A DNA stretch of 64,000 bases, taken from a virus (lineage: Duplodnaviria; Caudoviricetes). Both the position numbers and the translations under genes were made by a program. The notes under the pieces were generated by a model. The model worked only from the letters and a program-made list of their open reading frames with translations, had not been told where the DNA came from and ran no database searches. Location of the stretch: positions 1 to 64,000 of the IMG/VR virus record IMGVR_UViG_3300025608_000015; one strand, 5' to 3'. Of this stretch, positions 1 through 64,000 are shown piece by piece (positions within the stretch are counted from its first letter, which is position 1; every line of letters begins with the position of its first letter).

Positions 1-3000
1 GGCAACTGGACTAGCACAGGTGACTTAGATTTAACAGGAACGTTTTCTGCAAACAGTTTAGATGTAGAAGATATTCAGTTTGACAACATTCGCATTAGCG
101 GAAATTTAATACAAACTACCTTAAGTAATTCAGACTTAGACATTAGTGCAAATGCTGCAGGTATTATTAATCTACTTTCAGATACAAGAGTAGAAGGCAA
201 TATTCATGCAACTGGTAATATTTCAGCAGACGGTAATATTGTAATTGGTGACGACAGCACTGATGCTATTACTATCAATGCTGAAATAGCCAGTGATATT
301 GTACCCGACATTGATAACACATATCAATTAGGTAATGCAGATCAACGCTGGGCAAATATTTGGGTCAACGAATTTAACGCTACTAATATTAACACTGACA
401 ATTTAGACGTAGGCGGAATCGATCTTGCTTTACGTCAAGGAAATATTTTTTATGTAGCAGCTGAAGGCGACGATACACGTTCAGGTACACACCAAAATGA
501 TCCGTTTGCAAGTGTAAGCAAAGCACTAAGCGAAGCCACTGCAGGCGATACAGTATTCATTTATCCAGGTGTATACACAGAAACTTTCCCTTTAACAGTG
601 CCAGCAGGTGTTACAGTACACGGTAGCGGTGTTAGAAGTGTTTTAATTCAGCCAACAGTTGCAACACAAGATTTAGATGCGTTTTTACTACGGGGCGAAA
701 CAACAGTTGAAGATTTAACTGTAGGTAATTATTTTTATAACAGTAGTAATGACACAGGATACGCATTCCGTTTTGATACAGGAATGTATGTAACGTCTCG
801 TTCTCCATACATTAGGAATGTTTCAGTAATTACTCAAGGTTCAGTAACTAATGCAAGTGATCCTAGAGGATTTAATCAAGGTGACGCCGGTAAAGGTGCC
901 CTAGCAGATGGTGCAGTAGTAGGTAATGCAAGCAAAGAAGCAAGCATGTTGTTCCATTCTGTTACATTCATATGTCCAGGTGTTGATGGATTAACAGCAA
1001 CAAACGGAGCAAGAATTGAATGGTTAAATTCGTTTACATACTTTGCAGATAAAAGTATCCACGCATTAGACGGTACCGCAGGTAAGTACGGCGACGGTAA
1101 AACTAAAATTAAACTAGGCGGAATCACAGGAACATTTGCTCAAGGTAATACCATAGAATTTAAATCAACAGATGACTCAACAGTAGTATCTGCTACAATT
1201 GATAGTGTAGACGGTGATTATGTCCTTATTGACGGTAAGTGGGAAGATCTTATTGGATTTGACACAACTCCTTCTAGTATTACAGACGGAACAGCAACAG
1301 CAACAGAAATTTTACACTACGATTTAAAAGACTTTGGCGCAGAAATTAGACTAATTGGTTCGGCTAGTGTTTACGGTAATTACGGATTATACGGAAACGG
1401 TCCTGGCGTATTAATGTATGCTATCGGACATAACTTGGCATACGTAGGAAATGGCAAGGAAGTTACTAATGATCCAACTACTGTTAATCAAGCAAATGAA
1501 GTTGTAGAACTTGATAATGCTCAAATTAGATACAACTCAGTAGACCACAAAGGTGATTTTAGAGTAGGTGATCAATTTTATGTAAGCCAAGAAACTGGTA
1601 CAGTTAGTTTTACAAATGCTGATGTAAGTGTTGAAGCAATCAACGGTATTGTATTAACCGACGGTGTAAACACAACTACAATTTCTCCTACTCAGATTGA
1701 AACTGGCAATATTACCATCGGTGGAAACACTATTAGTACCAGCGGCGGCGATCTAAACTTAGATGCAAATACAGATGTTATCAATATTTTAGATAATCTA
1801 AACATCACAGGTAACTTAGACGTTGCAGGTAATATTAACCTAAATGGTAATATTGTAATAGGTGACGAAGCAACAGATGATTTGTTTATCAATGCAAGTA
1901 TCATTAGTAATCTAGTGCCAGCAGGAGAGCCAGACCTAGGTACTCCTACAGAACAATGGCTAAACTTATATGCAAACAACTTGCACATAGACGACATTGA
2001 TATTTTTACAAATGTAATTACAACAACTAGTTCTAGTTCAGATTTAGAATTACGTGCTAATAGTACAGGTAGAATTTACTTACCTGATAATAATCTACAA
2101 ATAGATAACAATTTAACAGTTAGTGGATCTACTACATTAAGCAACACAACTATCACTGGTACAGTTACTCACACTGGAGATTACAATCAAACAGGTGATA
2201 CAACAGTCACTGGTAATGTTACAGTAACACAAGATTTAGATGTAACTGGGTCTGCACAGTTTGAAGAAATATTAATCAACAACAATTTTATTACAACAAC
2301 TACATCAAACGCTGATTTAGAACTACGTGCTAGTGGTACTGGACAAATATTAATACCAAGCAATGACGTTACAATTACAAATAACTTAACTGTAAACGGC
2401 ACAACTAATACCAGCGATATTATAAGCACAGGAGACGTAACTGCTAATTCGTTTAGCACTAGTGACATATTAATAGATGATAACTTTATCACTACTACAC
2501 AAAGCAATTCCAATTTAGAACTTGTTGCTAATAATAATGGTGTTGTACTTGTTCCAAGTAACGATGTAACTATTAGTACTACATTAGATGTAAACGGATT
2601 AACAACACTAGCAAATACAGACGTTACAGGAACTATTACTCACGTTGGCGATGCTAATCAAACCGGTACCTTAACAGTAACAGGTAATACCACTGTAACT
2701 GGTATATTAACAGTTGATAGTAGTTTACAATTCGAAGAAATACTTGTAAATGATAACTTTATAACAACAACTTCTACTAATGCTGATTTAGAATTACGTG
2801 CGGCAGGTACAGGCAGAGTTGTTATTCCAGACAATGATCTTGTAATTAACGGTGATACTAATGTTGTAGGGACAGTAACAGCGTCGGCAATATCAGTAAC
2901 AGGAATTAGTGCAGATACATTTACCACTGGCGATATTTTAATTGATGATAACTTTATTACTACAACGCAGAGTAATTCCAACTTAGAACTACGTGCAAAT

Positions 3001-3786
3001 GGCGCTGGCGGAATAGTTGCAGAACAGTTTACCTTTAATGAAAATGAAATTACATCTGTAGGTGATTTTACAATTACACCCGGTAGTGGTGTAATAGATT
3101 TTAACAGCACGGATAGTATAATAATTCCAAGTGGAGGAACTTTAGATCGTCCAAGTCCTGTAGCAGGTATGTTACGTTATAACACAGACTTAGATAGATT
3201 CGAAGGCTATAATGGAACAGATTGGATCGACTTAGGTAAAGGTGTTATTGACCTAGACGGCGACACTAGAATTACAGCAGAATTAACCCCAGGTGCAAAC
3301 GATAATGTAATTAGAATGTATGCAAATGGTAATCTTGTTGCAGACATTGATGCAAATAGATTTAACACTAGTAGAGTAGAAATAGATGACATTAGTATAG
3401 ACACCAATGTTATTGAAACGATAACTACTAATAGTGATTTAGTTTTAAGTGCAAACGGCACGGGTGCAGTTCGCATCGGACATTTTGCTATCAAAGATAA
3501 TGTGATAAGTAATGTAGTAGCTGACAGTATTACTACATTTGATGCACCAAACGGCGGATATTATAAGATAACAGGAAGTAACGGATTTGTTATTCCTGTA
3601 GGAAGTAATTTAAATAAGCCACCTGCAAACGAAGCAGAACTTGGTATGATGCGTTATAATACAGACGATGAGCGTGTAGAAGTATTTGACGGTACATCGT
3701 TTGTAAGTGTTGCAGGAGCAAGTGCAGGTCTAGATGCAAATGATGCAGAAGAATTAGCAATAGGAATAGTGTTAGCATTAGGATAA
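1..3786 (+). CDS. Large virion fibre/baseplate-associated protein, 5'-truncated by the window
   Basis: Frame 1 is open from base 1 (GNWTSTGDLDL...); the GTG at 598 in the track is internal. It has a pectin-lyase/VrlC-like core (PFASVSKAL...PGVYTE.FPL.VP.GV.V.G; SPYIRNV), about 8 copies of DI.I.xN.ITTT.SNxDLEL.A..TG, and two GMxRYNT motifs near the C-terminus. Confidence 0.75.
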   Translation, partial: GNWTSTGDLDLTGTFSANSLDVEDIQFDNIRISGNLIQTTLSNSDLDISANAAGIINLLSDTRVEGNIHATGNISADGNIVIGDDSTDAITINAEIASDIVPDIDNTYQLGNADQRWANIWVNEFNATNINTDNLDVGGIDLALRQGNIFYVAAEGDDTRSGTHQNDPFASVSKALSEATAGDTVFIYPGVYTETFPLTVPAGVTVHGSGVRSVLIQPTVATQDLDAFLLRGETTVEDLTVGNYFYNSSNDTGYAFRFDTGMYVTSRSPYIRNVSVITQGSVTNASDPRGFNQGDAGKGALADGAVVGNASKEASMLFHSVTFICPGVDGLTATNGARIEWLNSFTYFADKSIHALDGTAGKYGDGKTKIKLGGITGTFAQGNTIEFKSTDDSTVVSATIDSVDGDYVLIDGKWEDLIGFDTTPSSITDGTATATEILHYDLKDFGAEIRLIGSASVYGNYGLYGNGPGVLMYAIGHNLAYVGNGKEVTNDPTTVNQANEVVELDNAQIRYNSVDHKGDFRVGDQFYVSQETGTVSFTNADVSVEAINGIVLTDGVNTTTISPTQIETGNITIGGNTISTSGGDLNLDANTDVINILDNLNITGNLDVAGNINLNGNIVIGDEATDDLFINASIISNLVPAGEPDLGTPTEQWLNLYANNLHIDDIDIFTNVITTTSSSSDLELRANSTGRIYLPDNNLQIDNNLTVSGSTTLSNTTITGTVTHTGDYNQTGDTTVTGNVTVTQDLDVTGSAQFEEILINNNFITTTTSNADLELRASGTGQILIPSNDVTITNNLTVNGTTNTSDIISTGDVTANSFSTSDILIDDNFITTTQSNSNLELVANNNGVVLVPSNDVTISTTLDVNGLTTLANTDVTGTITHVGDANQTGTLTVTGNTTVTGILTVDSSLQFEEILVNDNFITTTSTNADLELRAAGTGRVVIPDNDLVINGDTNVVGTVTASAISVTGISADTFTTGDILIDDNFITTTQSNSNLELRANGAGGIVAEQFTFNENEITSVGDFTITPGSGVIDFNSTDSIIIPSGGTLDRPSPVAGMLRYNTDLDRFEGYNGTDWIDLGKGVIDLDGDTRITAELTPGANDNVIRMYANGNLVADIDANRFNTSRVEIDDISIDTNVIETITTNSDLVLSANGTGAVRIGHFAIKDNVISNVVADSITTFDAPNGGYYKITGSNGFVIPVGSNLNKPPANEAELGMMRYNTDDERVEVFDGTSFVSVAGASAGLDANDAEELAIGIVLALG

Positions 3787-3789
3787 AAT

Positions 3790-4119
3790 ATGGCAACCTT
3801 TTTTAGAAATAAAATTATTAAAAATGTAGGAACACAACCAATAGAAGTGTTCTCTGTTACTCCAGGTAGCAGTGTTACTATTGTAGGTATTGCACTTACT
3901 AATTTAACACCATATCCTGTTAGAGCAAGCGTACTATTAAAAGATGACACTAGTATTGAAGGTTATTTTATTAAAGACACTGAAATAACTCCTAATTCTA
4001 GTTTGCGAGCGTTAATGCCTGGGGAGAAATTAATTTTACCTGCAGACAATGCTTTAAAAGTAGTTACAGATTTAGATGATAGTGTTGATTGCACTGTAAG
4101 TTTTGTAGAGATTGTATAA
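3790..4119 (+). CDS. Small virion structural protein (paralog of 15353..15673)
   Basis: 109-aa beta-rich ORF directly after a fibre gene; shares the pattern (V/Y)xV..N/S...I...N......V.(A/I) and G..LVLxA with 15353..15673. Confidence 0.6.
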   Translation: MATFFRNKIIKNVGTQPIEVFSVTPGSSVTIVGIALTNLTPYPVRASVLLKDDTSIEGYFIKDTEITPNSSLRALMPGEKLILPADNALKVVTDLDDSVDCTVSFVEIV

Positions 4120-4129
4120 GGAATAGACA

Positions 4130-4540
4130 ATGGCTAATATTATTGGAAACGAACACACGTTATATGACGGATTAGATAATCGTTATTTCTATGGTATTTT
4201 TAGAAATGATGACGGAGAGCTGTTCCTTACAGTTGTAGATCAAACAGATCCAAATGAAGAATTAACTATTAATGCTCCAGGAGATCCTGTAAATAATTAT
4301 CCAGGATTTGAAGAAGGTATTGATTTCTTCGAAGGTAGGAATAAAAATCACGATTTAAGTTATAAAAATTTAGAACACGAACAATATCGTTGGGACAATG
4401 TTCGCGCAATTTATTACATCAATGACGAAGGTGAACTTGTATTACGTAGACATCGTCCGTACACTCATGAAGAATTAACTAGTACAGACGAAAGAAGAAA
4501 ACAAGCAACTGCTAGTCTTACTGACAACAGATTATATTAA
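4130..4540 (+). CDS. Hypothetical protein (structural module)
   Basis: 136-aa ORF with AGGA RBS, co-oriented and tightly packed between structural genes. Confidence 0.7.
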   Translation: MANIIGNEHTLYDGLDNRYFYGIFRNDDGELFLTVVDQTDPNEELTINAPGDPVNNYPGFEEGIDFFEGRNKNHDLSYKNLEHEQYRWDNVRAIYYINDEGELVLRRHRPYTHEELTSTDERRKQATASLTDNRLY

Positions 4541-4551
4541 TAGGAAGCACA

Positions 4552-7500
4552 ATGGCACAGTTTAGAATTGACAGAATTAGATATAACTGGAAAGGTATTT
4601 GGAGTGTTGCAACTCCATACGTAAAAGATGATATTGTAAAGTTCGGTGGTAATACTTATGTTGCCATGGAAACTCACGTATCTAGTGCTGTTAGTTTTTA
4701 TCAAGATATTGGATACGTAAATGAATTTGGTGATGTAGATCCTCGCTGGGTGTTAATGACAGATGGTGTAAGCTGGGCCGGAGAATGGCGAACTGAATTA
4801 GAATATAGAGCGAACGATATTGTCAAATATCGTGGAATACTTTATCAATGCACCGAACCTCATATATCTGCAGAAACCATAGAAGAAGGATTAGAAGCAG
4901 ACATTGGAAAATGGAAAATTGTTGCAAGAGGATCGAATTGGTTAAGCAACTGGAGTCCGGATACTGCTTATAAAATAAACGATATTATAAAATACAATGG
5001 TATCTTATACACTTGTATCGAAGCTCATGTAAGTAGTACACTTGTATTAGGTTTAGAAAACGATCAAAGCAAATGGACAGTGTTGTTTGATACAGATGCT
5101 TGGACAGGAGACTGGGCTCCTGATACTAGATACAGAGTTAATGACATTATTAAATACGGCGGTAATGTGTATCGCTGTATCGAAGGACATACATCATTAG
5201 ACAATGACGACGAAGGATTAGAAGATGATCTCGGTGGCGGACAAGTAACACAAAAATGGGAATTAGTTGTAGAAGGTATTCGTTACCGACAAACTTGGAC
5301 TCCAAGTACTAAGTATAGAGCAAACGATATTGTACAAGTAGGTCCGTCATTATATCGTGCAACAGTTGGTCATGTAAGTGATCTTATATTTGATGCGTCA
5401 CCGTGGGAATTATATCTTCCAGGTCTTGATTTTGAAGATGCATGGAGTGAATTTAATTCATACCAGCCTGGAGATATTGTAAAATTTGGCGGATACTCTT
5501 ATGTTTGTATAGAATTTAATCAAAGTGCGCAACCTAATTCAAATCCAAATAGTTGGTCATTATTAACTACTGGGTATAGTTTAAAAGGCGATTATGATTC
5601 ATTATTAGTTTATCGTCCAGGTGACGTGGTAAGATCAAACGGATATCTTTATCTAGCAACAGATTTTGTTGATCCAGTATTAGATAGACAACCTGGTACT
5701 TTAGCTGGACAACCTTATTGGGAGTTACTAGTAACAGGAATATTCTTTAGAGCTGAATGGAAAGAAATGATCGATGATTCCACTCCATACGAATATTTCC
5801 CCGGTGACGTTGTTACAGACGAAAGCACATCATTTATTTGTACAGCTCGTCATTTTGGTAACGAATTTGAAGCTCGTCCTAAATTAGATACAAGAGAAAC
5901 AACAGGCGCAAACGCATACTGGAAAATTTATATCGGTGGCGAAGAAGAAAATGTTTTAAGATATAAGGGCGATTTAAAAGTCTATAACGTTACTGACGAT
6001 GGAAGTACAGTTGGCGAAACTAGACTTCCTATAGGAAATCCTGGAGAAGTATTAAAAGTACAAGACGATTATTCTTTAGCATGGGAAGCTCTTGACCAAA
6101 CTGAAAAAGTATATTGGGTAAGTTTAGACGGAGTTGACGAAGAAGGTAAAGGAACATCTCCTGCATCGCCGTTTAGAACTATCAAATATACAAGCGAATA
6201 TATTCTAGCAGATGAATTAAATAGAGCTCCTGCAACTATTATTGTTAGAACTGGAGTATATGAAGAAATATTGCCAATTATTGTTCCTGCAGGAGTAGCT
6301 ATCACAGGCGACGAATTAAGAAGTACAGTAATTACTCCTGCTCCTGGCTACGAAACTGAAAATATGTTTCTTGTAAGAAACGGTACAGGGATAAGAAACT
6401 GCACACTACAAGGATTATCAGGAACACTCGATGCTCCTAACGAAAATAATACACAGCGACCTACTGCTGGTGCTTATGTATCACTTGATCCTGGCGAAGA
6501 TACAGAAGATCAATCAGTGTGGATTACATCTAAATCGCCATATATTCAAAATGTTACTACGTTCGGAACTGGTTGTATCGGTATGAAAGTTGACGGCGAC
6601 CTACATGATGGCGGCAATAAATCAATTGTTGCTAACGACTTTACACAAATATTGTCAGACGGAATAGGATATTGGGTAAACGGTGAAGGTAAATCAGAAT
6701 TAGTTTCTGTGTTTACGTATTACTGTCATATCGGCTATCTTGCAACTAACGGCGGTAAGGTTCGTGCAACTAACGGTAACAATTCTTATGGTAAGTATGG
6801 TTGTGTTGCAGAAGGGTTTGACTTGAACGAACAACCAAAAACAGCACTAGTAGATAATAGAACAGATCAAGCAACAATATCCTCTTTATACTCAAACGGA
6901 AGTAGTATTTTTGGTATTTCATATGAACATTGCGGCCAAGACTATAGTACTGCAACATTAACAGTGACTGGAACAAGTGCTGATTTTGAAGCAGAGTACA
7001 CTGAGTTTAGAAACTCGGCAATTAGTCAAATTTGGATCACAGAAGAAGATAGTTTTCAAATTGGCGGCAATAACTATACTACTATTAATGGTACTGCACA
7101 AGCAGGAAATGAAACACAAATTACTTTATCTGGAGCAGATGAAGGAACAAATGAATTATATGCTGGTCAACGTATTTTTATCAGAGAAGGAAAAGGATTT
7201 GGACAATATGCTAAAATTGCAAGTTACAATCCTTTGAATAGAATATTACAAGTAGAAAAAGAATCTAACGGTGAACCAGGCTGGGAACATGTATCAGGCA
7301 GACCGATTGCTACATTACTCGACGATACAACAAAATATTTAATCGAACCTAGAGTAGATATAGAACCGCCTCCGTTTAGCATGAACGAAACTACTTTAAA
7401 TGCTTCAATAGATATAGCTGCCGGTCCGAACGACGTAGTTGCTATACCAGCAGTAGGAAGTGAAGTGTATACTTCAGAAGACGGAGGCACTTGGACTAAC

Positions 7501-9378
7501 AATAATGTAGGTATAACAACAGATTGGGGAGCTATTGTATATGGCAACGGTGAATATGTAATTTTGCCTAATGGCGGCACACAAATGGTTCACGGAAATA
7601 TTAATAGTTGGACAGTTGCAACTATTGAATCATATAATTATAAATCTGCAGCATATGGCAATGGTAACTGGTTTGCTGTTGGAGAAAAAATTAACGGCGA
7701 CTCTACTGATATTGTACAAAAAAGTTCAGGAAACGCCGAAAGCTGGGTAGACTTTACTATGCCTTTTGTTGCTAACTGGTCAAGCATTGCCTACGGAAAT
7801 GATACTTGGGTGGCAATTGCTGAATTTGCCGACGATAGCACAGCTGCAGGAATATCTACTTTTGCAGTTAGTACAGATAACGGCGTAACATTCCAAAGTG
7901 TTGATACAGGTGTCACTGCAAGATGGAAACATATTATTTTTGCATACGATAAATTTATTGCTGTAGAAAGTAGTACAGATAGTACTCCATGTGCAGTTGC
8001 TATATCGTACGACGGTTTAAATTGGACTACAATTGAAATAGCAGTTGGGCGTTATACAAAGATAGCGTATCAACAAGGTTTATATGTAATGGCCGACACA
8101 GGAAGTGACAGAATATTACTTTCAGAGGACGGATTTACTTGGAGAGAAAAACTTCATACAACTACAGCTAATTGGTCAGGCGTAGCAGCATTCCGTAACT
8201 CAACTTGGGTAGTTTCTGGCGATACTGCTAGTTTAGTTATTGAAACTGGCGCAACAGCTAAAGCACGAGCAGAAGTTGGTGGAGGAAGGATTGGAAAAAT
8301 TCTCATGCACAATCCAGGAAGCGGTTATCAATTAGAGCCTACTGTAACTGTTTACGATAATCAAAACACATCAGATATTACTTATAAGGTCTATATAAAC
8401 AGCGGAGTTTTACCTCAGCCTAAAATAATAAATGCAGGTACAGGATATCTTCGCGCTACAGGTGCAATAAACGGAGACGGGTTTGCAGAAAAATTCCAAA
8501 TCGGATCTACCTTAAAAATAAAAAGTTCTACAGCAGTCCCAGGCCCTGGCGCAAACATTAGGATAGAAGGTATAGACGATGTAATTTACTTTGTAACAAA
8601 AGTTGACTCTGTTACAGGTAGTGAAGGAGATTATAATTTAACACTACAAATAAATCCTGGTTTAGGAAGAAACGAAGCTCCAGTTCATGAAACAGCTTTA
8701 ACTATAAGAGAACTGTACAGTCAAGTACGATTAACTGGACACGACTTCCTAGATATTGGTACTGGTAATTTTGAAGATACAAACTATCCTGGACTTTATA
8801 CATTTGGTTATGAAGCTATAAATGAACCACAACCGTTTAACGAAACAGTTCTCTATAACGGTGGTAGAGTATTCTATACATCAACCGACCAAGATGGTAA
8901 CTTCCGAGTTGGTGAATTGTTCGAAGTAGAACAGGCAACTGGTACAATTAGTATTAATGCAGCGTTCTTTGATTTAGGCGGACTTGATGAATTACGATTA
9001 GGAGGAGTTGTACTTGGAGGCACAGGTGCTGTTGTTAGAGAATTTTCAACAGATCCTACATTTGCTGCAAACTCTAATAATATTGTACCAACTCAGAAAG
9101 CAATTGCTTCTTATATTGATAGCAGACTTGCTAGCGGTGGTTCAGATCCAAGGGTGAATAGATTAAACGCTGGTGAAATATCAATTACAGGTAATACAAT
9201 ATTTTCACCTACTAATATAACAATTAAAATGCAAAGTCCTACAAAAATCAACGGAGCTGTAGGCGGAGATTTAGCGTTTAAATCTTATTTTAGTAGTAGT
9301 GGTAACACAATTAATCCGTTTGACGAGGCATTGAATGTAGACCCAACATTCAATGGAAATAGCAAATATCTTGATTAG
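4552..9378 (+). CDS. Large virion fibre protein: 8 CBM5/12-like repeats, beta-helix core, BNR/Asp-box propeller
   Basis: Eight W.G.W...T.Y...D.V.YGG..Y.C...H repeats; GDELRS/NGTGIRNCTL/SPYIQNVTTFG core; S.D.G.TW (SEDGGTW, STDNGVTF, SYDGLNW, SEDGFTW) repeats; C-terminal SQVRLTGHDFLDIGTG...TSTDQDGNFRVG. Confidence 0.75.
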   Translation: MAQFRIDRIRYNWKGIWSVATPYVKDDIVKFGGNTYVAMETHVSSAVSFYQDIGYVNEFGDVDPRWVLMTDGVSWAGEWRTELEYRANDIVKYRGILYQCTEPHISAETIEEGLEADIGKWKIVARGSNWLSNWSPDTAYKINDIIKYNGILYTCIEAHVSSTLVLGLENDQSKWTVLFDTDAWTGDWAPDTRYRVNDIIKYGGNVYRCIEGHTSLDNDDEGLEDDLGGGQVTQKWELVVEGIRYRQTWTPSTKYRANDIVQVGPSLYRATVGHVSDLIFDASPWELYLPGLDFEDAWSEFNSYQPGDIVKFGGYSYVCIEFNQSAQPNSNPNSWSLLTTGYSLKGDYDSLLVYRPGDVVRSNGYLYLATDFVDPVLDRQPGTLAGQPYWELLVTGIFFRAEWKEMIDDSTPYEYFPGDVVTDESTSFICTARHFGNEFEARPKLDTRETTGANAYWKIYIGGEEENVLRYKGDLKVYNVTDDGSTVGETRLPIGNPGEVLKVQDDYSLAWEALDQTEKVYWVSLDGVDEEGKGTSPASPFRTIKYTSEYILADELNRAPATIIVRTGVYEEILPIIVPAGVAITGDELRSTVITPAPGYETENMFLVRNGTGIRNCTLQGLSGTLDAPNENNTQRPTAGAYVSLDPGEDTEDQSVWITSKSPYIQNVTTFGTGCIGMKVDGDLHDGGNKSIVANDFTQILSDGIGYWVNGEGKSELVSVFTYYCHIGYLATNGGKVRATNGNNSYGKYGCVAEGFDLNEQPKTALVDNRTDQATISSLYSNGSSIFGISYEHCGQDYSTATLTVTGTSADFEAEYTEFRNSAISQIWITEEDSFQIGGNNYTTINGTAQAGNETQITLSGADEGTNELYAGQRIFIREGKGFGQYAKIASYNPLNRILQVEKESNGEPGWEHVSGRPIATLLDDTTKYLIEPRVDIEPPPFSMNETTLNASIDIAAGPNDVVAIPAVGSEVYTSEDGGTWTNNNVGITTDWGAIVYGNGEYVILPNGGTQMVHGNINSWTVATIESYNYKSAAYGNGNWFAVGEKINGDSTDIVQKSSGNAESWVDFTMPFVANWSSIAYGNDTWVAIAEFADDSTAAGISTFAVSTDNGVTFQSVDTGVTARWKHIIFAYDKFIAVESSTDSTPCAVAISYDGLNWTTIEIAVGRYTKIAYQQGLYVMADTGSDRILLSEDGFTWREKLHTTTANWSGVAAFRNSTWVVSGDTASLVIETGATAKARAEVGGGRIGKILMHNPGSGYQLEPTVTVYDNQNTSDITYKVYINSGVLPQPKIINAGTGYLRATGAINGDGFAEKFQIGSTLKIKSSTAVPGPGANIRIEGIDDVIYFVTKVDSVTGSEGDYNLTLQINPGLGRNEAPVHETALTIRELYSQVRLTGHDFLDIGTGNFEDTNYPGLYTFGYEAINEPQPFNETVLYNGGRVFYTSTDQDGNFRVGELFEVEQATGTISINAAFFDLGGLDELRLGGVVLGGTGAVVREFSTDPTFAANSNNIVPTQKAIASYIDSRLASGGSDPRVNRLNAGEISITGNTIFSPTNITIKMQSPTKINGAVGGDLAFKSYFSSSGNTINPFDEALNVDPTFNGNSKYLD
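8722..8772 (+). repeat. Near-identical DNA block A, copy 1 (copy 2 at 14778..14828)
   Basis: 49/51 nt identical to 14778..14828, including a 37-nt perfect core; both mismatches are synonymous. Confidence 0.9.
8881..8944 (+). repeat. Near-identical DNA block B, copy 1 (copy 2 at 14919..14982)
   Basis: 58/64 nt identical to 14919..14982, including a 28-nt perfect run gaccaagatggtaacttccgagttggtg. Confidence 0.9.
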
Positions 9379-9380
9379 AA

Positions 9381-9386
9381 TAAATA
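9381..9386 (+). promoter_or_regulatory. Late-promoter-like TAAATA
   Basis: TAAATA 22 nt upstream of the 9408 start; resembles the T4 late promoter TATAAATA and recurs before many genes. Confidence 0.6.
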
Positions 9387-9407
9387 GTATATAATGGAGT
9401 TTTTTAA

Positions 9408-12400
9408 ATGGCTGACTTTAAACTAGGGCGTATTAGATTTGTATGGAAAGGTGAATGGACCGGACCGAATACTTATTATAAAGACGATGTTGTTCGTTTC
9501 GGCGGTAAAACATTTATATGTTTAATCGGGCATACAACAAGTGCAACATTTAACGATGATTTAAACGCTAACGAACCGCGCTGGGAACAAATGTCAGACG
9601 GTGTTACTTGGAAAGGTAACTGGGCACCACAAACAGTATACGGCCTAAACGATATTGTAAAATATGGCGGCATGCTGTATATCTGTTCAGTTGGTCATAC
9701 TTCAGACAACGATTTTATTGGCGGATTAGAAAACGAATTAGGTCAAGATAGTTCCAATCCAAAGTGGGATTTATTCTGTGAAGGATTTGATTATTTAGGA
9801 ACATGGGTTGCAGAAACTAGATACAAATTAAATGATGTAGTTAAGTACGGTGCAAAAACTTATATTTGTCTAGAAGGTCATGTTGCAGCAGATGTAACAG
9901 GCGGAATACTTGCTGATGCAGACAAGTGGGAAGTGTTTAGCGAAGGTTTAGAATGGCAAGGTGATTGGCAGGCAAACACACGTTATAGACAGAGTGAAGT
10001 AGTAAAATATGGCGGGCAAGTATATGTGTGTAATACAGAGCATACTTCAGCTGCAACTGCCGCACTAGGATTAGAAGCTAATCAATCAAATTGGGATTAC
10101 TTACATCAAGGCATTGACTACCTTAGTGATTGGCAGCCAGCTACACGTTATAAAGTTAATGATGTTGTTAAAAATGGCGGCGGGCTTTGGATCTGTACTA
10201 CACATCATACCTCTGGAGCTAATGACGATTTAAGACAAGACGAATCTAATTGGGCAGAATTTTTACCAGGATTAGAGTTTGAAGATACCTGGGATTCGGC
10301 TACTAGTTACCAGTCAGGTGATATTGTAACCTACGGTGGTTATACATATATTGCAATTACAAACAATATCAATGTTATTCCTTATAACAACACCAGTGAC
10401 TGGGATTTATTTGTAACAGGATTTAATCTACAAGGCGACTATGATAACGGAACTGCTTATAAAACAGGTGATGTAGTAAGACTCGGCGGCTGGACTTACA
10501 TAGCAACAGCTGATACTACAGGCAATCGTCCTCCTAATCTTACTTATTGGGATAAGTTAAACGAAGGAGCGTACTGGAAAGATGCTTGGGCAGATGCAAC
10601 GTACTATGATAAAGGCGATGTAGTAAGGTACGGAAGTAATAGTTATATCTGTATTGCAGAACACACATCAGACGAAAATCCGCTTGTAGGCAATAACAGA
10701 CCAGATCAAGATATCAACGGTGTAAACTGGAATGTAATAAGTGGCGGTGTTGAATCTGCTAACTTAACAACAGCAGGCGATATAGTTTATTATGGCGGGT
10801 CAGGACCTACTCGTTTACCAGCAGGTGCACCTGGACAGGTATTACAAGTTAATCCAGACGGTGATGCACCAATTTGGTCAAACTTTGGTTACATCAATCA
10901 TGTTTACTATGTAGAACCTACTACAGGTGTAGATGAACCACCACCAGGAAGAGGTATTACAATTGACCGTCCTTATAAGAGTGTAAGATATGCATGTATG
11001 CAAATCGAACAGGGCGCAGCGCATCGCAATGCAAGAATAATGCTTGAGCATAATAGAAGTTTTATCCAAGCAGAAGTTGTAGAATTTGTTGACAACCAAA
11101 TTGCTAATAATACTCCTCCGTTTTCTAGTGTGTTTACATACGACAAAGAAAAATGCCGCAGAGATACAGGTATTATTGTAGACGCAATTACATGGGATTT
11201 AAGCCATGGAGGTAATGTAAGATCTAGACAAGCTGCTTTAGAATATTTCACAGAAGGTGGTCTAAGTTATATTGCTGGACAAGAAGATGAAACAGTTGCA
11301 GCATTAAATTATTCTTTAGTTGTAATGACAGCTATTTTAAGTAATCTAGCTCCAGCAACAAACTATCAAACACTTAACGGAGTAGGATCACCTATCACAC
11401 AACAAATTGATGGAACCTTAACTGCTGATAACGAATCTTTATCGATTGTTACTAATCTATTAAGTATTATTACAGGTGCTATTACAGCAGGAAACACAAA
11501 TAGTGTTCCAGCAGAATTAATTGCTCAGAAAACAGTTTTTGTTAAGACAGGTGAAACTCAAGAAGTTAGCCCAATCATTGTTCCGGAAAGTACAGCAGTT
11601 GTAGGCGACGAACTTCGTTCTGCTAGAATTGGTCTAGCAGATTCTTTAGTTGACCCTGGAGATGCTGTATATAGTTTAGAAGGTATTGCTAGGGTTAAAG
11701 ATATTATTGGAAATATTATTACTAATACTCCTGTTTCTAAAACAACAACAGGCGATGTACCTAACAATGAAACACAAGTAACTACTAGACCTGCAGGAAG
11801 CGTAGGCTCACTAGCTGCTGTTACTGCAATCGATGCAGGTGCTGACGAAATGCTTGACATTATAGAAAACGGCACTGCAAATGCAGACGCATTTTCTTTC
11901 AGCGATACTGGTGTAACTGCTAAAACAACTGCCCGCACAGAACTACAAACAAACAGAGCAGCTATCATTGCAGATCTTATTTCTTGGATAGGAACTAACT
12001 ATCCGTTGTTAACATACGATCAAACAAAGTGCGAAAGAGATACAGGCTATGCGATTGACGCTGTATCTTATGATATCCAATACGGTACAAACTGGGCTAC
12101 AGTAATTCAAGCAAGAAACTACTATGACCTAGACGGCAATTATGTTAAACCTGCTGACCAAAGAGCTCCGACTGCCGCAGCGATGAATCAACTTGCAGTT
12201 ATTATGGCTGATTACATGTCAGGTTCCACTGAAGAAGCAGAAGCAGTTACACTTTTAGGCGATTTAGCTGATGTAATTACAAACGGAATTGGTAATTTAC
12301 CGACTATTACATATCCTGATATTACTTGGGCTACGCAAGGTCTACAGGATGCAAATGCAGCAGTTTTAGCAAGAAAAGCTGAAACACAAACACAGGCTGT

Positions 12401-15341
12401 TTCGTTTGTTAAAGCAAATAATTCCGGATTCATTTTTAACGAAACTGTTTGTTACAGAGACTCTGGGTATATTGTAGAAGCATTAGCTTATGATATGGCA
12501 CTTGGAACAAACTATCAATCTGTAGTGGCTGCAACAAGTTACTATAAAGGCACTACTTCGTCACAAGAAGTAATTAACAATCAATTAGACGCAACTCTTG
12601 GTGCTGTTAGATTTATAAAACATAAGACAAGATTACTTGCAGCTACAGGTGCGGCAGCAAAAGCCGAAACATTAATGCAAGAAATTTATAATTATGTTGA
12701 TTTTAAAGTTAATGACAATGGATCAGAACCTACATACGCAGGACAAAACGATCCGTTAACTGATACAGGACATACATATGCTGTAGAAGTTTTAGAAGCA
12801 AATAAAGACTTTATTGCGGCAGAAGCGGTAGCATATGTACACGATCAAAATCCAGGTATTACCTACAGTGCAGAAGCATGTAAGAGAGATGTAAAAGCAT
12901 ATATCGACGGTATTAAACAAGACTTAATTTATACAGGCAATTATAGTTCAATAAATGCTGCTAGAGTATACTCTAATAGTGTAAACGGTTCCAGAGACCA
13001 AGATTTATTCTATTTAAGAAACGGTACAGGCTTACGTAATTGCACATTGTTTAATGCAACTGCTACGTTAAGTAATGCAAATCAGTATGGAACACAACGA
13101 CCTAACGGTGGAGCATATACATCTTTAGATCCAGGTTGGGGACCAGATCATTCTGCAGCATGGATTAAAAACAAATCTCCATACGTGCAGAATGTTACTA
13201 CATTCGGTGACTCGTGTGTAGGCTGTAAAGTAGACGGTAATTTACATAATGGCGGTAACGATTCGATTGTTGCCAACGACTTTACACAGATCTTAAGTGA
13301 CGGTATCGGTTATTGGGTGACTAATCTAGGAAGAGCAGAACTTGTATCTGTGTTCTGTTACTATAATCATATTGGATATCTAGCAGAAAATGGTGGTAAG
13401 ATTCGTGCAACAAACGGTAACAACTCTTACGGTGCGTTTGGTTCAGTAGCAGAAGGTATCGATGAAACAGAAGTACCAGTACTAGGTGTTGTAGATAATC
13501 GTCAGTTAGAAGCCCAAGTAGGACTTACTTTTACTGACGGTACAGATGAAATCTTACAACTAGAATATACATACGCAGGTGAAGGATATACAACAGCAAG
13601 CGATGCAATCATTGCTATGAATGCTCCTTCAGGCGGTAACGATAATACTAGAACAACTGGAACATATAAAAACGTATCAGGAACATCAAACGGATCAGGA
13701 ACAGGACAAGAATTTACTATTGTTGTAAATGAAGTCGGCGGCGTTGAAATTTTTGAAATCACCAAAGGCGGTAGCGGTCATTCAATTGGTGATACTATTA
13801 CATTTGATGCAAGCGAAATTGGAGGTACAGGCTCAGGATTTACTGCTACTATTTCTAATATAGGTGATGCTACTAGATTTACAATTAGCGGTGAAGGTTT
13901 TGGCGCTATAGTTAATGCTGCTCAAATATACGACGGTGGTGTTAAGGAAGTTCGCTTAACTAATCCTAGTGATAATTTTGGTGGTGAAGGTTATATTACC
14001 ATTGCAAGTAATGCACAAGCCGGAACGCCAACTCAAATCACTCTGTCTGCAACAGACGTTCGTCCAGACGATGCATACAACGGTATGGCAGTTTATCTAA
14101 CAGCAGGTAGAGGTGCTGGTCAGTACGGTTATATTACAGATTTTAATAGTGGTAATAAAATTGCTACAGTTTCTAAAATGAGTGACGGAACACCTGGGTG
14201 GGATCATGTTGTACCAGGAACAACTATCGAAACATTCTTAGATACAACTACTGCATATGATATTGCTCCTAGAGTTGAATTTAGCGCACCGCCTAGCGGA
14301 CTATATGCCGACACAGCCAGAGGTAGAGCAAGAGTAAGTGATGATCAAATTGTAGAAGTTAGAATAACACATCCAGGACAAGGATATCTAGCTCCACCTA
14401 CAATGACTGTTACAGATCCAAATGAACTAGTAGCTGTGTCTTATGAAGTAAGAATAGGCGACGGGGTACTAGGACAGCCTACATGGACAAACAGAGGAAC
14501 AGGATTTGTAACTGCAAGTACTCAAATTGTCGGTGACGGTTTTGCTGATATATTCCAAAATGGAACTAGAATACGTGTTGACGGACTAGATGATATACCG
14601 TTACCTGGAAGTAACGTAGAATTTGCTAGTATTCCAAATACTTGGTATAAACTTGTTACACTTACTAGCTTAATAGGTAACGGTCCTTACAGTGCAATTT
14701 TACAAGTATCGCCTGAAATTGATGTTAGCGACAATTTACCTCATGACGATGCAATTACTATTAGACGTAGATTCTCGCAAGTACGACTAACTGGACACGA
14801 CTTCCTAGATATTGGTACTGGTAACTTTACAAATACCAATTATCCAGGAGATCCTTTACAAGATCCAGATCCAACAAAAGAAACCAATGATAATGGCGGC
14901 GGACGAGTGTTCTACACTTCAACTGACCAAGATGGTAACTTCCGAGTTGGTGGATTGTTTAACGTTGAACAGGCAACTGGTATTGCAACACTGAACGTAG
15001 AAGCGTTTAACATTTCGGGTCTAAACGAACTACAATTGGGATCAGTTGCATTAGGCGGAACTGGTGCAATTATTACAGAATTTAGTACAGATGGAACGTT
15101 TGCAGCAGACAGTGACAGTATTGTACCAACACAAAAAGCAATCAAAACTTATATTACATCACAGATTGGTGGTGGTGCAGCAACATTGAACGTTAACAGT
15201 TTAACAGCAGGTGTCGTCGAAATAACAGGACAGCAGATTTCTACAGTAGATGATTCTCCGCTGAACATAAATACGAGTATGACATTCAATGCTCCTGTTG
15301 ATGGGGCCCCTATTGCACTGCAGATGTTCTTATTGAATTAA
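9408..15341 (+). CDS. Large virion fibre protein, paralog of 4552..9378, with helical CxRD inserts
   Basis: Same 8 N-terminal CBM-like repeats, same core and C-terminal motifs as 4552..9378; four (K/V/A)CxRDxG helical repeats (about 11151, 12027, 12447, 12876) inserted in the core. Confidence 0.75.
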   Translation: MADFKLGRIRFVWKGEWTGPNTYYKDDVVRFGGKTFICLIGHTTSATFNDDLNANEPRWEQMSDGVTWKGNWAPQTVYGLNDIVKYGGMLYICSVGHTSDNDFIGGLENELGQDSSNPKWDLFCEGFDYLGTWVAETRYKLNDVVKYGAKTYICLEGHVAADVTGGILADADKWEVFSEGLEWQGDWQANTRYRQSEVVKYGGQVYVCNTEHTSAATAALGLEANQSNWDYLHQGIDYLSDWQPATRYKVNDVVKNGGGLWICTTHHTSGANDDLRQDESNWAEFLPGLEFEDTWDSATSYQSGDIVTYGGYTYIAITNNINVIPYNNTSDWDLFVTGFNLQGDYDNGTAYKTGDVVRLGGWTYIATADTTGNRPPNLTYWDKLNEGAYWKDAWADATYYDKGDVVRYGSNSYICIAEHTSDENPLVGNNRPDQDINGVNWNVISGGVESANLTTAGDIVYYGGSGPTRLPAGAPGQVLQVNPDGDAPIWSNFGYINHVYYVEPTTGVDEPPPGRGITIDRPYKSVRYACMQIEQGAAHRNARIMLEHNRSFIQAEVVEFVDNQIANNTPPFSSVFTYDKEKCRRDTGIIVDAITWDLSHGGNVRSRQAALEYFTEGGLSYIAGQEDETVAALNYSLVVMTAILSNLAPATNYQTLNGVGSPITQQIDGTLTADNESLSIVTNLLSIITGAITAGNTNSVPAELIAQKTVFVKTGETQEVSPIIVPESTAVVGDELRSARIGLADSLVDPGDAVYSLEGIARVKDIIGNIITNTPVSKTTTGDVPNNETQVTTRPAGSVGSLAAVTAIDAGADEMLDIIENGTANADAFSFSDTGVTAKTTARTELQTNRAAIIADLISWIGTNYPLLTYDQTKCERDTGYAIDAVSYDIQYGTNWATVIQARNYYDLDGNYVKPADQRAPTAAAMNQLAVIMADYMSGSTEEAEAVTLLGDLADVITNGIGNLPTITYPDITWATQGLQDANAAVLARKAETQTQAVSFVKANNSGFIFNETVCYRDSGYIVEALAYDMALGTNYQSVVAATSYYKGTTSSQEVINNQLDATLGAVRFIKHKTRLLAATGAAAKAETLMQEIYNYVDFKVNDNGSEPTYAGQNDPLTDTGHTYAVEVLEANKDFIAAEAVAYVHDQNPGITYSAEACKRDVKAYIDGIKQDLIYTGNYSSINAARVYSNSVNGSRDQDLFYLRNGTGLRNCTLFNATATLSNANQYGTQRPNGGAYTSLDPGWGPDHSAAWIKNKSPYVQNVTTFGDSCVGCKVDGNLHNGGNDSIVANDFTQILSDGIGYWVTNLGRAELVSVFCYYNHIGYLAENGGKIRATNGNNSYGAFGSVAEGIDETEVPVLGVVDNRQLEAQVGLTFTDGTDEILQLEYTYAGEGYTTASDAIIAMNAPSGGNDNTRTTGTYKNVSGTSNGSGTGQEFTIVVNEVGGVEIFEITKGGSGHSIGDTITFDASEIGGTGSGFTATISNIGDATRFTISGEGFGAIVNAAQIYDGGVKEVRLTNPSDNFGGEGYITIASNAQAGTPTQITLSATDVRPDDAYNGMAVYLTAGRGAGQYGYITDFNSGNKIATVSKMSDGTPGWDHVVPGTTIETFLDTTTAYDIAPRVEFSAPPSGLYADTARGRARVSDDQIVEVRITHPGQGYLAPPTMTVTDPNELVAVSYEVRIGDGVLGQPTWTNRGTGFVTASTQIVGDGFADIFQNGTRIRVDGLDDIPLPGSNVEFASIPNTWYKLVTLTSLIGNGPYSAILQVSPEIDVSDNLPHDDAITIRRRFSQVRLTGHDFLDIGTGNFTNTNYPGDPLQDPDPTKETNDNGGGRVFYTSTDQDGNFRVGGLFNVEQATGIATLNVEAFNISGLNELQLGSVALGGTGAIITEFSTDGTFAADSDSIVPTQKAIKTYITSQIGGGAATLNVNSLTAGVVEITGQQISTVDDSPLNINTSMTFNAPVDGAPIALQMFLLN
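14778..14828 (+). repeat. Near-identical DNA block A, copy 2
   Basis: 49/51 nt identical to 8722..8772. Confidence 0.9.
14919..14982 (+). repeat. Near-identical DNA block B, copy 2
   Basis: 58/64 nt identical to 8881..8944. Confidence 0.9.
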
Positions 15342-15352
15342 CGGAGATTTAA

Positions 15353-15673
15353 ATGGCTACTGGAATATTAGGCTCAGAAAATTTAAGTACAGCGACTTAC
15401 ACAACTGTGTATACTGTGCCTTCAAATAGATACTGTGTATTAAGTATTAACATGGTGAATAGAGGGAATCAAGCTGTAACAGTAAGAATTGCTATTGCTG
15501 ATAATGCAACACCTACGAACGCTGAGTTTATTGAATATGAAACAGAACTCTTAGGTAAAGGAGTATTAGAAAGAACTGGCATAGTTGTTGATGCAGGTAA
15601 AAAAATAGTTGCCTGGACCAGCGGCGCTAATGTTAGTGCAGTAGTTATGGGAATAGAAACCCCAACAGCATAA
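15353..15673 (+). CDS. Small virion structural protein (paralog of 3790..4119)
   Basis: 106 aa, GGAG RBS, TVYTVP...SINMVNRG...VTVRIAI pattern; follows a fibre gene. Confidence 0.6.
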   Translation: MATGILGSENLSTATYTTVYTVPSNRYCVLSINMVNRGNQAVTVRIAIADNATPTNAEFIEYETELLGKGVLERTGIVVDAGKKIVAWTSGANVSAVVMGIETPTA

Positions 15674-15676
15674 ATA
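15671..15676 (+). promoter_or_regulatory. Late-promoter-like TAAATA (overlaps stop codon)
   Basis: TAAATA built on the upstream TAA stop, about 20 nt before the 15696 start. Confidence 0.55.
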
Positions 15677-15695
15677 CTAGACAAAGGAAACACAA

Positions 15696-16028
15696 ATGGG
15701 AAGATATATTACCACAACTGGAACAGCAGGAGTAGTAACAAAAGAAATTAGCGCAGATCACGATGCAGCTGTTAATGAAAGAATTTTAGCAGATGTTTCA
15801 ACTGCACCGATAACTATTACGTTACCTGCTAACTCAACGTTGTTATTAAACGATACTATCGAAATTATTGATGTTACTGGCAGTGCAGGCGGCAATGCAA
15901 TTACTGTTGGTAGAAACGGTTCATTAATCCAAGGTTCAACAGAAGATTTAACAATTGACGTAGCAGGATCTATTGTAACGTTAATTTACACTGGTGCAAC
16001 ATACGGATGGATCGTAGGTAGCGTATAA
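15696..16028 (+). CDS. Stand-alone tail-fibre proximal/connector domain (T4 gp34/gp9-like motif)
   Basis: DVSTAPITITLP...DTIEIID..G....N.ITV.RNG..IQG..EDL.I......VTLIY......GW is the motif typical of T4-like fibre attachment domains. Confidence 0.6.
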   Translation: MGRYITTTGTAGVVTKEISADHDAAVNERILADVSTAPITITLPANSTLLLNDTIEIIDVTGSAGGNAITVGRNGSLIQGSTEDLTIDVAGSIVTLIYTGATYGWIVGSV

Positions 16029-16049
16029 TTTAACGGACGGAGTTTTATA

Positions 16050-17024
16050 ATGGCATCATTGTCAGAATTAATAGCACAAAAAGCAGAAACTTACTCTGTA
16101 GGCGAACTAAACTTAGAGCAAGGCGAGATCTATTCTTTTGTGTCAGGAAACCAAAATAATAACTTTGCTGTAGATTGGTGTTGGCAGTCTCAAGGACGAT
16201 CTGGTACTGTTGTACTAGAAATTTGGGGAGCTGGTGGTTCAAGTTCAAGGACTTGTTGTTGTTCAGCTACAACTCCAGGTAACAGCGGAGCATATTCAAA
16301 GAAAACATTTGACGCAGACGGAAGTAGTTATATAACTGGTGTTAGCGGAATTCCTTGTAGAAATGCTGGCGATGAATTCTTTAGAGGATGTTCTGAGCCT
16401 ACTAAAATTTGTTGCTGGGTCGGTGCTACTGAAAATGGATGCATGTGTGCAGAAGGTGGCATTTCAGGACAATCATATTGTTCTTGTAATATTAGCCCGT
16501 TTTGTAGATTTGTATGCGAAGGATTTTGTAACACAGAAATTGGTCCTGGACAATGTGGCTTAATTTGTAATCATTTTGACACACGTTGGCTTGCAACAGC
16601 AGATGGCGGAGACATAAACTGCGGCGGTAGAATAAGTTGCATGAGTTTCTTATGCTGTTATGCAAACTGCTGGTGTAGACATAGACAGCACGTTGCAGGA
16701 CCTGCAGGACAATTTTCTAAGAAAGGTGTTACTTTAACATTTGCGCATGACACAGACAATGCAGCATATGGCGGACAAAGTGGACAAGGTGTGATCCATT
16801 TCCAGGCAGCAGTTAGAGGTGTTAGTAGACAACCGAGCGGCGGCTGGGATCTAAAAAGATGCTGGAACGGATTTACAAGTTGTGGTTGTTATGAAGCAAA
16901 TGGTTGCTATAGTTATATTCCTTATGGCTTTGGAGCACCTGCACCGACACCGTGTAGTGGCATGCGAGATGTAGGTTATGCTGGCGGCATGGGAATGACC
17001 AGAATTAAATTTATAGAGAACTAG
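16050..17024 (+). CDS. Cys-rich glycine-rich-domain tail fibre/tip protein, paralog 1
   Basis: 28 Cys in 324 aa by manual count; scaffold EIWGAGG...PGNSGAY.KK ... GG.G..RIKF. Confidence 0.65.
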   Translation: MASLSELIAQKAETYSVGELNLEQGEIYSFVSGNQNNNFAVDWCWQSQGRSGTVVLEIWGAGGSSSRTCCCSATTPGNSGAYSKKTFDADGSSYITGVSGIPCRNAGDEFFRGCSEPTKICCWVGATENGCMCAEGGISGQSYCSCNISPFCRFVCEGFCNTEIGPGQCGLICNHFDTRWLATADGGDINCGGRISCMSFLCCYANCWCRHRQHVAGPAGQFSKKGVTLTFAHDTDNAAYGGQSGQGVIHFQAAVRGVSRQPSGGWDLKRCWNGFTSCGCYEANGCYSYIPYGFGAPAPTPCSGMRDVGYAGGMGMTRIKFIEN

Positions 17025-17032
17025 GATTAGAT

Positions 17033-18004
17033 ATGGCAAAGTTATCAGGATTATTAGCACAAAGGTCAGCAGATCCTATAGAAAACAATCTGGAAGACGG
17101 AGAAATTTTCTTCTTTGGACACAGTGTAACATACGATGCTTGTAGAGAGTTTTGTTTCTGTGCACCAGCTCCAGGAACTGCAATTATTGAAGCAATAGGC
17201 GCAGGCGGATCTAGTGCTAAAATGTGCTGTTGCGGCGGCGGAATTCCAGGAAACAGCGGAGCGTATGTAAAGAAAACAATTACTATGGCTGCAAATCAGT
17301 ATGTTTGCGGTTGTTTAGGAAAAGCATGTAACGATGCAGATGCACTTTGCTTTAGAGGATGTTCAGCACCAACAATGTTATGTTGGATTTCATCAACTGC
17401 TGACGGGTGTATGTGTGCAGAAGGCGGACTAGGCGGATGTACTACGTGTAATCCTAACACTGCTGCAAGCAGATGTTTTAGATGTAACAACTTCTGTCAT
17501 ACAGTTTGCGGTTTTGATAATCAACCAGAGTGTGGACTTGTATGTAATATCGGAAATGGAAGATGGTGTGGCCTTGCGTATGGCGGAGATGTTAACAAAC
17601 CAAGTAATATAGGATGTGTAACATTCTACTGTTGTTCAAACGGTGGTTGGGAACTTTGTAGAATGGTATACCACGTTCCTATGGCTCCTGGTTTTTATAA
17701 TTCAGAAGAAGGAACTATCGTTCAATATACACCAGGCTGGGATAACATACATCACCTAAGACCAGGTAGTGGTCCTGTTAGCTTCGTACAAGCACTTCAG
17801 GCAGCTCACCGCTCGCCAGATGCACCGCCACGTGGATGGGCATGTTGGAACGGAAGATACTACGGGTGCTATAACGTATTTGGGTGCGGACACTGGTTAC
17901 CATTCGGAACAGGCGGACCACCACCAGCTGCATGCTGTGCAGTGCGAGATCACGCAACATTCGGCGGCGCTGGAGCTGTTAGAGTTAAATTTATAGAATC
18001 ATAG
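17033..18004 (+). CDS. Cys-rich glycine-rich-domain tail fibre/tip protein, paralog 2
   Basis: 32 Cys in 323 aa by manual count; shares GAGGSS..CCC..PGNSGAY.KK, FRGCS.PT, GCMCAEGG, CGL.CN, CW.G...GCY...GC and the KFIE C-terminus with paralog 1. Confidence 0.65.
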   Translation: MAKLSGLLAQRSADPIENNLEDGEIFFFGHSVTYDACREFCFCAPAPGTAIIEAIGAGGSSAKMCCCGGGIPGNSGAYVKKTITMAANQYVCGCLGKACNDADALCFRGCSAPTMLCWISSTADGCMCAEGGLGGCTTCNPNTAASRCFRCNNFCHTVCGFDNQPECGLVCNIGNGRWCGLAYGGDVNKPSNIGCVTFYCCSNGGWELCRMVYHVPMAPGFYNSEEGTIVQYTPGWDNIHHLRPGSGPVSFVQALQAAHRSPDAPPRGWACWNGRYYGCYNVFGCGHWLPFGTGGPPPAACCAVRDHATFGGAGAVRVKFIES

Positions 18005-18013
18005 GAGATAGAA

Positions 18014-18679
18014 GTGGAAAAAACTTTTACATGGAATAGACCAGACGAACCTTATGTGAATTCGTCTACTGGTACAAGGACAATTGATATTACATATACT
18101 GGACCTAGATATTTGTTAGTTGAATTAGATCCTAAATTAGGTACAGGGAGTTGCATTAGAAGCTCTGATGATGAAAATGATCCTGTATTAGATGCATCTG
18201 ATATGGCACATAATCAGTGGGAATACGTAGTTGTAGACGCTGAAGAATTACCTGCGTTAGCATGTTCTTTAACACTAGCATATAAACATCCAGATCCAAA
18301 TGATTGGACAGAGACGTTAACAGACGCCGACGGTGAAGACTTTGTATTTGAGCACACATACGATGAAACCACTGGTGTGATTGATCACGAAACAGCTGGG
18401 TTAAACGGAGGATACACTTATAATTTTAACCTTAGAACGTGGGAAGGTCCTGAGTATAGAGAGCATATGGTTAGTGCAACTGATTTTGAAAACGGTCGCT
18501 TAGACATGATTTCACAAATGCAGAATAGATTAGATAATGCAGAATCTCTTGGATATAACGAAGAGCAAATAGAAAGTATTACAAATTATAAAGAATACTT
18601 GGAAAGCATTCCGACTAAGTATGCAAGTATTCCTCATTGGAAACTTCCAACTAATATTGATTATCCGCAAAATATTTAA
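18014..18679 (+). CDS. Putative tail-fibre assembly/chaperone-like protein
   Basis: GTG start with AGGAG RBS; acidic 221 aa directly after the fibre-tip genes; C-terminal Y.EYL.SIP..Y...P.W..P resembles Tfa-type chaperone ends. Confidence 0.45.
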   Translation: MEKTFTWNRPDEPYVNSSTGTRTIDITYTGPRYLLVELDPKLGTGSCIRSSDDENDPVLDASDMAHNQWEYVVVDAEELPALACSLTLAYKHPDPNDWTETLTDADGEDFVFEHTYDETTGVIDHETAGLNGGYTYNFNLRTWEGPEYREHMVSATDFENGRLDMISQMQNRLDNAESLGYNEEQIESITNYKEYLESIPTKYASIPHWKLPTNIDYPQNI

Positions 18680-18692
18680 TAAAACCATTATT

Positions 18693-18742
18693 AACCGATC
18701 AGCTTAAGGTGTATACATATATACTTTACTGATCGGTTTTTT
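18693..18742 (+). terminator. Long hairpin with U-tract
   Basis: AACCGATCAG (18693-18702) pairs with CTGATCGGTT (18729-18738); inner GTATA-CATA-TATAC stem; followed by a T run. Confidence 0.6.
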
Positions 18743-18759
18743 AATGGAGAAAAAATTTA

Positions 18760-19704
18760 ATGTCAAGATCTAAAGCCTTTTTCTTAAACGGTGGCGCAGG
18801 CCGCATGCTTTGTTCAATTCCAGCCTTAGAAAAATACGCAGAAGAAAGCGGCGATGATGATTTTATCATTGTAGCAGAAGGCGGCACTGATATGTTTAAA
18901 GGACATCCAGTTTTGGATAGTAAAGCATATGATAACTGGACTAAAAATCTTTTTAATAATATGCTAAAAGATAGAGAATGTGTCTGGCCTGAACCTTATC
19001 AGCAATACGATTATTATAATCAAAATTGTAGTTTATCACAAGCATTTGATATAGTTATCAACAAAAACGGTATTAGAGAATTGCCTAAGCCAAAATTATA
19101 TCTTAGTAGAGATGAATTAGTAATCGGTAAAAAAGTAATTTCAGAAGTAAAAGAAAAGCTAAAAAAAGAAAAAGTTATTGTGATACAACCGTTTGGACGA
19201 GGCATCGAACTTATTGATAACACGTTGATTGATAAAACTGGTAGAAGCATAGAATTTAAAGACTTAAAAGAAATTATTAAGGCTTTACAAAAAGACGGTT
19301 ATGCTGTAATCATGATGAGTGAAATACACATGGACTTTAAAAACGATAAACTTAAAGACGAAGTTGCAATGCCAGAACAACTGAGTTTAAGACACTGGGC
19401 AGCAGTAATTAAATATGCAGACAAATTTTTAGGTTGTGATAGTGTTGGTCAGCACCTTGCGTATTCTGTAGAAACACCGACTGTTGCTATCATAGGTGCA
19501 ACTGATCCTATCAATGTTTCATACCCAGATTGTGATTTTTTTGATATATTAGATCTTGGACAAAATGACAGAAGATATTCTCCTATTAGAATTGTAATGG
19601 ATGAAGCAATTGATAGACACAACGAAAGATTAATGACCATGGACGAGCCTATTAGAGAATATGTAATTGATGTTATTTTAGAAAAAATTAAACATGAAGA
19701 ATAA
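18760..19704 (+). CDS. Glycosyltransferase family 9-like (heptosyltransferase-like)
   Basis: N-terminal NGGAGRMLCSIPAL (GT9 GGxGD...P-like), IVIQPFG, AAVIKYADKFLGCDSVGQHLAYSV.TPTVAIIG.T (GT9 DSG..HLA.A...P..A.FG.T). Confidence 0.75.
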   Translation: MSRSKAFFLNGGAGRMLCSIPALEKYAEESGDDDFIIVAEGGTDMFKGHPVLDSKAYDNWTKNLFNNMLKDRECVWPEPYQQYDYYNQNCSLSQAFDIVINKNGIRELPKPKLYLSRDELVIGKKVISEVKEKLKKEKVIVIQPFGRGIELIDNTLIDKTGRSIEFKDLKEIIKALQKDGYAVIMMSEIHMDFKNDKLKDEVAMPEQLSLRHWAAVIKYADKFLGCDSVGQHLAYSVETPTVAIIGATDPINVSYPDCDFFDILDLGQNDRRYSPIRIVMDEAIDRHNERLMTMDEPIREYVIDVILEKIKHEE

Positions 19705-20570
19705 TGTCTCGATTCTTTGTTTTAGGTTGTAGTTTTTCTAATTATGCTTGGCCTTCATGGGCCGATATAGTAGGAGAACAATACGATTTTTACGAAAACT
19801 GGGCTTGGCCAGGTTTAGGCAATAGGGCAATATTAGAAAGATTGTCTGAACTTATTCTAGTTCATAAAATACACGAAAAAGATACTATTATAATACAATG
19901 GACCAGTCATATTAGACACGACTGGCACACAACTGATGCTCGACACGGAGTGCCAGAAGGATGGAAAACCAGCGGAAGTATTTTTAATAGTATCAATAAA
20001 AAAATTTATAATAATAGTTGGCTTGATCAATTTTGGGATGAAAAAAGCTATGTAATGCATTCTTTAAATTGTATCCACGTAGCTCAAAAAATATTAAACA
20101 ATATTGGATGTACTTGGTTTATGACCAGTATGGGAAACATTGAAAAATTAAATTCAGATATTCCTGGAAATGATATATGTATAGATAAAAATAACATTGA
20201 AGAACAGAATATTTGGTCATTTGTACCGGAATTAAAAATTTACAAAGAAGAATTATTTACTAAATGTAAAGACAAATGGATTAAGCCAGTCGGAGTGTCT
20301 TCATGGCACGGGAATTATCCTGCATATAAATTTTTAGTAAAAAATATGTTAGGTTCTGCAAAATTTAGAACAGAATTTCATCCAACAATCTTACAACATA
20401 AAGAATTTGCTGTAGAGCATGTTTTACCTAAGTTAGACTGCAGCCAGTTTTTAAGTCCAAAAGTAGATATTTGGATAGATAAAGTAGAACAGTGTTATAC
20501 AGACTGTCATTCTGATTTTAATACCTTCGTTAAAAGCGTAGGTTGGAATAATCAATATAGAGGATTTTAA
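19704..20570 (+). CDS. SGNH/GDSL-like hypothetical protein
   Basis: VLGCSFS (GxS block I), N.A.PG.GN..I (block II), late FHPT..QH (block V-like); locally AT-rich. Confidence 0.45.
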   Translation: MSRFFVLGCSFSNYAWPSWADIVGEQYDFYENWAWPGLGNRAILERLSELILVHKIHEKDTIIIQWTSHIRHDWHTTDARHGVPEGWKTSGSIFNSINKKIYNNSWLDQFWDEKSYVMHSLNCIHVAQKILNNIGCTWFMTSMGNIEKLNSDIPGNDICIDKNNIEEQNIWSFVPELKIYKEELFTKCKDKWIKPVGVSSWHGNYPAYKFLVKNMLGSAKFRTEFHPTILQHKEFAVEHVLPKLDCSQFLSPKVDIWIDKVEQCYTDCHSDFNTFVKSVGWNNQYRGF

Positions 20571-20574
20571 TAAA

Positions 20575-22368
20575 ATGAAAAAACGTCCAGTATGGATTGC
20601 CGCAATAGCAAGAGGACATAATGCAGGTATATGTTTATTAAGAGATGGTGAAATTGTTTTTGCTAGCGAAGAAGAAAGATTTAGTCGGCAAAAATACGAC
20701 GGTGGCCCATTTGCTTGCATGGTAAAAATATTAGACTACACTGATAAACTAGATTATTTGGTAATTGCTCATACTCAACCTCTTTACGAAACTGCTGGAA
20801 GAGTAGATTATACAGGCGATGATATTTATACTGGCATGGCAAGAAAGTTAGGACTTATTAAAAATGAGCCTTATCAAATGGATGCTCATCCTCAAGTTAT
20901 TGATTTAGCTAATATGCACCATAAGTTACACGCAGCATGTGCATTTTATCGTTCTGGATTTGAAGATGCAGTTGCAGTATCAGTTGACGGCGCAGGAACA
21001 TTTTTCCCTTTACAAATTGGCCCAGAACAAGTAATGAGCTACGAGGTTGAAACTATTACTGATTGTGCTTATCCTGCAGAATTTGAAACTAAGTTTAAAG
21101 TTTATGGAGTGCGAGATCCTGTTCCTGCAGGTATCGTGCAAATGCCTAGTGATAGATTTGGTGAAACGGGTAAATTCCACGAAGCAGTTATTAGTGACAG
21201 AAGTGGTATTACAAAAGTATACGAAGGTGTTACAGAATACTGTGGATTTTCTGCAATTGAAGCAGGTAAAACTATGGGATTAAGTCCTTACGGCGAACCT
21301 GACGAAACTATTCCTCCGTTGTTTGATAAAGACTCTAAATATCCATTAAGTAATAGAAATATTATTATTCCAAGATATCCTAATGGCAGTATAGTTAACA
21401 GTGAGCTGTATGGAACGCTTGATGAATTTCCTGAAGAAGGACAGGATCTAACAGAACTTAAAAGTCGTAGGAATTTAGCATACGCTCTACAAAAAGAAAC
21501 TCAAGAGCAAGTACTTAATGTTATTCTAAAAGCAGTAGAAATGACAGGAAAGAAAAATGTTGTTCTATCAGGCGGTTATGCGTTAAATTGTGTTGCTAAT
21601 TATTTTTATCTTGATACACTCAATGAAAAAGGAATTAAACTTTACGTAGAACCAATTAGTTCAGATGCTGGCACAGCCCTTGGAGCTGCTTTAATTTTCC
21701 ATCATGCACTAGAAGATGACGAAACTATTCGTCCTGGTCATACATTATATCTTGGGCCTAAATATGATATTACAAATGATGATTTAGAAAAATTTAAAAG
21801 TTCCACTGTAGAAGTAATTGATGCAGATTATAATACAGTCGTTGATTTAATCACTAGTAAAAATATTGTTGCTATGTTCCAAGGTCGTGCAGAAAATGGT
21901 CCTAGAGCATTAGGCAATAGAAGTATAATGTACGATCCAACAGATCCAAACGGTAAAGACTTTGTTAATAAAGTAAAGCGCAGAGAATATTTCCGTCCAT
22001 TTGCAGGATCTATTCTAGAAGAGTATGCACACGAATGGTTCGACCTGCGAGGTATGGAGTCATCTCCGCATATGATGTATGCTATGAATTGTCAGCCAGG
22101 TGTTGAAGAAAAAATTCCTAGTATAATTCATGTTGATGGAACTTGTCGTATACAAACTGTTAATGCAGAACAAAACGAACACTACTATAATGTTATTAAA
22201 ACATTCTATGAACGTACAGGCGTGCCTATCATCTTTAATACGTCATTTAATCTAGGAGGTGAGCCACTTGTTGAAACACTAGATGATGCTGTGCGTACAT
22301 TAAAAAATAGTGAAATTGAATACCTATTCTTACCGGAGTTAGGTAAAATGGTAGTTGTAAAAAACTGA
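20575..22368 (+). CDS. O-carbamoyltransferase (NodU/CmcH/TobZ family)
   Basis: GHNAGICLL.DGEI.FA.EEERFSR.K, HHKLHAA.AFY.SGF, DGAG, GK.MGLS.YG, LSGG.ALNCVAN, DAG.ALGAA, GPRALGNRSI, KRRE.FRPFA, HVDGTCRIQTV, NTSFNL.GEPLV. Confidence 0.95.
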   Translation: MKKRPVWIAAIARGHNAGICLLRDGEIVFASEEERFSRQKYDGGPFACMVKILDYTDKLDYLVIAHTQPLYETAGRVDYTGDDIYTGMARKLGLIKNEPYQMDAHPQVIDLANMHHKLHAACAFYRSGFEDAVAVSVDGAGTFFPLQIGPEQVMSYEVETITDCAYPAEFETKFKVYGVRDPVPAGIVQMPSDRFGETGKFHEAVISDRSGITKVYEGVTEYCGFSAIEAGKTMGLSPYGEPDETIPPLFDKDSKYPLSNRNIIIPRYPNGSIVNSELYGTLDEFPEEGQDLTELKSRRNLAYALQKETQEQVLNVILKAVEMTGKKNVVLSGGYALNCVANYFYLDTLNEKGIKLYVEPISSDAGTALGAALIFHHALEDDETIRPGHTLYLGPKYDITNDDLEKFKSSTVEVIDADYNTVVDLITSKNIVAMFQGRAENGPRALGNRSIMYDPTDPNGKDFVNKVKRREYFRPFAGSILEEYAHEWFDLRGMESSPHMMYAMNCQPGVEEKIPSIIHVDGTCRIQTVNAEQNEHYYNVIKTFYERTGVPIIFNTSFNLGGEPLVETLDDAVRTLKNSEIEYLFLPELGKMVVVKN

Positions 22369-22374
22369 TAAATA
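22369..22374 (+). promoter_or_regulatory. Late-promoter-like TAAATA
   Basis: TAAATA about 22 nt before the 22396 start. Confidence 0.55.
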
Positions 22375-22395
22375 ATACTACATAAAGGATGTAGT

Positions 22396-22920
22396 ATGTT
22401 ACCATTAGACCAGTATTTCTCTACCGGACCAAGAAAAACTGTACAATTTAATCCAGGGGTAAACTTGAGTGTTCAAGGACCCTGGACTGAGCTTTATGGT
22501 AAAACAGAAATTGATAGATTTGAGTTAGGCGAATTTGCTGGCGCCGAATATACTATTATAGCTGATTTTGACTATAATGTTAAAGAGATTATAAAATGTA
22601 TTGTAGTTGCAGGCGGATCAACTACTTCTGTTTTACCATATGCACGGGCAAGCGTTGGCGAAGACATTATAGATATTACTGCTGAAATAACAGATAGTTA
22701 TGTAACTGTAAATGCTACTCCAAAAGTTACCGACAGCGATATATCGCTAGAAGGTGCTAGTGTATTTTTTAGTGCTACGTACTTTAAAAACAATCATCCT
22801 TTATACCAGAGACAAAAAGAAACAGTTGTTCAAGAAGTTGGATTAACTGGTTTATCAACATTTGACAATATTTCACTAACCTTTGATGGCATTAGTGTAA
22901 CGTTTGATCGGGGACAATAA
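22396..22920 (+). CDS. Hypothetical virion structural protein
   Basis: 174-aa beta-rich ORF with AAGGA RBS; stop overlaps the next start (TAATG). Confidence 0.6.
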   Translation: MLPLDQYFSTGPRKTVQFNPGVNLSVQGPWTELYGKTEIDRFELGEFAGAEYTIIADFDYNVKEIIKCIVVAGGSTTSVLPYARASVGEDIIDITAEITDSYVTVNATPKVTDSDISLEGASVFFSATYFKNNHPLYQRQKETVVQEVGLTGLSTFDNISLTFDGISVTFDRGQ

Positions 22921-24254
22921 TGGCTAAACAAGCATTAAACTTAGGTATATCAGCAAATGACGGGACGGGCGATACCCTAAGGTCAGGCGGTGATAAAATT
23001 AATGATAACTTTAACGAATTATACGGTAGTTTGGGTAATGGAACTGCTTTATTAGACGTTGTAAACAATAATTTAGAAATAGACGTTGCAGGTAAAGCTA
23101 ATAAAATTAGCTTCCTTTACGATACCGAAGGCGACTTGCCCGATGCAACAATTTATCACGGTGCTATTGCTCATGTTCATGCAACCGGGACATTGTATTA
23201 TGCCCACAGCGGAACTTGGAATAAATTACTTGCAGACGCTTCAGGACTAGGCGGAGTTACAAACTATACAGATCCTTTAGAATCAGTTGCTTATGCAGGC
23301 ACAATTTCTAGTTTGATTGATGTAGATTTATCAACTCCGGCAACACAGAATCAAGTATTAACTTATAACGGTTCAGCTTGGACAGCTGAAGATCCTACTG
23401 GAGGTGGTGCGTCTGCATTAGAAGATTTAACAAATGTAAGTACTAATGCTCCAACTACTGGTCAAGTTTTAAAATGGGACGGAAATCAGTGGGCACCTGC
23501 TGCTGACATTACTTCAGGCGGCGCTGGGTTAGATGCAGACACTCTTGACGGGCAAGACGGCAGTTATTATCTAAGTTATAATAACTTTACAGGTGCTGCA
23601 ACTGTAACATCCTTAACAATGGGTGGAAGAACAGTAAACACTATTAGTACAGATATAGCTAGTAATAGAGCAACTGCTCTAGCAACAGAAGCAACTGTAA
23701 AAGCATATGTTGATGCTAATGGCGGTGGTGGAAGTATTGATCCATCATCTAATATAGAAGTTAATACCGTAACAGCAACAAGTTTTATCAATGACGGTAC
23801 TGGTGCTCCTACAATTACAAGTGGCTCTAACTTAACAATAACTGCACCAGGCGGAGTTGTTGTTTCTGACAGCATTAGTGCAGGATTGTTTGATATAACA
23901 AGAAGTACTGAAACATTAGTATCATCTAGTCTTAGTACAACTACAAATTTAAATACACAAAATTCACAGATCTTTTACTTAACAGGTGCAGGATCTGGAT
24001 TAACAGCAACCTTAAACTTCCAAAATGTTCCTACTACAAACAATAAAACAATCAGCTTTGCAGTAGTTGTTGATCAGCAAGCAACTCCAGACGATATAAC
24101 AACTGTGCAAATAGACGGATCTGCTCAGACAGTAAATTGGGTAGGAGGATCAGCACCGAGCGGTACTGCTAGTTCTAAAGATGTGTTTAACTTTACATTT
24201 ATTAGAACAAGCAATGCTTGGGTTGTGTTAGGTAATTTGACAAGTTTTAGTTAA
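22920..24254 (+). CDS. Baseplate/fibre adaptor with T4 gp9/gp10-like N-terminus
   Basis: MAKQALNLGISANDGTGDTLRSGGDKINDNFNELY is the T4 gp9/10 N-terminal signature; also has L.DL..V....P..GQVL.W..W repeats and DADTLDGQD; shares TG.LYYAH.G.W.KL..D with 46957..48276. Confidence 0.7.
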   Translation: MAKQALNLGISANDGTGDTLRSGGDKINDNFNELYGSLGNGTALLDVVNNNLEIDVAGKANKISFLYDTEGDLPDATIYHGAIAHVHATGTLYYAHSGTWNKLLADASGLGGVTNYTDPLESVAYAGTISSLIDVDLSTPATQNQVLTYNGSAWTAEDPTGGGASALEDLTNVSTNAPTTGQVLKWDGNQWAPAADITSGGAGLDADTLDGQDGSYYLSYNNFTGAATVTSLTMGGRTVNTISTDIASNRATALATEATVKAYVDANGGGGSIDPSSNIEVNTVTATSFINDGTGAPTITSGSNLTITAPGGVVVSDSISAGLFDITRSTETLVSSSLSTTTNLNTQNSQIFYLTGAGSGLTATLNFQNVPTTNNKTISFAVVVDQQATPDDITTVQIDGSAQTVNWVGGSAPSGTASSKDVFNFTFIRTSNAWVVLGNLTSFS

Positions 24255-24255
24255 T

Positions 24256-26199
24256 ATGGCAAACGAAAAAGAGTATATAGTAACACTCAAAAAAGGTGTA
24301 AACAAACAAGATTTTGATGCCTTTATGCGCTCGCAGTATGGCAACGAAACCGTCCCAGAGAGATCTGTTGATGTTGTAAATTCTAGACCCGCATCACAAA
24401 GAATAGTTCACTATGCACTAAATGACGAAGAAGCTGCACATTTAAAAAATAATCCAAGTGTAATAGATGTAGAGATACCTGTTGAACAAAATCCTGATAT
24501 TATTATCGGGCACAATGCAAGTCAAACAGGAACATTTACTAGAGGATCTCCTACTGCTAACAGTGTAAATTGGGGATTAGCAAGATCTTTAGTTAGTACT
24601 AATATATTTACAAGTTATAATAATTCTCCTTTAACTTACACATATCCTTTAGACGGCACTGGCGTTGATGTAGTAATTCAAGACAGTGGAATTGATGCAG
24701 ATCATCCAGAATGGCAGGACAGCAATGGTAATTCGCGTTTAGCTCAAATAGACTGGTATGCGGAAAGTGGACTGCCAGGAACTCAAGATGCTAACTTTTA
24801 TACAGATTATGACGGACACGGAACTCATTGTGCAGGTATAGCATGTGGAAAAACATATGGCTGGGCAAAGGGAGCTCATCTGTATGCTCAAAAACTTGCA
24901 GGATTAGAAGGACCAGCAGATCCTAACAGCGGTATATCTATGACCGATGCGTTTGATGTAATACGTCTTTGGCATTTAAATAAAACTAACGGCAGACCTA
25001 CTGTGGTTAATATGAGCTGGGGATTTTTTAGTCTTGCATATGGAGATCCAATAAGCGGCACATACAGAGGAAGTCCTTGGACGTTTTCATCACAAAGTCA
25101 GTTTGCACTTTGGCAAAGTTACGGCATCGTATCACAATTTAGTGATCCTGAAGGCGGTCCACCTTTTAGACGATTCCAATCTACAGTTGCATATGTAAAT
25201 GCAGAAGTAGAAGACATGATAGATGCAGGAATCCATATTTGTATTGCTGCAGGTAACGATTATTATAAAGTTGATGTACCAGGCGGCGTAGATTACAACA
25301 ACTCACTTGATATATATAGGGCTTCGGACAACACTAATCAGGCAACATATAATTACCACCAAGGTGGCTCCCCTTACAGTGCAAGAGCATTTAATGTTGG
25401 AAACATTTCAACTGTCACACTGAATAATTTAGACATAGCAGCTGCCAGTAGCCAAAGAGGTCCTGCTGTAAACATATGGGCTCCTGGAACACAGATTCTA
25501 AGCACATCTAGTAGGGACAGAAATGTTATTAAATTTCCAAGTGTATTTGATTATCCTTCAGATAACACTTATAAAATAATGAGCATATCAGGCACATCAA
25601 TGGCAGCTCCACAGGTTGCAGGATTTGCAGCATGTTATCTTCAAATGTCTCCTAATGCTACTCCTGAAGAAGTGTTAAACAAAGTTATAGATTTATCAAA
25701 ACCAGAAATGTCTAACGGTAGCGATACAGACTATACGGATAACTCAGCACTATTAGAAGGACCAAATAGAGTTTTAATAACTCCGTTCTTAGCAGAACCT
25801 ATTACAACAACTGGCGCATTCAGTATAGCAAATGCAGGGTATGAATTTGATACTTCGGCAGACGATCCTGTACCAAGCCCTGCTCCGCAAGGACAAACAC
25901 TTACAATAGGTGTAACTAATGTAGGATCAGGTAGTTACTCATTATCCGGTGATGTTACAGGATCAAATGCAACTGTCAATTGTAACGCAGGAGACACATT
26001 GATATTTAATGTTAACGCACCTAGCCATCCTTTTTATATTAAAACATCAGCTACTACCGGAACAGGAAATCAAGCCTCGGGTGTAACAAATAACGGCAGC
26101 CAATCCGGCCAGGTAAGTTGGACTCCAACAACACCTGGAACATACTTTTATATTTGTCAATTTCATAGTGGAATGCAGGGACAAATTGTAGTATCATAA
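24256..26199 (+). CDS. S8 (subtilisin-like) serine protease with C-terminal cupredoxin domain
   Basis: N-terminal propeptide (YIVTLKKG); triad DSG / HGTHC / GTSMAAPQVAG; oxyanion AAGN; C-terminal HPF...YFYICQFHSGMQGQIVV type-1 copper motif. Confidence 0.9.
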   Translation: MANEKEYIVTLKKGVNKQDFDAFMRSQYGNETVPERSVDVVNSRPASQRIVHYALNDEEAAHLKNNPSVIDVEIPVEQNPDIIIGHNASQTGTFTRGSPTANSVNWGLARSLVSTNIFTSYNNSPLTYTYPLDGTGVDVVIQDSGIDADHPEWQDSNGNSRLAQIDWYAESGLPGTQDANFYTDYDGHGTHCAGIACGKTYGWAKGAHLYAQKLAGLEGPADPNSGISMTDAFDVIRLWHLNKTNGRPTVVNMSWGFFSLAYGDPISGTYRGSPWTFSSQSQFALWQSYGIVSQFSDPEGGPPFRRFQSTVAYVNAEVEDMIDAGIHICIAAGNDYYKVDVPGGVDYNNSLDIYRASDNTNQATYNYHQGGSPYSARAFNVGNISTVTLNNLDIAAASSQRGPAVNIWAPGTQILSTSSRDRNVIKFPSVFDYPSDNTYKIMSISGTSMAAPQVAGFAACYLQMSPNATPEEVLNKVIDLSKPEMSNGSDTDYTDNSALLEGPNRVLITPFLAEPITTTGAFSIANAGYEFDTSADDPVPSPAPQGQTLTIGVTNVGSGSYSLSGDVTGSNATVNCNAGDTLIFNVNAPSHPFYIKTSATTGTGNQASGVTNNGSQSGQVSWTPTTPGTYFYICQFHSGMQGQIVVS

Positions 26200-26202
26200 A
26201 TA
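26197..26202 (+). promoter_or_regulatory. Late-promoter-like TAAATA (overlaps stop codon)
   Basis: TAAATA on the protease stop codon, about 18 nt before the 26220 start. Confidence 0.55.
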
Positions 26203-26219
26203 CTGTATAGGAGCAATAA

Positions 26220-27290
26220 ATGGCAGTAAATTACAAACCGTTAAGTGCAGAATTTGGGTTTAAAAGCCCAGGTTTTACTGTGGACAACGACGGTAATATT
26301 ACTGCAAAAACTCTTACACTTGCAAGTCAAGCAGACACTAGTAATTTTGTTGTTACAAATTCTGGCACATCTTTTATTATCAACGATGAAACAGGAAATC
26401 CTGGTATTTCAGTTATTAAAGGCGAAACATATCAGTTTACACTTACGTTAGACAGCGATGCAGACTTTAATATCTATGAAAGACCAGGTGTTTTATACAA
26501 TAACGGATTACAGTTTGTAGACATTGGGGGAGATGTTTTCGATGGCGCAAGTGCTCAAGGAAAACGCCAAGGTACATTAACATTTAAGGTGCCTGTAGAT
26601 GCTCCAGACAGATTATTTTATGCCAACGGGGCATTTACTTCTTCAGGTATTATTACAGTAGATCTTCCAACTGTAGTAGGTGTAGGCATATTCGAGCAGC
26701 TAACTGTTACCGGAACATCTTTACTTAACAATTTAAGTTTGACAAATACCACTGACAGTACAAGTACAACCACGGGCGGGTTTGTACTAGCTGGTGGCGC
26801 AGGCATTGCAAAAGATGTAAACATTGGCGGTAGTATTACATCACAAGGGCCAATATCAACACAAGGTTCTATTACTTCACAAGGATCTATTACATCACAA
26901 GGGTCTATGAGTTTAGCAGGATCACTAACAGTAGGTGGTTATTTAAGATCAAACTCTTTATCAGCAGACGAGGTAGAAACATTTAGTATTGTATCAACAA
27001 CTGATTTAGCACTTAACGTTGATAATCAAATATCTATACAAGTAGGTAGTTCGCAAATTGGTAGTATAGATGCTCAAGGCCTTGTACTAGATATTAGAAA
27101 TAGCGATGCAGAAAATATGAACATTACTGCTAGTACAATAAATAACACTACAATAGGATTAACTACACCTAGCACTGCTAGTTTTACTAGTGCTACAGTA
27201 TCTAGCGAACCTGTAGAAAACGAAGATATTACAAATAAAGATTATGTAGACACGCAAGATATTGCGTTCTCAATAGCATTTGGATTATAA
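26220..27290 (+). CDS. Virion structural protein with ligand-less cupredoxin-like domain and fibre shaft
   Basis: NPGISVIKGETYQFTL...GTLTFKVPVDAPDRLFY aligns by eye with the upstream cupredoxin domain but lacks H/C/H/M; G.FV..GG.GIAKD..IGG fibre motif; C-terminal NK.YVD...IAFSIAFGL. Confidence 0.6.
   Translation: MAVNYKPLSAEFGFKSPGFTVDNDGNITAKTLTLASQADTSNFVVTNSGTSFIINDETGNPGISVIKGETYQFTLTLDSDADFNIYERPGVLYNNGLQFVDIGGDVFDGASAQGKRQGTLTFKVPVDAPDRLFYANGAFTSSGIITVDLPTVVGVGIFEQLTVTGTSLLNNLSLTNTTDSTSTTTGGFVLAGGAGIAKDVNIGGSITSQGPISTQGSITSQGSITSQGSMSLAGSLTVGGYLRSNSLSADEVETFSIVSTTDLALNVDNQISIQVGSSQIGSIDAQGLVLDIRNSDAENMNITASTINNTTIGLTTPSTASFTSATVSSEPVENEDITNKDYVDTQDIAFSIAFGL
26832..26921 (+). repeat. 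18-nt in-frame tandem repeat (SITSQG-like, 5 units)
   Basis: agtattacatcacaaggg / ccaatatcaacacaaggt / tctattacttcacaagga / tctattacatcacaaggg / tctatgagtttagcagga. Confidence 0.8.
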
Positions 27291-27292
27291 TA

Positions 27293-30200
27293 ATGGCAAA
27301 GAAAAGAATTTATGATTATGTATTTCATCCAGGCATTAGTTACACAGATAACTTAAACCCTAATGCATATTACTTACTACAGCAAAATACATCATTTTTG
27401 CAGAGAGAAGTAACTGAATGGTTAACTGATCAGATAGCTCATGTTGGCACAACTTATACTCCAACAAATGCTGTGTATACACCTACAACTGGTGTAATGG
27501 AAATTACCATAGGAACACATAATCTTAGCATTGGCGATTATATAAGAATAAGTGGAAACAGTTTAGTATTTACTTGCGGACTTGACAATAACGCAACAGA
27601 ACATTCGTATCCTCGTTCTATCGGTGTTCCAAATCAAACAGGTACAGATCCTTACAGTAATAATCCTATTCGAGTTGACAGCACTACACCAACAACTATC
27701 ACAGTTAATGTAGGCATAAGCAGTAACACTAGTGTACATACCTTTGTACGTGGAAAAGCAAACAGTATTTTAGTTCCTTACACACCTACAGATGCTTCAT
27801 ATGATCCTACAACAGGATTAATGCAGTTAACTATTGGCGCACACGATTATGAGTTAGGTGATTTTGTTCGTATACAAGAAGACAGCTTAACATTTACTTG
27901 CGGATTAGACAATCACGCTACTACACATACATATCCTCGTGCTACGGGAAGCTCAGCAGGTAAAAAATATACTCCAACTAATGTAGATTATACACCTACA
28001 ACAGGTGTTATGACTATAACTATCGGCGCACATGATTTAAGTCAAGGCGACGAAATTAGAATTGCAGAAAATACTATAACTTTTAATATTAACGGTAGCG
28101 AAATTTCTTATCCAAGATCAGGGGAAGATTCAGCTTTTAATACTATTCTTACTATAACAGCCGTTACAGCAACAACTATTACAGTTAATGCAGGATCAAG
28201 CAGTGAAACTGCTACGCATACTTTTGTAGATGCTATTGCTGGGGCAATAAGAGCAGTTGATTCAGATTATGCATATAACAAACCTGTAGAAATTGTAGCA
28301 ACTAGTACAAACACAATTACAGTTGATGTTGGCATAAGTTCGAACACCAGCGAACATACATTTGTAAGCGCAGACGGCGGAAGTGTATATAGCATTTTTG
28401 CAGGATACACATTTAATGCTAGTAAATGTCAAAGAGATATAGGCTACGCAATTGAAGCATACTTGTATGATATTCGTTATGGCGGAAATACTAAGACCAT
28501 TGATAATATTAGTTTATTCTGGGACGGCGATGTATCACAAGTAGATGGGAATCGTTTAGCTGAAGTTGAAGGACACACCTTCTTAAAGAAACTAATTTTA
28601 GACTTTGTTCTAACAAACACAACATTCCCGTATGCTAGACAAACAGTTGCTACTCAGGTTGTTGACGGGACAAGGACAGCAGAAGCATCCGCTGTTTCTA
28701 AATTAGAAGTATTATTAGATGACACTACAAATATTATTGAAAACGGATTGAGTGTTGTACCTGTCCGCGAAGACACTGGAGTAAGTTATGTGAAAGTTAT
28801 GGGTAACTTTAACAATGCTGACTTCTTGTTGATGACTAATACTGATCGTGGAGAAATCATCTACAACTTTGCAAAAGCAGAACTAGGAGGATTCTTAGAA
28901 TATCACACAGAAGAAGACATTGATTTTCCTAAGTTTTTAGATACTACTGATGCAGTTACTATTATTAATCTATTTGCCGATACTACAGGGCAAGATGCAG
29001 CAGATGATATTCAAATATTTATTGACGAAAAAGAATTAAGAACAAGACCGTACGATTTCGGCACTGACGCTATTGAGCGTATGCGTGTTGCACCTCCACT
29101 ATCGATGCTTGATGCTGACTTTGAATACGGTTTACAGCCTACTAAGTGGAGTGCTATCGGAACACTAAGAGGTTATCCATCTACATATGAAGTAGTTGGT
29201 ACCGAATTAAATGTTACGAGTGCTACAACAGATGCTAGTGTAGGAACACAAGGTGTAGGTTCAAGTTTAATTACAGTCACTACAGCAGGAGCTCATACAT
29301 TAGAACCGGGGAATCCTGTTGTAATAAAAGCACTGAATCTCGGAGTTGCTGGGTCTGCTAGAGCAGAAGGAACTTTTATTGTTACAAGTGTTACAGATGC
29401 TAGTACATTCACGTATCTTGCTAAAGCAAAAGTAGGAACCTCAGCAGGCCAAGAATTAGCTACAAACTTTACTATTTTACGGAAGGCAGGATTCTATACA
29501 GGTGCAACCATAGGAAGTCCTGAATTTGATGTAGCTAGCCAAGGTAGCAGCGGTGTAATGACTGCGGCTTTGAATATCCCCGTAGGAAGTGACTTCATAC
29601 CATTTGAAGATGACGTTCCAGAAATTGGATCTCCTTTGACTGCTAACGGTATAAATCCAGGAACACAGGTTACAGCAATTACAGGAACTGGCGGTGCAGT
29701 TGTATCACCGAATGTTACAAGCGATGCTCCTGCAGGTTCTACAACAGTCCAAGTAGATAGTGTAACAGGGATTTTACCAGGTCTAGCAATTGACAGAGGC
29801 GACGGAGTTGGTATTACTGTATTAAATGTAGTAGGAAATACTGTGAATCTATCCGATGAACTTACATCAACAATTGTAGGTAATGTTGTAGATTACACCG
29901 GATTAAATGCTGCTGCAGACTTAGTAACAGGAACAGGAGCCGAATTTACAATTAGCAGAGCTGGAGGCTCGTATACATTAGATGCTATAACTCAATCTGG
30001 CGGAAGTTACGATATAGGTGAGCAAATTACAGTGGATGGATTGTTACTAGGGGGTGAAACTTCTACTAATGATGCAACTATTACAATTACAGATGTAGAT
30101 TCTTCAGGTGGGATTCTTACTGCTAGCATAGAAGGTGCAGCATTTGACGGTAATGCTTCATACACTAATGTAAATGGAGATTATCAACACGGTAACGGCT

Positions 30201-33200
30201 CTGGAGCTAGATTTAATGTCACTTGGGAAGATAATGTATATACTCTAGGCACTTCTAATCCTCTTTACACAAATGTTACAGGAACTACACAGCAAGGAAA
30301 CGGATCTGGAGTTTTATTTGATGTTACTTGGACAAGTACCCAATTTACAGATGTACAACTTTCTGGAGCAGCACATTCTGGTTATTCAGTAAATGATATT
30401 ATTAGAATATCTGGGACTAATTTAGGCGGTACTACACCAGATAACGATCTTTATGTTAAAGTTACAGGCGTAGATGGTGCTGGAGCAATAACAACATTTA
30501 CTTATGATAATTCAGGATCTCCGGATACTAGTAGATTATACGGCGGAAATGATTTTGATACTGGAACAGGAACAAATGCACAATTTGATATTACTACAAA
30601 TAATCAAAATTATCTAGTAAACATCACTACAATTGGTAGCGGTTATACCAATGGAGATATTAAAGTAATTACAGGTGATTTGTTAGGAGGAGCAACTCCT
30701 GCAAACGACGTTACTGTTACAGTATCTTCAGTTGACACAAATGGCGAAATTCTAACAGTAAATGTTTCAGGTACTGCGGTAGATGAAGAAACTAGAGAAA
30801 GTTTATCAACCTCAAATGTAGTTGGATCAGGAGCAACTTTTGATATAGAAGTTTCTGCATCATCATATAGTGCAACAGTAGTTAATGCTGGAACTAATTT
30901 TAGTGCAAACCAAACTATTTTAATTACTGGGGATCAATTAGGAGGAACCAGTCCTACTAACGATTTAACACTAACTGTTACAGCTATATCAGCAGGTGCA
31001 GAAACAACTCTATTAGGAACTATTTCTACAATAGCAGAAACAGGAACTGCTCTGCCTTCTATGACAGGGTATGTAGAAAATGATAAACTCCTAGTGCAAG
31101 GAACTACATTGCCTAACGGAGCAACACCAGATAATGATGTAGTAATAACAGTTACTGGTGTAGACGGCCAAGGTTATATTACAAATTATACATTTACAGG
31201 TACCGCTCCAGATGTTAATGTAGATTATAACGGAATAACACAAAGTACAACAACTGGCTCAGGTACTGGAGCATCATTTAACATAAACAAAGATGGCACT
31301 ACATACAATGTAACATTGTTTGGTATAGGTTCTAATTATGCAGCAAATGATACAATTACAATATCAGGAAGTGAGCTAGGCGGGGATGATCTTACAAACG
31401 ATTTAACTATTACAGTTTTAACTGTAGATACCGGAGGAGAAATTTTAACATTTTCTACTGCTGGAACAGGTGCAAATCGTGATCTAACTAGTGGACTGAA
31501 TATACAAGCTGACAATATTATAGGATCTGGCGCAACATGGAATGTTGATATTGTTAATGGTTTATACAGTGTTACTGAAGCAGCTGTAGGTATTAATTAT
31601 GGCATAGGACAGACAATTATTATTCCAGGCACGTCAGTTGGAGGGACAAGCCCTGCAAATGACATTGAAGTAACTGTAACAGCAATTGGAACCAATGGCA
31701 GCATAGCTAGTTCTACCTTTACAGGCACAGCATCCGGCGATACAGCTACATATACTAATGTATCCGGTTCCAACGTTATCATAAACGGTAGCGGAGCAAC
31801 CTTTGATGTAACTAGAGATAGCGGTTCATATACATCAGTAGTATTAGCAAATGCTGGTGTAAATTACGAAGCAGGAAATAGATTAATAATTAGCGGTGTA
31901 AATCTAGGCGGTGTAGACGGAGTCAACGATATTTTAATTGTTGTAGATAGTGTAGATTCTGCAGGAAGCATTGTTACATTTACAGATTCAGGTACAGCAG
32001 TTGCAGGCACAGCACTTGATTTTATTAGTACTGTTACACTCAGCGAATCGACTACAAGCGGAATAAATGTTGGAACAGAAATTAATTTTAGCGCACTAGC
32101 AACTATTCTAGTTACCTTTGAAAGTGCTCATGGTCTTGTGCCTGGCAGCGGATTTAATGTCGAAATTGTTTCTGATGACGGAAGTAATAATCACGATCTA
32201 GCTAACGGTCCATACATTGTTAATAGTGTTCCATCCTTAACAACACTAACATATTCGGCAAGAGCTCCAGGCTCCATCGACACTAACGATGTGATTGTTG
32301 GAAGAGTGTATCCAAAACCTGATGCGTTTTTTGTTCATAGACCGTATGACGGCGGTGTGCAACTAGGTACAGGCGGACCGCAACACGGTGCACAAGCAAT
32401 ACGTCAAAGTAAAAAGTATATTCGTTATCAATCAGGTAAAGGTATTATGTATACCACTGGTGCATTATTTGCTCCAAGCTACGATATTCTAAGTATTTCT
32501 GCAGATAATGTAGAAATAGGAAGTACTATTACAATTGTAACAGACGAAAATGATCACGGATTACAAGTCGGTGGCGAAGTTCGCATTATCGGAGTTGAAA
32601 CTCCCGGATATAACCATGATTATACAGTAACAGACATTGTTGACGAACGTACTTTCCGAGTCACTGCACAATATAGATTAGGTAGCACAGATCCTGTTAT
32701 AGGATTTGGCGCACAAGTATCAACTAGAGCGTGGAACGGCGCAACTGTACGTTCAGGTATCTTTGATGATCAAAATGGTATTTTCTGGGAATATGATGGA
32801 ACGTACCTAAGTGTTGTACAAAGAACATCTACCAAGCAATTAGCTGGAACTATAGCAGTAAACAGCGATAGTAGCTTAATTACAGGAACCAGTACACGTT
32901 TCCGAGACCAAGTGAAGGCAGGCGATAGAATTGTTATTAAAGGAATGACACATGTTATTTCAAATGTAGCTTCTCAAACTGAAATGTATGTTACTCCTGA
33001 TTTCCGTGGCGTTGTAGATGTATCGGGAGCTAAGGCATGTTTGATTACAGATAAGAAAATTCGTCAACAAGATTTTAATCTTGATAGATTAGACGGAACT
33101 GGTCCTAGCAAATATAATATTGACCCAGCTAAAATGCAGATGATTGGTATTCAATATTCATGGTACGGTGCTGGTTTTATTGACTACATGGTACGTGGTG

Positions 33201-34771
33201 CAGATGGTAACTTTGTATACGCTCATAGAATTAGAAACTCTAACGTTAATACAGAAGCGTATATGCGCTCGGGTAACTTGCCTGTACGTTATGAAGTAAC
33301 CAACGAAGGAGCCAATGATCGTTTAAGCGCAGATATGACAAGTTCACAAGACTTTATACCATTAGCTGATGCTAGTTTCTTCCCACCAACCGGCGGCACA
33401 GTTTACATTGACAACGAGTTAATATCCTTTACTGGAGTTGATGTTGCAAATAATAGACTAACAGGGTGTACAAGAGCCGCAAGTTTAACAAACTTTAATG
33501 CAGGAGCGCAAAGATCGTATACAGCAGGACCTGCAGCTAATCACTCTACTAGAACAGGTGTTGTCTTAGTAAGTAATACAATTACACCTTTGATTAGCCA
33601 TTGGGGTTCATCATTTATTACAGATGGCAACTTTGACGAGGATAGAGGATATATCTTCTCTTACACAGAACAAAGTATTCCAGTAAGTACAATTAAACAA
33701 ACAGCATTTTTATTACGTCTAGCACCTTCGGTATCTAACGCAATTACAGGTGATTTAGGCGAGAGAGAACTGTTAAACCGTGCTCAATTATTAATACAAG
33801 GTATTGAAATAACCTCTAACGGTGTTGATCCACAAAACTCTAATGCACCTATTACAGGCGGTATTGTTGTTGAAGGTGTTTTAAATCCACAAAACTATCC
33901 TATTAACCCAGCAAATATTGTATGGACAGGATTAAGTTCAGAAGCACAAGGTGGCCAGCCATCGTTTGCCCAAGTTGCAGCAGGCGGATCTGTTTTATGG
34001 TCAACAGGAGAAGCAGCTGTTCAACAAACTATTACAGCCCAAGCCGCAATACAAGGTACTGCACAAACTTCAAGTTTCCAAAATGCAAACAATGCTGACT
34101 ATTTGTATATGACTCAAACTAGTGTAAACAATCTAGGTCTTGAATCTGGAGACCTTTTAGTTTCTACAAGTGGATCAGCCAGCTTCTCGGCAAATACCAC
34201 GGTTGTGAGTGTACAAAATACTTGGGGCGGTCAAGCATTTGTAAGATTAAGTAGAAGATTCAACGGAAGAATTGGCCAAAACGAAACAATAACATTCCAG
34301 CGTGGCGGGAACTTAGTTGGACGTAACTTTATGCTTGCTACAGCTGCATCTTTAATAAGCTCGGGAGCTAGTGTAGGCACGGATGTTGTAGCAACAACCG
34401 CCGGATCATTCCCTGCAAACACAAAGATTAACACTATTTCAGAAGAATCGTTTGCAGGCACAACGTACTATAGGATTATCTTTAATAATTCTTACACTGG
34501 TACATTAACAGCTGGATCTGGTACTATAACAGTAGAGTTTGTAGAACCTCCTTATGCACAACCAGGAGAAACTGTATTCTCGTTCATTGCAACGCCAGGA
34601 GAACGTGCAGAACTTAATTTAGATACATTGAAAGAATTAACAAATACTACACTAGGTGGTAGAGGTACATTCCCGAATGGACCAGATGTTTTAGCAATCA
34701 ATGTGTATAAGACTGCTGGTGCAGATACAACGAGTAATATTATTCTTAGATGGGGCGAAGCACAGGCTTAA
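27293..34771 (+). CDS. Giant repeat-containing virion structural protein (2492 aa)
   Basis: Three YTPT..YTPTTG.M.ITIG.H repeats; one KCQRDIG helical domain; about 8 G.GA.F.V...Y...G..Y...I.I.G..LGG..P.ND..ITV..VD..G.I repeats; three HGL..G..V.I beta domains. Confidence 0.8.
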   Translation: MAKKRIYDYVFHPGISYTDNLNPNAYYLLQQNTSFLQREVTEWLTDQIAHVGTTYTPTNAVYTPTTGVMEITIGTHNLSIGDYIRISGNSLVFTCGLDNNATEHSYPRSIGVPNQTGTDPYSNNPIRVDSTTPTTITVNVGISSNTSVHTFVRGKANSILVPYTPTDASYDPTTGLMQLTIGAHDYELGDFVRIQEDSLTFTCGLDNHATTHTYPRATGSSAGKKYTPTNVDYTPTTGVMTITIGAHDLSQGDEIRIAENTITFNINGSEISYPRSGEDSAFNTILTITAVTATTITVNAGSSSETATHTFVDAIAGAIRAVDSDYAYNKPVEIVATSTNTITVDVGISSNTSEHTFVSADGGSVYSIFAGYTFNASKCQRDIGYAIEAYLYDIRYGGNTKTIDNISLFWDGDVSQVDGNRLAEVEGHTFLKKLILDFVLTNTTFPYARQTVATQVVDGTRTAEASAVSKLEVLLDDTTNIIENGLSVVPVREDTGVSYVKVMGNFNNADFLLMTNTDRGEIIYNFAKAELGGFLEYHTEEDIDFPKFLDTTDAVTIINLFADTTGQDAADDIQIFIDEKELRTRPYDFGTDAIERMRVAPPLSMLDADFEYGLQPTKWSAIGTLRGYPSTYEVVGTELNVTSATTDASVGTQGVGSSLITVTTAGAHTLEPGNPVVIKALNLGVAGSARAEGTFIVTSVTDASTFTYLAKAKVGTSAGQELATNFTILRKAGFYTGATIGSPEFDVASQGSSGVMTAALNIPVGSDFIPFEDDVPEIGSPLTANGINPGTQVTAITGTGGAVVSPNVTSDAPAGSTTVQVDSVTGILPGLAIDRGDGVGITVLNVVGNTVNLSDELTSTIVGNVVDYTGLNAAADLVTGTGAEFTISRAGGSYTLDAITQSGGSYDIGEQITVDGLLLGGETSTNDATITITDVDSSGGILTASIEGAAFDGNASYTNVNGDYQHGNGSGARFNVTWEDNVYTLGTSNPLYTNVTGTTQQGNGSGVLFDVTWTSTQFTDVQLSGAAHSGYSVNDIIRISGTNLGGTTPDNDLYVKVTGVDGAGAITTFTYDNSGSPDTSRLYGGNDFDTGTGTNAQFDITTNNQNYLVNITTIGSGYTNGDIKVITGDLLGGATPANDVTVTVSSVDTNGEILTVNVSGTAVDEETRESLSTSNVVGSGATFDIEVSASSYSATVVNAGTNFSANQTILITGDQLGGTSPTNDLTLTVTAISAGAETTLLGTISTIAETGTALPSMTGYVENDKLLVQGTTLPNGATPDNDVVITVTGVDGQGYITNYTFTGTAPDVNVDYNGITQSTTTGSGTGASFNINKDGTTYNVTLFGIGSNYAANDTITISGSELGGDDLTNDLTITVLTVDTGGEILTFSTAGTGANRDLTSGLNIQADNIIGSGATWNVDIVNGLYSVTEAAVGINYGIGQTIIIPGTSVGGTSPANDIEVTVTAIGTNGSIASSTFTGTASGDTATYTNVSGSNVIINGSGATFDVTRDSGSYTSVVLANAGVNYEAGNRLIISGVNLGGVDGVNDILIVVDSVDSAGSIVTFTDSGTAVAGTALDFISTVTLSESTTSGINVGTEINFSALATILVTFESAHGLVPGSGFNVEIVSDDGSNNHDLANGPYIVNSVPSLTTLTYSARAPGSIDTNDVIVGRVYPKPDAFFVHRPYDGGVQLGTGGPQHGAQAIRQSKKYIRYQSGKGIMYTTGALFAPSYDILSISADNVEIGSTITIVTDENDHGLQVGGEVRIIGVETPGYNHDYTVTDIVDERTFRVTAQYRLGSTDPVIGFGAQVSTRAWNGATVRSGIFDDQNGIFWEYDGTYLSVVQRTSTKQLAGTIAVNSDSSLITGTSTRFRDQVKAGDRIVIKGMTHVISNVASQTEMYVTPDFRGVVDVSGAKACLITDKKIRQQDFNLDRLDGTGPSKYNIDPAKMQMIGIQYSWYGAGFIDYMVRGADGNFVYAHRIRNSNVNTEAYMRSGNLPVRYEVTNEGANDRLSADMTSSQDFIPLADASFFPPTGGTVYIDNELISFTGVDVANNRLTGCTRAASLTNFNAGAQRSYTAGPAANHSTRTGVVLVSNTITPLISHWGSSFITDGNFDEDRGYIFSYTEQSIPVSTIKQTAFLLRLAPSVSNAITGDLGERELLNRAQLLIQGIEITSNGVDPQNSNAPITGGIVVEGVLNPQNYPINPANIVWTGLSSEAQGGQPSFAQVAAGGSVLWSTGEAAVQQTITAQAAIQGTAQTSSFQNANNADYLYMTQTSVNNLGLESGDLLVSTSGSASFSANTTVVSVQNTWGGQAFVRLSRRFNGRIGQNETITFQRGGNLVGRNFMLATAASLISSGASVGTDVVATTAGSFPANTKINTISEESFAGTTYYRIIFNNSYTGTLTAGSGTITVEFVEPPYAQPGETVFSFIATPGERAELNLDTLKELTNTTLGGRGTFPNGPDVLAINVYKTAGADTTSNIILRWGEAQA

Positions 34772-35382
34772 CTCAAACTATCAACAAAGGAACTAAGATC
34801 ATCAAATATGATGGTCTTTTTCTTTAATTCTCGATAGGTAAATTTTTTAAGTTCTTTTTCTGTTTCTAATCCGTGCCCTGTCCTAACAAGCACAGGTCGA
34901 GCTCCGATTTTAGCCGCAGCTTTTAGATCTGTAATTTTATCGCCTACATAATAGCCGCGAGAAAATTTTATATAAGGCATTTCTTTTTCGCAACGTTTAA
35001 ACATACCTACATTAGGTTTTGCCCACATATCATCTTTGCGTGAACTTGCAGAAAAATATATGCCATTAATAGCAGCACATCCTGCTTTACCAAATAGGTC
35101 TAGCATATGATAGTTTACTGCTTCAACTTGTTCTTGAGTGCAGATTCCTTTTTCGATACACCCTTGATTGGTAATAATAGCAATCTTATGTCCTAATTTT
35201 CTTAGTTTTGCAACTGCTTCTATGCTCCCTGGAATAGGTTTAAAGTCTTCTGGTTTATAACAATATCCTTCCACGTTTTCATTAATAACACCGTCACGGT
35301 CTAATCCTACTACACATTTAGGAGGAATCCAATTAGGATCTTTATAATTTAGATCGTCCCCACTCCAGATAATGTCAACCAT
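34768..35382 (-). CDS. gmhB: D,D-heptose 1,7-bisphosphate phosphatase (HAD IIIA)
   Basis: LDRDGVIN, ITNQG, KPNVGMF, VGDKITDLKAA...VLVRTGHG. Confidence 0.85.
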   Translation of the reverse strand: MVDIIWSGDDLNYKDPNWIPPKCVVGLDRDGVINENVEGYCYKPEDFKPIPGSIEAVAKLRKLGHKIAIITNQGCIEKGICTQEQVEAVNYHMLDLFGKAGCAAINGIYFSASSRKDDMWAKPNVGMFKRCEKEMPYIKFSRGYYVGDKITDLKAAAKIGARPVLVRTGHGLETEKELKKFTYRELKKKTIIFDDLSSFVDSLS

Positions 35383-35764
35383 CTTTAGCCTCTATTTGTG
35401 TATCGCCTTGACTAATTCTGTAAATGTCCTCTACACTATCAGGAGTACTAACTTCTGTGATACTAGAATTATCTTCTAATGCTTCTAATTGATGGGGAAC
35501 TAAACATGGTGTATGCCAAGCATCACCTTCTTTTAATTCTTTAGTAATCAAAGTAGCAGATTTAGTTTCAATAGTTCTAAGTAAAAAACTACCAGAATTA
35601 ATAAACCAAGTCTTGTCCTTTTCTTTATGAAAATTCATGCTGGTTTTTGCACCAGCTTTTTCGAAAACTATAATTTTACCGCAGTATAAGTCGTTGGTTG
35701 CAAAAATTAATTCATACCCCCATCCTTTTTTTACTGCTCCTGATAATCTAGTTGGGTTATCCAT
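35375..35764 (-). CDS. Cupin-fold protein (sugar isomerase/epimerase-like)
   Basis: V.KGWG.E....NDLYCGK...S(MNFH)KEKDKTW..NSG and W.TP...PHQLEAL...I.EVST cupin motifs. Confidence 0.7.
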   Translation of the reverse strand: MDNPTRLSGAVKKGWGYELIFATNDLYCGKIIVFEKAGAKTSMNFHKEKDKTWFINSGSFLLRTIETKSATLITKELKEGDAWHTPCLVPHQLEALEDNSSITEVSTPDSVEDIYRISQGDTQIEAKDG

Positions 35765-36581
35765 TTTTATCTATCCATTCAAAAACTGTTGTAAATTTAT
35801 AATCACCTATTTCTGCTAAAAGAAGTTGATTGTTGCTTTTTGTAAAACGTTGATATTGCTTTTCTAATTCTTTTGGCATAGGTATTTCTTGTACACTACT
35901 ATTATACTGTCTAGCAATGTATTCAGCAACCTTTTTAAATGAAATAGCAGTTCCTGTACCTAAGTTATAAATGCCGTTTACATCTTTAAACAAAAACTGT
36001 GACATAATATTACATACATCTTCTACACAAATAAAATCTCTTAAATAATTTTCACTATTTTCAAAAATTTGAATATTTTGTGTAGTCCTTGCTTGATTTT
36101 TAAATTTATGAAAAACACTGGCCATTTTGCCTTTGTGATCCTCGTAATTCCCATAAACATTAAAAAATCTAAATCCTTGTACATTAATTGTAAATCCATC
36201 AATATGCTCGTTTACAAATTTGTCAAATAGATACTTGCTCCATGCATATGGATTCATAGGATAATGTGGTCCTTCTTCATTAAATGTAGTTAAATCCCCG
36301 TATACACTTGCACTAGAAGCATATTGAAAGTTTGTTCCTACCATATCACAAACTTGTAATAATCTTAGACTAAAATCTAAATTTTGTTCTAAAACTTGAT
36401 CTACGTCTCTACATGTTGTATCTGTGATAGCACCTAAATGTACAACCCAGTCATAATTAGCTGGATCAGGAACAGTGTTTGGAATATATTCCCATCCTTC
36501 TACATCGTGTCCTTGATTCATTAAATGCAGACACATATTTTTTCCGATAAATCCTTGATGTCCGGTTACTAAAATACGCAT
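35757..36581 (-). CDS. hldD: ADP-L-glycero-D-manno-heptose 6-epimerase-like extended SDR
   Basis: ILVTGHQGFIG, YASSASVYG, PMNPYAWSK (YxxxK), FRFFNVYG..EDHKGKMASV, RDFICVEDV, YNLGTG, YQRFT match RfaD/HldD. Confidence 0.85.
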   Translation of the reverse strand: MRILVTGHQGFIGKNMCLHLMNQGHDVEGWEYIPNTVPDPANYDWVVHLGAITDTTCRDVDQVLEQNLDFSLRLLQVCDMVGTNFQYASSASVYGDLTTFNEEGPHYPMNPYAWSKYLFDKFVNEHIDGFTINVQGFRFFNVYGNYEDHKGKMASVFHKFKNQARTTQNIQIFENSENYLRDFICVEDVCNIMSQFLFKDVNGIYNLGTGTAISFKKVAEYIARQYNSSVQEIPMPKELEKQYQRFTKSNNQLLLAEIGDYKFTTVFEWIDKNG

Positions 36582-36591
36582 GATATCCTTT

Positions 36592-37029
36592 CTATTGAGT
36601 TAAATCAATTACGTGAAATACAGTTTCTAATTTTGAAATGTTAGTTTTATTTGTTAACGTGTTACGTAGACCTTGGTGCAATGGTTTTGGCCATTTTCCA
36701 AATGTGACCCATGCATATCCATCATGCTCTTCGTTAAGTGTAGGAATAAATTCATCTTTTACTAAGCATAGATATGTATGGAAAAGAAATCTAGAATCTT
36801 GACTTACAAATGTTTCTAATGGTATAACTTTTGTAATTGTATGATCCGTACCAATTTCTTCAGTTATTTCTCTTTTTAATCCTTCCCAGGGAGTTTCTGC
36901 TTCTTCGTTTGTTCCGCCAACAAGACCCCAAAGGTTGTTACTTTTGCCTTGGGTTCGATGCAAAAATAAGAAGCGTTTTGTAGAAAGGCTGTAAAACAGC
37001 GCACCACTGCATACGATTTTGTCTGTCAT
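36592..37029 (-). CDS. Nudix hydrolase
   Basis: Nudix box GGTNEEAETPWEGLKREITEEIG. Confidence 0.9.
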   Translation of the reverse strand: MTDKIVCSGALFYSLSTKRFLFLHRTQGKSNNLWGLVGGTNEEAETPWEGLKREITEEIGTDHTITKVIPLETFVSQDSRFLFHTYLCLVKDEFIPTLNEEHDGYAWVTFGKWPKPLHQGLRNTLTNKTNISKLETVFHVIDLTQ

Positions 37030-37036
37030 GCAGTAC

Positions 37037-38473
37037 TTAACCGTTTAAATCAATACGCCAACTTGATTTTGGATATTCGCCGTCGATACTGAGTAACCAG
37101 TATTCTCCGGTCCACTTATATTGAATGCCTGTGTTAAGATTAGTTGTATAAACAGGATCTGTAGTTTCGCTAGCGTCGAATACTGTAACCCATGAAGATC
37201 CTGTCCATTCTATAATGTCATTTTCGTAACCTACAAAGTCACTTCCGTTAGAGTTTTTCCAAGCATCGGGTCCGTCTACATTATTTTCATTGCCAATATC
37301 ATTTAACAATAAAATTCTAACACCTGTTGTTTTAATATCTGTAGGATTACGTTTTTGTGGATCAATAATATAATCGATGCTGGTCCAGCTATTTTGATTT
37401 CTAGCAGGTCCTTCAATCACTGTGTCATCAGGGAAGCTATCATTATCCCAGTTAACAATTAACTGTGTTTCATCTAATTCATTATGAGTAAAGGTACCAG
37501 TGTATACACTACCTGTGTCCTTGTTAGACAAATATATTCTACTGATATCTGCTTGGTAATCTCCAGGTACATTATCTAAAACGTTACGCCAGTTAGTAGT
37601 TCCAATTTGATTTTTACTAATAAGTCTAAGTATGTTACCGTCTACATACACGCCTAGATCTGCATAATTTGTACTAAACACAGTTGCTCCTGTTGCAGTA
37701 TCAGTTTGCACGTCATCTTCTGTAACATTAGTTCTACCAGGTGTAGGTGAATCGTCGTAGGCATTTACTTGTGGTTGAGTAAGGCCTAAGTCAATTGTTC
37801 CTTGTTCTTCGTTAAAAACACTGGTAATAATATCTGTAATAACTCCAAGTCTTTTAACTTTAACTGGGGGAGATATGAATATTGGTGTACTAAATTGCAG
37901 AGTAGCAACGTCTATGTCACTGTCAACGCCTACCGGTATACTTCTACTAGAAAAAGTAGTACCTTCTAAATTTACAACACTTAAACTAGTCCAATCAATA
38001 TAATTATCTGTGGTTTGTATTTCAAAACTTGGATTAAATAATGTTAATATTTGTTCTAAAATTTGTAATTTTTGATCTGTGTTAGTCGACCAAATATCTA
38101 CATTCATACTAAGTGTATAAGGAGTAGGCATTAATCTTTCTACAGTGTAATTTTTACCTTGTACATTAAGATACTCATTACCATCAGTGTCAAATGCTTT
38201 TTCTCTAATATTAAGTTTGTTTACATAACTAGAATCGCTGGTTCTTGAACGATCCATTTCTAATCCTGTTACATACACTGCCATTCTAGGAGCACTTGGT
38301 ATTTTATTTTCTGAATTGTCACGAATAATATTAGCAACTTGTCTAGTCATATCTCCGTACAATACAGGAACTTGGGTAAGATTACCTCGACCATCCTGAT
38401 AAGAAAAATTACTCATTAAACGAACCATTTGAGTAATATATCTTCTAATTTGTCCGTCGTAGAAAAATTGCAT
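37037..38473 (-). CDS. gp15: Tail terminator / sheath stabiliser (T4 gp15-like) with C-terminal extension
   Basis: FFYDGQIRRY, QVPVLYG, PRMA, MPTPY.L...VDIWS....QKLQILEQI...FNPS, DIDVATL.F; adjacent to the neck genes. Confidence 0.75.
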   Translation of the reverse strand: MQFFYDGQIRRYITQMVRLMSNFSYQDGRGNLTQVPVLYGDMTRQVANIIRDNSENKIPSAPRMAVYVTGLEMDRSRTSDSSYVNKLNIREKAFDTDGNEYLNVQGKNYTVERLMPTPYTLSMNVDIWSTNTDQKLQILEQILTLFNPSFEIQTTDNYIDWTSLSVVNLEGTTFSSRSIPVGVDSDIDVATLQFSTPIFISPPVKVKRLGVITDIITSVFNEEQGTIDLGLTQPQVNAYDDSPTPGRTNVTEDDVQTDTATGATVFSTNYADLGVYVDGNILRLISKNQIGTTNWRNVLDNVPGDYQADISRIYLSNKDTGSVYTGTFTHNELDETQLIVNWDNDSFPDDTVIEGPARNQNSWTSIDYIIDPQKRNPTDIKTTGVRILLLNDIGNENNVDGPDAWKNSNGSDFVGYENDIIEWTGSSWVTVFDASETTDPVYTTNLNTGIQYKWTGEYWLLSIDGEYPKSSWRIDLNG

Positions 38474-39636
38474 TAATTATCTGCCTTTGGTCTAAGTGCC
38501 TTAGATAGGCTCTGTCTTTCTGGAACATCGTCTCCACCGATGTTATTAACGGTATTGTTATTAATGAATGTACCTTTCTGTGTTTGTCTATCAGGCCCGT
38601 TAGTCATTGTCATACGTACACCGTCTTGTACTTTAACCCAACGTGTTCCATCAAATCTAAACAAACGCTTAGGTGAAAAGTCTGTACGTAAGAAATAATC
38701 TCCAGGCTGATTTTCTGGAGGGAAACTTATACCTGCACCATATGGAGCACCATTAGGTGCTATTTCTGCATCAACTAGATATCCGTCATAACCTTGTCTA
38801 TCTGGTCTTCCATATATTTCGTCTGATATAACACTTTCTGCACTTACATCAATATCGTCTTGATCAATAGTAACTAGGTCAACACTACCGTCCTCGTTGG
38901 TTGCTAGTGTATATAAATGACTGGTATCGTATCCACTTAATCCTGCATCTGCTTCTGCTTGAGCAACAACAGCATTATTAATCTGCATTTCTTTTTCATA
39001 TGTAGATAGTAAATCTCTTAGGCTTCCTTCTTCCGGAGCGTCTTCGTTTGCAGGAAGATCTAATATTTCTTTGTATTCTTGACTATCTACTATTTGTTTT
39101 AGTTTTAATCTATATAAATGTGGATACCAAGTTTGACTAAATCCTTCTGCAGCACGGTTAACATCTTCTACAACATAAAACCTTTTTAACGCAGTACTCA
39201 AATCGTTAAGTGCATATTCGTCGCGAAGATGTGGAAGTTCTATAACATCTCCTGCTATAATTTTTCTGCCTAGGGTTTTTACACTAGAGTTAATATGAAC
39301 TGTTAAAAATAATGTATCATTGCTTAAAAATAAACCAAAAGCAGATAAATCAAAATCTATGTCTTGGATATTATAGATTCCTCTAACATTATACACATCT
39401 GGATCATATTTCCTATCTCTATTTTCTAAAAATAGCAAATCTTGAATATTAGTTTCTTTTACTACATCGTATTGTGGCTGGTCTGCTGTTGCATCTTCGT
39501 CACTAAGATTTTCTGCACCTAAATATTTGTGTACAAATACGTCAGTACCGCCAACGGTAAACATTTCATAGACTTGCTTGTCGATGAAGCTATAATCGTT
39601 GCCACGTTCTGGTTTATATAAAGATAGTCTCGGCAT
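38473..39636 (-). CDS. gp14: Neck protein (T4 gp14-like)
   Basis: Likely start MPRLSLYK at 39636 (track start 39696 overlaps gp13); IQDLLFLENRDRKYD, FDLSAFGLFL, GDVIELPH, YVVEDV....EGF...W.PHL.RL. Confidence 0.75.
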   Translation of the reverse strand: MPRLSLYKPERGNDYSFIDKQVYEMFTVGGTDVFVHKYLGAENLSDEDATADQPQYDVVKETNIQDLLFLENRDRKYDPDVYNVRGIYNIQDIDFDLSAFGLFLSNDTLFLTVHINSSVKTLGRKIIAGDVIELPHLRDEYALNDLSTALKRFYVVEDVNRAAEGFSQTWYPHLYRLKLKQIVDSQEYKEILDLPANEDAPEEGSLRDLLSTYEKEMQINNAVVAQAEADAGLSGYDTSHLYTLATNEDGSVDLVTIDQDDIDVSAESVISDEIYGRPDRQGYDGYLVDAEIAPNGAPYGAGISFPPENQPGDYFLRTDFSPKRLFRFDGTRWVKVQDGVRMTMTNGPDRQTQKGTFINNNTVNNIGGDDVPERQSLSKALRPKADN

Positions 39637-39641
39637 GTACA

Positions 39642-39658
39642 TATTTATCGGATAAATA
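39642..39658. promoter_or_regulatory. Palindromic pair of divergent late promoters
   Basis: TATTTATC-G-GATAAATA is a perfect inverted repeat giving TAAATA on each strand between gp14 and gp13. Confidence 0.7.
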
Positions 39659-39677
39659 CTATACGGAGAACTTCTAT

Positions 39678-40436
39678 ATGGCAGATTTAGCAACACAAAA
39701 ACAAGAGATATTTGATTACGTTTACGCTATGTTAGGTGGCGGAATGGTAGACGTAGAACTCGATCCTGTTCATTATGAAACTGCACTTACAAAAGCACTT
39801 ACTCGTTTTAGACAGCGTTCAGATAATTCAGTGGAAGAATCATATCTGTTTATGGAAACAGTTGTTGATCAAAATGAATACACCTTGCCAAAAGAAGTAG
39901 TAGAAATTCGTAAAATATTCCGTAGAAGCATAGGTTCTAGAACTGGTGGCGGAGACGGCGGCAGTATTTTTGAACCATTTAACCTTGCGTATACTAATAC
40001 CTATCTTTTAAGCTCGAGTAATATGGGCGGCATTGCAACATACGATATGTTTTCACAATATCAGGAATTAGTAGGAAGAATGTTTGGTAGCTTTATTGAA
40101 TTTAAATGGAATTCTACAAGTAAAAAACTTACAATGCTACAACGTCCTAGAGCAGAAGAAACACTGCTATTAATGGCGTACAATTATCGTCCGGATTCAG
40201 AATTATTAAACGATTACCTTGCAATACAATGGATCAAAGACTATACACTAGCAAGTTGTAAATTTATGCTAGGCGAAGCCCGTAGCAAATTTGCCACTAT
40301 CGCTGGACCACAAGGCGGATCTACTCTTAACGGAGATGCGTTAAAAGCAGAAGCACAAGCTGAAATGGAAAAGTTAGAACAAGAAGTAAGTCAAGCAGTG
40401 CCAGGTGGCACAGGCTACGGTTTCCTTATTGGTTAA
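39678..40436 (+). CDS. gp13: Neck protein (T4 gp13-like)
   Basis: LGGGMVDVELD..HY..AL..AL..FRQ; WIKDY.LA..K.MLGEARSKF..I.GP.GG.TLNGDALK.EA..E...LE.E. Confidence 0.85.
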   Translation: MADLATQKQEIFDYVYAMLGGGMVDVELDPVHYETALTKALTRFRQRSDNSVEESYLFMETVVDQNEYTLPKEVVEIRKIFRRSIGSRTGGGDGGSIFEPFNLAYTNTYLLSSSNMGGIATYDMFSQYQELVGRMFGSFIEFKWNSTSKKLTMLQRPRAEETLLLMAYNYRPDSELLNDYLAIQWIKDYTLASCKFMLGEARSKFATIAGPQGGSTLNGDALKAEAQAEMEKLEQEVSQAVPGGTGYGFLIG

Positions 40437-40708
40437 CGACCTTCCTTGTCGTGTACATACAATTCAATCAACGCATAGTGCAAAACTTTTAACAGATCTT
40501 TTCTGTTATAACCGTCTTTCTTACCGTAGCGTTGAGCATACTTCATTACATTACCAATACAAAAACCATCACCGTGACCTGCGTCAATAATAAACTCTGT
40601 TGCCTGAAACTTGTTTAGGCTATAATGCTCTCCGTATGTAGCATCAATGTATTCCTGAAGTTCTTTAATGAGTTCGCCTTCGTTATATTTGTAGTTGATT
40701 TTTGCCAT
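40433..40708 (-). CDS. DUF3310-like small phage protein
   Basis: HY....Q....I......GFC.GNV.KY..RYGKK.G....DL.K..HY matches the DUF3310-type pattern. Confidence 0.7.
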   Translation of the reverse strand: MAKINYKYNEGELIKELQEYIDATYGEHYSLNKFQATEFIIDAGHGDGFCIGNVMKYAQRYGKKDGYNRKDLLKVLHYALIELYVHDKEGR

Positions 40709-40730
40709 AGATGTTTCCTAGTAAAAACAT

Positions 40731-40758
40731 AGTATAACATTTTTACAAAAAATGTCAA
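40731..40758 (-). promoter_or_regulatory. Sigma70-type (early) promoter
   Basis: Minus strand TTGACA-N16-TATACT with an extended -10 TG, 22 nt upstream of the 40708 start. Confidence 0.7.
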
Positions 40759-40759
40759 C

Positions 40760-41095
40760 CTAAAAATCAGGGAGTAGATCTCCTTGTTTCCATTTAATAC
40801 CTTCTTTTTGTATTATGCGTTGACAATTGGCACAAATAGTTTTTAAGTTAGAGGGACGGCAATTATTTAAATCTCCGTCTATATGGAACACATTAAATTG
40901 TTCAGAATGCTTAGATGTAAATCCACACTTTTCGCAGGTGTCTTTTTTATTATAACCCGACTGCTTCCATTTTGGAATTCCATGTCCAAGACCATTCCGC
41001 AGACATTTTTCACAGAGCTTGCGATAATAGGTTTTATTATCTTTTTTATAATTAATTGCCGCAGGTCTTTGCCCACATTTACATAAAGGACGCAT
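40760..41095 (-). CDS. Zn-finger/HNH-like protein
   Basis: CKC..., CEKC, CEKC, FHIDGDLNNCRPSNLKTICANC. Confidence 0.75.
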   Translation of the reverse strand: MRPLCKCGQRPAAINYKKDNKTYYRKLCEKCLRNGLGHGIPKWKQSGYNKKDTCEKCGFTSKHSEQFNVFHIDGDLNNCRPSNLKTICANCQRIIQKEGIKWKQGDLLPDF

Positions 41096-41100
41096 AGTGT

Positions 41101-41106
41101 TATTTA
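41101..41106 (-). promoter_or_regulatory. Late-promoter-like TAAATA (for the HNH-like gene)
   Basis: Minus-strand TAAATA 5 nt upstream of the 41095 ATG. Confidence 0.5.
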
Positions 41107-41165
41107 CCTCACCTTTTCGGTACCTTTTTTAGGGGGTATATCACTGGTTTTTAAAATATATCTAC

Positions 41166-41171
41166 TAAATA
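41166..41171 (+). promoter_or_regulatory. Late-promoter-like TAAATA (for tail sheath)
   Basis: TAAATA 40 nt upstream of the 41212 start, which has an AGGAG RBS. Confidence 0.6.
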
Positions 41172-41211
41172 CACTAGTAACATTTCGTTTAACGAATATA
41201 GGAGAAACACA

Positions 41212-44200
41212 ATGGCATTAACATCACCAGGTGTACAGGTTTCAGTAATTGATGAGAGTTTTTACACTCCTGCTGAACCAGGCACGGTGCCAATGATATT
41301 TGTTGCATCTGCTCAAGATAAAACTAATTCAGCAGGGACAGGTATTGCACAGGGCACTTTAAAAGAAAACGCTGGAAAAGTTTATCTACTAACTAGCCAA
41401 AGAGACTTAGCCGAAACTTTCGGCGATCCAATTTTCCAAGTTGATAATAACAACAATCCAGTACATGGCGGAGAATTGAACGAGTATGGTTTACAAGCTG
41501 CATACTCATTACTAGGTGTAAGCAATCGTGCATATGTTGTACGTGCTGACATTGATTTGAATGAACTAACACCAAGTGCAGAAGCACCTGCAGGAAATCC
41601 AGCAGACGGTACATATTGGTTTGAAATTGACACAACCAATTACGGTATCTTAGAATGGAATGGAGCAAGTTCTGCTACTACAGGTGGACAAAGTTTTTCA
41701 AGCATTTCAGCAACAATTATCAATGATGCAACAGATTTAATTGGCGGTAGTGCCACATCAGATCCAAAGCCATCAGTTGGCCAAACTGGCGATTATGCGA
41801 TTGTTACAACTACTAACTTAATTAGAACTTATTACAAGTCAGGCGGAAACGCAGGTAATAACCAAGGGGACGGACAAGTTGCCGCAGGTACATGGGTAGA
41901 ACTTGGTTCAGACGAATGGAAAGCTAGTTTAACTACTGTTATTGGTACTGTTACAGCTAACCACGGCATTGTACTTGGTGAAAGTATTTCTATTAACGGA
42001 AATAACATTACTACTACTGGCACAACTGTTGCTAGTTTAGTAACTCAAATCAATAATGCAAATATTACAGGCATTAGTGCAAGGGAAACAGGCGGTGCTT
42101 TAGAACTTCGTTCAACAGGTCCAGATATTAACGTTGGATTAACTCCGATCGCAGGAAAATTAGGCATTGCAGACGGTACTTACCCTGCACCTACTTTACA
42201 AGTTAGTCCACATACAAATGTACCAACGTACAAGAGTTTTGAAGACAACAAGCCAACTGGAAGTATTTGGGTTAAAACAACTGAACCAAATGGTGGCGCT
42301 AGATTCCGAGTTAAAACATGGAATGATGCTACACTGCTTTGGGACGAAGTAACTGCTCCAGTTTATACAACTCCAGAACTTGCTCTTTATAATTTAGATC
42401 GTGCAGAAGGCGGTAAGAACCTTGCTGTAGGTGATTTATATGTTAAAGCAGACGTTGCTGAAGAAGCAGATCCGATTGCAGATTTTAAGATCTTTAGAAG
42501 AAATGCAACAGGATATGCAAGCGTAACATCAAATGCTATTACCGGCACTACATTTACAGCAACACCTGTCACAGGGTTTAATATTGCAGAAACTGTACCT
42601 GGACAGCAAAACATTAGCGCAGACGTTGCAGTAACTTTTGCTCTTGCAGGCGACTCAACTGATGCAGAAACAATTGCAGAAGCAATTAACGCAAGTACAT
42701 TAACACAAGTTCTAGCAAGTGTTGACGGTCAAAACAAACTAACAATCAGTCATGTTAATGGCGGAGACATTAAGATTAGTGACGCTAATGGATTACTAGC
42801 TGACATGGGTATTAATACTAATACAGCTAATTTCTATGCTGCACCAGCAGGTGATACATTCTATGACTATGTTATCTCTAACTGGAAGCCTTTAGTAGCT
42901 GAAAACTCTGCAGATGCTCCTACTTCTTTAACAGCAGACGGTGCATTATGGTACAGTTCAGTTGTTGACGAGTGTGATATTCTTATCCATAATGGCGACA
43001 CTTGGGTTGGCTATCAATATGATGGTGCATCTGGATTATCAACTAGCCCGGCTCCTTACTATAATGCTAACGCTAATCTAGCAACTGATCCAGAAGGACC
43101 AATTGTTTCGGCTACAGAGCCTACAACACAATCAGACGGAACCGATCTTGTTAACGGCGATCTTTGGGTGTCAACTGCTGATATCGACAACTATCCATTG
43201 ATCTACAGATACAACGGCGACAGTCTAAAGTGGGATCTATTAGACAGCACAGACCAAACTACAGACAACGGTATTCTGTTTGCAGATGCACGTTGGACTG
43301 ATGCAGGCTTAGCTGCTAACGACACTGAAAGTTCGATCACTGATTTGCTTGCTAGTGATTTCTTAGACTTTGACGCTCCAGATCCAGCACTATATCCAAA
43401 AGGTATGTTGCTGTTCAACTTACGTAGAAGCGGATTCAACGTCAAGAGATTTGTTCGTAACTATGTAGATCTTACAGCTGACAACATCCGTTATGGTGAT
43501 CAACCAATGGGCGGAACAGGCAACAATGATGCTTATTACGCACACCGTTGGGTAACTGAATCAGCTAACCAAGAAGACGGCGCAGGCTCATTCGGACGCA
43601 TTGCACAACGTAAAGTTGTTGTACAAGCTCTACAAGCTACAGTTAACTCTAATGACGACATTAGAGATGATGAAGCTAGACCGTTTAACTTAATGGCATG
43701 TCCAGGTTATTCAGAGCTTATTGGCGAAATGATCAGCCTAAACTACGATAGAGGACTAAGTGCATTTATTGTCGGTGATTCACCATTTAGATTAACACCA
43801 GATGCTACAACATTAAATGATTGGGCAAACAATGTTAATCTTGCACTAGAAGACAACGATCGTGGCCTTGTAAGTAGAGATGAATACTTAGGTATGTTTT
43901 ATCCATCAGGATTTACAAGCGACAACTTTGGTAACAACGTTGTAGTTCCTGCTTCACACATGATACTACGTACTATTGCACTAAGTGATCAGGTAAGCTA
44001 TCCATGGTTTGCACCAGCAGGTACAAGACGTGGCGGTATTACTAATGCAAGTGCTACTGGTTACATCGATAGCGAAGGTGAATTTGTAAGTATTGCACTT
44101 AACGAAGGACAGCGTGATACACTATACGCTCAGAATGTAAACCCAATTACATTCTTAAACGGCGCTGGACTTGTTAACTATGGTCAAAAGACTCGTGCAA

Positions 44201-44535
44201 GAAATGCAAGTGCATTAGATCGTATCAACGTAGCACGTTTAGTAATTTACTTACGTTCACAGTTGAACAAACTTGCTAAGCCATACATCTTTGAACCAAA
44301 CGATAAGATCACCAGAGATGAAATCAAAGGTGCAACAGAAAGTTTACTACTTGAATTAGTAGGTCAAAGAGCACTGTATGACTTCTTAGTAGTTTGTGAT
44401 GAGTCAAACAACACACCAAATAGAATAGATAGAAATGAACTATACTTAGACATTGCTATTGAACCTGTTAAGGCTGTTGAATTCATCTACATTCCACTAA
44501 GATTGAAGAACACAGGCGAGATCGCAGGCCTATAA
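41212..44535 (+). CDS. gp18: Contractile tail sheath protein (T4 gp18-like, 1107 aa)
   Basis: MAL.SPGV.VSVIDES, FG.P, ELNEYGL.AAYS.L, WFAPAG.RRG, RD.LY...VNPI, GQKT, SALDRINV.RL, FEPND..TR, VCDESNNTP.RIDRNELY.DIAI.PVKAVEFIYI. Confidence 0.95.
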   Translation: MALTSPGVQVSVIDESFYTPAEPGTVPMIFVASAQDKTNSAGTGIAQGTLKENAGKVYLLTSQRDLAETFGDPIFQVDNNNNPVHGGELNEYGLQAAYSLLGVSNRAYVVRADIDLNELTPSAEAPAGNPADGTYWFEIDTTNYGILEWNGASSATTGGQSFSSISATIINDATDLIGGSATSDPKPSVGQTGDYAIVTTTNLIRTYYKSGGNAGNNQGDGQVAAGTWVELGSDEWKASLTTVIGTVTANHGIVLGESISINGNNITTTGTTVASLVTQINNANITGISARETGGALELRSTGPDINVGLTPIAGKLGIADGTYPAPTLQVSPHTNVPTYKSFEDNKPTGSIWVKTTEPNGGARFRVKTWNDATLLWDEVTAPVYTTPELALYNLDRAEGGKNLAVGDLYVKADVAEEADPIADFKIFRRNATGYASVTSNAITGTTFTATPVTGFNIAETVPGQQNISADVAVTFALAGDSTDAETIAEAINASTLTQVLASVDGQNKLTISHVNGGDIKISDANGLLADMGINTNTANFYAAPAGDTFYDYVISNWKPLVAENSADAPTSLTADGALWYSSVVDECDILIHNGDTWVGYQYDGASGLSTSPAPYYNANANLATDPEGPIVSATEPTTQSDGTDLVNGDLWVSTADIDNYPLIYRYNGDSLKWDLLDSTDQTTDNGILFADARWTDAGLAANDTESSITDLLASDFLDFDAPDPALYPKGMLLFNLRRSGFNVKRFVRNYVDLTADNIRYGDQPMGGTGNNDAYYAHRWVTESANQEDGAGSFGRIAQRKVVVQALQATVNSNDDIRDDEARPFNLMACPGYSELIGEMISLNYDRGLSAFIVGDSPFRLTPDATTLNDWANNVNLALEDNDRGLVSRDEYLGMFYPSGFTSDNFGNNVVVPASHMILRTIALSDQVSYPWFAPAGTRRGGITNASATGYIDSEGEFVSIALNEGQRDTLYAQNVNPITFLNGAGLVNYGQKTRARNASALDRINVARLVIYLRSQLNKLAKPYIFEPNDKITRDEIKGATESLLLELVGQRALYDFLVVCDESNNTPNRIDRNELYLDIAIEPVKAVEFIYIPLRLKNTGEIAGL

Positions 44536-44540
44536 AAAGT

Positions 44541-44566
44541 GGGTCCCCGCAAGGGGACCTATTTTG
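44541..44566 (+). terminator. Rho-independent terminator
   Basis: GGTCCCC-GCAA-GGGGACC followed by TATTTT. Confidence 0.8.
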
Positions 44567-44568
44567 GC

Positions 44569-44574
44569 TAAATA
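44569..44574 (+). promoter_or_regulatory. Late-promoter-like TAAATA (for tail tube)
   Basis: Immediately after the sheath terminator, 18 nt before the ATG. Confidence 0.6.
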
Positions 44575-44592
44575 GTTATATAGGAGAATAAG

Positions 44593-45219
44593 ATGGCAAT
44601 TTCAACACTATCAAAAATTACAGTGCCACTAGCAAGTGACAGCAGTGCAGCAAGCCAAGGCTTGTTAATGCCTAAGTTACAATATCGCTTTAGAGTGACA
44701 CTAGAAAACTTTGGTGTAAGTACACCTACTACAGAATTAACCAAGCAGGTAATAGACGTAACTCGTCCAACTGTAAACTTTGAAGAAATTGAAGTACCTG
44801 TTTATAACTCTCGTGTTTACCTTGCAGGTAAGCATGCATGGGATCCAATTACATTAAACTTACGTGAAGACGTTAACAACAATGTACAAAAACTAGTCGG
44901 TGAACAATTACAGAAGCAGTTTGATTTCTTTGAACAGTCAAGTGCAGCTTCAGGTATTGATTATAAGTTTACTACTAGAATTGAAATTCTAGACGGCGGC
45001 AACGGTGCTAACACACCGAATGTACTAGAAACATTTGAACTATATGGTTGCTTTGTACAGAATGCTAACTACAACAGTTTAGCATATGCAACAAACGATC
45101 CAGTTCAGATCACACTAGCAATTCGTTATGACAACGCTGTTCAAACACCACAAGGTGAAGGTGTTGGTACTGCGGTAGGCAGAACACTAGGAAGCCTAAT
45201 CACAGGTGGCGGCGCATAA
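44593..45219 (+). CDS. gp19: Tail tube protein (T4 gp19-like)
   Basis: Follows the sheath gene; PKLQYRFRV, V..V.RP...FE, YNSRVY.AGKH.W..I...LRED, E.FELYGCF, V.ITL.IRYDNA. Confidence 0.85.
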   Translation: MAISTLSKITVPLASDSSAASQGLLMPKLQYRFRVTLENFGVSTPTTELTKQVIDVTRPTVNFEEIEVPVYNSRVYLAGKHAWDPITLNLREDVNNNVQKLVGEQLQKQFDFFEQSSAASGIDYKFTTRIEILDGGNGANTPNVLETFELYGCFVQNANYNSLAYATNDPVQITLAIRYDNAVQTPQGEGVGTAVGRTLGSLITGGGA

Positions 45220-45245
45220 TACTTTTACAAGTTGAAATGCCAGAT

Positions 45246-45275
45246 AAAAGGAGCTTTTATAGCTCCTTTTGTTTT
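45246..45275 (+). terminator. Rho-independent terminator (probably bidirectional)
   Basis: AAAAGGAGCT-TTTAT-AGCTCCTTTT followed by GTTTT. Confidence 0.75.
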
Positions 45276-45297
45276 ATGCGCAGTTAATAAAATGGCA

Positions 45298-45303
45298 TAA
45301 ATA
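45298..45303 (+). promoter_or_regulatory. Late-promoter-like TAAATA
   Basis: 5 nt upstream of the 45309 ATG with no clear RBS between. Confidence 0.5.
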
Positions 45304-45308
45304 TTATT

Positions 45309-46505
45309 ATGGCAAATATACTTAATGGATTTTTAGATAACTTAGTCGGCGGTGCAACTAATCCCAAAGGATCTTTTGGCGATTACAAACACGCATCGAG
45401 ACTTTATGTTGATAGTGCTTTTAGACTTGCTCCTAAAACCAAATACCTTTATCATGTAGTATTTTCTATTGGTCAAGCTGCCAAAGATGTATTCATTAAC
45501 TTTCATCAAAGACATACCAACGAAATTAACTTATTAGTAAAATCAGTAGATCTTCCTAGTTATAGCGTAAACACTGTAACTAAAAATATGTACAATCGCA
45601 AAAAGAATTTACAAACAACATTAGAGTACGAACCGATAAATTTTGTATTCCACGACGATAATCTCGGTGTAACTAGTACTTTAATGGAGGCATATTATAG
45701 ATATTATTTTAGAGATGGAACCCATATAGAAAGCGGTTCAAGTAATGCTTTTATGTCAAGAAATACCTATGGCGGAGAGTACCAACATAAAAGCAGATAT
45801 GGTTTAGACAGCGGAGCTTCTGTTCCGTTTTTTGATAAGATAACAATTTATCAAATGGCTAGACACGAATATATTGCCTATACTCTTGTTAATCCTTTGG
45901 TTACTAATTTTGGTCACGATAAACTAGATCAATCAGACGCACAGGGAGTTGCAGAAAATTCAATGCAGGTTGCATATGAAGCAGTGTTATATAGTAGAGG
46001 ACCTACAGGAGAAGATTCTCCTCCAGGATTTGCCAAAGAACACTACGATACTACTCCTAGTCCTTTAGGTGTTGCTGGCGGCGGTACACAAAGTTTGCTA
46101 GGACAAGGAGGTGTTCTAGGAGGTATACAAGGTGTTCTAGACGATGTTGCTAGTGGTAATGTAAGTCTTGGAACTTTACGAGATGCAGCTAATGTGTTTA
46201 CAAATGCTAAAGGACTAACCTCAGAAGGATTAAGAGAAGAAGGTTTGAATATTTTTAAAGCAGCTGTACAGCAAGCAGGACAATCACAGTCAGGTCAGAC
46301 AGCAGGATACAACTTTCCAAAGAACACCGGCAATGGTGGATTCTTCCAAAAACTTGAAGCAATCGGCGGTGCTATTAATACTTCTGCTAAAAATTATGAA
46401 CAAAAAATACAAGGCGCAGTCGCTACAGGAAAAGCAAACAGTAAAGTAAGCAATGCTGATCTATCCAATAGAGATGCTTCTGGCAGAGTAAGAGGAGGAC
46501 TATAA
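45309..46505 (+). CDS. Tube-fold baseplate/tail-tube initiator protein (gp54/gp48-like)
   Basis: LVKSVDLPSY.V.T...N.YNRK......EY.PI...FHDD, Y.L.NP....F.HD.LD, M.V.YE.V.Y form a tube-like fold; low-complexity Gly-rich tail. Confidence 0.65.
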   Translation: MANILNGFLDNLVGGATNPKGSFGDYKHASRLYVDSAFRLAPKTKYLYHVVFSIGQAAKDVFINFHQRHTNEINLLVKSVDLPSYSVNTVTKNMYNRKKNLQTTLEYEPINFVFHDDNLGVTSTLMEAYYRYYFRDGTHIESGSSNAFMSRNTYGGEYQHKSRYGLDSGASVPFFDKITIYQMARHEYIAYTLVNPLVTNFGHDKLDQSDAQGVAENSMQVAYEAVLYSRGPTGEDSPPGFAKEHYDTTPSPLGVAGGGTQSLLGQGGVLGGIQGVLDDVASGNVSLGTLRDAANVFTNAKGLTSEGLREEGLNIFKAAVQQAGQSQSGQTAGYNFPKNTGNGGFFQKLEAIGGAINTSAKNYEQKIQGAVATGKANSKVSNADLSNRDASGRVRGGL

Positions 46506-46948
46506 TGAGTAACTTACCTGCTAGTACGAGAATAGATAGCTCAACTAAAGTAAAAGAATTTTACAACAAATATTTTACAAAAAAACTTGCATTTCCTGCA
46601 AATGAAGTTGATGCAGTGGTTGGGTTTTTTGAAAAACGTGGATTTGAAAAAGTAAGTGCTACAGCGGTAGCAGGCCTTTTACTACAACAAGCAAAATTAG
46701 ATAATATTAAAACTTTTGAATTATTAGACGGTATTAAAAATTTTAATAAAGTGCAACTTGATGCAGTAGTTGCAGAAATATTAAACTACAATAGAGAAAA
46801 TATTAGTAGTATAGGATATAGAACAATAACAGGCAACAGACTAGAAGCTAGAAACATTGGCGATCAAGAGTTTGTTGAAGTTGTAATTACAGACGACACA
46901 ACCACATTTATGGAACTTGGATTTGTCGAACCAGGTTATGTAGTATAG
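46505..46948 (+). CDS. Hypothetical protein (baseplate region)
   Basis: 147-aa helical ORF translationally coupled to the upstream gene. Confidence 0.65.
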   Translation: MSNLPASTRIDSSTKVKEFYNKYFTKKLAFPANEVDAVVGFFEKRGFEKVSATAVAGLLLQQAKLDNIKTFELLDGIKNFNKVQLDAVVAEILNYNRENISSIGYRTITGNRLEARNIGDQEFVEVVITDDTTTFMELGFVEPGYVV

Positions 46949-46956
46949 GAAATAAG

Positions 46957-48276
46957 ATGGCTATTACATTAAGAACAATTAAAGGTGCAGCACTTACTCA
47001 TGTAGAGTTAGACGGAAACTTTTCCGATTTAGATGGCAGAGTAGATAATTTACAAACCACTGTTGATAACATACCCGACATAGGAAACGAAAATGTAGAT
47101 TTTGGATCTAATAAAATTCTATATTCTAATTCAGTAGCAACTGAGAACGATCTTGCTTCTTATAATCCAAACACCTACAGTGGTATGACTTTGCAAGCAA
47201 ATGATACTGGCGCACTATATTATGCACATGCCGGTGCATGGCGTAAGTTAATTACAGATGTAACATACGGAAATCCGCAATCACAAGGGTATGTAAGTCC
47301 ATTATCAAATCTAGCATACACAGGATCATTCAATGATCTAACAGATGTTCCGCCTGTATTTACATTTGACGGTTCATATACAAGTTTAACAAACAAACCT
47401 ACTATACCGCAAGACGTATCAGAACTTGCAGACGTTGGTGGAATATTGTTTAGTGGCAACTATAATGATCTTATTAATAGACCAGCTATTGCAACTGATA
47501 CTAATCAATTAACAAATAGTGCAGGATTTATTACAATAAGTTCTATACCTACTCTATTGTCAGAGTTTACAAACGATGTAGGATATATTACTGCAGAAAC
47601 TGATAGTCAAACTCTTTCGTTGGTTAGTACAACACTTTCTATTTCAAATGGTAACAGTGTAGATTTGTCAAGTATTGTAGGAGATACTGTAGGTAATTTT
47701 AGTTTTGCAAATAGTATAATTGACACGGACGATAGTAGTGCAATTACTGTAACACCGGCAACTACATTTTCAAGCGATGTTGTTATCGAAAACAGCCTGA
47801 AATTTAACGACAGTGTTATTGTAGATTTTACAAATGTTAATGTAGTAGGATTACAAATTGCACAACAAGGCACAACTTTTACTTCTAATGTAGAATTCCA
47901 AGCAGGAGTTGATTTTACAGGAGCCACTGTCACAGGGTTACCTGGCGGTGGAGATCAAACATTAAACACAACAGACGACGTTATTTTTAACACAGTTACA
48001 GCAACTGATTTTGTTTTTACAGGTGTAGGGAATCCTACATTTGATAGTGGAGCCGATTTTGTTTTTAATACAGGAAATAGTGAAGGCGTTCTTGCAGTAG
48101 ATGGCAGTATTTCTGCATCCAAAGTTTTAGAATTAACAGCCCAAACCTCGGCACCCACTGCTGTTAGTGGAAGTTTTGCTGTAGCAGACGGCGTAAGCTG
48201 GGATCCAGGATTAAAAAGTGGTACAGACCCGTATCCTGTGTTTTATGATGGAACTTCTTGGAATGCGCTTTATTAA
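46957..48276 (+). CDS. Virion fibre/adaptor protein (shares a domain with 22920..24254)
   Basis: MAITLR..KG..LT..ELDGNF..LD N-terminus; TGALYYAHAGAWRKLITD; G.Y.DL.N.P.I repeats. Confidence 0.65.
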   Translation: MAITLRTIKGAALTHVELDGNFSDLDGRVDNLQTTVDNIPDIGNENVDFGSNKILYSNSVATENDLASYNPNTYSGMTLQANDTGALYYAHAGAWRKLITDVTYGNPQSQGYVSPLSNLAYTGSFNDLTDVPPVFTFDGSYTSLTNKPTIPQDVSELADVGGILFSGNYNDLINRPAIATDTNQLTNSAGFITISSIPTLLSEFTNDVGYITAETDSQTLSLVSTTLSISNGNSVDLSSIVGDTVGNFSFANSIIDTDDSSAITVTPATTFSSDVVIENSLKFNDSVIVDFTNVNVVGLQIAQQGTTFTSNVEFQAGVDFTGATVTGLPGGGDQTLNTTDDVIFNTVTATDFVFTGVGNPTFDSGADFVFNTGNSEGVLAVDGSISASKVLELTAQTSAPTAVSGSFAVADGVSWDPGLKSGTDPYPVFYDGTSWNALY

Positions 48277-48287
48277 GGAAATTCAAA

Positions 48288-51200
48288 ATGTCTGAAAATC
48301 GTTGTGTAGTTACTTTACACAAAGGCGTCAATAAAGCAGACTTTATGCAAGAAATGCATACTGCTGGGTATACTGTCCATAACGAAAAACCAGAAAGTTT
48401 GCGTAATTTTGATTTAATAATGACTGTAGAACAGGCAGAAACTTTACGAACAGATACTCGTGTTATAGATGTAAGAGTAGGTTCTAAAATAGAAAACGGC
48501 GGTGAATTGCTTCATAATGTAGGACGTACCGGAGAACGAACAGCTAATCAAGGATTTTATTACTCAGACAAAACTGACTGGGGTAAATGGATGAGTACAC
48601 ATGGTACTAGAAGTTTTACTGTAAGACCAGACGGCTGGGTTGATGGAATTACTGCTTCAGGAAAAAATGTAGATATAGTTATATGCGATAGTGGCATTCT
48701 TGCTGATCATCCAGAATGGAGAGATCCTATTACAGGCGTAAGTAGACTACAGCAAGTAGATTGGCCTGCAGAAGCAGGATTGTCTGGCACATATACTCAA
48801 GGAGCTCAACATTACACAGACCAATATGGTCACGGCACACATTGTAGTAGTACAGTCGCTGGTGCAAGATTTGGCTGGGCTCCATCTGCTAACATCTATG
48901 CTATTAAAATTTTCGATACAGATGCATTCGGAACTAGTTTAGCAATTAATTTAATGAGGCTTTGGCATCAAAACAAAACAAATGATAATCCTACAATTAT
49001 GAGTAATAGTTGGGGATATTTTTCTCCTTATATTAACATCACAGGGGGTAATTATAGAGGCACTCCTTGGACTGGAACTACCATGCAATCTCAATACGGC
49101 ATGGTTGAAAGCCAGCAAAACAATGATGGAGATTATCTTTTTCCTGTTAACTTTGCTTCAGTTGATGCTGATATACAAGATTGTATCGATGCAGGTATAA
49201 TAGTCGTTGCTGCTGCAGGTAATGATAAACACAAAGTAGATGTTCCAGGCGGAGACGATTACGATAACTATTGGACTTCTAGTGTATACGGAACACGGTA
49301 TTATCATAGAGGAGCAACTCCAGGAAACGGCGATGTAATAACTGTAGGAGCTATGAACTTCGGTAATGGAAGCACCAGCGGCTGGAATCCACCTACAAAT
49401 AATATAAGATCAAGTTTTAGTAATGCAGGTCCAGGAGTTGATTTATATGCTCCAGGAAGTTGGATTATGGGAGCTATACCTGAAGGAAGTACAATATGGA
49501 ACGGGTACTCTGCAGATTATAGAGGTGACTATTATCTTGATACTAACTATAGGGCTATGGCAATTTCTGGTACATCAATGGCGTGTCCGCAAGTAACAGG
49601 AGTAATTGCACAGCTAGCAGAAGCTAGACGCAAATGGAATCATTATCAATTTAAAGATTATATTTCACAACTTGCTTGGTCTAATCATATGAAAGGAACT
49701 GGCAACACAGATGATTACACATCGGACCAAACAATATTTGGCGGACCAAATAAACTTTTAAGGGCACCTTTTATATCAGCAAAAAAACTTACAATGAGTA
49801 ATGGTGGCTCAGATAGAGAAATAGACTTCCTTGTAAAATATCCTAGAACAACAATTACAGAAGGAGAAGATTTAGAAATATATGTTTTCCGTGATTCAGA
49901 AAACACCGACGATTATTGGTCTTTTTATCCTTGGGAGTGGGACAATACACGTGACACTGATAACAGATACGATAGTTTAAACTGGGAATCTGGAATCTTA
50001 CAAAGATTTTATTATAATAGCACAGGAGAACAAGTCCGCAATGTGCCAAGTGATGCGATGCCTATGTATAAGGTAACAAAAATTACAATACCTACAAAAA
50101 ACATAGATGCATCCCAACCTAGATCTATAATGATAGTGCCCAAATTTAATAGTCCTGCATTTAATTACAATGTTTATACTAGCATGGAAAACTACTTAAC
50201 TTTAAACCCTAATGCTGCAAAAATTACCTTATTACCTAGTGGTATTCCTGTTCCTGCAGATAGAACATACTCTCTATCAGGACCTAGTTCAGTAACAGAA
50301 GGTGATGGCACAATTACTGTAACACTTACAACAACAAATGTTCCAGACGGTACTATTGTTCCTTTAACGGTAACATCAACAAGCGGAAACTGGTATTACG
50401 AAGTATCAAACAGTTCTGGTGCGGCAATTAGAGGAAGACAATACTTTGAAATAAACAATAACACAGGAACAGCAAGGTTTACAATCCTCGCAAATGAAGC
50501 TATAGAGCCTACACAAACTTTGACTATATCTGTCAATGACGGCGCAAATGGAGATTCTCTAAATATAACAGTGGTAGATGACGGAACAACAAGGACTCCT
50601 GATTGGCTTAGATGGCAACTATACTGGGACTCAAGTTCAAGTGGAAGAGTAAATTCTTTAGTGAGTGGATCAACAACAGACTATTATTATCCACCAGGCG
50701 CTAAACTAGGAATATATGCAATATTATACAACATTCCTGCAGGCACAACATTTGATTATGAAATAACTGTAGATCAGGGCAATGCCAGTGATTATTTTGA
50801 TAATCCTACAGGTACGTTAACAGTTACAAATGTTCCAACAATTGATGGTTTTATGCGAACACTTAACTATTGGCTCTTTACTCTTAAAGCAGGACCTATT
50901 CTAAAAGGCAACTTTATGACCTTAAATATAACCAGCGCAACTGATAGTCAAGGCAACTCTATTCCATCTGTTACAGGAGACAACTTGGTTCCATTTTATG
51001 ATGACACTCCTAATCAAACTTATGCAATAACTACAGCCACATTTTATACGCAAGGCCAAGATAGAATTTTAGATAATGGTTCTAACAAAACAAAAACATA
51101 TTTTGTAGGTGACACAGTAGAACTTACTGTAACAAAAGCAGTAAAAATAGGTAGACAGTATTCAGGAGCTAGCGACGGAGACTATGCAAATCTAAGTTCT

Positions 51201-51362
51201 GGTACAATAACACTAAGTCCTAGTGAACCTACTGGATTGTGGATATGGTATGAAGGATCATCGATAGTAGAAAAATTAGTATGGCTAGACGCTAGCAATA
51301 ATGCACAACTGTCAAATACTGGCTCAAACGAATTTTATCCTGCTAGTTTTAGATTTAGGTAA
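48288..51362 (+). CDS. S8 (subtilisin-like) protease with long Ig/Calx-beta-like C-terminal extension
   Basis: Likely start MSENRC at 48288 (AAGGA RBS); triad DSG / HGTHC / GTSMACPQVTG, AAGND; YSLSGP.SVTEG..TITVTLTT.NVPDGT Calx-beta-like segment. Confidence 0.9.
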   Translation: MSENRCVVTLHKGVNKADFMQEMHTAGYTVHNEKPESLRNFDLIMTVEQAETLRTDTRVIDVRVGSKIENGGELLHNVGRTGERTANQGFYYSDKTDWGKWMSTHGTRSFTVRPDGWVDGITASGKNVDIVICDSGILADHPEWRDPITGVSRLQQVDWPAEAGLSGTYTQGAQHYTDQYGHGTHCSSTVAGARFGWAPSANIYAIKIFDTDAFGTSLAINLMRLWHQNKTNDNPTIMSNSWGYFSPYINITGGNYRGTPWTGTTMQSQYGMVESQQNNDGDYLFPVNFASVDADIQDCIDAGIIVVAAAGNDKHKVDVPGGDDYDNYWTSSVYGTRYYHRGATPGNGDVITVGAMNFGNGSTSGWNPPTNNIRSSFSNAGPGVDLYAPGSWIMGAIPEGSTIWNGYSADYRGDYYLDTNYRAMAISGTSMACPQVTGVIAQLAEARRKWNHYQFKDYISQLAWSNHMKGTGNTDDYTSDQTIFGGPNKLLRAPFISAKKLTMSNGGSDREIDFLVKYPRTTITEGEDLEIYVFRDSENTDDYWSFYPWEWDNTRDTDNRYDSLNWESGILQRFYYNSTGEQVRNVPSDAMPMYKVTKITIPTKNIDASQPRSIMIVPKFNSPAFNYNVYTSMENYLTLNPNAAKITLLPSGIPVPADRTYSLSGPSSVTEGDGTITVTLTTTNVPDGTIVPLTVTSTSGNWYYEVSNSSGAAIRGRQYFEINNNTGTARFTILANEAIEPTQTLTISVNDGANGDSLNITVVDDGTTRTPDWLRWQLYWDSSSSGRVNSLVSGSTTDYYYPPGAKLGIYAILYNIPAGTTFDYEITVDQGNASDYFDNPTGTLTVTNVPTIDGFMRTLNYWLFTLKAGPILKGNFMTLNITSATDSQGNSIPSVTGDNLVPFYDDTPNQTYAITTATFYTQGQDRILDNGSNKTKTYFVGDTVELTVTKAVKIGRQYSGASDGDYANLSSGTITLSPSEPTGLWIWYEGSSIVEKLVWLDASNNAQLSNTGSNEFYPASFRFR

Positions 51363-51367
51363 TTAAA

Positions 51368-51805
51368 ATGTCTAGATTTGCTCAAGGAAAATTTAATCTA
51401 AAAAACCCTGACAAATACATGGGCAACAAAACACCTACTTATCGTTCGAGTTGGGAGTTTGCATTTATGCGGTTCTGTGACGAACATGCAGGAATAGCAA
51501 AGTGGGCAAGCGAAGCAATACGAATTCCATACCGTAATCCATTAACCGGAAAACAAACAATTTATGTACCAGACTTTTTTATTGCTTATGCAGACAAAAA
51601 CGGTAGACAACATGTAGAATTAATAGAAGTAAAACCAGAAAATCAAACCGTAAAAGAAAGTCTAGGCAATTCGCAACACAATAAAGCACATTGGGTTATA
51701 AATCAAGCAAAATGGGAAGCAGCAAATGCATGGTGTAAACAACAAGGCATTAAGTTTCGTGTAATCAGTGAAAAGGATATTTTCCATCAAGGAAGACGCA
51801 GATAA
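51368..51805 (+). CDS. gp4: Head completion nuclease-like protein (T4 gp4-like, TnsA fold)
   Basis: G.F...NP.KY.G....YRSSWE..FM.FCD, WASE...IPY, Y.PDF, IEVKP..Q, N.AKW.AA...C...G..F....E. Confidence 0.85.
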   Translation: MSRFAQGKFNLKNPDKYMGNKTPTYRSSWEFAFMRFCDEHAGIAKWASEAIRIPYRNPLTGKQTIYVPDFFIAYADKNGRQHVELIEVKPENQTVKESLGNSQHNKAHWVINQAKWEAANAWCKQQGIKFRVISEKDIFHQGRRR

Positions 51806-51808
51806 ATA
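51803..51808 (+). promoter_or_regulatory. Late-promoter-like TAAATA (overlaps stop codon)
   Basis: About 24 nt before the 51833 start. Confidence 0.5.
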
Positions 51809-51832
51809 AGTGCGTATATTAAGGTTAGTGTT

Positions 51833-52327
51833 ATGACTAAGAAACTAGAAGATTTATTAAACATGCCCGAAAATCAACAGTTTGTTGAAGATGCAAAAGA
51901 AGAATCTAAAAAAACTCAAAGACAAAAGAACAAAGAAGTTGTTGCCGAAATACAAGAGTTTGACAAAATTGCTTCTGCTTTGCCTAAAGTAAAAGGCCTA
52001 GGTGAAATGGCTGACGAAGAATTAGACGAAGTTGCTGACAAAGCCATGGCAGCATATGAAGATTTAATGGATCTAGGTATGAATGTAGAAAGTCGCTATT
52101 CAGGTAGAGTATTTGAAGTAGCCAGCACATTTTTAAAAACTAACCTAGATAGTAAAGTTGCAAAGTTGGACAAAAAGTTAAAAATGGTAGAATTGCAATT
52201 AAAAAAAGAAAAACTGGACAGAGATAGTTCGAATGATGAACAAGGTATTATCAATGGCGAAGGATATGTTGTCACTGATAGAAACAGCCTACTAGAGCGT
52301 CTAAAAGGGCTAGACAAGGATAAATAA
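51833..52327 (+). CDS. Putative terminase small subunit-like coiled-coil protein
   Basis: 164 aa helical; R.FEVA..FL motif resembles T4 gp16 (PRA.EV); lies upstream of the large terminase. Confidence 0.45.
   Translation: MTKKLEDLLNMPENQQFVEDAKEESKKTQRQKNKEVVAEIQEFDKIASALPKVKGLGEMADEELDEVADKAMAAYEDLMDLGMNVESRYSGRVFEVASTFLKTNLDSKVAKLDKKLKMVELQLKKEKLDRDSSNDEQGIINGEGYVVTDRNSLLERLKGLDKDK
52321..52326 (+). promoter_or_regulatory. Late-promoter-like TAAATA
   Basis: 5 nt upstream of the 52332 ATG. Confidence 0.5.
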
Positions 52328-52331
52328 TATT

Positions 52332-52898
52332 ATGAAAAGTTTTGTAGAATATTTGACCGAATCAAAAAAGACCTATGATTTCAAAATTGGAATTGCTGGT
52401 GAATTACCAGAAGGGTGTGTAGATAAATTAGAAACATCATTGCAAAAGTTTGGTGTCGCTAACATGAGTAGTGGAAAGAAAACTCCTATTCAGGAACGTC
52501 CATTAGACTTCCCACAATTATCAAACATGGAAGTTACCTACTACGAAGTTAGTTTAAACTATCCAACTACTAGACAAGTGTTAGAACAATATATTCCATA
52601 TTGCTGTGATTTACCTGTAAGTCATGTTATTGTACGTGGCGTAGGCGAAGCTCAAGAAGAGTACCAAGAACCTAAGTCAAACGAACCATACGAAGCATTG
52701 CTTACAAAAGAAGAATTAGAAGACGGTCCTGTTAAAGATCCGCAGAGTACAGCGGGCACAACTCGTGTTATGGATCTTCTAAAAGAACTAGAGCAAGTTC
52801 GCAAAGAAAGAGATAATGATCCAATGGAAGGCGCACCAGTGGGTGAAAGCACAGATATTGATGATTCAGAAAATAGTAAAAGCCCGTTAGGAAGTTAA
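52332..52898 (+). CDS. Hypothetical head-region protein
   Basis: MKSFVEYLTES start typical of T4-like capsid-targeted, protease-processed proteins; acidic C-terminus. Confidence 0.55.
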   Translation: MKSFVEYLTESKKTYDFKIGIAGELPEGCVDKLETSLQKFGVANMSSGKKTPIQERPLDFPQLSNMEVTYYEVSLNYPTTRQVLEQYIPYCCDLPVSHVIVRGVGEAQEEYQEPKSNEPYEALLTKEELEDGPVKDPQSTAGTTRVMDLLKELEQVRKERDNDPMEGAPVGESTDIDDSENSKSPLGS

Positions 52899-52900
52899 TC

Positions 52901-54250
52901 ATGAGTGACAATATGTTAGACATCTTAAAGAATTTTGATGCAACAACTAAAAGCAAGTCTAAGACAGCTACATCAGCAGACAAAAATAGTATGCAATCTA
53001 TTTTAGAATCATTTAATCGTGTAGGCGAAGCTCCAATGCCTGTGCCAGCTCCGGCAGCTATGCCACAAGAGCCACAAGGTCAGCCAGTTTCAATGAACGT
53101 AAGTTTAAACGCAAGTGGCAAAGATCATGTAGATGATTTATTAAAACTCATGCAAAACGCAGGACTATCAGGTGCAGGACAAGTAGGTCCATCAGACACT
53201 AAATTAGATGTTGACATGGACGGTGATAACCAACCCGACATTGCACTAATGCCTAAAGAAGAAAGCATTGAAGAAGCAGACGAAGATCAACTAAGATCTT
53301 GGTATAAAAAATATAATCAATATGACAGTGCAGACATCGGTAGTTTAGCAGACGGCATGTTTAAGTTCTTTCAAGATTCGGGTGTGGATTTAGACACAGT
53401 CGAAAAAAGTGAATACGATGCACTCGTAGCAAAACACGGCGAAGACAAAATACTAGGTAATGCCTTGAGATTTTTAAGTGATGAGGATACACCTATCACT
53501 AAAGCAATGTTCGACGAGTTTGAAAGAATAATGGGCGAACCTGCAGATGAAGAAAGTTCAGAAAAAGCGGTATCATTGCTGGGACTGGATGAAAGTCAAG
53601 AAGATCTAAACAGTATTAGAAGACTTAGTGGTCTTGAAGAAGTAGTAGTAGGCGGTAATGCAGAGCCAGAAGATCCTGATTCAGTATTCGCAAGACTTAT
53701 GAGTGATATTTCTGAAATCCAAAATGCAGCAATGGACGATAATGACATGGCCGATGACATTGCAGACGAACTAGGCGACTACTTAAGAAATGGTGATGCT
53801 CCAGAAGGCTCGCACTATGAAAAAGCTATTGGCATAGTTATGGATGCAATACATGACGGTCCACAAGCACAAGCAGAAGCGGCAGAAGAAGCAATAAGTT
53901 TCCTACACAGTGCGGAAGAAGAAGCTCGCGGAAATAATGAATCATATGCTAATAGTCCAGATGGTTCTCCTGACGAAGAAGAATACAAAGATACACAATA
54001 CATGACAAAAGATTTGTCAGGTGGTTTAAATCGTGAAAAGAAAATGTATGCCAAAGCTCAGGACGGCGACAACGCAATGGCTGTAGAAAGTATCAAAGAT
54101 ATGCTATATAGAGCTCTTGAAGAAAAGAAATCTAAGAAAGGCGATGGTAATTTAGCAAACAACTATCCTCCATATGATAAAGTAACTAGAGGCGATATTA
54201 TTGCAGGCGCTACTGGCAAAGATCAAAAAGGCGGAAAGAAGAAAAAATGA
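52901..54250 (+). CDS. Acidic hypothetical protein (possible internal head/scaffold-like)
   Basis: 449 aa, D/E-rich, segmented by xxE|S/A motifs; basic C-terminal GGKKKK. Confidence 0.6.
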   Translation: MSDNMLDILKNFDATTKSKSKTATSADKNSMQSILESFNRVGEAPMPVPAPAAMPQEPQGQPVSMNVSLNASGKDHVDDLLKLMQNAGLSGAGQVGPSDTKLDVDMDGDNQPDIALMPKEESIEEADEDQLRSWYKKYNQYDSADIGSLADGMFKFFQDSGVDLDTVEKSEYDALVAKHGEDKILGNALRFLSDEDTPITKAMFDEFERIMGEPADEESSEKAVSLLGLDESQEDLNSIRRLSGLEEVVVGGNAEPEDPDSVFARLMSDISEIQNAAMDDNDMADDIADELGDYLRNGDAPEGSHYEKAIGIVMDAIHDGPQAQAEAAEEAISFLHSAEEEARGNNESYANSPDGSPDEEEYKDTQYMTKDLSGGLNREKKMYAKAQDGDNAMAVESIKDMLYRALEEKKSKKGDGNLANNYPPYDKVTRGDIIAGATGKDQKGGKKKK

Positions 54251-54432
54251 AAATCTTTGAAGTTACGCAAGACGTCTTAGAAAGAAAAGGCAAGAAAAGT
54301 AGTAATAAGAAGAAAGGTAAAAAGTCTCCAGCAGGTGGACCAGCTTGTTGGGACGGTAAGAAAATCCATCCTACAAAGCCAACTAAAATGAAAGGCGGCA
54401 AACGAGTTAATAACTGCATAGACGCAGGATAA
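54247..54432 (+). CDS. Small Lys-rich protein with CW.G...K.KGG..V.NC motif
   Basis: ATGA overlap with the upstream stop; 61 aa; followed by a terminator. Confidence 0.7.
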   Translation: MKIFEVTQDVLERKGKKSSNKKKGKKSPAGGPACWDGKKIHPTKPTKMKGGKRVNNCIDAG

Positions 54433-54435
54433 ATC

Positions 54436-54460
54436 AAAAGCCCCGCAAGGGGCTTTTTTT
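54436..54460 (+). terminator. Rho-independent terminator
   Basis: AAAAGCCCC-GCAA-GGGGCTTTT followed by TTT. Confidence 0.85.
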
Positions 54461-54465
54461 ATGGT

Positions 54466-54471
54466 TAAATA
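54466..54471 (+). promoter_or_regulatory. Late-promoter-like TAAATA (for terminase)
   Basis: Directly after the terminator and 5 nt before the ATG. Confidence 0.55.
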
Positions 54472-54476
54472 AAAGT

Positions 54477-56057
54477 ATGAGTAAATCGTTAGATGGTGTA
54501 TTAACCAAAAAAGCAAATAAAAAAGAAACATATACAGAAGAGCAGATCAATCATCTTGCAAATTGTATGGATCCTGATCTAGGTTATTTGTACTTTGCAG
54601 AAAATTTTGCTTACATTCAGCATCCTGTAAAAGGCAAATTATTATTTGAACCTTACGAATATCAACTACGATTACTCAATTCATATCATAATTATAGATT
54701 TAACATTAACATGATGCCTAGACAGACGGGAAAGACTACTTGTGCAGCTATCTATTTGTGTTGGTATGCAATGTTTAATCCAGATCAAACTATTTTGATT
54801 GCGGCACACAAGTACACAGGTGCTCAAGAAATCATGCAACGTATTCGCTATGTATATGAAATGTGTCCAGACTTTATTCGTGCAGGTGTTACAAGTTACA
54901 ACAAAGGTAGTATAGAGTTTGAAAACGGTAGTAGAATTGTAAGCCAAACAACAACAGGCAACACAGGACGTGGTATGAGTATCTCACTATTATACTGCGA
55001 TGAGTTTGCGTTCGTACAGCCTAATATTGCGGAAGAGTTCTGGACATCAATATCACCTACACTAGCAACAGGTGGTAGATCTATTCTAACAAGTACACCC
55101 AATTCAGACGAAGATACATTTGCTACAATTTGGAAACAAGCAGAGCAAAAGTTTGACGCACACGGTAACGAAAGTGAAGTTGGCATTAATGGATTTTATT
55201 CTTTTAGAGCAGATTGGTGGGAGCATCCTGACAGAGACGAAAAATGGAAAGAAGAAGAAATTGGTCGTATTGGCGAAGAAAAATTCCGCAGAGAATACGG
55301 CTGTGAATTTTTAGTATTTGACGAAACACTGATAAACTCTATTAAACTTGCTGTGCTAGAAGGATCAAGTCCTATATTAAACATGGGCCAGACTCGTTGG
55401 TATAAAAAGCCAACGAGTCAATATACATATGCAGTTGCATTAGACCCTAGTATGGGCACTGGTGGAGACTTTGCAGCCATCCAAGTATTTGAATTGCCTA
55501 GTTATGAGCAGGTTGCAGAATGGCAACACAATCAAACTGCTATTCCAGGTCAGATAAGAATACTTGCAGATATTTGTAGATATATTGAATCAGAAACTGG
55601 CATTAGTAACAATATATACTGGAGTGTAGAAAATAATGGCATAGGCGAAGCCGCACTTATTGTTATCAACGATTTCGGTGAAGAAAATATTCCAGGTATG
55701 TTTGTAAGTGAACCAATTAGAAAGGGACATGTTAGAAAGTTCCGCAAAGGATTTAACACAACACACTCTACAAAAATTACAGCATGTAGTCGTCTAAAGA
55801 CAATGATTGAAAACGATAAAATGACAATACGCAGTAAACCATTTATAAGTGAACTTAAAAACTTTGTAGCTACGGGCAGTTCCTATCAAGCAAAACTAGG
55901 ACACAACGACGATCTTATATCAGCAACTTTGTTAGCACTTAGAATGATGGCAGTATTAAAAGACTGGGATCCTAGAGTTTACAATACCTTTGTACAAACA
56001 GAGCAAGAAGAAGATTATGAGCCGCCAATGCCGATCTTCATTAGTAATAACTATTGA
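54477..56057 (+). CDS. gp17: Terminase large subunit (T4 gp17-like)
   Basis: Walker A MPRQTGKTT, Walker B LLYCDEFAF, coupling motif TSTP, nuclease ALDPS.G.GGDF and HNDDL. Confidence 0.95.
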   Translation: MSKSLDGVLTKKANKKETYTEEQINHLANCMDPDLGYLYFAENFAYIQHPVKGKLLFEPYEYQLRLLNSYHNYRFNINMMPRQTGKTTCAAIYLCWYAMFNPDQTILIAAHKYTGAQEIMQRIRYVYEMCPDFIRAGVTSYNKGSIEFENGSRIVSQTTTGNTGRGMSISLLYCDEFAFVQPNIAEEFWTSISPTLATGGRSILTSTPNSDEDTFATIWKQAEQKFDAHGNESEVGINGFYSFRADWWEHPDRDEKWKEEEIGRIGEEKFRREYGCEFLVFDETLINSIKLAVLEGSSPILNMGQTRWYKKPTSQYTYAVALDPSMGTGGDFAAIQVFELPSYEQVAEWQHNQTAIPGQIRILADICRYIESETGISNNIYWSVENNGIGEAALIVINDFGEENIPGMFVSEPIRKGHVRKFRKGFNTTHSTKITACSRLKTMIENDKMTIRSKPFISELKNFVATGSSYQAKLGHNDDLISATLLALRMMAVLKDWDPRVYNTFVQTEQEEDYEPPMPIFISNNY

Positions 56058-56063
56058 TAAATA
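56058..56063 (+). promoter_or_regulatory. Late-promoter-like TAAATA
   Basis: 5 nt before the likely ATG at 56069. Confidence 0.5.
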
Positions 56064-56068
56064 CAATT

Positions 56069-58663
56069 ATGAACAACCTTGATAAAATTGCAAGTGATCT
56101 GTTTTCTAAAATTAGAGGCAGATTTGAAAATTTAACAATCGGCAACGAAGCGGGAGAAGTTGTAACGGAACCTGAAACTGCTAGATTTTTTGATTTTACT
56201 TTTACAACAGAAGGAAAATCATTAGGCAAAGTAAGTGTTGCCCTTTCAGAAGATGACGGAATATCAGTTACATTTTCTAATGATTTTATAAACAACGAAG
56301 ATCAAGGAACACAGAATGTATGGTACAGCTTTCTTAAAGAACTAAGACAGTTTGCCAAGAAGCGTATGTTAAATTTTGACATACGTGATATTAACAGATC
56401 GAATCTAAAAAAACGAGATTACAATTTTTTAGCAAATACCGGGGACACTCAAATGACCGAATCAAAATTATACGGAACTAGCAGAACAAGTTATCAGGAT
56501 GTTGATTCTGCACGTATTGTTATCAAGCATAGAGCAAACGTTAATCAGGAAAATCCTGTTAGCAGAACACAAGGTATTGGCTCTATCTATATTGAAAGTG
56601 CAGACGGAGAAAGATTTAAGTACCCGTATCGTCACTTAAATGGAGCAAGAGCAATGGCTCGTCACGTAGCAGAAGGCGGCAAACCATTTGATGAGTTCGG
56701 TCAGCACATCACAGGATTGTCAGAAGAACTATCTAGCCTACGTAAGTTTAAAAACTACATGAGTCGTTCTAGTGTAATGGCAGAAGGTTTAGCAAGGTAC
56801 GTAGATGCAGTCAGTGAAAGAATTGAAACTATTAAATCGAGAGTACAAGGCTTACAAAGAACAGGATACTACACAGAAGCAGTAGAAGGTTTTGAAGCAA
56901 CGGTAATGGAAGATGTACCTGATGACGTTAGAGAAAATTGGATTGATCAACTTACAATTCGTCAATTTAACGAAGAGCTAAAAGATGTATTCCCATATGT
57001 ATACAGACTAGTAAGTGAAACTACACTTGCAGAAGAAATTGGTCCGGAAGATTTACTAGACGAAGACGGCGATCTATCAATGATGGCAAACAGCAGAGAT
57101 CGAGTAGAACGCACTTATGCAGAAGTGTTGAAAGGTGTTCGCGGTCGTGGTCCTGCCGAGCCTAGCGAAGTGGGTGATTACATTCCACGCGGTATGACAA
57201 AGGACGAAATCCTCAAGCTAGTTGACATGCTTGCACAATCTGGCAAATACGACGAAGATGAAATAGAAGCCATGTTAAAAGATATGGCTCCTATGATGGA
57301 AGTTGATAGTTATGACGACGCAATTGAAACCAGCTTCGAAGACCTAATGGGTCAATTTAGCGAAGCTGATAAAGAAGCTGTTGACGATGCAACATTGATT
57401 GCTCAAGAATTGAAAAAGATGGGTGTATCATCTAATGCATCAGAAAAAGAAATTTACGATATGATTCCTAAAGCAATAAAAAGCCTAAATTTAGGAAGTG
57501 TTTTAAGACAGATGAATATATCAAAAGGATATCGACGAGATATAGTTGATAATGTAATCGGTGCTTTTAGTGGCATGAAAGAGGACGACGTACTATTTAA
57601 AGTTAAAGATCCTAAAAGTGAGAAGATATTTAAGATTGTAGATTACATGGGTAAACTACAGGCATTTGATAATGATCCACACTCGGAAGAGGGCGGCGGA
57701 CAGGGCCCATGGGTATATGACGAGAAGAACAATTCTCTCGAAGATTATTACGGTCCAGATGAAGATTTAAAAGTAGCAAAAATTGACGAACAAACTAGTG
57801 AAGCAGACAGAGATAATGACATGGATGCCGCACTACACAAAAGATTTGGCATAGAAGGCGATTTTGTTCCGTTCGATGAGCGTCCGAGAGATGGCGAAGA
57901 AATTGAACTACAAGTTCCTGTAAGATACACAAAGGCAGAACAAGTTATTCGTGACACATTTAGTAATGAAACAGGCATCGATAAAGATAAAGTTTCAGTA
58001 GAATATACACGAGGCGCTCGTTCAGTTAAGATTGACGGGCAAACACCGCACCCAGAAATATTAAGTGCTCTTAACGGAACACTCGATAGTCTTGATACCG
58101 GCGGCATCGCAGGTATGTATGATGATACTGACAATGCTTCTGAAAGCGACGAATCATCAGAGCAACAACAATTACCATTAGGCGAATATGTTATGCAGTT
58201 TGTAAATCCAAAGACTGGACAAATTCCAAAAGGCGAAACTGCTGTTCTTACAAAAGTAGAAAAAGAATACGGCGAAGAATATATTGAAACTGCAAAGAAA
58301 ATGCTTGAGATGATCAATAACAAAGTTGCAGAAGTTATGGGCTACAAGGACACTGATATGCAAGAAAACCGTAAACTAAACGATGCTGACAAAAAAGTTA
58401 TGCAAAAACTAACCGGCATGATCAAACAAAAGCAACAAGAAATGGAAGACGCAAGAAAAGGCGGCCATGACGAAGACGTAAGAATGATTGCAAGCCAACT
58501 AGAAGATTTCTACTCTATTGCTGAACTAATCCAAGGCAAGAGACCAATGGGATTAGATACATCAGTAATGGATCTAGTACACGATATGTACGACGAAGTT
58601 GGCGCAAAGTTTGATCAAGGCAACGAAGAATTAAGTAGAATTAAAGATTTAGCAGGATTGTAA
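56069..58663 (+). CDS. Large acidic hypothetical protein downstream of terminase
   Basis: Likely start MNNLDKI at 56069; ordered-looking N-terminal about 330 aa followed by acidic segments; ends EELSRIKDLAGL. Confidence 0.7.
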   Translation: MNNLDKIASDLFSKIRGRFENLTIGNEAGEVVTEPETARFFDFTFTTEGKSLGKVSVALSEDDGISVTFSNDFINNEDQGTQNVWYSFLKELRQFAKKRMLNFDIRDINRSNLKKRDYNFLANTGDTQMTESKLYGTSRTSYQDVDSARIVIKHRANVNQENPVSRTQGIGSIYIESADGERFKYPYRHLNGARAMARHVAEGGKPFDEFGQHITGLSEELSSLRKFKNYMSRSSVMAEGLARYVDAVSERIETIKSRVQGLQRTGYYTEAVEGFEATVMEDVPDDVRENWIDQLTIRQFNEELKDVFPYVYRLVSETTLAEEIGPEDLLDEDGDLSMMANSRDRVERTYAEVLKGVRGRGPAEPSEVGDYIPRGMTKDEILKLVDMLAQSGKYDEDEIEAMLKDMAPMMEVDSYDDAIETSFEDLMGQFSEADKEAVDDATLIAQELKKMGVSSNASEKEIYDMIPKAIKSLNLGSVLRQMNISKGYRRDIVDNVIGAFSGMKEDDVLFKVKDPKSEKIFKIVDYMGKLQAFDNDPHSEEGGGQGPWVYDEKNNSLEDYYGPDEDLKVAKIDEQTSEADRDNDMDAALHKRFGIEGDFVPFDERPRDGEEIELQVPVRYTKAEQVIRDTFSNETGIDKDKVSVEYTRGARSVKIDGQTPHPEILSALNGTLDSLDTGGIAGMYDDTDNASESDESSEQQQLPLGEYVMQFVNPKTGQIPKGETAVLTKVEKEYGEEYIETAKKMLEMINNKVAEVMGYKDTDMQENRKLNDADKKVMQKLTGMIKQKQQEMEDARKGGHDEDVRMIASQLEDFYSIAELIQGKRPMGLDTSVMDLVHDMYDEVGAKFDQGNEELSRIKDLAGL

Positions 58664-58691
58664 AAAATCCTGTTAAATTTCAAAAATTTAG

Positions 58692-58720
58692 TTGACAAAC
58701 TAAATAAAGTTGTGTAGTAT
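58692..58720 (+). promoter_or_regulatory. Composite sigma70 + late promoter for gp32
   Basis: TTGACA(58692)-N17-TAGTAT(58715) with TAAATA (58701-58706) inside the spacer. Confidence 0.65.
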
Positions 58721-58784
58721 ATACATTGTGCTACACAAATAGGCACTAAAGCATATAGGCAAATATTATAGGAGAAAAGGCACT

Positions 58785-59798
58785 ATGGCATCATTAGCAG
58801 AAATCCGAGCGAAGCTCAAAGAACAAGAAGCAGGCGCTTCAGGCAACCGTCAATCAAGCGGCGGTGATAACGCAATCTATCCATTCTGGAACATGAACGA
58901 AGGTGAAACAGCAACCATGCGTTTCTTACCTGACGGTAATGAAGACAACACTTTCTTCTGGACAGAACGTCTTATGATTAAACTTCCTTTTAGTGGAGTT
59001 AAAGGCGATACATCTAGCAAGCCAGTACAAGTACAGATTCCTTGTATGGAAATGTACGGTGAGTCATGTAATATTCTCAACGAAGTTCGTGGCTGGTTTA
59101 AAGATCCTTCACTAGAAGACATGGGTCGTAAGTATTGGAAAAAGCGTTCTTACATCTTCCAAGGCTTTGTTACAGACAACCCGCTATCTGATGATACTAC
59201 TCCGGAAAATCCAATCCGTAGGTTTATCATTGGTCCACAAATCTTCCAGATCATTAAGCAGGCGCTTATGGATCCAGACATGGAAGAATTGCCAACAGAT
59301 TACACAGCAGGTGTAGACTTCCGTCTTAATAAAACAAGCAAAGGTGGATATGCAGACTATTCTACTTCACAGTGGGCACGTCGTGAGCGTCCATTAGGTG
59401 ATGCGGAAATGCAGGCAGTTAACACACATGGCTTGTTTAATCTAAGTGACTTCTTACCTAAAAAGCCGACAGACGTAGAGCTTAAAGTAATGCAAGAAAT
59501 GTTCGAAGCATCAGTAGATGGCGAAGCATATGATCCAGATCGTTGGAGCCAATACTTCCGTCCTGCAGGTATGGCAGCTCGCACAGGTGATCCAAACATG
59601 GCTGCTAGCCCAAATGCTACAGCAACTAGTCAAAGTGCTCCTACCCCACAACCTGCACCAATTCCTGAAACTACTGCAACAGCGGATGTACCATTTACAC
59701 CCGATCCTGCACCAGCACCACAAGCAGAAGCATCTGCAGGTGATGGCGGAAATGCGCAAGACATTCTTGCAATGATCCGTTCACGTCAAGGACAGTAA
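58785..59798 (+). CDS. gp32: Single-stranded DNA-binding protein (T4 gp32-like)
   Basis: RFLPD, C.EM.GESC, YWKKRSYI.QGFV, P...E.P.D...G.DF...KT.KG.YADYS.S; Pro/Ala linker and C-terminal DILAMIRSRQ. Confidence 0.85.
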   Translation: MASLAEIRAKLKEQEAGASGNRQSSGGDNAIYPFWNMNEGETATMRFLPDGNEDNTFFWTERLMIKLPFSGVKGDTSSKPVQVQIPCMEMYGESCNILNEVRGWFKDPSLEDMGRKYWKKRSYIFQGFVTDNPLSDDTTPENPIRRFIIGPQIFQIIKQALMDPDMEELPTDYTAGVDFRLNKTSKGGYADYSTSQWARRERPLGDAEMQAVNTHGLFNLSDFLPKKPTDVELKVMQEMFEASVDGEAYDPDRWSQYFRPAGMAARTGDPNMAASPNATATSQSAPTPQPAPIPETTATADVPFTPDPAPAPQAEASAGDGGNAQDILAMIRSRQGQ

Positions 59799-59802
59799 TA
59801 TC

Positions 59803-59830
59803 ATGGGGGAGCAATCCCCCATTTGCTTTT
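59803..59830 (+). terminator. Terminator-like hairpin between gp32 and uvsX
   Basis: ATGGGGGA-GCAA-TCCCCCAT followed by TTGCTTTT. Confidence 0.7.
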
Positions 59831-59846
59831 TAGATTAGGAGATTAT

Positions 59847-60929
59847 ATGGCAAAGGCATTTGATCCTAGCAAGTTTAGGACTTCACTAACAAAATCCATT
59901 ACAGGTATGAGTGCAGGATTTAACGATCCTACTGATTGGATTAGCACAGGTAACTATGCACTTAACTATCTTATTTCAGGAGACTGGCACAAAGGTGTTC
60001 CGCTTGGTAAGGTAACAGTATTTGCAGGCGAGTCGGGCTCAGGCAAATCATACTTCTGCTCAGGCAACATTGTAAAAGCCGCACAAGAACAAGGTATCTA
60101 TGTTGTTCTAGTTGATTCAGAAAACGCTCTTGACGAGCAGTGGTTACACGCACTTGGTGTAGATACTTCAGAAGACAAACTGTTAAAACTTAACATGTCA
60201 ATGATTGACGATGTTGCTAAAACAGTGTCAGTGTTTATGGGCGACTACAAAGCAATGAATGAAGAAGACCGTCCTAAGGTATTGTTTGTTATTGATTCGC
60301 TGGGTATGTTGCTAACACCTACTGACGTTGATCAGTTTAACAAGGGTGACATGAAAGGTGACATGGGTCGTAAGCCTAAGGCACTAACAGCACTTGTTCG
60401 TAACTGTGTTAATATGTTCGGTAGTTACAATGTAGGCATGGTATGTACTAACCATACATATGCAAGCCAAGATATGTTTGATCCGGATGATAAGATCTCG
60501 GGTGGGCAAGGCTTTGTATATGCTTCAAGTATTGTTGTAGCAATGAAAAAACTAAAACTCAAAGAAGACGAAGACGGTAACAAGACTTCAGAAGTACACG
60601 GTATCCGTGCCGCTTGTAAGGTAATGAAGACTCGTTATGCTAAACCGTTTGAAGGTGTACAGGTTAAGATCCCATATGAAACAGGTATGGATCCTTACTC
60701 AGGTATTGTAGATCTTTTTGAAAAGAAAGGTGTACTGGTTAAAGATGGTAACCGTCTGCGTTATACTACAGCAGAAGGTGAAGAGATCAAGGAATATAGA
60801 AAGAATTGGACAGGCGAGTTGCTCGATAAAGTGATGTTAGATTTTGCACAAAAAGATGACACAGTGGTAAATACCTCTGTAGAAGATGAAACTTCTACCA
60901 CTATCGAGGAGCCCGCTGTTAATGACTGA
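59847..60929 (+). CDS. uvsX: RecA-like recombinase UvsX
   Basis: Likely start MAKAFD at 59847 (AGGAG RBS); STGNYALN, Walker A GESGSGKS, DSENALD, VIDSLGML, TNHTY, ISGG.G..YASS, KTRYAKPF. Confidence 0.95.
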   Translation: MAKAFDPSKFRTSLTKSITGMSAGFNDPTDWISTGNYALNYLISGDWHKGVPLGKVTVFAGESGSGKSYFCSGNIVKAAQEQGIYVVLVDSENALDEQWLHALGVDTSEDKLLKLNMSMIDDVAKTVSVFMGDYKAMNEEDRPKVLFVIDSLGMLLTPTDVDQFNKGDMKGDMGRKPKALTALVRNCVNMFGSYNVGMVCTNHTYASQDMFDPDDKISGGQGFVYASSIVVAMKKLKLKEDEDGNKTSEVHGIRAACKVMKTRYAKPFEGVQVKIPYETGMDPYSGIVDLFEKKGVLVKDGNRLRYTTAEGEEIKEYRKNWTGELLDKVMLDFAQKDDTVVNTSVEDETSTTIEEPAVND

Positions 60930-61140
60930 AGAACAAATCACAGATGTTTGGAATCTGTTTAAAGAGTATATTGATAAAAAACAGATTGAAATTGCAGTAG
61001 AAAGATTTGTAGACTTACTTGCTGATTACGGAGTTGACGATGTTGTGTTAACTAACTGTTTAGGCAATGACAAACATCTTGATGTTGCTATTAATTACTA
61101 TCTTGATCTAGATGAAAGTTATGACGATGAGGACTACTAA
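60922..61140 (+). CDS. Small acidic hypothetical protein
   Basis: Likely start MTEEQI at 60922; coupled to uvsX and uvsY; TAAATA at 60868. Confidence 0.65.
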   Translation: MTEEQITDVWNLFKEYIDKKQIEIAVERFVDLLADYGVDDVVLTNCLGNDKHLDVAINYYLDLDESYDDEDY

Positions 61141-61595
61141 TGGGTTGGTATTCAGAGGTATCTAGAGATATTTCTAAAATTCCAGATGCAATTAACTACT
61201 TTACCGGCGAGCTCGATGAAGCTCGTCAGGAGTGCAGACTTACAGGTAATGTAGAAAGAGCTGCGGCGGCTATGCCAGGAGTAGTCGAACATCGTTTTAA
61301 TCAACTTCAAGAGATTGAAGCAATTCTTAACTATCTAAATATAGAGCTACGCAGACTGCGTAGTTCTTTCTTTAAAAAATATCTTGAAAACTATCAACGA
61401 GCGTTGTCAAGTCGTGACGTAGAAAAGTATGTTGACGGTGAAGCAGATGTTGTTGACTATGAAAAGATCATCAACGAATTTGCATTGTTACGCAATAAGT
61501 GGTTAGGTGTGTTAAAAGCACTTGATCAAAAGCAATGGCAGATTACTAATGTAGTTAAACTGCGAGTCGCAGGAATGGAAGATGCAACTTTATGA
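61140..61595 (+). CDS. uvsY: Recombination mediator UvsY
   Basis: 151-aa coiled coil next to uvsX with KYLENY.RAL.SRD.EKYVDGE...YEKI...LLRN..LGV.KALD.KQWQI.N..KLR.AG. Confidence 0.8.
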   Translation: MGWYSEVSRDISKIPDAINYFTGELDEARQECRLTGNVERAAAAMPGVVEHRFNQLQEIEAILNYLNIELRRLRSSFFKKYLENYQRALSSRDVEKYVDGEADVVDYEKIINEFALLRNKWLGVLKALDQKQWQITNVVKLRVAGMEDATL

Positions 61596-62611
61596 GTATA
61601 AAAAGAGTAGACGGACCAGCAAATAAAAGAGATGGTAGATTAGATAATATTGGCAAAAGAAAAATTGGTAGGTCTTTTTATAGAGGTGATAACTGTAATT
61701 TTAATCCCTATAAGGAAGATTTTGATAAAGAAAATTTTCTTGAAAAATATTTATTAACCGGATGGACTCCTGATAACTCGCCTATTATAAATGCAGATAC
61801 TCAGATTACTGCATTTGGTAGTTGCTTTGCTGATAATATTTCAAAACATTTATCAAAAATAGGATACACTACTTCAAAAGAAAAAGATCCTGATATCTAT
61901 GTAAGTAGCATTGGTGAAGGATTAGTAAATGTACATTCATTATTATCACAATTCAAATGGGCTTTTGATAATTTAAGACCTAGCCAAGAGTTATGGCACG
62001 GTTATAACGGTGAAGAATTTGGCTACAATGAAGAGATTAGATTACGTACAAAAAAGATTTTTTTAAATACAGATTTTTTTATAATAACATTAGGACTTTC
62101 TGAAATATGGTACGATGAGGTCACAGACGAAGTATTTTGGAGAGCAATTCCTAAAGAAAATGTAGATCCTTCTAGACATAAATTTAAAGTTTGTAGTATG
62201 CAAGAAACTAAACAATGTTTGCAAGAAATAAAAAATTATATTAATTTAAATGTACCTAACGCAAAAATTTTGTTTACATTATCGCCTGTACCACTTGCTG
62301 CAACATTCCGTCCTATAAATTGTTTAAGTGCAAATAGTGTAAGTAAAAGTATTCTGAGAGCAGCACTGGATGAATTTTTAAGAGACAACGAAACTGAATT
62401 AAATAAAAATTTGTTTTATTGGCCTTCATATGAGATTGTTTTAGATTTATTTTATGACTCATTTGGCAAGGATAACCGACATCCAAAGCAAGTTATTATA
62501 GATTTTATTATGAACCTTTTTGAAGCAGTGTATTGTGATTCTAATGTTGATATTAAAGACATAGAACAATTATATCAAAAAACAAAAAACAATATAAATC
62601 AGAGTTACTAG
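61592..62611 (+). CDS. GSCFA-domain protein (SGNH-like)
   Basis: AFGSCFADNI, FIITLGLSEIW, FTLSPVPL.ATF, AN.VSKSILRAA, Y.PSYE, DNRHP. Confidence 0.85.
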   Translation: MSIKRVDGPANKRDGRLDNIGKRKIGRSFYRGDNCNFNPYKEDFDKENFLEKYLLTGWTPDNSPIINADTQITAFGSCFADNISKHLSKIGYTTSKEKDPDIYVSSIGEGLVNVHSLLSQFKWAFDNLRPSQELWHGYNGEEFGYNEEIRLRTKKIFLNTDFFIITLGLSEIWYDEVTDEVFWRAIPKENVDPSRHKFKVCSMQETKQCLQEIKNYINLNVPNAKILFTLSPVPLAATFRPINCLSANSVSKSILRAALDEFLRDNETELNKNLFYWPSYEIVLDLFYDSFGKDNRHPKQVIIDFIMNLFEAVYCDSNVDIKDIEQLYQKTKNNINQSY

Positions 62612-62630
62612 AATAAAAAACATTACATTG

Positions 62631-62636
62631 TAAATA
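62631..62636 (+). promoter_or_regulatory. Late-promoter-like TAAATA
   Basis: 5 nt before the 62642 ATG. Confidence 0.5.
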
Positions 62637-62641
62637 GTGTT

Positions 62642-63415
62642 ATGAAAGTAGTACTAGTCACTGGAGGATTTGATCCTCTTCATTCAGGACATATACAATA
62701 TTTTTTAGCCGCCAAACAATTAGGTGATAGATTAATTGTAGGTGTTAATTCCGACGCATGGCTTACAAGAAAGAAAGGTCGTGCATTCATGCCCATCGAA
62801 GAAAGAGCCGCAGTAATACAAGCACTTAGCATGGTTGACGCTGTTGTTGCATTCGACGATGACTACGATGCTGACGATACATGTAAAAAGTTTATAGAGG
62901 ATACCTGCTGGAACTATGAAGAAGATGAAGTTGTATTTGCTAACGGTGGGGATAGAAATGACAGCAACATTCCTGAAATGGAAGTTGTTGCTGAAAATCT
63001 TAGTTTTGAATTTGGTGTTGGTGGTACAAACAAAGCTAACTCGAGTAGTTGGATACTTGAGGAATGGAAAGCACCAAGAACAGAAAGACCTTGGGGCTAC
63101 TACAGAGTACTCCACGAAGAACCAGGAGTAAAGGTTAAAGAGCTTGCCGTCAATCCAGGATGTAGTTTGTCAATGCAGCGACACAGTAAAAGAAGTGAAT
63201 ACTGGCTAGTCAGCGAAGGCACAGCATCTGTTGAATACCAGCAAAGTACAAAATGGGAAGTGCTAGACAATGTTATATTATATAAACATCAAGACATACA
63301 TATTCCTGTACATGCATGGCACAAATTAAATAACACGAGTGATAATTTACTTCGTATTGTTGAAATACAGTACGGTACAGATTGCAGAGAAGAAGATATT
63401 GAAAGAAAAAACTAA
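62642..63415 (+). CDS. Nucleotidyltransferase (cytidyltransferase/HldE domain II-like) fused to a type II mannose-6-phosphate-isomerase cupin
   Basis: VTGGFDPLHSGH (HxGH), LIVGVNSD.WL..KKG..FMP..ER, FANGGDR, SSSWIL; then ERPWG.Y, S.Q.H..RSE.W.V..G.A, I.EIQYG..C.E.DI.R. Confidence 0.85.
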   Translation: MKVVLVTGGFDPLHSGHIQYFLAAKQLGDRLIVGVNSDAWLTRKKGRAFMPIEERAAVIQALSMVDAVVAFDDDYDADDTCKKFIEDTCWNYEEDEVVFANGGDRNDSNIPEMEVVAENLSFEFGVGGTNKANSSSWILEEWKAPRTERPWGYYRVLHEEPGVKVKELAVNPGCSLSMQRHSKRSEYWLVSEGTASVEYQQSTKWEVLDNVILYKHQDIHIPVHAWHKLNNTSDNLLRIVEIQYGTDCREEDIERKN

Positions 63416-64000
63416 AGTAGACTTTAATATTTTTATTGGGTGGGACAGTAGAGAAGATATTGCCTATCAGGTTTGCAAACACTCTATAGAAACCAAATCA
63501 AGTAATGTTTGCATACATCCGTTAAAGCAAAAGATACTACGCAAAGAAGGTCTGTATTGGAGAGATAAAGATAAATTATCTTCTACAGAATTTACTTTTA
63601 CAAGATTTCTTGTTCCTGAAATTATGAATTTTGAAGGCTGGGCATTATTCATAGATTGTGATATGATTCTTACAACAGATATTAAAGAATTGTTAGATCA
63701 AGCAGACGACAAGTATGCGGTGATGTGTGTTAAACATGATTATACTCCTGCTGAAGGCACAAAGATGGATGGCAAGCAACAAACTGTCTATCCAAGAAAA
63801 AATTGGTCAAGCATGATGCTTATTAACTGTGCGCATCCTAGTAATCGTGTGTTAACAAAGGAATTAGTAAATGCTAGTAATATTGATGGAAAATATTTAC
63901 ATAGATTTAGTTGGTTAGATGATTCAGAAATTGGCGAAATCCATCATGAGTGGAATTGGTTAGTAAATTGGTATAAAGAACCGAAAGACGGACATCCTAA
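63399..64000 (+). CDS. Glycosyltransferase (GT-A/GT8-like), 3'-truncated; missing from the ORF track
   Basis: TTG start overlapping the upstream gene; IFIGWDSREDIAY.VC..SI, STEFTFTRFLVP, ALFIDCDM (DxD), AVMCVKHDY, YPRKNWSS, YLHRFSWL, EWNWLV; open to the window end. Confidence 0.85.
   Translation, partial: MKEKTKVDFNIFIGWDSREDIAYQVCKHSIETKSSNVCIHPLKQKILRKEGLYWRDKDKLSSTEFTFTRFLVPEIMNFEGWALFIDCDMILTTDIKELLDQADDKYAVMCVKHDYTPAEGTKMDGKQQTVYPRKNWSSMMLINCAHPSNRVLTKELVNASNIDGKYLHRFSWLDDSEIGEIHHEWNWLVNWYKEPKDGHP

Follow-up and report, generated by a model that had tools for sequence, protein, structure and literature searches.

A virus-restricted gene cassette joining cysteine-rich fibre tips to a GT9-like transferase and a carbamoyltransferase, with a possible role in phage fibre decoration

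The window, the 64-kb stretch of DNA analysed here, is a genome fragment from an uncultured jumbo phage of aquatic origin, a PA5oct-like myovirus that lacks psbA. Seven ORFs, all on the plus strand and separated by intergenic gaps of 4 to 80 nt with one ATGA overlap, occupy positions 15696-22368 (Table 1). The original prediction had described seven co-oriented genes in a tight block at this position, and all seven ORFs were found there, with every gene assignment holding up. The virion-structural setting was also confirmed, by fibre proteins of 1608 and 1977 aa on the upstream side; on the downstream side lie genes for a gp9/10-like baseplate connector, for an S8 protease and for a protein of 2492 aa. 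The overall interpretation survived in part: the synteny for which it proposed a test was observed and the DNA alternative that it named lost ground, but the SGNH gene proved not to be a core member.

Table 1. Features of the cassette, its flanks and the heptose genes of the window
Feature	Position	Strand	Evidence
Giant fibre protein, 1977 aa, heads module	9408..15341	+	homologs upstream of module in 66/78 loci
Small fibre-associated protein, 106 aa	15353..15673	+	phrog_11338 tail fiber protein, 2.7e-8
"Connector", 110 aa, like internal segment of long tail fibre/spike proteins	15696..16028	+	14 PHROG matches
Cys-rich fibre-tip protein A (predicted), 324 aa, 28 Cys	16050..17024	+	model with TNF-like + glycine-rich-domain fold
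Cys-rich fibre-tip protein B (predicted), 323 aa, 32 Cys, paralog of A	17033..18004	+	phrog_4205
Putative fibre assembly chaperone, 221 aa	18014..18679	+	phrog_9740; position; atlas leads
Divergent GT9-like glycosyltransferase, 314 aa	18760..19704	+	PF01075 3.5e-8; phrog_8954 1e-132
SGNH-fold protein, 288 aa, accessory	19704..20570	+	model fold; pLDDT 71
NodU/CmcH/TobZ-type O-carbamoyltransferase, 597 aa	20575..22368	+	PF02543 + PF16861, full length
Conserved protein, 174 aa, closes module	22396..22920	+	in 57/78 and 67/80 loci
gp9/gp10-like baseplate wedge / tail fibre connector	22920..24254	+	PF07880 1.8e-8; phrog_677 6.6e-22
GmhB-like heptose-1,7-bisphosphate phosphatase	34768..35382	-	NF006506 3.3e-36, 124.5 bits; below equivalog cut-off 178
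Small cupin of phage heptose cassettes	35375..35764	-	Cupin_2 4e-4
HldD-like ADP-glyceromanno-heptose 6-epimerase	35757..36581	-	TIGR02197 1.8e-67, 227.8 bits; below cut-off 274.6, far best match
RfaE-domain-II-like (HldE-domain-II-like) heptose-1-phosphate adenylyltransferase, fused PMI-type cupin	62642..63415	+	TIGR02199 1.3e-22; PF01467 1.2e-13; PF01050 4.2e-22

We examined conservation of the neighbourhood from two anchors, the Cys-rich genes (78 viral loci) and the GT9-like gene (80 of at least 581 loci). From both, the same order recurred in two unrelated phage lineages, namely jumbo myoviruses without psbA and T4-like cyanomyoviruses (S-CAM1, S-SSM7 and P-SSM2): a fibre gene, two small ORFs, 2-4 Cys-rich genes, the chaperone-like gene, the GT9-like gene and the carbamoyltransferase gene. 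In 74 of 77 loci the carbamoyltransferase gene lies directly 3' of the GT9-like gene, and 55 of 65 loci have Cys-rich genes upstream, an arrangement far beyond chance. The module was not found in any bona fide cellular genome, and all 14 of the matches in cellular genome bins lay with the phage module. In three divergent loci (L180-L182) the enzyme pair is immediately preceded by other Cys/Gly-rich proteins, and in two of them (L181 and L182) a gmhB homolog lies directly downstream of the carbamoyltransferase gene. Vibrio phage D505 carries a distant homolog between two giant virion proteins.

The fibre genes at the head of the module recur too. At the position of the 1977-aa fibre, S-SSM7 and P-SSM2 have genes annotated as tail fiber protein. 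Both small genes occur in 68 of the 78 loci; S-CAM1 and P-SSM2 also have the 106-aa gene, and the second gene encodes 110 aa every time. Its identification as a fibre connector agrees with its PHROG matches, several of which are to internal segments of tail fibre or tail spike families. At the far end, the 174-aa gene adjoins the GT9-like gene even in rearranged loci, and its product matched no family in profile searches.

Proteins A and B contain exactly the numbers of cysteines originally counted, which amount to 8.6% and 9.9% of their residues compared with 0.9% in other long plus-strand ORFs, and they are 39% identical (E 4e-65). The model of protein A (pLDDT 87, pTM 0.86) matched the Pam3 fibre 7ypx (VIA Z 15.1, 192 residues aligned), and further matches were to the Bxb1 tail tip 9d93 (Z 11.5) and the ALK/LTK GRD (Z 7-9.7). 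From this model we predict that A and B are fibre tips built like Pam3 gp24, which combines a short N-terminal helix with a TNF-like sandwich and a glycine-rich-domain tip (PDB 7ypx/7yfw; PMC9608196, PMC9942802). In 72 of 74 family members the sequence is too divergent for a match to the Pfam Gly_rich_2 model. The proteins differ from gp24 in carrying 19-39 Cys each (about 9%) in place of part of the Gly lattice, and the locus differs from that of Pam3 in its 2-4 tandem Cys-rich paralogs and in the glyco-enzymes that follow the chaperone-like gene. The family comprises about 150 clusters at 50% identity; its members have a median of 30 Cys, and 14 of 28 Cys are kept in at least 80% of the 74. 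Many lattice positions in A and B are Cys. About half of the Cys positions are conserved as a framework, which suits a structural role more than use as sites of glycosylation, and most likely the cysteines staple the tip via disulfides or bound metal rather than bearing sugar. Pam3 fibres use disulfides, which are important in fibre attachment (PMC9942802).

The 221-aa gene lies directly 3' of the Cys-rich genes in 66 of the 78 loci and encodes 210-240 aa across loci. The Pam3 chaperone gp25 (PMC9608196) is likewise a separate gene directly after the fibre gene, and no relation of the 221-aa protein to gp25/Tfa was detectable by HMM. We have kept the label "chaperone-like" for its position and for atlas leads only (Phage_tail_APC and Caudo_TAP clusters, 0.88-0.90).

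The GT9-like assignment was upheld by a PF01075 score of 33.5 bits against a gathering score of 22 and by a profile match to the donor-binding half of WaaC; the N-terminal acceptor half had no significant match. In hhalign comparisons with E. coli WaaC/F/Q/U (93.5% probability), D227 and H232 fell opposite WaaC D261 and H266, and only about 94 columns aligned confidently with GT9. Among 27 sequences, the donor-binding signature GCDSxGQH does not vary. The best NCBIfam models were the LPS enzymes WaaQ/heptosyltransferase III and RfaQ, with scores far below every equivalog cut-off, including that for TibC/Aah (TIGR04414, cut-off 200 bits; a weak partial match at 6e-5 with 22 bits). The protein shares with WaaC, WaaF and WaaQ the donor-binding signature and the co-encoded genes of the ADP-heptose pathway, and differs from them in its acceptor half, in its restriction to viruses and in its place amid fibre genes. 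It also has, with moderate alignment confidence, an invariant Arg at the position of the WaaC catalytic Asp13, which makes its chemistry or even its activity uncertain. Its sequence suggests that it is probably an ADP-heptose-dependent transferase. The S-linkage of sugar to Cys that had been raised is speculative; the Arg is a weak hint in its favour, and the conserved Cys framework counts against it.

The carbamoyltransferase is complete, as had been predicted, with full-length Carbam_trans_N and Carbam_trans_C domains, and phmmer matched it to the solved structures 7xb6 (2e-61), NovN, GdmN and TobZ. The Pseudomonas LPS core cluster similarly pairs a GT9 enzyme with a NodU-family carbamoyltransferase, WapO, for which O-carbamoylation of HepII has been proposed (PMC8005017). 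The 288-aa ORF had no HMM match, and its reading as SGNH-like was supported by its modelled fold (Z 11.6 to TesA, 166 of 177 residues aligned; the top 50 matches were all GDSL/SGNH) and stands beside the invariant residues G8-C9-S10, G39-N40 and H226. With 18 of the 78 loci and 27 of the 80 carrying it, roughly a quarter to a third, the gene is accessory rather than a core member of the module.

Heptose transfer had been proposed from the GT9-like gene, and the window itself encodes an ADP-heptose supply that had not been tied to the block. The kinase and isomerase steps of the pathway are absent from the window's own contig; relatives additionally encode a PfkB kinase. G001 and G002 have homologs of the small cupin within their heptose clusters, and these match a small ORF in that of S-CAM1 (L001 11223-11576, annotated "putative nucleotidyltransferase"). 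The modules of the isolate cyanophages S-CAM1, S-SSM7 and P-SSM2 encode proteins with 25-36 Cys and have adjacent hldE/gmhA/hldD genes.

TibC and Aah are GT9-related enzymes that use ADP-heptose to heptosylate a protein adhesin, an autotransporter, in the cytoplasm, and to our knowledge they alone among characterised GT9 enzymes act on proteins. They offer the closest mechanistic analogy for heptosylation of a fibre, although the candidate acceptors here are not autotransporters. We tentatively favour a self-contained, virus-restricted cassette that heptosylates and carbamoylates a phage fibre protein, the acceptor being putative, over one that remodels the host surface. In the cytoplasm, the GT9-like protein would attach heptose to a fibre protein; the Cys-rich tips from just upstream are the most likely acceptors, with the adjacent giant fibres as the other candidates. 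The carbamoyltransferase would next O-carbamoylate the heptose, as proposed for WapO, and the SGNH protein, in loci that carry it, would put on or take off an O-acyl group. Such a glycan could tune receptor binding or shield the exposed tip. An acceptor carried inside the cassette would allow the enzymes to work in both jumbo-phage and cyanophage settings, and would account for the whole donor pathway that cyanophages bring. The unmatched acceptor half of the GT9-like protein counts for a fibre acceptor, and the Arg at the Asp13 position and the LPS enzymes among its best models count against it, as do the kinase and isomerase steps missing from the window's contig and four loci with GT9-SGNH-carbamoyltransferase genes and no Cys-rich gene in the 10 kb upstream, where the downstream sequence is truncated. 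Mycobacteriophage glycosyltransferases modify their own virion proteins (Freeman et al. 2023, as cited in PMC12619734), a precedent that involves other GT families and hosts and, as targets, the C-termini of capsid and tail-tube subunits; heptose, carbamoylation and Cys-rich fibre tips are not reported for that system.

Alternatively, the two enzymes could, late in infection, place carbamoyl-heptose on a host envelope glycan (the LPS core, the O-chain or an exopolysaccharide) and so mask the receptor, sparing progeny from loss on infected cells or debris and shutting out competitors; co-evolution with the receptor-binding genes would explain why the enzymes travel with them. We consider this unlikely. 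In its favour are the resemblance to WaaQ and RfaQ, the WapO reaction on a bacterial core, and the reading of pelagimyophage fibre-region glycosyltransferases as host-surface modifiers (PMC7029224). In line with this reading, Sullivan et al. (2010; PMC3037559) described "LPS gene clusters" in the cyanomyoviruses P-SSM2, S-SSM7 and S-SM2, in which T4-GC 302 (GT9-like), 303 (carbamoyltransferase) and 304-308 (heptose pathway) form a homologous block. They left its function open, as "stuffer DNA" or functionally linked genes, and drew no tie to the upstream Cys-rich fibre proteins or to non-cyanophage jumbo phages. Against a host-surface acceptor, the LPS of cyanobacteria, the cyanophages' hosts, has no Kdo and heptose (PMC4390846), the core that GT9 enzymes extend; one cassette serves phages of clearly different hosts; the acceptor-binding half gave no match to the LPS enzymes; the subfamily was not found in real cellular genomes; and the genes appear to belong to the structural operon rather than to the early genes.

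It is more doubtful still that the link to fibres is not one of enzyme and substrate, with the pair making a free or lipid-linked carbamoyl-heptoside or with the GT9-like protein acting without catalysis as a fibre assembly factor. The Arg and the short confident alignment would suit such a role, but the donor-binding signature is invariant in 27 of 27 sequences, and a dead transferase would leave no purpose for the intact carbamoyltransferase and the co-encoded ADP-heptose enzymes.

Synthesis of 5-carbamoyloxymethylcytosine by the carbamoyltransferase, glycosylation of a modified base by the GT, or both, is highly improbable: phage NodU-family enzymes of the same two-domain type can carbamoylate 5hmC in DNA (PMC8670742), and a second, N-domain-only carbamoyltransferase lies between primase and helicase in the contig, but the partners here are GT9-like, fibre and heptose genes, whereas the DNA-modifying enzymes co-occur with thymidylate-synthase-like and deaminase genes (PMC8670742). 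The lack of a nearby hydroxymethylase noted originally extends to the whole contig and to two complete 364-kb relatives, in which a homolog search found no thymidylate-synthase-family dCMP-hydroxymethylase (a control search worked), and this weakens the DNA reading. In that study, carbamoyltransferases beside glycosyltransferases sat on unmodified contigs (PMC8670742).

The seven co-oriented, tightly packed ORFs of the original prediction are all present in the window (see the table). The two Cys-rich proteins do contain exactly 28 and 32 cysteines, about 10 times the window background, and their paralogy was borne out by 39% identity. Using the Cys-rich proteins as an anchor, we fetched 78 viral loci. 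In every locus with enough flanking sequence, a giant fibre gene is followed by a 106-aa ORF, a 110-aa ORF, two to four Cys-rich paralogs, a homolog of the 221-aa ORF, the GT9-like gene, the carbamoyltransferase gene and, usually, a 174-aa ORF. The GT9-like anchor retrieved at least 581 viral stretches, and among the best 80 of these, the GT9-like gene is followed within 2.5 kb by a carbamoyltransferase gene in 74 of 77 loci and is preceded within 6 kb by Cys-rich genes in 55 of 65. The block is therefore syntenic in related phages from either anchor, so that the synteny test suggested with the original prediction is passed. The SGNH gene, which had been counted as a block member, is present here but is accessory in relatives (18 of the 78 and 27 of the 80 loci) and is duplicated in some.

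Features of the block and of related regions (window positions unless the parent contig, C1, or a fetched locus, L, is named)
Feature	Position	Strand	Description
106-aa ORF	15353-15673		
110-aa ORF	15696-16028	+	
Cys-rich protein A	16050-17024	+	324 aa, 28 Cys
Cys-rich protein B	17033-18004	+	323 aa, 32 Cys
221-aa ORF	18014-18679	+	
GT9-like transferase	18760-19704	+	
SGNH-fold ORF	19704-20570	+	288 aa
Carbamoyltransferase	20575-22368	+	
174-aa ORF	22396-22920		
S8 subtilase	24256-26199		PF00082, 1.5e-27
Heptose genes with gp15	34768-38473	-	
HldD-like gene	34.8-36.6 kb region	-	TIGR02197, 1.8e-67
Small cupin	35375-35764	-	
GmhB-like gene	34.8-36.6 kb region	-	NF006506, 3.3e-36
Second sugar-related cluster	61592-63415 and C1:63339-67374		
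RfaE-domain-II-like adenylyltransferase fused to PMI-type cupin	62642-63415		
Half-size carbamoyltransferase	C1:79295-80260 (L006:4296-5261)		PF02543, 8e-21
Canonical Gly_rich_2 fibre protein	C1:85760-87352 (L006:10761-12353)		530 aa, 116 Gly, 1 Cys
Distant GT9-like homolog, Vibrio phage D505	L085:9478-10215		246 aa, 27% identity

We inspected 4 of the 10 loci that have no upstream Cys-rich gene (L138, L140, L150, and L169; the downstream sequence is truncated in all four), and in these the enzyme block lies back-to-back with giant fibre genes. At three divergent loci (GT identity 36–45%), the genes immediately upstream encode other proteins rich in Cys and Gly, two of which contain 68 Cys in 670 aa and 52 Cys in 591 aa. 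In two of the three loci, L180 and L182, the proteins end with the C-terminal strand motif of the glycine-rich domain, and in L181 and L182 gmhB lies directly 3' of the carbamoyltransferase gene. The isolates S-CAM1, S-SSM7, and P-SSM2 keep the module order, with proteins of 25–36 cysteines, and then carry the hldE halves, gmhA, and hldD. A megablast search of phages with the block found no match.

Among 185,579 species genomes, only 14 loci matched, and the MAGs that carry them all belong to unrelated phyla, archaea among them. Thirteen of the 14 also have a carbamoyltransferase gene, and several have fibre genes too. The module-bearing MAG contigs (L171–L183, including L173 and L179 of PBPT01, at 335 kb and 153 kb) are labeled Neomarinimicrobiota, Methanobacteriota, Chitinophagales, and Actinomycetota, among others. 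They are probably mis-binned phage contigs that contaminate public MAGs, and the GT9-like subfamily is effectively virus-restricted. Judged from these sequences, the cassette core (the GT9-like and carbamoyltransferase genes, presumably fed with ADP-heptose), which is also the core of the "LPS genes" of large marine cyanophages, is not a stray host acquisition, and in at least 581 viral contigs it appears as a virus-restricted cassette locked to predicted Cys-rich, Pam3-like fibre tips. It is common to cyanomyoviruses and to ~360-kb jumbo phages of other hosts.

The window covers the opening 64 kb of its parent IMG/VR contig, which is 90.8 kb long and 26% complete by CheckV. Genes in the window encode a T4-type large terminase, gp32-like and UvsX-like proteins, a gp15 tail-sheath stabiliser, and a gp9/10-like baseplate connector. 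The terminase is nearest to those of jumbo myoviruses (Pseudomonas phage PA5oct, with 54% identity, and next Atu_ph07 and GAP32) and not to those of cyanomyoviruses; relative contigs that bear the module reach 364 kb and 100% estimated completeness. Because, in addition, psbA was not found in the complete relatives by a search whose control was positive, we conclude that the source is an uncultured aquatic jumbo myovirus and that its host is probably not a cyanobacterium. The T4 late promoter TATAAATA is depleted across the whole window (one occurrence against 9.45 expected), which indicates that it is not in use here; late transcription in this T4-like jumbo phage probably relies on another promoter. 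Scans of the window for sigma-70 promoters and terminators gave matches at chance level, and the window contains no tRNAs.

When 1.84 billion representatives were scanned in full with HMMER, about 150 clusters fell into the Cys-rich family, almost all of them stand-alone proteins of 310–350 aa. A CCC motif comes after the first G-rich strand, and 14 of the 28 cysteines of protein A each recur in 80% or more of the family. The model of the family (74 members as input; pLDDT 87, pTM 0.86) was found by structure search to combine a TNF-like sandwich with a glycine-rich-domain fold. It superposed on 192 residues of the Pam3 fibre protein gp24 (7ypx) with a Z score of 15.1, and it also matched the Bxb1 tail-tip proteins (9d93_Q; Z 11.5) and the glycine-rich domain of ALK/LTK (Z 7–9.7), and the next unrelated fold scored 4.6. 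The family is thus like Pam3 gp24 in fold but differs from it in composition, having 19–39 cysteines (median 30) and 15% glycine. The cysteines would form a structural framework, through either disulfides or metal; in Pam3, disulfides hold the fibres on the baseplate (PMC9942802).

Sequence searches were less productive. The family profile had no match among PDB sequences, and Gly_rich_2 (PF21722) was matched by 2 of the 74 family members (best E 1.4e-5) and by neither of the window's own Cys-rich proteins. A tblastn search of phages with protein A found no match; since the S-CAM1 paralogs are related to it, the low-complexity filter is the probable cause. The parent contig also encodes a canonical Gly_rich_2 fibre protein, of which only the C-terminal (last) strand was aligned with the Cys-rich family by hhalign, at a probability of 0.3%. 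No glyco-enzyme genes adjoin this protein, in contrast to the Cys-rich subtype. Solo Cys-rich paralogs (318–319 aa, 33–34 Cys) occur at a second locus in relatives (L018, L029, L030, L032, and L044), directly 5' of ORFs of 1100–1700 aa and with no GT or carbamoyltransferase genes nearby; in two of these cases, the full module is on the same contig.

The folding of Pam3 gp24 is carried out by a chaperone that is encoded directly 3' of gp24 (PMC9608196). A homolog of the 221-aa protein is encoded directly 3' of the fibre-tip genes in 66 of the 78 loci and wherever the locus extends far enough downstream; in L180 and P-SSM2, its gene is interleaved with the Cys-rich ones. The earlier description of this protein as chaperone-like agrees with its position and with weak leads from the atlas, which point to clusters of tail-assembly chaperones (Phage_tail_APC at 0.90, making up 46% of its cluster; Caudo_TAP at 0.88, 18%), but the protein has no match in Pfam or NCBIfam. 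The prediction of a complex between protein A and this protein gave "no answer" (score 0.01), which is uninformative either way.

The transferase matches PF01075 at 33.5 bits, above the gathering score of 22 (E 3.5e-8), as the GT9 assignment implied, with the match covering only residues 170–252. Its NCBIfam heptosyltransferase matches (WaaC, WaaF, WaaQ, and TibC/Aah) are all far below the equivalog cut-offs (15–38 bits against 170–467), which places it in a distinct subfamily restricted to viruses. A search of PDB sequences with the family profile reached WaaC only at E ~0.7. When the GT9-like profile (A7) was aligned by hhalign with E. coli WaaC, WaaF, WaaQ, and WaaU, 94 columns of the donor-binding domain matched with a probability of 93.5% and an E of 2.3e-7. 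In this alignment, the invariant GCDSxGQH faces the C-terminal donor-binding signature D(S/T)G..H(L/I)A of WaaC, with its D261/H266. A greedy/global alignment gave 284 colinear columns, which is suggestive of a GT-B fold with two Rossmann domains, and placed the invariant G14-R15 opposite WaaC G12-D13 with moderate posterior confidence only. WaaC Asp13, in the N-terminal G-D loop, is the catalytic Asp; if the alignment holds, an invariant Arg stands in its place, and the enzyme may lack a base of the WaaC type. On these alignments, the acceptor-binding half is highly diverged, which fits a non-LPS acceptor without identifying one. A distant GT9-like homolog is encoded in Vibrio phage D505, where it has no carbamoyltransferase or Cys-rich genes nearby.

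Both the Kae1-like N-terminal and the YrdC-like C-terminal domains of the carbamoyltransferase scored above their cut-offs and are full-length (positions 10–346 of 346 in PF02543 and 2–165 of 170 in PF16861), so the enzyme is complete, as originally described. It is homologous to the solved 7xb6, NovN, GdmN, and TobZ (E 2e-61 to 5e-42). For the NodU equivalog NF041651 it scores 135 bits, below the cut-off of 1000, and it is therefore classified by sequence as a member of the NodU/CmcH/TobZ family and not as a NodU ortholog.

The 288-aa ORF had been called SGNH-like, and this holds despite the lack of a match in Pfam, PHROG, or NCBIfam; the only other hint was a DUF6071-like lead from the atlas. 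In its AlphaFold model (15 homologs as input; pLDDT 71, with disordered insertions), the predicted fold is flavodoxin-like: 166 of 177 TesA residues were aligned (Z 11.6, rmsd 3.5), and the top 50 structure matches were all GDSL/SGNH proteins. G8-C9-S10, which contains the block I nucleophile Ser (G-x-S near the N terminus), is invariant in the 15 homologs; at the sequence level, so are G39-N40 (a candidate for the block III Asn) and H226-P-T (a candidate for the block V D-x-x-H), with the acidic residue two, not three, positions before the His. We rejected the idea that this ORF arose by separation from the C-terminal extension of cyanophage GT9-like proteins, since the two have no similarity and the extension is of low complexity.

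Genes for the sugar donor lie elsewhere in the window, where gp15, a Nudix gene, the HldD-like gene, a small cupin gene, and the GmhB-like gene are arranged head to tail. Neither a PfkB kinase nor a SIS isomerase (SIS-type GmhA) was found in the contig, itself only about a quarter of the genome. A PfkB kinase lies inside the heptose cassette in four of five larger jumbo relatives (G001–G005); in G004 and G005, a 380-aa PfkB kinase lies between the Nudix gene and hldD, whereas none is at that site in the window. SIS-type GmhA was not found in these five relatives, two of which are complete. The jumbo phages and S-CAM1 share the small cupin in their heptose cassettes. Cupin domains are conserved in the cassettes of the jumbo phages, one of them as part of the adenylyltransferase fusion, and a cupin may be a non-orthologous sedoheptulose-7-P isomerase that replaces GmhA or a heptose-modifying epimerase. 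The second sugar-related cluster comprises genes for a GSCFA-family (SGNH-like) protein, the RfaE-II/PMI-cupin fusion, a 579-aa GT8, and a SAM methyltransferase.

Four points favor a phage protein as the acceptor. The whole cassette moves together between phages whose hosts differ greatly; its genes sit inside strings of structural genes; the D505 homolog lies between two giant virion proteins (2109 aa and 1756 aa, in 77-kb Vibrio phages); and the hosts of cyanophages have no Kdo/heptose core in their LPS to extend (PMC4390846). The alternative that the GT9-like protein and the carbamoyltransferase remodel the host surface keeps real weight: the best-matching characterised GT9 enzymes and WapO (PMC8005017) act on LPS, and published work reads such phage genes as host-surface modifiers or LPS genes (PMC3037559, PMC7029224). 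DNA hypermodification by carbamoylation of 5hmC is a weak alternative: characterised 5hmC carbamoyltransferases co-occur with thymidylate-synthase-like genes (PMC8670742), and, extending the original remark that no hydroxymethylase is near the block, a thymidylate-synthase-like dCMP hydroxymethylase (PF00303) was not found in the contig, in two 100%-complete relatives, or in two partial ones, with positive controls; searches for TET/JBP (PF12851) and Erv1/ALR (PF04777) had no match, but their controls were silent too, and they are uninformative.

A more specific proposal is that the GT9-like enzyme, with its invariant Arg opposite the catalytic Asp of WaaC, would be a thiol-directed (S-)heptosyltransferase that places carbamoyl-heptose on some of the ~30 fibre-tip cysteines. 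We regard this as very improbable; if true, it would add a new type of protein-sugar linkage to GT9 chemistry and show that phage receptor-binding tips can be built in a new way. If the fibre is the acceptor by whatever linkage, receptor-binding tips, heptose, and carbamoylation would join known phage virion glycosylation, which is known in mycobacteriophages (as summarised in PMC12619734), and this would affect host range, the stability of particles in seawater, and the engineering of fibres. The pairing of GT9 with a carbamoyltransferase is already known in the Pseudomonas core (PMC8005017). A 2010 comparative study listed the cyanophage genes as "LPS gene clusters" with a role that was not known (PMC3037559). 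In the literature we found no later paper that explains these "LPS genes" and none that ties them to Cys-rich fibre tips or jumbo phages. The phages with published virion proteomes (S-SM1, S-PM2, and Syn9) are not among the GT9-like matches, and cultured carriers exist (P-SSM2, S-SSM7, S-CAM1, and S-CAM3), which makes the acceptor question directly testable.

Two further genes were observed outside the block. The half-size carbamoyltransferase, which has the N-terminal domain only, lies between primase and DnaB-like helicase genes; its candidate role is related to nucleic acids and differs from that of the fibre-region enzyme. The S8 subtilase gene lies directly 3' of the gp9/10-like gene, and its product has a weak cupredoxin-like match at the C terminus (E 0.0066).
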